A stretch of 32,000 nt of DNA from Candidatus Saccharimonadota bacterium (GCF_029232205.1 NZ_CP107255.1:690001-722000), one strand, 5' to 3'. Shown: positions 1 through 32,000, numbered from the stretch's first letter. Notes: generated by a model from the letters alone, not told the origin. Program-made: numbers and translations.

Positions 1-9554: not shown

Positions 9555-10184
9555 ATGGATGCAGTAATATTTGACCTGGATGGCGTAGTAGTTAACACAG
9601 AACAGTTCTGGAACAAGGCCGAGGAAGAAATATACCTGCAGGCAACCGGAGAGGAAGTAGATGTCAGCGAGTTCGCCGGCATGAGCATCACAAACACCTA
9701 CAGAGAACTTTCCGAAAAATACGAAATCTCTATCAGCCAGGAAGAATTTTTCCAGCTGTACGAGGAAAAGGCCGATGAAATCTACCAGAAAAAAGCAGAG
9801 ATAATGCCCGGATTCAAACAACTAGTGAAAGACTTGAGAAGTGAAGGTCTGAAAATAGGTCTTGCAACAGGATCCTACTGGCCTGAAAAAGTTATCGAAA
9901 GATTTAATCTTGAATTCGATGCCGTGGTAGACCCGAAGAAATTAGAGGGCAGTGGAAAACCTGAACCAGAAACTTACAGGCTTGCTACCGATAAAATAGG
10001 TGTAAAACCTTCAGAATCTGTTGCAGTAGATGATACCTCCCCAGGAACTCAATCTGCAAAAAGCGCAGGCCTCTACTGCATAGGTTATGCAGGATCAGGA
10101 GGTAAAGGCCCTGAAGAAGCAGATGAAGTAGTTAAATCTCCTGAAAAGCTGCGTGAAAGACTTTTTGAGCTGATTAAAGAGTAA
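9555..10184 (+). CDS. HAD-superfamily phosphatase (subfamily IA, beta-phosphoglucomutase-like)
   Basis: Motif I VIFDLDGVVVNT, motif II GLATGS, motif III K in GSGKPEPE, motif IV VDDTSPGTQSAKSAG. The T-rich TATA-like ggattttttatttc lies ~25 bp upstream of the ATG. Confidence 0.85.
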   Translation: MDAVIFDLDGVVVNTEQFWNKAEEEIYLQATGEEVDVSEFAGMSITNTYRELSEKYEISISQEEFFQLYEEKADEIYQKKAEIMPGFKQLVKDLRSEGLKIGLATGSYWPEKVIERFNLEFDAVVDPKKLEGSGKPEPETYRLATDKIGVKPSESVAVDDTSPGTQSAKSAGLYCIGYAGSGGKGPEEADEVVKSPEKLRERLFELIKE

Positions 10185-10220
10185 ATCTTTTTATTCAGGC
10201 CGGCTCTAATTACCTATTAT

Positions 10221-10604
10221 ATGAAGCTAGTTGCAGTTACTGGCTGCCCTACAGGTATTGCGCACAGCCAGATGGCGGCGGAAAGCCTTGAAGAAGCAGT
10301 TAAAGATTCTGACGATGAGATAAAAGTCGAGGTACACGGATCCTCAGGCACAGAAAATGTTCTGGAAGATGAAGATATTGAAGAGGCCGATGCAGCAATT
10401 GTTGCATCAGACATCTCCGTACCAACAGAAAGATTTGAAGACATGCCCTCTGTACACACTGAAGTTCAGGCCGCTGTAACCGATGCAGAAGCACTTATAG
10501 AGAAAGCAAAGGAAGCCGTGGAAAACGGAGAGAACAGAGTTGAATACAAGTCATCGACCAACTCCATGGGCATAATGAAGAAAATCAAGGAGCTGCTACC
10601 ATAA
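10221..10604 (+). CDS. ptfB: PTS fructose-specific EIIB component
   Basis: N-terminal MKLVAVTGCPTGIAHSQMAAESLEEA matches the fructose-type IIB active-site signature C-P-T-G-I-A-H-(T/S)-x-M-A-A. It lies in a PTS gene neighbourhood. Confidence 0.88.
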   Translation: MKLVAVTGCPTGIAHSQMAAESLEEAVKDSDDEIKVEVHGSSGTENVLEDEDIEEADAAIVASDISVPTERFEDMPSVHTEVQAAVTDAEALIEKAKEAVENGENRVEYKSSTNSMGIMKKIKELLP

Positions 10605-11507
10605 TCACAGCTCTCTAACATCTACTTTCTCAACGTATTCTTCAAAATCCTCCAAATCCGGACTTCCGGTACCAGCAGTCTCCACAACCAAAGTAGCGAA
10701 CGCCAACGCACGCACTAGACTTTCTCCCTCACCAAGGCCTTCCTCAAGATAAGCAATCATCGCCGAGAGAAGAGCATCTCCAGCACCAGTAGTATCAACA
10801 ACTTCAGAATCAAGGCCTTCTGCAAAAATACTTTTCTCATCGCTTACAAGAAGAGCTCCTTCAGAACCCAGAGACGCAACCACTATTTCAAAACCATCCT
10901 CTCTAAGAGATCTGGCTGCTTCAAAGGCCTCTCCAACAGTCTCAGCTCTCATGCCAGTGGCTTCAGAGAGCTCTTCTCTGTTTGGCTTCGCCATGAAATA
11001 GTTCTGTTCCAGCAAGCCAAGCGTATCGCCATGAAGATCCACAACCACCTCTCCATCAACAGCCTTTTCGATACTGTCAATCGCGGAACTGTCAAGGCCT
11101 GGCGGAAGACTTCCCGAAATTATAACTTTGTCAGGATTTCTTGATGCAACCTTTTCAATAACTCTGTCAACGGCCTCTTCCTCGGTCTCAGGGCCAGAAT
11201 GATTGATCTTGTGCTCATTCTCTCCTGCAATAGTAGTATTTATTCTGGTTATACCTCCTTCTGCAAAATCATGGTCGAGACCCAGATTATCCAGCTCATT
11301 CCGTATAAATTTTCCGGTAAAACCTCCAAGAAGTCCGGTAGCGATAGCATCATGGCCTAAATCGTTCAAATACGACGCAACATTAATCCCTTTGCCTCCA
11401 GCATCGAAATGAGATTCATCTGTACGGATAATATGTTCTTCAGCTAGATTACTATCAACAACATAGGTGTGATCGATTGCAGGATTGAATGTGACAGTCA
11501 AAATCAT
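10605..11507 (-). CDS. pfkB: 1-phosphofructokinase (PfkB/ribokinase family)
   Basis: MILTVTFNPAIDHTYVV is a typical FruK N-terminus. Also GGKGINVA and the C-terminal DTTGAGDALLSAMIAY anion-hole/ATP motif. I place the start at the internal ATG 11507, giving 301 aa, rather than the ORF-track start 11597, whose 30 extra residues are not homologous and would consume the promoter region. Confidence 0.88.
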   Translation of the reverse strand: MILTVTFNPAIDHTYVVDSNLAEEHIIRTDESHFDAGGKGINVASYLNDLGHDAIATGLLGGFTGKFIRNELDNLGLDHDFAEGGITRINTTIAGENEHKINHSGPETEEEAVDRVIEKVASRNPDKVIISGSLPPGLDSSAIDSIEKAVDGEVVVDLHGDTLGLLEQNYFMAKPNREELSEATGMRAETVGEAFEAARSLREDGFEIVVASLGSEGALLVSDEKSIFAEGLDSEVVDTTGAGDALLSAMIAYLEEGLGEGESLVRALAFATLVVETAGTGSPDLEDFEEYVEKVDVREL

Positions 11508-11605
11508 ATTCAATAATTGTTCTGCACGGTAAAAAAGGCCCTGCAAAAACCTGTTTAAAAAGTTTATTTTATATACGACTGGAAGCAAATTTCTCACGGG
11601 TTATT
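11508..11605. promoter_or_regulatory. Divergent promoter region between pfkB and ptfC
   Basis: 98-bp AT-rich spacer containing ctgtttaaaaagtttattttatata (11551-11575), about 31-45 bp upstream of the ptfC ATG. On the other strand ggccttttttacc lies ~23-30 bp upstream of the pfkB ATG. I could not define an operator. Confidence 0.5.
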
Positions 11606-12715
11606 ATGACCTTTTCAAAGGAATCTCTCCAGACTACCAAGGAAAACTTGATGACTGGAGTTTCCTACATGATTCCATTCGTAACAGTCGGAGGAATCTT
11701 TCTCGCGTTAGGATTTGCGCTTACACCGACAGAAGCGCTTGAAGCAGGGGAAATAGCCGCGCAAGGTTCGCTCGGCTGGTTCCTTGCACAGATAGGTAAC
11801 GCAGGACTGGCCCTTATGGTGCCAGTACTCGGAGCCTATGTAGCGTACGCAATCGGTGATAGGCCAGCACTTGCACCAGGATTCATCCTATCCTACCTTC
11901 TGCAGCAGGAAAACGTTATGACAGCTGCCGCAGAAGTCATGGGATTCACACAGGCCGCTTCCGGAGACGGAGCGCTTGTAGCAGGATACCTTGGCGCACT
12001 GGTAGCTGGTCTGGTAGTTGGTTACGTAGCCAGATATATCAACAATCTGGACGTACCAGATGCCCTTGATTCAATGATGCCAATCCTGATCGTGCCAGTA
12101 TTCACGACAGCAATTCTGGCGCCCGTACTCCTGCTACTTCTGGGAGTACCTATTGCAGTTGCAAACCAGGCTATGAACGCCTTCCTTGCCTCTATGGGTA
12201 CAGGACAGGCCGTAGGCTTGGGAGCAGTTATTGGGCTGATGATGGCGTTCGACATGGGAGGACCTGTTAACAAGGTCGCCTATGTCTTCGGTGTGGGCCT
12301 TATCGGTGAGGGAGTTACCGGGCCGATGGCCGCAGTCATGGCTGCAGGAATGACACCGCCTCTTGGTATGGCGCTGTCTACATTCTTCGCACCTCAGAAG
12401 TACCCTGAAGAGATGTACGAACAGGCCAAATCAGCTACTGTGCTCGGATTCTCCTTCATTACCGAGGGAGCGATCCCGTACGCAGCATCCGATCCAGGCA
12501 GGGTTATTCCAAGCCTGATGACAGGATCTGCAGTTGCAGGAGCAGCATCGATGGCTATGGGAGTTACAATGCCTGCACCACACGGAGGTATCTTCGTAGT
12601 ACCTCTATCAAACAACCCACTAGGATTCCTTGGAGCACTAGCTCTAGGATCAGTGGTAACAGCAGGAATGGTAACACTACTCAAGCCAGATGTAGAGGAA
12701 ACTTCAGAAGAATAG
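11606..12715 (+). CDS. ptfC: PTS fructose-specific EIIC permease
   Basis: 369-aa polytopic membrane protein, G/A/V/L-rich with about 8-10 hydrophobic spans. It contains segments typical of fructose EIIC (MIPFVTVGGIFLALG, FDMGGPVNKVAY, ITEGAIPYAASDP). Confidence 0.88.
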   Translation: MTFSKESLQTTKENLMTGVSYMIPFVTVGGIFLALGFALTPTEALEAGEIAAQGSLGWFLAQIGNAGLALMVPVLGAYVAYAIGDRPALAPGFILSYLLQQENVMTAAAEVMGFTQAASGDGALVAGYLGALVAGLVVGYVARYINNLDVPDALDSMMPILIVPVFTTAILAPVLLLLLGVPIAVANQAMNAFLASMGTGQAVGLGAVIGLMMAFDMGGPVNKVAYVFGVGLIGEGVTGPMAAVMAAGMTPPLGMALSTFFAPQKYPEEMYEQAKSATVLGFSFITEGAIPYAASDPGRVIPSLMTGSAVAGAASMAMGVTMPAPHGGIFVVPLSNNPLGFLGALALGSVVTAGMVTLLKPDVEETSEE

Positions 12716-12765
12716 AAAAACTCAAATACCCATACTTTTCTTCTTTTTTCTTCTCCCTTTCTACA

Positions 12766-12775
12766 AAAGTTTAAA
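12766..12775 (+). promoter_or_regulatory. TATA-like box (aaagtttaaa) upstream of ptfA-ptsH-ptsI
   Basis: aaagtttaaa ends 27 bp before the ptfA ATG at 12802. The same GTTTAAA core occurs upstream of ptfC (11553) and of the 28243 gene (28211). Confidence 0.4.
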
Positions 12776-12801
12776 CCGGTACAAACCGAATAAACAACCA
12801 T

Positions 12802-13269
12802 ATGAGTAGCAAAGCCCTGCAAACACTGATCTCCGAAGAAACAATCGCACTCAACAAGAACTTTGAAAACAAGATAGACGCAATCGAAGGCCTTCTACAA
12901 CTGATCGACGACCAGGGAAAAGTCAAAGACAGAGACGCAGCACTGGAAGCCCTGAAACAGAGAGAAAAAGAAGCCACAACAGGAGTAGGAAAAGGAATCG
13001 GAATTCCGCACTCAAAAACCGATGCAGTAACAGAACCAGTAGCTGCATTCATCAGGGCCGAAAACGGAGTAGACTTCGGCGCAGCCGATGGAGAACCAGC
13101 AAAACTACTTTTCATGCTGCTCTTCCCGGAAGGAACCGAAGACGAATACCTTGACGTCCTCAGCAGCATATCCCGATCCCTCATACACGACGACGTACGC
13201 GAAAAACTTCTCAACGCAGAAGAACCATCCAGAGTAATGGAAATAATCGAAGAGGAAGTATCAAGATGA
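12802..13269 (+). CDS. ptfA: PTS fructose/mannitol-family EIIA component
   Basis: GKGIGIPHSKTDAV contains the phosphorylatable His in the PTS_EIIA_2 context, followed by AKLLFMLLFPEG. Its stop overlaps the ptsH start (ATGA at 13266-13269). Confidence 0.88.
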   Translation: MSSKALQTLISEETIALNKNFENKIDAIEGLLQLIDDQGKVKDRDAALEALKQREKEATTGVGKGIGIPHSKTDAVTEPVAAFIRAENGVDFGAADGEPAKLLFMLLFPEGTEDEYLDVLSSISRSLIHDDVREKLLNAEEPSRVMEIIEEEVSR

Positions 13270-13532
13270 AAAGACAGGTAGAAATAGTGCCAGAAGCAGG
13301 CCTTCACGCAAGACCGGCCTCAAAATTCGTGGAAACAGCACAGGAATACAACTGCGACCTGAAAATCAGCGACGCAGAAGGAGACGAAGAACCAGTCGAT
13401 GCAAGAAGCATGCTAGCAGTAACAAGCCTGGGCCTCAAACAGGGCGACAAAATGGAAATCCAGGCAGAGGGAGATGACGCAGAAGAAGCTTTGAACGCAC
13501 TTGAAGAAATAATCACGACACCAGAGGAATAA
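13266..13532 (+). CDS. ptsH: Phosphocarrier protein HPr
   Basis: 88 aa. GLHARPASKFVE carries the active-site His15 motif, and SMLAVTSLGLKQGD corresponds to the conserved Ser46 region. Confidence 0.92.
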   Translation: MKRQVEIVPEAGLHARPASKFVETAQEYNCDLKISDAEGDEEPVDARSMLAVTSLGLKQGDKMEIQAEGDDAEEALNALEEIITTPEE

Positions 13533-13535
13533 AAA

Positions 13536-15203
13536 ATGACTGTAGAAGGTACAGGCATCACAGGCAGAAAAGCCGCAGGAAAGGCCTACAAATACACGGA
13601 AAAAGATTTCTCAGTACAGGAAGAATCCAGCAAAACTGTAGATGAAGAAAAAGAAAGATTCAACACGGCACTGGAAACAGCCGAAGAACAGCTGGAAGAC
13701 GCAGCTGAAAAAACAGGTGGTGAAACAGAGGGCGACGAGGCAGATATCTTCAAAGCCCAGATACAGTTCCTTAAGGATCCTCAGATAACTTCCGGAGTTG
13801 AAGAAAGTATTGAAGAAGGCCTTACAGCTGAGAGAAGTGTTGAGAAAGGCTTTGAAGATCCTATCCAGCAGCTTGAATCGCAGGAAGGCCGTATGAAGGA
13901 AAGAGCGGACGATCTACGGGACATCAGGGATCGACTGCTCGGAATTCTTACAGGAGAAACAGACCACGGCCTCTCCGATATTCCAGAAAATACCGTAATT
14001 GTAGCAGAAAATCTGAAACCATCCGATACATCTGAAATGAACAGAGACAATGTATCAGGCCTTGTCACTGCTCAGGGAAGCCGCACATCGCACGTTGCCA
14101 TACTGGCGAAGTCGATGGGTATCCCCGCAGTTGTAGGCACAGGAAGCATCGAGGAGATCGAAGACGGAGAACAGCTTCTGGTCGACGGCGACACCGGAAA
14201 AGTAACTATAGATCCAGGCCAGGAGAAAATAGATAGTATTGAACAGGCCGACAGCGTAGAGGTAATCCAGAAACACGTTGAAACCAGCGATGGAGAGGAA
14301 AAAGAGGTTGCAGCAAACGTAGCAAACCATAAAGAAGTCAGTATCGCAGCAGAGAAAGGAGCAGATGGTATAGGCCTCTACCGGACAGAATTCATGTTTC
14401 TAGACCGGGAAGAACCTCCAACAGAAGAAGAACACCTGGAAAAGTACGTTGAGGCCCTCAACTCATTCCCTGAAGAAAGAGTAATTGTAAGAACAATAGA
14501 TATCGGCGGCGATAAACCCGTACCGTATCTTGACCAGGGCGAAAGCGATAACCCATTCCTCGGAGTTAGAGGCATTAGACTGGCATTTGAAGAAGGAGAA
14601 GAACTGTTTAAAACACAGTTAAAGGCCCTTTTACGAGCAGCAGCCTCTGAAAATGGCGAAAATCTAGCTTTAATGTTTCCAATGATCGCCACAGTGGAAG
14701 AATTTAGAAAGGCCAAAGAAATCGTGGATGATCTGGAGGAAGAGCTTGAAAACGAAGGAAAAGAGTTTGACAGGCCTGAAATAGGTTTGATGGTTGAAAC
14801 TCCGTCAGCAGTGCAGATGGCCGGAGAACTAGCTGAAGAGGCCGATTTTCTGAGCATAGGAACCAACGATCTCACACAGTACACAATGGCAGCCTCAAGA
14901 ACAGATAGCAAGGTTTCTGGCCTTCAGAATCCTTTGCATCCTGCCGTATTAAGATCCATCAAGCATGTAGTTGATAGAGGCCACGAGAACGATGCATGGG
15001 TTGGTATGTGCGGTGAAATGGCCGGAAACTCTGAAACAACCGAGATACTTGTAGGAATGGGCCTTGACGAATTCAGTATGTCTGCAGGAGTAGTACCTGA
15101 GGTTAAAAACAGGTTGAGAGAAATAGATTCAAGTAAAGCTTCTGATAAGGCCTCTCAAGTTCTTGAAGCTGGAATTATAGATGATGTCAGAGAGATTATC
15201 TGA
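13536..15203 (+). CDS. ptsI: PTS Enzyme I (phosphoenolpyruvate-protein phosphotransferase)
   Basis: GSRTSHVAILAKSMGIPAVVG is the phospho-His motif. GLYRTEFMFL, IRTIDIGGDK, FLSIGTNDLTQY and MCGEMAG belong to the PEP-utilising TIM-barrel domain. Confidence 0.93.
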   Translation: MTVEGTGITGRKAAGKAYKYTEKDFSVQEESSKTVDEEKERFNTALETAEEQLEDAAEKTGGETEGDEADIFKAQIQFLKDPQITSGVEESIEEGLTAERSVEKGFEDPIQQLESQEGRMKERADDLRDIRDRLLGILTGETDHGLSDIPENTVIVAENLKPSDTSEMNRDNVSGLVTAQGSRTSHVAILAKSMGIPAVVGTGSIEEIEDGEQLLVDGDTGKVTIDPGQEKIDSIEQADSVEVIQKHVETSDGEEKEVAANVANHKEVSIAAEKGADGIGLYRTEFMFLDREEPPTEEEHLEKYVEALNSFPEERVIVRTIDIGGDKPVPYLDQGESDNPFLGVRGIRLAFEEGEELFKTQLKALLRAAASENGENLALMFPMIATVEEFRKAKEIVDDLEEELENEGKEFDRPEIGLMVETPSAVQMAGELAEEADFLSIGTNDLTQYTMAASRTDSKVSGLQNPLHPAVLRSIKHVVDRGHENDAWVGMCGEMAGNSETTEILVGMGLDEFSMSAGVVPEVKNRLREIDSSKASDKASQVLEAGIIDDVREII

Positions 15204-15269
15204 AAATATGGCGCTGGAACACTTTAGAGTATCAAAAACCTTTATTTTAGGTAGAACGTAATTCCAGTT

Positions 15270-16070
15270 ATGACCAATCAGGAGCTGGAGCAGAAGATCA
15301 GAAAATCACTGAACGAAGGATACTCAGTGGGAGAGATAAAGACAGCCTTGAGAGAGGAAGGCTACCGGCAGAGACAGATCAACCAGATGATAAAAGACGT
15401 CCGGCAGCAAAATAACCAGTCATTCCAGCAAGAACAGGGCCAGGAACCAGAAAACTCGTTTTCCAGTCAGGACAGCTCCAGTCAGGAAAATCCTTTCTCA
15501 CAGCAAAATGATAATCAGAATGGGTTTCCTCAGAACAGCCAGGCCGACATGAATCAGAAGCAGTCACAGAACTCTAACGAAGGATTCGGCGATAACTCCC
15601 AGGGATTCAATAGTGCAGACACTGATGAAGGCCAGGACAACGGGTTTGGCCAAAATTCACAGGGATTTAACCAGGATAATGGAGAACAGAACCAGAACAG
15701 TGGTTTCGGCGGCAATGATGACTCAGGATTCTCATCAGGAGAAAACCAGGAATCAAACTTCAACTCCGGAAACAAAAACGGGTTTAGCGGCGGAAATCAA
15801 CAAGATTCTCAAAACAATAATCAAAACGGATTCTCACAGCAAGGAAACCAGAGCCCTCCAGCGCAGAATCAGGCCGAGGAAAAGCAGGGCTGGGAGCAGT
15901 TCCAGGGAGACGACTTCACAATTGCAATGGTCTTGGCATTCCTCTTCCCGCCAATGGCCTACTTCTACCTCGAAAACCTGAAAATGGCAATAATCAACTT
16001 CCTTTCATTCAACTTTATGGGCCTAGGATTCCTGATAGTACCTTATCATGTATACAAACACTTCAACTAG
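15270..16070 (+). CDS. Q/N/S/G-rich (prion-like) protein with a small N-terminal helical domain and a C-terminal two-helix (TM2-like) membrane anchor
   Basis: Residues ~46-205 are almost entirely Q, N, S, G, D, E, with recurring aromatic GF units (NGFPQNSQ, GFGDNSQGFN, NGFGQNSQGFNQ, SGFGGNDDSGFSSG, NGFSGGNQQ, NGFSQQGNQ). C-terminus: IAMVLAFLFPPMAYFYLENLKMAIINFLSFNFMGLGFLIVPY. Confidence 0.7.
   Translation: MTNQELEQKIRKSLNEGYSVGEIKTALREEGYRQRQINQMIKDVRQQNNQSFQQEQGQEPENSFSSQDSSSQENPFSQQNDNQNGFPQNSQADMNQKQSQNSNEGFGDNSQGFNSADTDEGQDNGFGQNSQGFNQDNGEQNQNSGFGGNDDSGFSSGENQESNFNSGNKNGFSGGNQQDSQNNNQNGFSQQGNQSPPAQNQAEEKQGWEQFQGDDFTIAMVLAFLFPPMAYFYLENLKMAIINFLSFNFMGLGFLIVPYHVYKHFN
15405..15890 (+). repeat. 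Low-complexity Q/N-rich coding repeat region (degenerate GF-containing units)
   Basis: Degenerate reiteration at DNA level of ggRttY..caRaaY units, such as aacgggtttggccaaaattcacagggatttaaccag and aacgggtttagcggcggaaatcaacaa. The period is irregular and there are no spacers. Confidence 0.7.
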
Positions 16071-16680
16071 AATCCTCGGAATCTTCAGCCTCTTCTCCAT
16101 CCTCATCTTCTTCTAGTTCTTCATCGTGGGCGCCAGGATTTGGATCCTCGACCACAGGCCTGACAGGATCCTCATACATCTGGCAGAAGGCCTCACTCAA
16201 ACTGTAATCACTCCAGTCGCCGTCCTTAAGATCGTACTTGTAAAGCTTCTTCGGATCCTTCTTACCGGTAAAAATAACGTCTTCATCTCTTTGATAGAGA
16301 AGATATGACCAGATAGAAGCATGAGGCCTCTGAATAGCGATTACCTCGAACTTCTCGCCGCTGATCTCAATATCATCGCCGTGATCGACCTTCTCCACAA
16401 TTTCTTCATAGGTTTCCTCTCCAATATAGTTCTGAGAGGAATCATGGCCGGTATACACAGTTAATTCATCTAATTCCTGTTCTGTAGGCCTTACCATTCT
16501 GGCCAGCTGCTGCATATCAGTCCTGTCATGAAGAAAAACAGTTTTAATTTTCCCAAAATCTCTTCTCTCATTCACAATCTTCGAAGCAGTTGACACACCG
16601 ACATAGAAATATGCATTAACTTCGAAAACTGTAAATTGGTCCTCTATCTCCTCTTCCTCTAGTAGGCTTTCAACTTCCAT
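16063..16680 (-). CDS. Hypothetical acidic cytoplasmic protein
   Basis: 205-aa ORF with an acidic N-terminus and C-terminal tail (EELEEDEDGEEAEDSEDSS). TATA-like aaaaataattaag lies ~27-38 bp upstream. The 3' end overlaps the convergent 15270..16070 gene by 8 bp. I recognise no family. Confidence 0.6.
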   Translation of the reverse strand: MEVESLLEEEEIEDQFTVFEVNAYFYVGVSTASKIVNERRDFGKIKTVFLHDRTDMQQLARMVRPTEQELDELTVYTGHDSSQNYIGEETYEEIVEKVDHGDDIEISGEKFEVIAIQRPHASIWSYLLYQRDEDVIFTGKKDPKKLYKYDLKDGDWSDYSLSEAFCQMYEDPVRPVVEDPNPGAHDEELEEDEDGEEAEDSEDSS

Positions 16681-16698
16681 GTACTAGTAATAGGACTA

Positions 16699-17190
16699 AT
16701 GCAACTTAATTATTTTTCAGCCAGAAATCTGCGCAGACCACCCAATGATCAGCAGCATGGAGGAAAGAAAAACTATAAGTCAGGCCTCCAACAACAAGTC
16801 AATGTGGACTACACAAAGCTTGGAATACTTCTGACACCTGTAGCGCTTATAGCCGCAGTTGTAATCCTCACTACAGGCCCTGCCATAGAATTTGGCGAAG
16901 ATACCGCATACACCGAGGCCCTTCAGAATCAGATGATAGAAGAATACAGGCAAAACGGGCCAAAAGGAGAAATGCGGGTAATCGTCGAGCTATACCCTAA
17001 CTCCACCGCAGAAGAATACAACAGTACTCGAGAGAGATTCTCGGAAAAAGGCCTGATAACAGCTGAATTCCCAACACAGAGAAGTTTTGGCCTGGAAATT
17101 CAGATCAACGAGCTTCTTCAGACAGATAAATCTCTGGTGGAGGAGATAAGAATTGATCAATTAAATGGGATACGGCAGCCGCGTAGTTAG
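16699..17190 (+). CDS. Hypothetical membrane-anchored protein; the soluble part resembles a subtilase-propeptide (inhibitor I9)-like fold
   Basis: TM helix LGILLTPVALIAAVVILTTG, then MRVIVELY..STRERFSEKGLITAEFPTQRSFGLEIQINELLQ..VEEIRIDQ. This follows the I9 pattern (yIV.l....g.....f....gf.a.l...l..l....V..ie.D), but it is a weak match made by eye. An in-frame GTG at 16804 preceded by aaaaactataag (~30 bp upstream) is a plausible alternative start, because only 18 bp separate the ATG at 16699 from the divergent gene. Confidence 0.4.
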   Translation: MQLNYFSARNLRRPPNDQQHGGKKNYKSGLQQQVNVDYTKLGILLTPVALIAAVVILTTGPAIEFGEDTAYTEALQNQMIEEYRQNGPKGEMRVIVELYPNSTAEEYNSTRERFSEKGLITAEFPTQRSFGLEIQINELLQTDKSLVEEIRIDQLNGIRQPRS

Positions 17191-19370
17191 TTGTAGGCCA
17201 GTTCCTTAATCTGTGTATCTGTTAGACTCTTGTTGTAAATTTTTACTTCATCTATTTTGCCTTTCAGCACTGCGTTGCCGTTTGCATGAGATCCTATCTT
17301 CCCATCTGGTGCTGGAACCTCAGTCGTGCTTTCAAAACTCTGGTTGGTGAGAATACGTCCATCCTGATACAGTCTTAATCGATTCTTGTTGTTATCTATC
17401 ACCAGGGCTACATGCTGCCACTTACCAAAGTTAGGCCGTCCATAGTTATTGTTTATACCTGCGTCAGCCGAGTTTATTTCAACCCTCCAGGAATCCTCAT
17501 CCGCTCTAAGCATCCAGCCATCCCAGTAACTACCTCCTCCTCTCCGGTAACCGAAAATTGCTCCTCTTTCCAAAGGTTTAACCCATGCTGAGGCAGTTAG
17601 ACTCTGGCCGTTAGGAACATCCAGGAGACCCTCATCGTCAGAGAATGAAAAGTTAGAGGAATAGCCGTTAAAACCTAGAGCCTTCGATGAGAATAATCCC
17701 TCGAGACCTATGCCCGAAGTATCATATGCAGTGGCTCTATCCCCCGACTCAAAGTTCCATCTTCCAACAAGGCCTCTCTCAGGAGTATCACTTTCGTATA
17801 ACTTATTAACCTCTCTAGTATCGAGAGCTCTTTCATATATCCTGACGCTATCTAAGTTTCCCTTGAACTCTGGCTCTGTAGCTCTTGCATCTCCTATAAA
17901 CAGGTCAGAACTTGTGTAAGTAAGATTTCTTGAAGAAGTAAAAGTACCTATCTTAACATCATTCTTATAGGCTTCCCAGGTTTTACCATCTACTACAAGC
18001 GTAATCATAGTCCATTCTCCGGTTGTTAGGCCTCCAAAGCTATGAGAACTCCCTGTATTATTTCCATCCTCAAAAATCTCAAAGAATATACCATTACTTC
18101 CCGAAGGAGTAATGAGCTGCCACCCATTATTTCTGTCAGTCTTGGACACAAAGCCCCAGTAACCATTATCGTGAGATCCTGGTTTGGCCCATAGATTTAT
18201 CGTCATCTCGCCAGTTATATTCAGAGACTTGCTGTGCCCAGCGTTGACTCTGTCCTCATAACCATCAAGAGCCAGAGAAAAATCTCCTTCAACACTATCC
18301 TCCGACCATCCGCTTGTCTCATTAAAATCAAAATTCACAAGACTAGCATCATTAGCTCCGCCATAAACGCCATCTAACAAAGTACCAGTGCTACTCGAAA
18401 ACTTAGGCCTGTTTACCGGAGTGCTATTAATCCATCCAGCCTGATCATTCAGTAAATTATTGTTAAAATTCTCAGGCTTTCCACTGTTAGAATATCCTGT
18501 CCCATCTATGAAGCAAACATCAACAGATGTAAGATCACAGGAATCAGGCCCTTCATTCAAACCCATTTCAACTATCAAGCCTTTATCAGAAACTACCTCT
18601 CCTCGATACAACTTTTGTATCTCTGAAGCAGATAAAGTCCTATTATACGATCTTACAGCTGCTACAGATCCATTTATAGACTCATCTTTGGAAGTGCTTC
18701 TTCTACCTATAGTAAGAGGTTCATTATTCGTTGTGAGGTTTGCTTTTATGTAATCGCTTATAGTATTCGTGGCCTTAAGCTCTCCATCAATATAGAGCTT
18801 GATATGAGTCCCATTACCTACAGATACTGCATGATGCCACTCATTTAGGCTTGGCTTATGGATTGCTCTCACATATGATCCTGAGGGATTCCCTCCTTCA
18901 TCACTACCCATAACAGTAGCGACGCCATCCCCGTAAGTCCACATCCCGGCGGTAGTACAGCTCCAGGATCCACAACCAGCTTTATTCTGTATAGATCTCC
19001 AGTCCTCCCACTCATGCATTTTAAACCAGGCCGTCAAGGTGAAGTTGAAAGTACTTCCAAACGTATTGTCAAGACTTGAACTATCAGAAACTTCAATATA
19101 GTCGTCCGATCCATCAAAATGGATACCGAAACCTTCCGAAACCTCTGCATTATCAAAACGATAATACGCGGTAAGATCACTCTGAAGGCCTTCAGAAGAA
19201 GTATCAACATTATCCTGAGAATTAAACATTGGTTCTGTTTCCAGACTTGAAACAACAGAATTTACAGAATCAGCACTCGAACTGGATAGAGAAAAGACTA
19301 TAACAGAGGCAAACAGAGAAAGAACAATGATTGAAGACCTAAAAGACAGGTAACTCCTACCGGAACTCAT
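17187..19370 (-). CDS. Secreted surface protein with three LamG (Laminin_G_3-type) modules; paralogue of the 4069..6864 protein
   Basis: Signal-like MSSGRSYLSFRSSIIVLSLFASVIVFSLSSSSA. LamG signatures: WHHAVSVGNGTHIKLYIDGEL..GSVAAVRSYNRTLSASEIQKLY; WTMITLVVDGKTWEAYKNDVKIG..GNLDSVRIYERALDTREVNKLY; WQHVALVIDNNKNRLRLYQDGRIL..GKIDEVKIYNKSLTDTQIKELA. I prefer the ATG at 19370 because tgtataag lies ~25-30 bp upstream of it; the ORF-track start at 19406 is a GTG upstream of that box. Confidence 0.8.
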   Translation of the reverse strand: MSSGRSYLSFRSSIIVLSLFASVIVFSLSSSSADSVNSVVSSLETEPMFNSQDNVDTSSEGLQSDLTAYYRFDNAEVSEGFGIHFDGSDDYIEVSDSSSLDNTFGSTFNFTLTAWFKMHEWEDWRSIQNKAGCGSWSCTTAGMWTYGDGVATVMGSDEGGNPSGSYVRAIHKPSLNEWHHAVSVGNGTHIKLYIDGELKATNTISDYIKANLTTNNEPLTIGRRSTSKDESINGSVAAVRSYNRTLSASEIQKLYRGEVVSDKGLIVEMGLNEGPDSCDLTSVDVCFIDGTGYSNSGKPENFNNNLLNDQAGWINSTPVNRPKFSSSTGTLLDGVYGGANDASLVNFDFNETSGWSEDSVEGDFSLALDGYEDRVNAGHSKSLNITGEMTINLWAKPGSHDNGYWGFVSKTDRNNGWQLITPSGSNGIFFEIFEDGNNTGSSHSFGGLTTGEWTMITLVVDGKTWEAYKNDVKIGTFTSSRNLTYTSSDLFIGDARATEPEFKGNLDSVRIYERALDTREVNKLYESDTPERGLVGRWNFESGDRATAYDTSGIGLEGLFSSKALGFNGYSSNFSFSDDEGLLDVPNGQSLTASAWVKPLERGAIFGYRRGGGSYWDGWMLRADEDSWRVEINSADAGINNNYGRPNFGKWQHVALVIDNNKNRLRLYQDGRILTNQSFESTTEVPAPDGKIGSHANGNAVLKGKIDEVKIYNKSLTDTQIKELAYN

Positions 19371-19678
19371 GTAACCAATATTTGGTAGGATGCTTATACA
19401 CTTCACGAATCACACACCAGGCCAATTTAGTGCCGTAAAACTAACCTAAAGAAAATTAGATCACACTAGAATTTAACCTGCTAATATCATTACCAGGCCC
19501 TTTCCTTCTTGGATTGTTGTCAGCTACCTTGCTGATTGATGCAACTCTTCTGTGGACTTCGTCCATATCCACGTGGCCTCGCTCCGATTCCAGGCTCTAA
19601 AATGATTACAGGCCCAGTAGCCGTTAAATCAGAGTACACCGTCTCCCATACTGTAACTCTCGCGGCCAGTTCGTCGAT

Positions 19679-20035
19679 TTAATCCTTCTTTAAGGACCTA
19701 ATGGCGTCCACAAACTCTACTATTGCCAAAAAAGCAGTTATAAGATAGATAAATGCTATTCCCCTGTGATCGATCCAAAAACCTATGCCATAAACAAAGG
19801 TAAAGACTAAGATAATGCTTGCAAGAAGTCTGAGAGCCGGATGAAAGCTTTCCTTATCTGGTAAACCTAACTCTTTTGAAATCTTGTAAATTACAGGAAT
19901 TAGAATTGCCATAATCAGGTTAATCAATATTGATGCGAGCGGGTTGATCGAACGTAGAGCGACCACGGAAATTGGGTAACCTATGCCAAATGAAATAGTT
20001 GCCAACCCCGTCCAAAACCATTTATTTTCCATCAT
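19679..20035 (-). CDS. Small hypothetical integral membrane protein (about 4 TM helices)
   Basis: 118 aa, nearly all hydrophobic spans (WFWTGLATISFGIGYPISVVAL, ASILINLIMAILIPVIY, LRLLASIILVFTFVYGIGFWI, IAFIYLITAFLAIVEFV). It lies in a GGCC-free, AT-rich segment adjacent to tRNA-Pro. Confidence 0.5.
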   Translation of the reverse strand: MMENKWFWTGLATISFGIGYPISVVALRSINPLASILINLIMAILIPVIYKISKELGLPDKESFHPALRLLASIILVFTFVYGIGFWIDHRGIAFIYLITAFLAIVEFVDAIRSLKKD

Positions 20036-20191
20036 TAAGCAATTTCCGTTAGTTCTTTTTATTCTTACTCACAATAATAAAAAATTACTAATATGAGTAC
20101 AGCTTAATCGACAACAGCCCATAGGTAGAAGTAGAGAGATGAATTCCAAAGTTTTTGCCATTAAATAGTTTTAAGACAGAAGAAAATTCTT

Positions 20192-20264
20192 TGGCAGGAC
20201 CCGGATTTGAACCGGGGTCTGGCCGTCCCAAACGGCCAATGATAGTCCACTACACCATCCCGCC
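20192..20264 (-). tRNA. tRNA-Pro (anticodon TGG)
   Basis: The reverse complement is GGCGGGA-TG-GTGT-AGTGGACTA-TCAT-T-GGCCG-TTTGGGA-CGGCC-AGAC-CCCGG-TTCAAAT-CCGGG-TCCTGCC-A, 73 nt. The anticodon loop UUUGGGA gives UGG. Good acceptor, anticodon and T arms; the D stem has 3 pairs plus one U.U. No intron and no encoded CCA. Confidence 0.9.
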
Positions 20265-20342
20265 AAACGTTAACTGAAAAAGGCCTTTACACCTTTTGAA
20301 CTCTGTATTGAAGTGGTTTGAAGTGAATTCTTTTAAACCATA

Positions 20343-20867
20343 TCAGTGGAGTGTGCCTTCTCTCTTGTCGTAGTCATGTGCGAAAAGCGCGTAACCGATT
20401 TCTGCGGCAGTATAGCCTTTCTCCTCAGCAATCTCTCTTATCGGGCCGATCATCTTCACATAGTCGAAGGCGTCGAATGTTTCCTTTCTACCTTCCAGAT
20501 AGCCGAGTCTTTCAAGCGAGGCCCAGACCCTGGTATCGACCACTGCGTGTTTCTCAGGGTTCAATGCTGTGATTACACAGGATGCTGTCGGGGCCTTGAA
20601 TCCTTTCAAGGAGGAGATCAATGCGATCTTGGAGAAATCTCCCTCGGCCTCTAAAGCATTTCGGGTTACTTCTCTGCAGAGTTCTTCACTATTTTTCCTG
20701 ACGTGGTAGGCGCTTCTGGTTGATGATTCGTACGCTATCTCGTACAGCTGGTCCTGAGTCAGGAATCTCTGGCTGCGATATTTTTCTCCGTATTCTTCCA
20801 GTTTTTCCGGCATAAGGCCTTGAGTTTCAGAGTAAAGTTCTAGGTATTTTTCCACGTCAAGGCTCAT
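20343..20867 (-). CDS. Hypothetical protein with a helix-hairpin-helix/GPD-like segment (possible minimal DNA-glycosylase-like fold)
   Basis: LKGFKAPTASCVITALNPEKHAVVDTRVWASLERLGYL parallels the EndoIII/Ogg HhH-GPD core (L.GVG.KTA..VL........AVDTH(I/V)), including a Lys in the hairpin and the Asp of VDT. The start overlaps the stop of the upstream HD gene by 4 bp. Assignment is by eye only. Confidence 0.4.
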   Translation of the reverse strand: MSLDVEKYLELYSETQGLMPEKLEEYGEKYRSQRFLTQDQLYEIAYESSTRSAYHVRKNSEELCREVTRNALEAEGDFSKIALISSLKGFKAPTASCVITALNPEKHAVVDTRVWASLERLGYLEGRKETFDAFDYVKMIGPIREIAEEKGYTAAEIGYALFAHDYDKREGTLH

Positions 20868-22009
20868 AGTTTTTCCTCAAGTACCTGTTCTGCGGCTTCT
20901 CTGACTTTTGCTTTCTGTGCTGCATCTGTGTAGATGTTCATGTCTACAAGTCTCCATTCGGCCTTGCTTAACGCCTTTGGAATAGGAGAGTAGTTTGAGA
21001 GATTTCTGACATTGCCTTTTCTCTTTATCTTGATATCCATATCTTTGATTTCCGGTGTCCACGGCTTGTTGGCCACTACTTTTTCTTTTGAGACTTGTGC
21101 GGCCTCTGCAATTTCTTTCTCTATTTCTTTCTCATCTACTTTTTCTTCCAGCTTTTTCAGGTCCTCTCTGCTTCTGTTCTCCACATCCCAGCTGAGAGCT
21201 GTTTTAAAGAGATCTCTGTCTTTTATACGCGAATAGTAGTTTCTGGCAGTGCCTGTAGAGTTCAAAAGTTCGTTGTGGGCAGAGTAGTCATCTAGGGCCA
21301 TCATTTTTTCCAGTGAGTTCTTCTCTACATAGTCTTCGAGCGCTCTTTCCAGCATTTTTTCCGCTATTCTGGAGGTGTCGTGGAGGTAGACGGATTTTAT
21401 CATGTGGAATCTTGCGGTAAGTAGTGATTCCAGGGCCTGAACTGCTTTGTAGTCGAATACCAGTCTTCTGGAGTCTATCATTGCTCTCTGAATTATTGTG
21501 TCGGAGTCTATATGGCCGTACTCTGCTCCGGAGGTGTGTGCATCTCTCTGAAGGTAGTCCATTCTGTCGGCGTCGATATCTCCTGCGACTACCTGGCCTA
21601 CCTCGAGTTCTCCTCTAATCATCTTCTTTATTCTGTTGGCGGAGACTGAGAACTTGTCCTCTAGTTTGTCAATTTTTCTGCAGGAAATTTCTTCGTGTGA
21701 GAGGCCTTTCTGTTCTGCTACGGCCTCTGAGGCATGTGAGAAAGGGCCGTGTCCTAGGTCGTGCATGAGGCCTGCCATTCTGACTTCTCTGGTTCTCTGC
21801 TCGTTGAGGTTGAGGCTTTCAGCGAATCTTCCGGCTACATGCATTACGCCGACTGAGTGCTGGAAGCGAGTGTGAGTTCCTGAGGGGTATACCAGCGGGG
21901 ATAGGCCCATCTGTCTTATTCTTCTGAGCCTTTGCATTTCAGGAGAGTCAAGTATTCTCCATTCTTCCTCGTTGGGTTCTATGTATCCGTGCAGAGAATC
22001 TCTTATCAT
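20864..22009 (-). CDS. HD-domain phosphohydrolase, SAMHD1-like dNTP triphosphohydrolase family (COG1078-type)
   Basis: Canonical H..HD..D set in the family-specific context: THTRFQHSVGVMHVAGRFA, AGLMHDLGHGPFSHASE, DADRMDYLQRDAHTSG. The N-terminal IRDSLHGYIE..MQRLRRIRQMG is also typical. Confidence 0.85.
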   Translation of the reverse strand: MIRDSLHGYIEPNEEEWRILDSPEMQRLRRIRQMGLSPLVYPSGTHTRFQHSVGVMHVAGRFAESLNLNEQRTREVRMAGLMHDLGHGPFSHASEAVAEQKGLSHEEISCRKIDKLEDKFSVSANRIKKMIRGELEVGQVVAGDIDADRMDYLQRDAHTSGAEYGHIDSDTIIQRAMIDSRRLVFDYKAVQALESLLTARFHMIKSVYLHDTSRIAEKMLERALEDYVEKNSLEKMMALDDYSAHNELLNSTGTARNYYSRIKDRDLFKTALSWDVENRSREDLKKLEEKVDEKEIEKEIAEAAQVSKEKVVANKPWTPEIKDMDIKIKRKGNVRNLSNYSPIPKALSKAEWRLVDMNIYTDAAQKAKVREAAEQVLEEKL

Positions 22010-22043
22010 TTTACCACTTGAATATTTGAGGACGGAAAAGTTA

Positions 22044-22424
22044 TTACTCCATTGCCGAATCCTGGTTCTTTAGGTCGCGTGTCAGTTCTTCAGCTCTCTG
22101 ACTTGCGAGGCTTTTCATCTCTCTGTGATACGTATGGCGATCTCTTACCCTTTTTTCGTCCAGAACTTTCGCAACAGGTTTATCGCTGCCAGAGTCAATC
22201 CTGATAATCTGAGAGACAGCCTCCGAAACGTACTCAGAGTCAGTCATATCGGCAAGAACAACTACGGCCTCAAAATCTTCAAGCCTGTTGGCGACTTCTC
22301 CTGGAAGATCCATCAATTGATCAACAGCAAATACTTCAGAGCTGAAACCCATCTCCTCCAGTTGAACAGAGGCGTTACGGGCCAGATCTATATCATTTTC
22401 AAGTTCTATAACTGCTACGGCCAT
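22044..22424 (-). CDS. Hypothetical small acidic alpha/beta protein
   Basis: 126-aa ORF with alternating beta/alpha propensity (VAVIELEND, FSSEVFAVD, AVVVLADM), reminiscent of a flavodoxin/receiver-like fold but without recognisable catalytic residues. It sits 34 bp from each flanking same-strand gene. Confidence 0.5.
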   Translation of the reverse strand: MAVAVIELENDIDLARNASVQLEEMGFSSEVFAVDQLMDLPGEVANRLEDFEAVVVLADMTDSEYVSEAVSQIIRIDSGSDKPVAKVLDEKRVRDRHTYHREMKSLASQRAEELTRDLKNQDSAME

Positions 22425-22458
22425 TCAAACAATTTTTGGAGGCCGTGACTAAAGAACT

Positions 22459-23226
22459 TTACTCATCTCCGAAGTCATCCTGTAACTCGATGTATCGGTC
22501 CTGAAGATACGTGAAGTCAGGGCCTTCTCCTGCAAGAGACATAATTGCCTCTTTCCTTGAGATTGCTGTGGCCTCGGCCTGAAGGAAGGCCTCTTCGCTG
22601 TCAGCAGGCATGTAGAAAATCAGTGTTCTGATATCCTTGATCTCCTGATCTGATAGATCGGTGCCGTACTTCTCAATCAGCTCCTGAACACTTACAAGGC
22701 CTGATCTCTTTGGAGTACCGCTAGTATGATAGCTTAACTTGTTTTTCAGTCTTTGAAGAATGGATGGCTTGCTTATGAAGGCCTGAATGCTTTCTTCAGG
22801 ATATCCGAAGAACTCTCCCATTCTCCGGTGATATTTCTCAGGATTATTATCGCGCATGTTCTGATATCTGTCGAAAAAATCGTTAGGGCGGCTTCTGTAG
22901 CTTAGGAAGACTTCTGCATAGACGTATTCGTCCTCCACAACACCGATACCTGTCCAGGTGTGAATTCCGTTGCGGGAAAGATAGTCTGTCCAGGCCTCTA
23001 GAGAGTCTCTGCTGCGGAATTTCTGGCTGTACTCTGCTCCTTTCTTCTCTTCAAGCATAACAAGAAGTGTTTTCAGCCTGTTGAGATCGCTTAACTCTGA
23101 GAAATCATTTTTCAATGTTTCAAAATCTTTTTCCTCTGTCTGCTCCTCGGCCTCTTTGTAAATATAGTTGTCTACATCGTCCAGTGAGCCCCAGAGCTTG
23201 CCCATTTCCCAAAGATCATCTTCCAT
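22459..23226 (-). CDS. Hypothetical acidic protein
   Basis: 255-aa ORF, first gene of a compact minus-strand run (23226 to 20343). I recognise no family. Confidence 0.55.
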   Translation of the reverse strand: MEDDLWEMGKLWGSLDDVDNYIYKEAEEQTEEKDFETLKNDFSELSDLNRLKTLLVMLEEKKGAEYSQKFRSRDSLEAWTDYLSRNGIHTWTGIGVVEDEYVYAEVFLSYRSRPNDFFDRYQNMRDNNPEKYHRRMGEFFGYPEESIQAFISKPSILQRLKNKLSYHTSGTPKRSGLVSVQELIEKYGTDLSDQEIKDIRTLIFYMPADSEEAFLQAEATAISRKEAIMSLAGEGPDFTYLQDRYIELQDDFGDE

Positions 23227-23369
23227 TAAGAACCTTTTTTGAATACCGCGATATTAAACCCGTGGGTCAGCAAGAAATTTTTCCCGAATTTTCCGGGAAT
23301 GAGGGCCTCTATTACAGGGGAAAGCTATTTGAAGCTTTGCCCACATAGTAAGATGAAGGTGACCGGATA

Positions 23370-24323
23370 ATGGGAGAAGTAGATGTGGACTGTGAAGATG
23401 CGAGATTTGAACCAGAGAAAGATAGGGAGGAAGAGGTCTTCAGCTGTCCAAACTGTGGATCCACAGACTTCGTAGAGAACTCGGCGAAAGCAGAGCTAAT
23501 CTGCAGAGACTGTGGCACAGTAGTGGACGAGAACAGAGTAGAGGAATCAGCCAGTCCTAGAGCCTTCTCCGCAGAAGAAAGAAAAAAGAAGGCCCGAACA
23601 GGATCACCTATAACATACACAAAGGCCGGAAAAGGGATAAGAACCTCTATAGGAAAAGGAGGAGAAATGAGAGGAGTAGCCCCTAATAAGAGAGGCCAGT
23701 ACTACAGAATGAAGAAATGGCAGAACAGGATTGGAGAATCCAAGGACAAGAAAATGCAGACAGCTCTCAGAGAGATCGGCAGACTTGTCGACGTACTCAA
23801 CCTTCCTCAGACAGTTAAAGAGGAGGCCTCAAGACTGTACGAAAAGGCAATCGAGAACGACTTGATCAAGGGAAGAAGAATTGAAAGAGTTTCAGCGGCC
23901 CTGGTATACATAGTTGCGAGAAATCAGAGAATACCGCGTACAATGAAAGAAGTAGCAGATGAATCAGGCGTAGATAAGAGAAAACTAGGTCAGACCTACA
24001 GATATATTGCAAAAGAGCTTGAGCTCGGAATAAAACCAGTTAAACCTGAAGATTTTCTCCCAAGATTCTCAGAGGAGCTTGGTATCTCAGGAGAGACACA
24101 GGCCCAGGCCAGAAAATACATTCTGGACGCCAGGAAAGAAAATCTGCTTGCTGGAAGAAGCCCAGGAAGTATTGTAGCTGCTGCAATCTATCTGGCCTCC
24201 GAAAAAAGAGGAGAAAAAGTAACTCAGACAGCAATCGCTGATACCGTAGGAGTAACCGAAGTCACAGTCCGAAAAGGCTACAGAGATCTTATGGAAGGCC
24301 TTGAGATAGAAGATGAGGAATAG
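23370..24323 (+). CDS. tfb: Transcription initiation factor IIB (TFB)
   Basis: N-terminal Zn ribbon CPNCGS..(17)..CRDCGTVV, a B-reader/linker region, then two cyclin-fold repeats (ALREIGRLVDVLNLPQTVKEEASRLYEKA..GRRIERVSAALVYIVAR and PEDFLPRFSEELGISGETQAQARKYI..GRSPGSIVAAAIYLAS), ending in the HTH TQTAIADTVGVTEVTVRKGYRDL. Confidence 0.93.
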   Translation: MGEVDVDCEDARFEPEKDREEEVFSCPNCGSTDFVENSAKAELICRDCGTVVDENRVEESASPRAFSAEERKKKARTGSPITYTKAGKGIRTSIGKGGEMRGVAPNKRGQYYRMKKWQNRIGESKDKKMQTALREIGRLVDVLNLPQTVKEEASRLYEKAIENDLIKGRRIERVSAALVYIVARNQRIPRTMKEVADESGVDKRKLGQTYRYIAKELELGIKPVKPEDFLPRFSEELGISGETQAQARKYILDARKENLLAGRSPGSIVAAAIYLASEKRGEKVTQTAIADTVGVTEVTVRKGYRDLMEGLEIEDEE

Positions 24324-24574
24324 GTCCTCGCTATCACTTTCTTTAAATACCAGAACTGCAAAGTGATGGGTATGGGACTAGGCCTTACCAAGAAGTTCAA
24401 GAAGATGAAAGAGAAAAAGAAAAAAGACGACGAGGACGACGAATAGACAGGTTCTCAAGTTTAAGCCTTCTTTTCTAATTTTCTGAATTTGACCGCTGGC
24501 AGAACTGTTGAAATAACTTTTTCTTCAGAGGACACCAGTGATATCTAATAAGTTGCAGTTACAAGAACAGTGTT

Positions 24575-24841
24575 ATGGTACAGTTCGAGACAATTGAGAA
24601 AGAACGAAGAGACTACGGAAACTTTCCAGGAGAAAAATTCATTGAAGTAAGCAGAAACAAGGCCATCCAGGATGATGGTTCTGAAAACAGCTTTCTGCAG
24701 ATTGCAACAGGATTCTATCAGGACGAAGAACCAAAATACAAGAAAAGATTCACAGTTCCAACCGACGAGAAGGCCGTCGACCACATAGTAGAGAAGCTTC
24801 CTGAAATGTTCGAGAAAGAGAAGGAATCACGGGAAGAGTAA
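24575..24841 (+). CDS. Small hypothetical protein, possibly PC4/YdbC-like ssDNA-binding fold
   Basis: 88 aa. KFIEVSRNKA..NSFLQIATGFYQDEEPKYKKRFTVPTDEKAVDHIVEKLPEM can be laid over the PC4 C-terminal domain [46 protein letters not shown], giving the same beta-beta-beta-helix order and similar hydrophobic spacing. Weak, by eye only. Confidence 0.35.
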   Translation: MVQFETIEKERRDYGNFPGEKFIEVSRNKAIQDDGSENSFLQIATGFYQDEEPKYKKRFTVPTDEKAVDHIVEKLPEMFEKEKESREE

Positions 24842-24883
24842 GGCCTTCAAAAAAGGCCCTATCTACCTTAAATTTTTAGAAAA

Positions 24884-26029
24884 CTAGTCAGAGTAGCGTT
24901 CGATGACTTCAGCCAGGCCCAGAGAGTAATCTGCTGCGCTGTCGGCTGTTGCGTAAGGCATGTCGCGGCCTTCAAGTTCTTGTTCAACAGGCATGCCTTC
25001 CTGGGCTACGAAAGCAGTTTGAGGGCCTTCAAGTATATCACCTGATTTATCTCCCATGCTGACTATCACGTACTCAGTTCCGTCTTCAGTAATCATATCG
25101 GCCCGGTACTTTGCTCCGTGCTCCTTTGAAACACCTATATCTGTTCTCTGGAAGTCTGTGGAGAAATCAGGGTTGTGATCTGTTTCGAAGCTAGTTCCTT
25201 CTGCGATGTCATCCATGAAATCCTGAAACATTTCGAGGTACTCTTCATCAGAGAGATCTGACCTTCCAAGAGAGTTCTCGGTTATTCTTACGTTCTGATC
25301 TCCAGTAGATTCCCATCTAATTCCAACAAGCGGGTACTCCTGTGTTAAAGCATCTGACAGAGCACTTACAGCATTGTCGGAAGAGAGATCAATCACCATT
25401 GAATCTCCCTGCAGAGTATAGGTCTGATCGCTAACTTCTTCACGCTCTTCCAGATACTCTAAAAGAGAGTCCATAGAGAAGTCCTGCCGAGAAGACTCCG
25501 CCATAGGATTTTTATACAGATCTGATCGAACACCTTCACCATACATGCATCCTGTCACAGCGCTAACATTTCCCTGTTCCTGTAGCGTCATCCCTCTGCT
25601 TGCAGCTTCCAGCCATGCATCTCTTCTGAAATCAAGTATCTGTTCCATACCTACATCAACAGTGCTATACGTATCTCCATCTATTTGAGCTACCGCTCCT
25701 AGCTCACCAACATGATCCATGTCAACTCCAAGCTTCTCAGAGGCAACAAAATCCAGCGTAGAAAGATCCCACCCTGAAAGCATAGAAACACCGGTTTCAG
25801 AAACCTGATCCAGCCAACTAATAGCCTCCTTAACACCCTGATGCGTCTCGTAATCTGTAGACTCTTTATCAACTATAGGCCCGTTCATATCAACATACGG
25901 AACAATCACATCCGGCTCCAACCCTTTATTTCTCAAAACACTTTCTATATCATCTGCTACTTGCTCTACTTTATGTTCAGCTACTTCTGCTTCCTCAGCA
26001 GCTTTTCTGGTGGAGCCATGTAAACTCAT
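24884..26029 (-). CDS. Hypothetical acidic protein (weak HAD-like motifs only)
   Basis: 381-aa ORF. VPYVDMNGPIV and SMGDKSGD loosely resemble HAD motifs I and IV, but the second Asp of motif I is Asn, so I make no functional call. Confidence 0.55.
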   Translation of the reverse strand: MSLHGSTRKAAEEAEVAEHKVEQVADDIESVLRNKGLEPDVIVPYVDMNGPIVDKESTDYETHQGVKEAISWLDQVSETGVSMLSGWDLSTLDFVASEKLGVDMDHVGELGAVAQIDGDTYSTVDVGMEQILDFRRDAWLEAASRGMTLQEQGNVSAVTGCMYGEGVRSDLYKNPMAESSRQDFSMDSLLEYLEEREEVSDQTYTLQGDSMVIDLSSDNAVSALSDALTQEYPLVGIRWESTGDQNVRITENSLGRSDLSDEEYLEMFQDFMDDIAEGTSFETDHNPDFSTDFQRTDIGVSKEHGAKYRADMITEDGTEYVIVSMGDKSGDILEGPQTAFVAQEGMPVEQELEGRDMPYATADSAADYSLGLAEVIERYSD

Positions 26030-26218
26030 TTGTTATCTCAAGATAACAATAATCCGCCAGTTTTAATAACATGTTCTTTAACCAGCCAGGAACCAAACAC
26101 CATACCAAAAAATCAATGCTACTCGAGGAATATGCTACAAAACTTGAGAAAAATTAAACTCATTAAGGGACTGGAGGTCAACAAAGACTCCGACCCCTAG
26201 AACCTCCAAAAGGAGGCC

Positions 26219-26977
26219 TTGAGCAGGTCTATCCACTACACCTCACAAATGCAGCAGGAACCTATAAACAACAATCCAGATGACAACCTTAAATACCAGA
26301 CCCCGACAGAAAGATTAAACCCGAAGGCCGTCAAAAACAGTTTACTTAACATGACAGTTACTGAAGAAGTGATCGATAACTACCTGATCTGGGAACTCTG
26401 CAAACAGAAAGACATTCAGAGAAAGATTATGCAAGGCCTTGACGGCAGAAAACTAAAAAGAGAAATAGTGGAAAAAGTCCAGGAAGACTACCGCAGCAAG
26501 GCCTACAGCCTCAGCGAGAAAAAAGAACTGGTCAGGGAAATCTCCAGCAACCCGAAATACCGGCTGAAAAACTTCGAAGGCTGCAACTGGAAAAAGGAAA
26601 AAATAGAGATTGAGGATCTAGGCCCTACTATCCCTCGCGCAGGAGATCTGCCTCCAGAAGTTATCACAGGCAACATTCCCAAAGTAGCAAAATTCGTGGA
26701 AGATGCAGATCCAGAAAAATACCACAGCGTCAGATATATCAGAAAACTGGCACAATATCCTGAAATAATCAACGAATTCAGGCCCTCAGTTCTCTCACCA
26801 GGCAGCACAATCAGACAGATACAGAAAATGAACAGAGTACACGGAGAAAAAGACTGGCAAATCCAAGAAACCTACGGAGCCATAGACGACGGAAACCACC
26901 GAACAACAGCCAGAATACTAGGCGAAGGCCTGGAAGAAATAGAATGCTACATAGGCCATCCAAAAGAAGAATACTAG
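26219..26977 (+). CDS. ParB/sulfiredoxin-fold (ParB N-terminal nuclease-like) domain protein
   Basis: The C-terminal YGAIDDGNHRTTARILGEGLEEIECYIG matches the ParBc core (y.iiDG.HR..A....G...i...v). The listed start is TTG at 26219; an ATG at 26249 (MQQEP...) is an alternative. GGCC density is core-like. Confidence 0.5.
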   Translation: MSRSIHYTSQMQQEPINNNPDDNLKYQTPTERLNPKAVKNSLLNMTVTEEVIDNYLIWELCKQKDIQRKIMQGLDGRKLKREIVEKVQEDYRSKAYSLSEKKELVREISSNPKYRLKNFEGCNWKKEKIEIEDLGPTIPRAGDLPPEVITGNIPKVAKFVEDADPEKYHSVRYIRKLAQYPEIINEFRPSVLSPGSTIRQIQKMNRVHGEKDWQIQETYGAIDDGNHRTTARILGEGLEEIECYIGHPKEEY

Positions 26978-27242
26978 ATCAGAGGATAGCAAACACATCA
27001 ACGCAAGAATTTCCGGATTCGACAAACTATTCGAACACAGAATACCAAAAGGCGCGCCTATAGTAGTCGACGAATTCCTAGCTGACGGAGTAATAATACT
27101 CTACAACCTCAAACAAGACGGCGTCAGACAAAGAGCAGCAGAAATACTCAAAATGAGAGGTGCCAAACACGACGAAAGAATGGCCGCAACGAACATAACC
27201 AGCCAAGGCATCAAAATCTACCCCGACCAAAAAATACTGTAA
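26955..27242 (+). pseudogene. Remnant of a KaiC/RadA-like (RecA-superfamily, COG0467-type) ATPase with the ATPase core deleted
   Basis: The frame is open from 26955 to the TAA at 27240-27242 but has no start codon. It translates to ..INARISGFDKLFEHRIPKGAPIVV|DEFLADGVIILYNLKQDGVRQRAAEILKMRGAKHDERMAATNITSQGIKIYPDQKIL. The first part matches the KaiC-like N-terminus that precedes Walker A (r.sTGi.gLD.ll.GGip.gs..lv). The second part matches the family C-terminus (aDGvi.L......g...R.l.i.KmRG..h......f.It..Gi.v.p). Walker A/B and everything between are missing. Confidence 0.55.
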
Positions 27243-27443
27243 ACTCCTCAAAGAAGCCTCTTTGAGAAGAAAGCCAGGAAGATCTACAAACGCGAAGAAA
27301 ATCAAATAAGAATACTACATTAATTATCAGAGAACAGAAATTTGCTGATTCTCTTGTATATTATTGCTGCTAATAGCCGTCTGAAGAAGTTTTTTATCTC
27401 AAGAATGAAGGAAAATAAGAATAGGTGATAATAAGAGAAACAA

Positions 27444-28001
27444 CTACTTTCTCAGATATGTTGCCAGAGTGACCTTTTCAGTCCTTGTTTTCTCGACTTC
27501 TCGCGTCTTAGTCACAGTTCTTTCTCTCTGAACGTCCTCATAATAAGTCTCTTGTTTAGTTCCAGGACTTACTCTGGCTTGAGTACAGTCTCTTTCTAAA
27601 TCAGCCTCAGTGCTTGCAGAGAACTCTACAGATTCTCCAGCAGGGACATAGTTTTGATCTGAAAGAGTCAATTCTGCTGAAGAAGATGTACAAGTATCAA
27701 AAGCAACTTCAAAGTTTCCTCCTTCGTTATCAGTATTTCTGACATCAATAGATACTGTGTCGCTCCCAAACCCAAGAGGTGCCTCACCTAAAGTAAAATC
27801 AAAAGTCTCATATTCTAGGTCAACCGTTCTTTCTCTAGCTACTTGTTCAGTATATGTTTCTGTCGTTTCATATGGCTCAGCTTCTGTATAAGTTTGTTCA
27901 ACAGGCATAACAGGAACAGCAAAAGCCCCTAAACCTACAATTATTAATCCTAAAACTCCAAATCCGCCATAAACTTGCTTTTTATCGAAAGTATTAGACA
28001 T
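27444..28001 (-). CDS. Membrane-anchored T/E-rich extracellular protein (Ig-like beta domain)
   Basis: I place the start at ATG 28001 (MSNTFDKKQVYGGFGVLGLIIVGLGAFAVPVMP = N-terminal anchor). The beta-rich core IDVRNTDNEGGNFEVAF is flanked by two RERTV-containing segments (VARERTVDLEYE and VQRERTVTKTRE). No family recognised. Confidence 0.55.
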   Translation of the reverse strand: MSNTFDKKQVYGGFGVLGLIIVGLGAFAVPVMPVEQTYTEAEPYETTETYTEQVARERTVDLEYETFDFTLGEAPLGFGSDTVSIDVRNTDNEGGNFEVAFDTCTSSSAELTLSDQNYVPAGESVEFSASTEADLERDCTQARVSPGTKQETYYEDVQRERTVTKTREVEKTRTEKVTLATYLRK

Positions 28002-28210
28002 AACGACAATATCACACATTAACCTTAACAAATTTTCGTTAAATACAGTCCGCGACAAAAACACTTAGAATACCAAACAAAACAGCGTAGAACCCTATCA
28101 GCATAACAAGCGAAATGAGCTCCAGGGAGAACCCAACAAACTTATTCTAAGAAGCCTGGTGTTTTTACACTCTACAACCAGTCTAAACCTTCAAAGCCCA
28201 AAAATCGAAG

Positions 28211-28222
28211 AAAGTTTAAAAG
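28211..28222 (+). promoter_or_regulatory. TATA-like box (aaagtttaaaag) for the 28243 gene
   Basis: It ends 21 bp upstream of the ATG at 28243 and has the same GTTTAAA core as the PTS promoters. This supports the ATG at 28243 over the GTG at 28159. Confidence 0.4.
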
Positions 28223-28242
28223 CTACTTCAAAATACGTTTTT

Positions 28243-28992
28243 ATGGATATTACTATGAGTAAGACGGTCAGTTGGATATTTGGAGTTTTATTAATTCTCG
28301 CAGGGCTGGGAGCGCTTACTACAAGCCCTATTGCAGGAATAATTTACTTCCTTACAGGTATTTTCTTGATACCGAATATAAGGCAAGAGATAGATCAGAG
28401 ATATAATATAACCTTCTCAAGATGGGTGGTTGTTCTGGTAACAGTGATTGGATTAGGCTTAGGTGCGGCAATGATGCCAGGAGATGCTACATCGCCAACA
28501 AGCAACAATACGAACAACCAAGAACCAGCACGAGACACAGGAAGCCAAGATAGTTCACAGCCTAGCAAAGAAGATAGAACTCACGAAATTGGCACCGAAT
28601 TTACAGTTGGAGATGTTAGATACAGAGTAAATGGTGTGACAACGAGACAAGAGATTGGAGAAAGAGTAGCAGGTACCCTCATGGGCGTGGAGGCAAATGG
28701 AAAATTCCTGATAGTGGATACGACAGTGATGAATGAAGCAAACGAAGCAATCACAATGAGAGAATCTAGTCTCAAAGTAATGATCGGCGATTCAGAGTAC
28801 AGCCCAAGTTCAGAAGCATGGGTATACATGGACGACAGCTTCACATTCGAGCAGCTCAATCCAGGAGTACAAGTAGATGGCGATGTTGCCTACGATGTGC
28901 CAGCATCAGCAAACACAAGCTCGATGAAGCTTGAAGTAAATCCAGTAGGAGTCTTCTCAACAGCAGAACCACACTACGTTAGCTTAGGGTAA
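28243..28992 (+). CDS. Membrane-anchored DUF4352-like (Ig-fold) extracellular protein
   Basis: Two N-terminal TM helices (VSWIFGVLLILAGLGALTT, IAGIIYFLTGIFLIP), a third (WVVVLVTVIGLGLGAAMM), and a low-complexity linker. Then GTEFTVGDVRYRVNGV..ANGKFLIVDTTVMNEANEAITMRESSLKVMIGDSEYSPS..VDGDVAYDVP, which follows the DUF4352 pattern. Confidence 0.6.
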   Translation: MDITMSKTVSWIFGVLLILAGLGALTTSPIAGIIYFLTGIFLIPNIRQEIDQRYNITFSRWVVVLVTVIGLGLGAAMMPGDATSPTSNNTNNQEPARDTGSQDSSQPSKEDRTHEIGTEFTVGDVRYRVNGVTTRQEIGERVAGTLMGVEANGKFLIVDTTVMNEANEAITMRESSLKVMIGDSEYSPSSEAWVYMDDSFTFEQLNPGVQVDGDVAYDVPASANTSSMKLEVNPVGVFSTAEPHYVSLG

Positions 28993-29181
28993 AAAACCCT
29001 TTTTCCCTCTCTTTTTGAAGCGAAACAGAATACAGTTTTTGCCTGTAGCAGCCCGCGGTATAAGAAACTTTAAGCCCCGAGAGGGCCACCACGCCTTTAT
29101 GAATAGTCTATGTCAATATGCAGGTATTATAGACTTGCAACTCGGTTCTTATAAGTTATTTGATTGCTAGAGTTATTAATT

Positions 29182-29325
29182 ATGGTTAAAGTACAAGAAG
29201 GTTCCAATGGACAAAGACTAATCACCATTCCACGAGAACTGGCAAGAGCTATGGGTATCAAAAAGGGAGAAGAATTGGAATTTTCAGTTAGAGACGAGAA
29301 GAGTTTAGTACTTACAAAAACCTAA
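29182..29325 (+). CDS. AbrB/SpoVT/MazE-type swapped-hairpin DNA-binding micro-protein (47 aa); absent from the ORF track because it is under 60 aa
   Basis: The ATG at 29182 to the TAA at 29323-29325 translates to MVKVQEGSNGQRLITIPRELARAMGIKKGEELEFSVRDEKSLVLTKT. This is a near-textbook SpoVT-AbrB domain (..g.r.itIPkelr..lgik.Gdele..v.d.g.ivl.k). Confidence 0.65.
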   Translation: MVKVQEGSNGQRLITIPRELARAMGIKKGEELEFSVRDEKSLVLTKT

Positions 29326-29425
29326 ATACGGAGAATGAACCCTCTTATACAATAAATTCTCATTTAACTCATTAGCTGGATAAGATATTTACAAATACTG
29401 CCCAAAAACATGTATAGACCTATAT

Positions 29426-30049
29426 ATGCCGCTAGCAAGCATTCTACAATCAGGCACTCTCCTTATAGTGACGATATTAGTTTTCTTCACTCCAGGTTTT
29501 ATCTCAATAAAGGTTTACGATCTATTAGTTCCAACTGGAAAAAGAGATTTTTCAAGTTCTGACCTATTTGAAGCATTTGGATACAGTGTTCTGAATTATG
29601 GACTATTCGTAAGTATGGGCTATGTATTCTACATATCCAATCTTTTCGAAAACCCAGTTGCTCTCGGATTCTACGTAGTATTTGCTTTATTCATTGCTCC
29701 TGCAATAGGAGGAGTATTAGTAAAGAATTTACAAAATACCACAGATAGCACAGCATGGGACCATGTGCTTAAAGACGATAAAGGCTACTGGACAATAATA
29801 ACGCTGAATAACGGAAAGAAAATAGCGGGGAAATTTGGAAAGGAGAAGTCTTTTGCCACAACTTACCCTCAAAAAAGAGAAATATATCTAGAGAAGTTAT
29901 ACGACGTGGATGAGAACGGAAAGTTTGGCGATCCTGTTGAAGATTCGAAAGGAATAATAATCTCGGAGGATAATTTTAAGATGATAGAACTATTTAGAAA
30001 AGGTGAAGAAGATGGGAAAGGACAAGAAAAAGAAGGACAAGAAGAATAA
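29426..30049 (+). CDS. Hypothetical membrane protein (three N-terminal TM helices plus a soluble C-terminal domain)
   Basis: TM segments GTLLIVTILVFFTPGFISI, YSVLNYGLFVSMGYVFYI and ALGFYVVFALFIAPAIGGVLV, then a K/E-rich soluble domain. AT-rich with no GGCC. No confident family. Confidence 0.55.
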   Translation: MPLASILQSGTLLIVTILVFFTPGFISIKVYDLLVPTGKRDFSSSDLFEAFGYSVLNYGLFVSMGYVFYISNLFENPVALGFYVVFALFIAPAIGGVLVKNLQNTTDSTAWDHVLKDDKGYWTIITLNNGKKIAGKFGKEKSFATTYPQKREIYLEKLYDVDENGKFGDPVEDSKGIIISEDNFKMIELFRKGEEDGKGQEKEGQEE

Positions 30050-30162
30050 TATCAAAAAGAAAGGAGGGCATCAGCCCAGTGAAGATCCAGGAGAAAAGCC
30101 TTCAGGTCATACAGTTACGCTCTCAGACGAAGAAGACGAGTAATTATTACTCTTTTTCATTT

Positions 30163-30924
30163 TTAGGAATCTTGACCACTATAAGCTGCCTCATAAGCTC
30201 TTTCTCCACTTCCTATAGTCGAGCTCTCTGAAAGTTGACATCCAGACAAGGCTTCCATTACTACATTCAGATCCTCGGGAAGATCCTCATGTTTCCAGCT
30301 CAGTATTAAAATCTCTCTAAATAGTATTCGGATAAACAGCTCGTGGATAGTTAGATCGTTGCCATCTAACGTGCTAGCAGCGTATACTTTGAAGAACTCT
30401 TTCAGATTTTCATTGTCCTCCGCAACTTGTTCAAACTTTTGATACTTGTCTCTCATCTCCTGTTCAAAACTTGATAATGCCCCGCTTATTCGTTCCTCAA
30501 CCTCTTCAAAGTCTATCGATGATTGACCTTCGGGAGCGTAATCCTCTTCATTTTCTTTTATCGACGAAATCATGTCTTGAAGTGCGTCTTGTTTCGTAAC
30601 TTTTTCACCTTCTCTATCAGTGAATGTTACATCCAGTAAGTATAGTACATAATTCTTCCAGCTTTGATAGAATGCGTTATAATTCAGCTTATAATATTGG
30701 GCTTTGGTTCTTTTTCCTCTTTCCAAGAATCCTGCATCCCGTAATTGTTTGATGTAATTAGCTACAGATTCCTTTGATGTGCTATAGCCCATGTTGTTGA
30801 GCCTTTCAGTTACCTCCTTCGAGTAAAGCTGTGAGTTTGATAGATTGTAGATATGTAGGATATTGTAGGCCATTTCCGAAGTATAGAGCTTTCTCAGTTC
30901 CTCATCAAAGGAATAATCTGGCAT
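30163..30924 (-). CDS. Winged helix-turn-helix DNA-binding protein with a long helical C-terminal domain
   Basis: YSKEVTERLNNMGYSTSKESVANYIKQLRDAGFLERGKRTKAQYYKLN is a classic wHTH (recognition helix plus basic wing). I prefer the start at ATG 30924 (MPDYSF) because a TTAATAA TATA-like element lies ~26 bp upstream. The ORF-track start is 30945. Confidence 0.6.
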   Translation of the reverse strand: MPDYSFDEELRKLYTSEMAYNILHIYNLSNSQLYSKEVTERLNNMGYSTSKESVANYIKQLRDAGFLERGKRTKAQYYKLNYNAFYQSWKNYVLYLLDVTFTDREGEKVTKQDALQDMISSIKENEEDYAPEGQSSIDFEEVEERISGALSSFEQEMRDKYQKFEQVAEDNENLKEFFKVYAASTLDGNDLTIHELFIRILFREILILSWKHEDLPEDLNVVMEALSGCQLSESSTIGSGERAYEAAYSGQDS

Positions 30925-30977
30925 ATTAGAGGTATAATATGTCAAGATTAATAAGAGTTGAGGTTATGTTGTTCTAC
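30925..30977. promoter_or_regulatory. Compact bidirectional promoter with one shared, near-palindromic TATA element (gattaataag, 30946-30955)
   Basis: The element is centred ~26 bp from the minus-strand ATG (30924) and ~28 bp from the plus-strand ATG (30978). Read on either strand it gives a TTAATAA/CTTATTAATC TATA-like box at the distance expected for leaderless transcripts. Confidence 0.4.
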
Positions 30978-31169
30978 ATGACCAGCTCATCTAGTCAAAT
31001 TAAAGGTAAAAAATCCCAAGTTAAATCTAGTTCATTCACTCTTCACATGACAGATGAAATGAAGGACAACCTCAACAAAACATCAAGAACCACAGGATTA
31101 GGAATGGCAGAAATCGTAAGAAGAGGTATTCACAGCCAATTAAATCAGCTTAAGGAGGAGTCAGAATGA
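30978..31169 (+). CDS. Ribbon-helix-helix (CopG/Arc-like) DNA-binding protein
   Basis: SSSFTLHMTDEMKDNLNKTSRTTGLGMAEIVRRGIHSQLNQL has the beta-strand/helix/G-turn/helix layout of RHH proteins. I place the start at the internal ATG 30978; the ORF-track start 30939 would sit inside the divergent promoter. Confidence 0.6.
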   Translation: MTSSSSQIKGKKSQVKSSSFTLHMTDEMKDNLNKTSRTTGLGMAEIVRRGIHSQLNQLKEESE

Positions 31170-31255
31170 AGCAAGACCTTGACACACAACTAGAAAACCT
31201 CATAGAAAAGAAAATGAGAGAACTCAGCCAACAATCTGAGTCTCAAAAACTCTAG
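31166..31255 (+). CDS. Possible 29-aa helical micro-protein coupled to the upstream RHH gene
   Basis: The ATG at 31166 overlaps the TGA at 31167-31169 (ATGA). It translates to MKQDLDTQLENLIEKKMRELSQQSESQKL. The only support is the coupling geometry and the lack of alternatives in this gap. Confidence 0.3.
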   Translation: MKQDLDTQLENLIEKKMRELSQQSESQKL

Positions 31256-31298
31256 AAAAACAGATCTGATCTCCAGTCAGACACTCGCGATTCAAACA

Positions 31299-31502
31299 AT
31301 GACATCACTAATAACCGAATTTAAAAACAGTTCCGAATCGGCCAACAACGGGCCAAAACACCAACTAACAGTCAGATTCACTTCGAGACAAATAAGAAAA
31401 ATCGAGAAATTATCTAGAAACTCAAACATTTCTCTAGCAGAATCATGCAGAAGAATTGTCTCAGAAGGCCTTAAACAAAGAGGTGAAAGATTCCATGGCT
31501 GA
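31299..31502 (+). CDS. Ribbon-helix-helix (CopG-like) DNA-binding protein
   Basis: HQLTVRFTSRQIRKIEKLSRNSNISLAESCRRIVSEGLKQ has the RHH layout. Its 3' end overlaps the next gene's ATG (31495) by 8 nt. Confidence 0.6.
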   Translation: MTSLITEFKNSSESANNGPKHQLTVRFTSRQIRKIEKLSRNSNISLAESCRRIVSEGLKQRGERFHG

Positions 31503-32000
31503 AACAAAGACGATAAGCCTAAACAGTGAAGCTCATCGCCTTTACAAAGAACATAAGGAAACCATAGACACACATTTTGACGGAATATCAGGTCTTTTCC
31601 GACACGCACTACGTAACTTGGATGATGGTGAAGCCTTCGATAAAAAGAAGAAACGGCTAAAGCAGGACATAAAGCAGTTTCAAGAAAGGATAGAAGAGAA
31701 ACAAAATGAGATAGAGACTCTTGAAATTCAGCAGAACCTAACTGAAAAGAACGAAAAAGTAGAAGAGCTAGAGAGCAGACTCGACGAACTAAATAAGTCA
31801 ATAGAAAACTTCGAAAGTCAGAAAACTAGAGAAGAATTGGTAGAAGAGCAAAAAAGAAAGAGAAAACAAAGAGGCCACGACATAGATGATCCAGAGGTTA
31901 AGGAAGCTATAGAAAAGAGCGTTGAAAGAGAACTCAGAAAAAGAACTGATCTGGATGATCTTAAACAGGAAAAAGAAAATGTGGAAGAAGAACTTCAAAC
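31495..32000 (+). CDS. RHH-like N-terminus fused to a long coiled coil; 3' end outside the window, so not listed in the ORF track
   Basis: The frame is open from the ATG at 31495 to the window end. It translates to MAETKTISLNSEAHRLYKEHKETIDTHFDGISGLFRHALRNL (RHH-like), followed by heptad-like K/E/Q-rich sequence (KQDIKQFQERIEEKQNEIETLEIQQNLTEKNEKVEELESRLDELNKSIENFE...). The long minus-strand ORFs here are antisense artefacts. Confidence 0.55.
   Translation, partial: MAETKTISLNSEAHRLYKEHKETIDTHFDGISGLFRHALRNLDDGEAFDKKKKRLKQDIKQFQERIEEKQNEIETLEIQQNLTEKNEKVEELESRLDELNKSIENFESQKTREELVEEQKRKRKQRGHDIDDPEVKEAIEKSVERELRKRTDLDDLKQEKENVEEELQ

What the first reader, a model, noticed from the sequence alone, without database searches (positions are those of the whole stretch)
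27243..32000. Compositionally foreign segment with plasmid/virus-like regulatory genes: probable integrated element of an uncharacterised type
From ~27.25 kb onward the DNA is more AT-rich and nearly free of GGCC. It encodes two divergently transcribed Ig-fold surface proteins, an AbrB-type micro-protein, a 3-TM membrane protein, a wHTH protein, three consecutive RHH proteins with ATGA or 8-nt start/stop overlaps, and a coiled-coil protein. This repertoire is characteristic of archaeal plasmids and temperate viruses. No capsid, replication or integrase gene is recognisable within the ~4.8 kb visible, so the element type is open. If the host is a nano-sized halophilic archaeon, its mobile elements are poorly known.
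Basis: partly seen in the sequence, partly recalled or inferred. Interest (0 to 1): 0.7.

Follow-up and report, generated by a model that had tools for sequence, protein, structure and literature searches.

The report
Mobile element inserted at tRNA-Thr
The AT-rich end of this window is one arm of a plasmid-like mobile element inserted into a threonine-tRNA gene of the nano-sized halophilic archaeon Candidatus Nanohalovita; the mechanism is ordinary, but the family is undescribed and the genome was published as having no genomic islands.

Summary
From 27243 to 32000 the GC fraction is 0.384 against 0.448 in the rest. There are 6 GGCC sites where about 39 are expected (P about 6e-11). The tetranucleotide profile there is the most deviant in the window.

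The window comes from Candidatus Nanohalovita haloferacivicina (Nanohaloarchaeota).

The segment is two units, not one. Positions 29073-29085 (AGCCCCGAGAGGG) are an orphan copy of the last 13 nt of tRNA-Thr(UGU). The closest complete genome, M3_22, has an intact tRNA-Thr at the syntenic place.

To the right of this attL-like site lie an AbrB micro-protein, a DUF6338 membrane protein, a winged-helix regulator and a divergent operon of RHH proteins.

The AbrB, winged-helix and RHH module recurs in relatives:
- L021 is a complete 12.8-kb integrated element. It runs from a 13-nt repeat through AbrB, the winged-helix protein, RHH, a DnaG-type primase protein and two ATPases to a tyrosine integrase beside an intact tRNA-Ile.
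- L011 is an episome-like permutation with AbrB, an attP-like core and the integrase side by side.
- Other relatives carry an MmeI-type restriction enzyme or BREX.

No capsid gene is seen in any of them.

Positions 27243-29072 hold a DUF4352 protein and a membrane-anchored beta-rich protein. This stretch is also foreign in composition but lies outside the att site.

The integrase end of the window's own element lies beyond 32000 and could not be retrieved.

The parts
26979..27242 (+). Flank marker: remnant of a KaiC-family ATPase gene. About 25 N-terminal residues are fused to the last 55 residues, with no start codon. Its composition is host-like.
   Evidence: Translation. Pfam PF06745 hit, profile positions 176-230 of 231, E 1.7e-13. 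A GGCC site lies at 27182.
27243..29055 (.). AT-rich, GGCC-free islet lying outside the att site. It may be a remnant of an older insertion or lineage-specific cargo. Its origin is unresolved.
   Evidence: GC 0.399 and 0 GGCC in 27243-29072. GC3 0.317. No homolog in any fetched locus.
27444..28001 (-). 185-aa protein with one N-terminal membrane anchor and a beta-rich acidic ectodomain. Its family is unknown.
   Evidence: Called as 185 aa on contig L001. No Pfam, PHROG or NCBIfam hit. Hydrophobic stretch at residues 9-27. Low-confidence all-beta model.
28255..28992 (+). Membrane-anchored DUF4352 protein. This domain is frequent as accessory cargo of temperate phages and plasmids.
   Evidence: PF11611 E 3e-17 and phrog_806 E 3.6e-26. 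tblastn hits in 62 phage and 37 plasmid records.
29056..29072 (.). Sequence resembling the trailer downstream of tRNA-Thr. It aligns with the corresponding flank in M3_22 and in L012.
   Evidence: Alignment. Nucleotide homology between the window and L012 ends at 29056.
29073..29085 (-). attL core AGCCCCGAGAGGG. On the minus strand it reads CCCTCTCGGGGCT. This is the T-stem 3' strand, the acceptor 3' strand and the discriminator of tRNA-Thr(UGU), present as an orphan fragment.
   Evidence: Window 29070-29085 matches L003 12730-12745 exactly over 16 nt. That is the 3' end of the M3_22 tRNA-Thr at c[12732,12808]. Matches with up to 3 mismatches are expected 0.10 times per window. Among the loci the core occurs only in tRNA-Thr genes and in this element and its variant.
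29182..29325 (+). AbrB/SpoVT-type micro-protein (47 aa). It is the first gene inside the element and is conserved at this position in relatives.
   Evidence: PF04014 E 8.7e-10. Homologs sit next to att in L021, L011 and L012.
29426..30049 (+). DUF6338 membrane protein. It is variable cargo: absent from L021 and L011, and replaced by an 87-aa membrane protein in L012.
   Evidence: PF19865 E 5.2e-30. Gene maps.
30163..30924 (-). 253-aa regulator with an N-terminal winged helix (wing RGKRTKAQYY) and a helical C-terminal domain that matches no known structure. It is the signature gene of the module.
   Evidence: 100% identical to a hypothetical protein of Candidatus Nanohalovita haloferacivicina. 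AlphaFold pLDDT 84.8; only residues 1-100 match PadR, MarR, Fur or ArsR folds. About 10 full-length relatives at E<=1e-30 among 1.84 billion representative proteins.
30925..30977 (.). 53-bp A/T-rich divergent control region between the winged-helix gene and the RHH operon. It contains ATATTA-N6-TAATAT at 30923-30940. A regulatory role is inferred, not tested.
   Evidence: Sequence and alignment with L012, L011 and L009. The start codons were reassigned from that alignment.
30978..31169 (+). RHH (CopG/Arc-type) protein, the first gene of the rightward operon. It is conserved in L012 (89% identity), L009/L021 (61%) and L011 (53%).
   Evidence: PF01402 E 0.0018 and phrog_876 E 1.6e-6. All-against-all BLASTP.
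31166..31255 (+). 29-aa ORF overlapping the previous stop codon (ATGA). It is also called on L001 and L012.
31299..31502 (+). Second small RHH/Arc-like protein (67 aa).
   Evidence: phrog_3431 E 0.0088 and NikA-like E 0.03. 92.5% identical ORF in L012.
31495..32000 (+). Coiled-coil protein cut by the window end. It is 182 aa on L001 and ends at the equivalent of window position 32043.
   Evidence: 82% identical over the visible 168 aa to an L012 ORF. Only coiled-coil-type weak hits.

Best explanation
Window 29073-32000 is the att-proximal (left) arm of a plasmid-like integrative element inserted into the 3' end of the tRNA-Thr(UGU) gene of Candidatus Nanohalovita haloferacivicina. It continues beyond the window.

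The mechanism below is inferred from complete relatives. It is not shown for this copy.
- A circular form carries an attP core between the AbrB gene and a tyrosine-integrase gene.
- The integrase recombines attP with the identical last 13 nt of the tRNA gene.
- This leaves an intact tRNA next to the integrase at the far end.
- It leaves a displaced 13-nt copy next to AbrB at the near end. That copy is what the window shows at 29073-29085.

Inside the element, the leftward winged-helix regulator and the rightward operon of small RHH proteins are transcribed from a 53-bp shared A/T-rich region. This probably forms the maintenance or activation switch.

In relatives the rightward operon runs into a DnaG/Toprim-type replication protein of 1100-1230 aa, P-loop ATPases and sometimes defence cargo. 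DUF6338 is variable cargo.

The AT-rich islet at 27243-29072 is a separate foreign piece lying outside the att site.
For: Shown directly in the window:
1. Positions 29070-29085 match the 3' end of the tRNA-Thr(UGU) of strain M3_22 exactly over 16 nt. No tRNA-Thr gene is in the window.
2. M3_22 is colinear with window 10605-15203 and 20343-24838. It then has an intact tRNA-Thr 1.2 kb after the ortholog of 24542-24838. None of the window genes from 24884 onward has a match in the M3_22 locus.
3. The variant element L012 is 84-87% identical in DNA. It shares the sequence right of the core and the core itself, and diverges 17 nt to the left of it.
4. Foreign composition and codon usage.

Shown in relatives that share the AbrB, winged-helix and RHH module (36-44% identity for the winged-helix protein, 53-61% for RHH):
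5. L021 is a complete element of about 12.76 kb. It has a 13-nt direct repeat, AGTGGACCGGCCC, at 5953 and 18715. The right copy is the 3' end of an intron-containing tRNA-Ile(GAU). A 467-aa tyrosine integrase lies beside that tRNA, and AbrB starts 90 nt from the left copy. Conserved host genes flank one side (colinear with M3_22) and host-type genes (LSM, ribosomal protein S8e) the other.
6. L011 has AbrB, an attP-like GGGCCGGTCCA and the integrase adjacent to each other. This integrase is 61% identical to that of L021. The contig ends continue L021's gene order, as expected of a circular form.

The window's core lies about 97 nt (29085 to 29182) upstream of its AbrB gene. This is the same arrangement as in L021.
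Against: - Only one att copy is visible. No integrase, replication gene or intact tRNA-Thr could be seen, because the available sequence ends at the equivalent of 32881 (L001).
- A profile search with the relatives' replication protein returned 19 proteins, none labelled Nanohalovita. The MmeI-type enzyme of variant L012 also has no Nanohalovita ortholog. This copy may therefore use another replicon or be truncated.
- The core is short (13-16 nt).
- The empty site is inferred from another species, with 83% identity in TFB.
- The genome paper reports no genomic islands in this strain (PMC10266531).
- The islet at 27243-29072 is not explained by this model.
Confidence: 0.78

Rival explanations
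1. It is a provirus. On this reading the element is a temperate archaeal virus (pleomorphic, spindle-shaped or unknown) whose structural genes lie beyond the window.
For: - AbrB, RHH and winged-helix micro-regulators are typical of archaeal virus early regions. The RHH protein hits PHROG repressor families.
- DUF4352 is common in temperate phages.
- Integrase-bearing spindle-shaped and pleomorphic viruses of Nanohaloarchaeota exist (preprint 10.1101/2025.02.15.638363).
Against: - The complete relative L021 has no protein with a hydrophobic stretch inside the element. It therefore has no hairpin capsid protein and no VP3- or VP4-like membrane proteins. No structural PHROG hit was found among the larger relative proteins scanned.
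- No relative was found in 2.9 million IMG/VR contigs with two proteins, a family alignment and a DNA pattern.
- There is no tblastn hit in 50,697 phage records.
- The DUF4352 gene lies outside the att site.
Confidence: 0.1
2. It is an immobile remnant. An element of this family once integrated at tRNA-Thr, but its integrase or replication module has since been lost. What is left is a domesticated block of regulators and cargo.
For: - No Nanohalovita ortholog of the family's replication protein was found.
- Nearby decay is evident: the KaiC remnant at 26979-27242.
- An independent assembly (L001) shows the same integrated junction with only four 1-nt homopolymer differences.
Against: - All eight visible ORFs inside the element are intact.
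- The variant L012 keeps them at 67-93% protein identity, which indicates purifying selection or recent spread.
- The absence of a replication protein and an integrase is untested, because the far end could not be read.
Confidence: 0.2
3. It is native chromosome. On this reading it is a lineage-specific, weakly expressed regulatory region whose AT-richness is not due to horizontal origin, and the tRNA-like 16-mer is a coincidence.
For: - Other short AT-rich, GGCC-poor genes occur in the host part of the window, at 6933-7832 and 19679-20035.
- Island-prediction software found nothing in this genome.
Against: - An exact 16-mer has about 1.5e-5 chance occurrences per window (my arithmetic).
- It falls at the syntenic tRNA-Thr place.
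- It falls at the point where the L012 variant diverges.
- It falls at the position where the family's att site is expected.
- The signature genes travel with integrases in other genomes at other tRNA genes.
Confidence: 0.03

Closest known systems
tRNA-targeting integrative plasmids of Euryarchaeota, such as the pTN3 and pT26-2 families of Thermococcales and Methanococcales. This comparison rests on my own knowledge; PMC6972569 was seen only as a title and abstract.
   Same: - A circular plasmid-like element with a tyrosine integrase recombines with the 3' end of a tRNA gene.
- The integrase gene stays intact after integration.
- The element is flanked by a short direct repeat of the tRNA end.
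- It carries a primase-type replication protein, P-loop ATPases and many small DNA-binding proteins.
   Different: - No sequence relationship was detected. The winged-helix signature protein has no hit in 72,556 plasmid records.
- The replication protein has a bacterial-type DnaG/Toprim primase domain. As far as I recall, those families use an archaeo-eukaryotic primase or MCM.
- The host is a DPANN symbiont.
- None of the membrane or conjugation-like genes of the pT26-2 core is present.
Temperate pleolipovirus SNJ2 and related haloarchaeal proviruses (PMC5861418; seen as abstract).
   Same: - The setting is halophilic archaea.
- Integration is by a tyrosine integrase.
- The element exists in both a circular and an integrated state.
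   Different: SNJ2-type elements carry a pleolipovirus morphogenetic module (spike, matrix protein, ATPase). The complete relative L021 has no membrane protein at all.
Viruses and spindle-virus-related circular satellites (SRCEs) of Nanohaloarchaeota (Zhou et al., preprint 10.1101/2025.02.15.638363).
   Same: - The host phylum is the same.
- Some of them encode tyrosine integrases.
- Some are small plasmid-like circles with an AAA+ ATPase.
   Different: - Those are defined by capsid signature genes (hairpin capsid protein, HRPV1 VP3/VP4-like proteins and so on).
- They replicate with rolling-circle or archaeo-eukaryotic primase-helicase proteins.
- Neither feature is present here.
- The terms DnaG, Zot, wHTH and RHH do not occur in that text.
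Small haloarchaeal plasmids encoding Toprim-domain proteins: Halorubrum sp. BOL3-1 (14.0 kb), Halomarina sp. BCD28 (10.8 kb) and Halorubrum litoreum (18.3 kb).
   Same: The relatives' replication protein shares its DnaG/Toprim region with them at about 25% identity.
   Different: The similarity covers only 17-21% of the protein. The plasmid proteins are annotated as hypothetical, and the rest of the gene content was not compared.

Membership tests
tRNA-integrating element with a tyrosine recombinase (archaeal integrative plasmid or cryptic integrated element) | A border marked by a copy of the 3' end of a tRNA gene | tested here: met
   Window 29073-29085 equals the last 13 nt of tRNA-Thr(UGU). 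The exact match to the M3_22 tRNA-Thr end runs over 16 nt.
tRNA-integrating element with a tyrosine recombinase (archaeal integrative plasmid or cryptic integrated element) | A second copy of the core inside an intact tRNA gene at the other border | not testable with these tools
   It lies beyond 32000. The only extension available (L001) reaches 32881. The source genome was not retrievable. The feature is met in the relative L021 with tRNA-Ile.
tRNA-integrating element with a tyrosine recombinase (archaeal integrative plasmid or cryptic integrated element) | A tyrosine integrase encoded by the element | not testable with these tools
   No integrase or integrase fragment is found in the window. 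Integrases are present in relatives that share the module: L021 (467 aa) and L011 (472 aa), which are 61% identical.
tRNA-integrating element with a tyrosine recombinase (archaeal integrative plasmid or cryptic integrated element) | The element is absent from the same site in a related genome (empty site) | tested here: met
   M3_22 has an uninterrupted tRNA-Thr at the syntenic place, and the window's element genes find no match in that locus. This is a cross-species comparison only; no same-species empty allele is available.
tRNA-integrating element with a tyrosine recombinase (archaeal integrative plasmid or cryptic integrated element) | Composition distinct from the host | tested here: met
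   GC is 0.374 against 0.448. GGCC occurs 5 times in 2915 nt against 8.2/kb in the host. GC3 is 0.340 against 0.449.
tRNA-integrating element with a tyrosine recombinase (archaeal integrative plasmid or cryptic integrated element) | An extrachromosomal circular form exists | tested here: inconclusive
   For the relative L011, gene order is that of a circularised element and the contig carries no host gene. No terminal overlap was found. Nothing is known for the window's own element.
Provirus of a known archaeal virus group | A hallmark capsid or morphogenesis gene | tested here: not met
   No structural hit was found among the visible genes or among the larger relative proteins scanned. No hydrophobic protein occurs inside L021. 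The unseen part of the window's own element remains untested.
Type II toxin-antitoxin pair (MazE/AbrB antitoxin with a toxin) | An adjacent co-directional toxin gene (MazF, PIN, Doc or similar) | tested here: not met
   The AbrB gene is followed by DUF6338 in the window, by an 87-aa membrane protein in L012, and directly by the convergent winged-helix gene in L021 and L011. PADLOC gives no hit.
Pfam domain families DUF4352, DUF6338, AbrB/MazE (PF04014) and RHH_1 | Score above the curated gathering threshold | tested here: met
   Scores against cut-offs: 63.5 vs 25.9, 105 vs 26.5 and 38.8 vs 24.7 bits. RHH_1 falls just below (18.6 vs 20.5) but is supported by PHROG repressor families.

The most novel reading that the evidence does not exclude
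The window holds one copy of a so far undescribed family of integrative plasmids of Nanohaloarchaeota (DPANN). The family would be defined by four features:
- an AbrB, winged-helix and RHH control module;
- a 13-nt att core equal to the end of a tRNA gene, with different tRNAs in different lineages;
- a giant DnaG/Toprim-type replication protein;
- interchangeable defence cargo (MmeI-type restriction enzyme, BREX).

Such a family would be a vehicle for gene flow and immunity among nano-sized symbionts, and a candidate backbone for a genetic tool in a cultivated DPANN archaeon.
Probability: 0.4. Interest if true: 0.6.

Novelty: new member of a known kind. Interest (0 to 1): 0.42.

Why it matters
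Candidatus Nanohalovita haloferacivicina BNXNv is one of the few cultivated DPANN archaea, and its genome paper states that it has no genomic islands. A site-specific integrative element in it would correct that picture.

If the integrase end is intact, the element offers an att site, an integrase and possibly a replicon. These could be turned into the first genetic tools for nanohaloarchaea.

At the family level, the relatives show that such elements move restriction and BREX systems between these reduced genomes.

The mechanism itself, tyrosine-integrase insertion into a tRNA 3' end, is textbook.

Tried and rejected
**Extending the contig**
- The source genome is not in the species-representative genome collection.
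- Its proteins are not in the gene-position index.
- Only Logan contig L001 (window 26456-32881) was found.
- Proteins from L001 itself may not be looked up.
- One look-up was wasted on a mis-set minus-strand coordinate.

**Walking on through variant L012's MmeI-type enzyme**
- The nearest relative, P0010, lies in an unrelated context (L022).

**Searching for the family's replication protein in Nanohalovita**
- None was found among 19 hits.

- There is no repeat of the core there, no tRNA fragment and no Rfam hit.

**An SSV-type split integrase at the border**
- There is no integrase fragment in the window.

**The L021 core in the window**
- AGTGGACCGGCCC is absent from the window. The two lineages use different tRNAs.

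**Virus collections and annotated phages or plasmids**
- The winged-helix protein found nothing.
- The metagenome scan gave only six short contigs.

**Function of the winged-helix protein's C-terminal domain**
- No match in PDB or BFVD by fold, nor in PDB by sequence.

**Defence-system models**
- PADLOC gave nothing meaningful for the visible genes.

**GGCC scarcity read as restriction avoidance**
- Rejected as the sole cause. The segment has the number of GGCC sites expected from its own composition (6 against 6.5-7.7).
- It is the host that is enriched, through GGC and GCC codon use.

**Bacterial promoter and terminator scan**
- Uninformative.

Full report
**Origin of the window.** The 260-aa ORF at 30163-30945 is 100% identical to a hypothetical protein of Candidatus Nanohalovita haloferacivicina, from a 1,046,959-bp contig. 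The left 27 kb encodes an archaeal TFB, an HD-domain protein, a PTS with enzyme I, and three giant LamG-repeat surface proteins. The closest complete genome available is Nanohaloarchaea archaeon M3_22, with 83% identity in TFB.

**Check of the observation.**
- GC is 0.384 for 27243-32000 against 0.448 before it.
- GGCC occurs 6 times against 224, that is 1.26 against 8.22 per kb. The Poisson probability is 6e-11.
- CCGG is absent from the segment. CTAG is depleted only in the host part.
- The tetranucleotide profile of the last 4.76 kb is the most deviant of all sliding windows.
- GGCC is the most over-represented tetranucleotide of the host part. It is 3.3 times the base-composition expectation and 1.67 times the second-order Markov expectation. 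It lies mostly in codon frames GGC-Cnn and nnG-GCC.
- The segment has the GGCC count expected from its own composition. GC3 falls from 0.449 to 0.32-0.34.
- The signal is therefore a difference in codon usage and origin. It is not specific avoidance of GGCC.
- The gene calls are largely right: DUF4352, AbrB/MazE, DUF6338, a winged-helix protein, RHH proteins and a coiled coil.
- The Ig fold of the 27444-28064 product is not verified.

**Where the border really is.**
- Window 29070-29085 (TTAAGCCCCGAGAGGG) matches L003 12730-12745 exactly over 16 nt. This is the 3' end of the tRNA-Thr(UGU) gene of M3_22, annotated at c[12732,12808].
- Read on the minus strand, the 13-nt core CCCTCTCGGGGCT is the 3' strand of the T stem, the 3' strand of the acceptor stem and the discriminator base.
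- To the right of the core, the tRNA sequence (ATTTGAACCC...) is replaced by unrelated DNA (CCACCACGCC...).
- The window has no tRNA-Thr gene, even when introns are allowed.
- With up to three mismatches the 16-mer is expected 0.10 times per window. An exact match is expected about 1.5e-5 times (my arithmetic).
- Among all loci fetched, the core occurs only in the tRNA-Thr genes of M3_22 and of L021's host, in L001 (the same strain as the window) and in L012, a variant of the element.

**Three independent facts place meaning on this spot.**
1. M3_22 is colinear with window 10605-15203 and 20343-24838. It has its intact tRNA-Thr 1.2 kb after the ortholog of 24542-24838. None of the window genes from 24884 onward has a match in that locus.
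2. L012 carries the same element at 84-87% DNA identity. It shares the core and everything to its right. It shares only 17 nt to its left, and these also resemble the M3_22 tRNA trailer.
3. The core lies about 97 nt upstream of the AbrB gene. This is the position of the att repeat in the complete relative described next.

**The family.** The winged-helix protein has few relatives. Eight clusters were found in a 5.8-billion-protein search. About ten full-length representatives at E<=1e-30 were found among 1.84 billion. Their contigs show one conserved module. AbrB is convergent with the winged-helix gene, which is divergent from an RHH gene that opens an operon.

**L021, a complete integrated relative** (Logan ERR11028073). 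Its layout, left to right, is:
- host GTPase, NUDIX and glutaredoxin genes, colinear with M3_22, followed by two small ORFs;
- AGTGGACCGGCCC at 5953-5965;
- AbrB, then the winged-helix gene, then RHH and three small ORFs;
- a 1228-aa protein with DnaG_N and Toprim domains;
- small ORFs, a Zot/DnaA-like P-loop ATPase and an AAA+ ATPase;
- more small ORFs and a 467-aa tyrosine integrase;
- AGTGGACCGGCCC again at 18715-18727;
- host LSM and ribosomal protein S8e genes.

The right copy is the 3' end of tRNA-Ile(GAU), which carries a 138-nt intron. Default ARAGORN and Rfam missed this gene; ARAGORN with introns allowed found it. The element is about 12.76 kb. None of its small proteins has a hydrophobic stretch, so it has no membrane or capsid candidates.

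**L011, an episome-like relative.** It has the winged-helix gene, AbrB, then GGGCCGGTCCA (the same tRNA-Ile end), then a 472-aa integrase that is 61% identical to L021's. It carries no host gene. Its two contig ends continue each other in L021's gene order. This is the arrangement expected of the excised circle, with attP between AbrB and the integrase. No terminal overlap proves circularity.

**Cargo in other relatives.** L012 has a 1327-aa MmeI/Eco57I-type restriction-modification enzyme after the regulators. L023 has BrxA, BrxC/PglY and BrxB after the replication protein.

**Reading of the window.**
- Positions 29073-29085 are the attL core.
- AbrB (29182-29325) is the first element gene.
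- DUF6338 (29426-30049) is variable cargo.
- The winged-helix regulator (30163-30924) is transcribed leftward.
- A 53-bp A/T-rich region follows. It contains ATATTA-N6-TAATAT over the regulator's start codon.
- The rightward operon then runs: RHH (30978-31169), a 29-aa ORF, a second RHH-like protein (31299-31502) and a coiled-coil protein that runs off the window.
- On L001 the operon continues with an RHH-like/zinc-ribbon protein and another small winged-helix protein, up to the equivalent of 32881.

That the two regulators form a switch is inference from gene arrangement only. The winged-helix protein's model (pLDDT 84.8) matches PadR, MarR, Fur and ArsR folds only in residues 1-100. The helical C-terminal half has no structural or sequence match.

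**What remains outside the model.** Positions 27243-29072 hold a 185-aa anchored beta-rich protein and the DUF4352 protein. This stretch is equally AT-rich and free of GGCC, but it lies on the host side of attL. DUF4352 proteins are common accessory genes of temperate phages and plasmids. A remnant of an older insertion is therefore plausible. However, no second core copy or integrase trace was found. Immediately to its left is a KaiC-family gene remnant (26979-27242) with host-like composition.

**Limits.**
- No Nanohalovita ortholog of the relatives' replication protein or of L012's restriction enzyme was found.
- This copy may therefore carry a different replicon or be truncated.

**Literature.**
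- The genome paper states that no genomic islands were found in this strain (PMC10266531).
- A 2025 preprint describes nanohaloarchaeal viruses and satellites defined by capsid signatures.
- A 2024 Nature Microbiology survey of DPANN mobile elements is cited in PMC13573593 but is not held in the library. I could not check whether this family appears there.

**Verdict.** This is a real integrated mobile element of a familiar mechanistic kind, from a small and apparently undescribed family. Its border is redefined to a 13-nt tRNA-Thr remnant. The interest is moderate.

Noticed in passing
window 1-27242: GGCC is the most over-represented tetranucleotide of the host DNA. There are 224 sites, against 69 expected from base composition and 134 from a second-order Markov model. 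Most lie in codon frames GGC-Cnn and nnG-GCC. The related host in L009/L021 does not show this enrichment.
   Followed up: partly
window 6933-7832 and 19679-20035: Two further AT-rich, GGCC-poor genes (GC 0.377 and 0.381) with no meaningful family assignment. Each lies next to a tRNA gene: tRNA-Tyr at 7892-7965 and tRNA-Pro at 20191-20265. They may be other small foreign islets.
   Followed up: no
window 26979-27242: Remnant of a KaiC-family ATPase gene. About 25 N-terminal residues are fused to the last 55 residues, and there is no start codon. It sits exactly at the compositional break.
   Followed up: yes
window 24884-26977: A 381-aa acidic protein with no known family and a 252-aa protein ending in a DGNHR-type motif. 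Neither has a match in the M3_22 locus. The second has a 51% identical homolog in Nanohaloarchaea SG9, near the same tRNA-Pro and HD-gene cluster. Synteny with M3_22 therefore already breaks at 24838.
   Followed up: partly
L021 18716-18929 and 19652-19793: tRNA-Ile(GAU) has a 138-nt intron and tRNA-Lys(UUU) has a 67-nt intron. Both were missed by default ARAGORN, and the tRNA-Ile stretch also by an Rfam scan. Routine att-site searches in these genomes would overlook them.
   Followed up: yes
L012 144-4127; L023 6823-14228: Relatives of the element carry defence cargo. L012 has an MmeI/Eco57I-type restriction-modification enzyme of 1327 aa. L023 has a BREX cluster (BrxA, BrxC/PglY, BrxB) downstream of the DnaG-type replication protein.
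   Followed up: partly
window 28016, 29069, 30168, 31323: The window differs from the independent assembly L001 only by four 1-nt homopolymer indels. One of them decides whether the 67-aa RHH ORF (31299-31502) is intact. The L012 ortholog supports the window's version.
   Followed up: yes
window 720-3941, 4069-6864, 17187-19406 and 10221-15203: Three giant LamG-repeat surface proteins. There is also a complete sugar phosphotransferase system (EIIB, EIIC, EIIA, enzyme I) with a PfkB kinase (10605-11597), in a nano-sized symbiont.
   Followed up: no
L014 10001-13480 and flanks: A more distant homolog of the DnaG-type replication protein lies in a larger cluster. The cluster also holds a DUF87 (HerA/VirB4-like) ATPase and three proteins of more than 1100 aa. 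It may be a different, larger element type.
   Followed up: no
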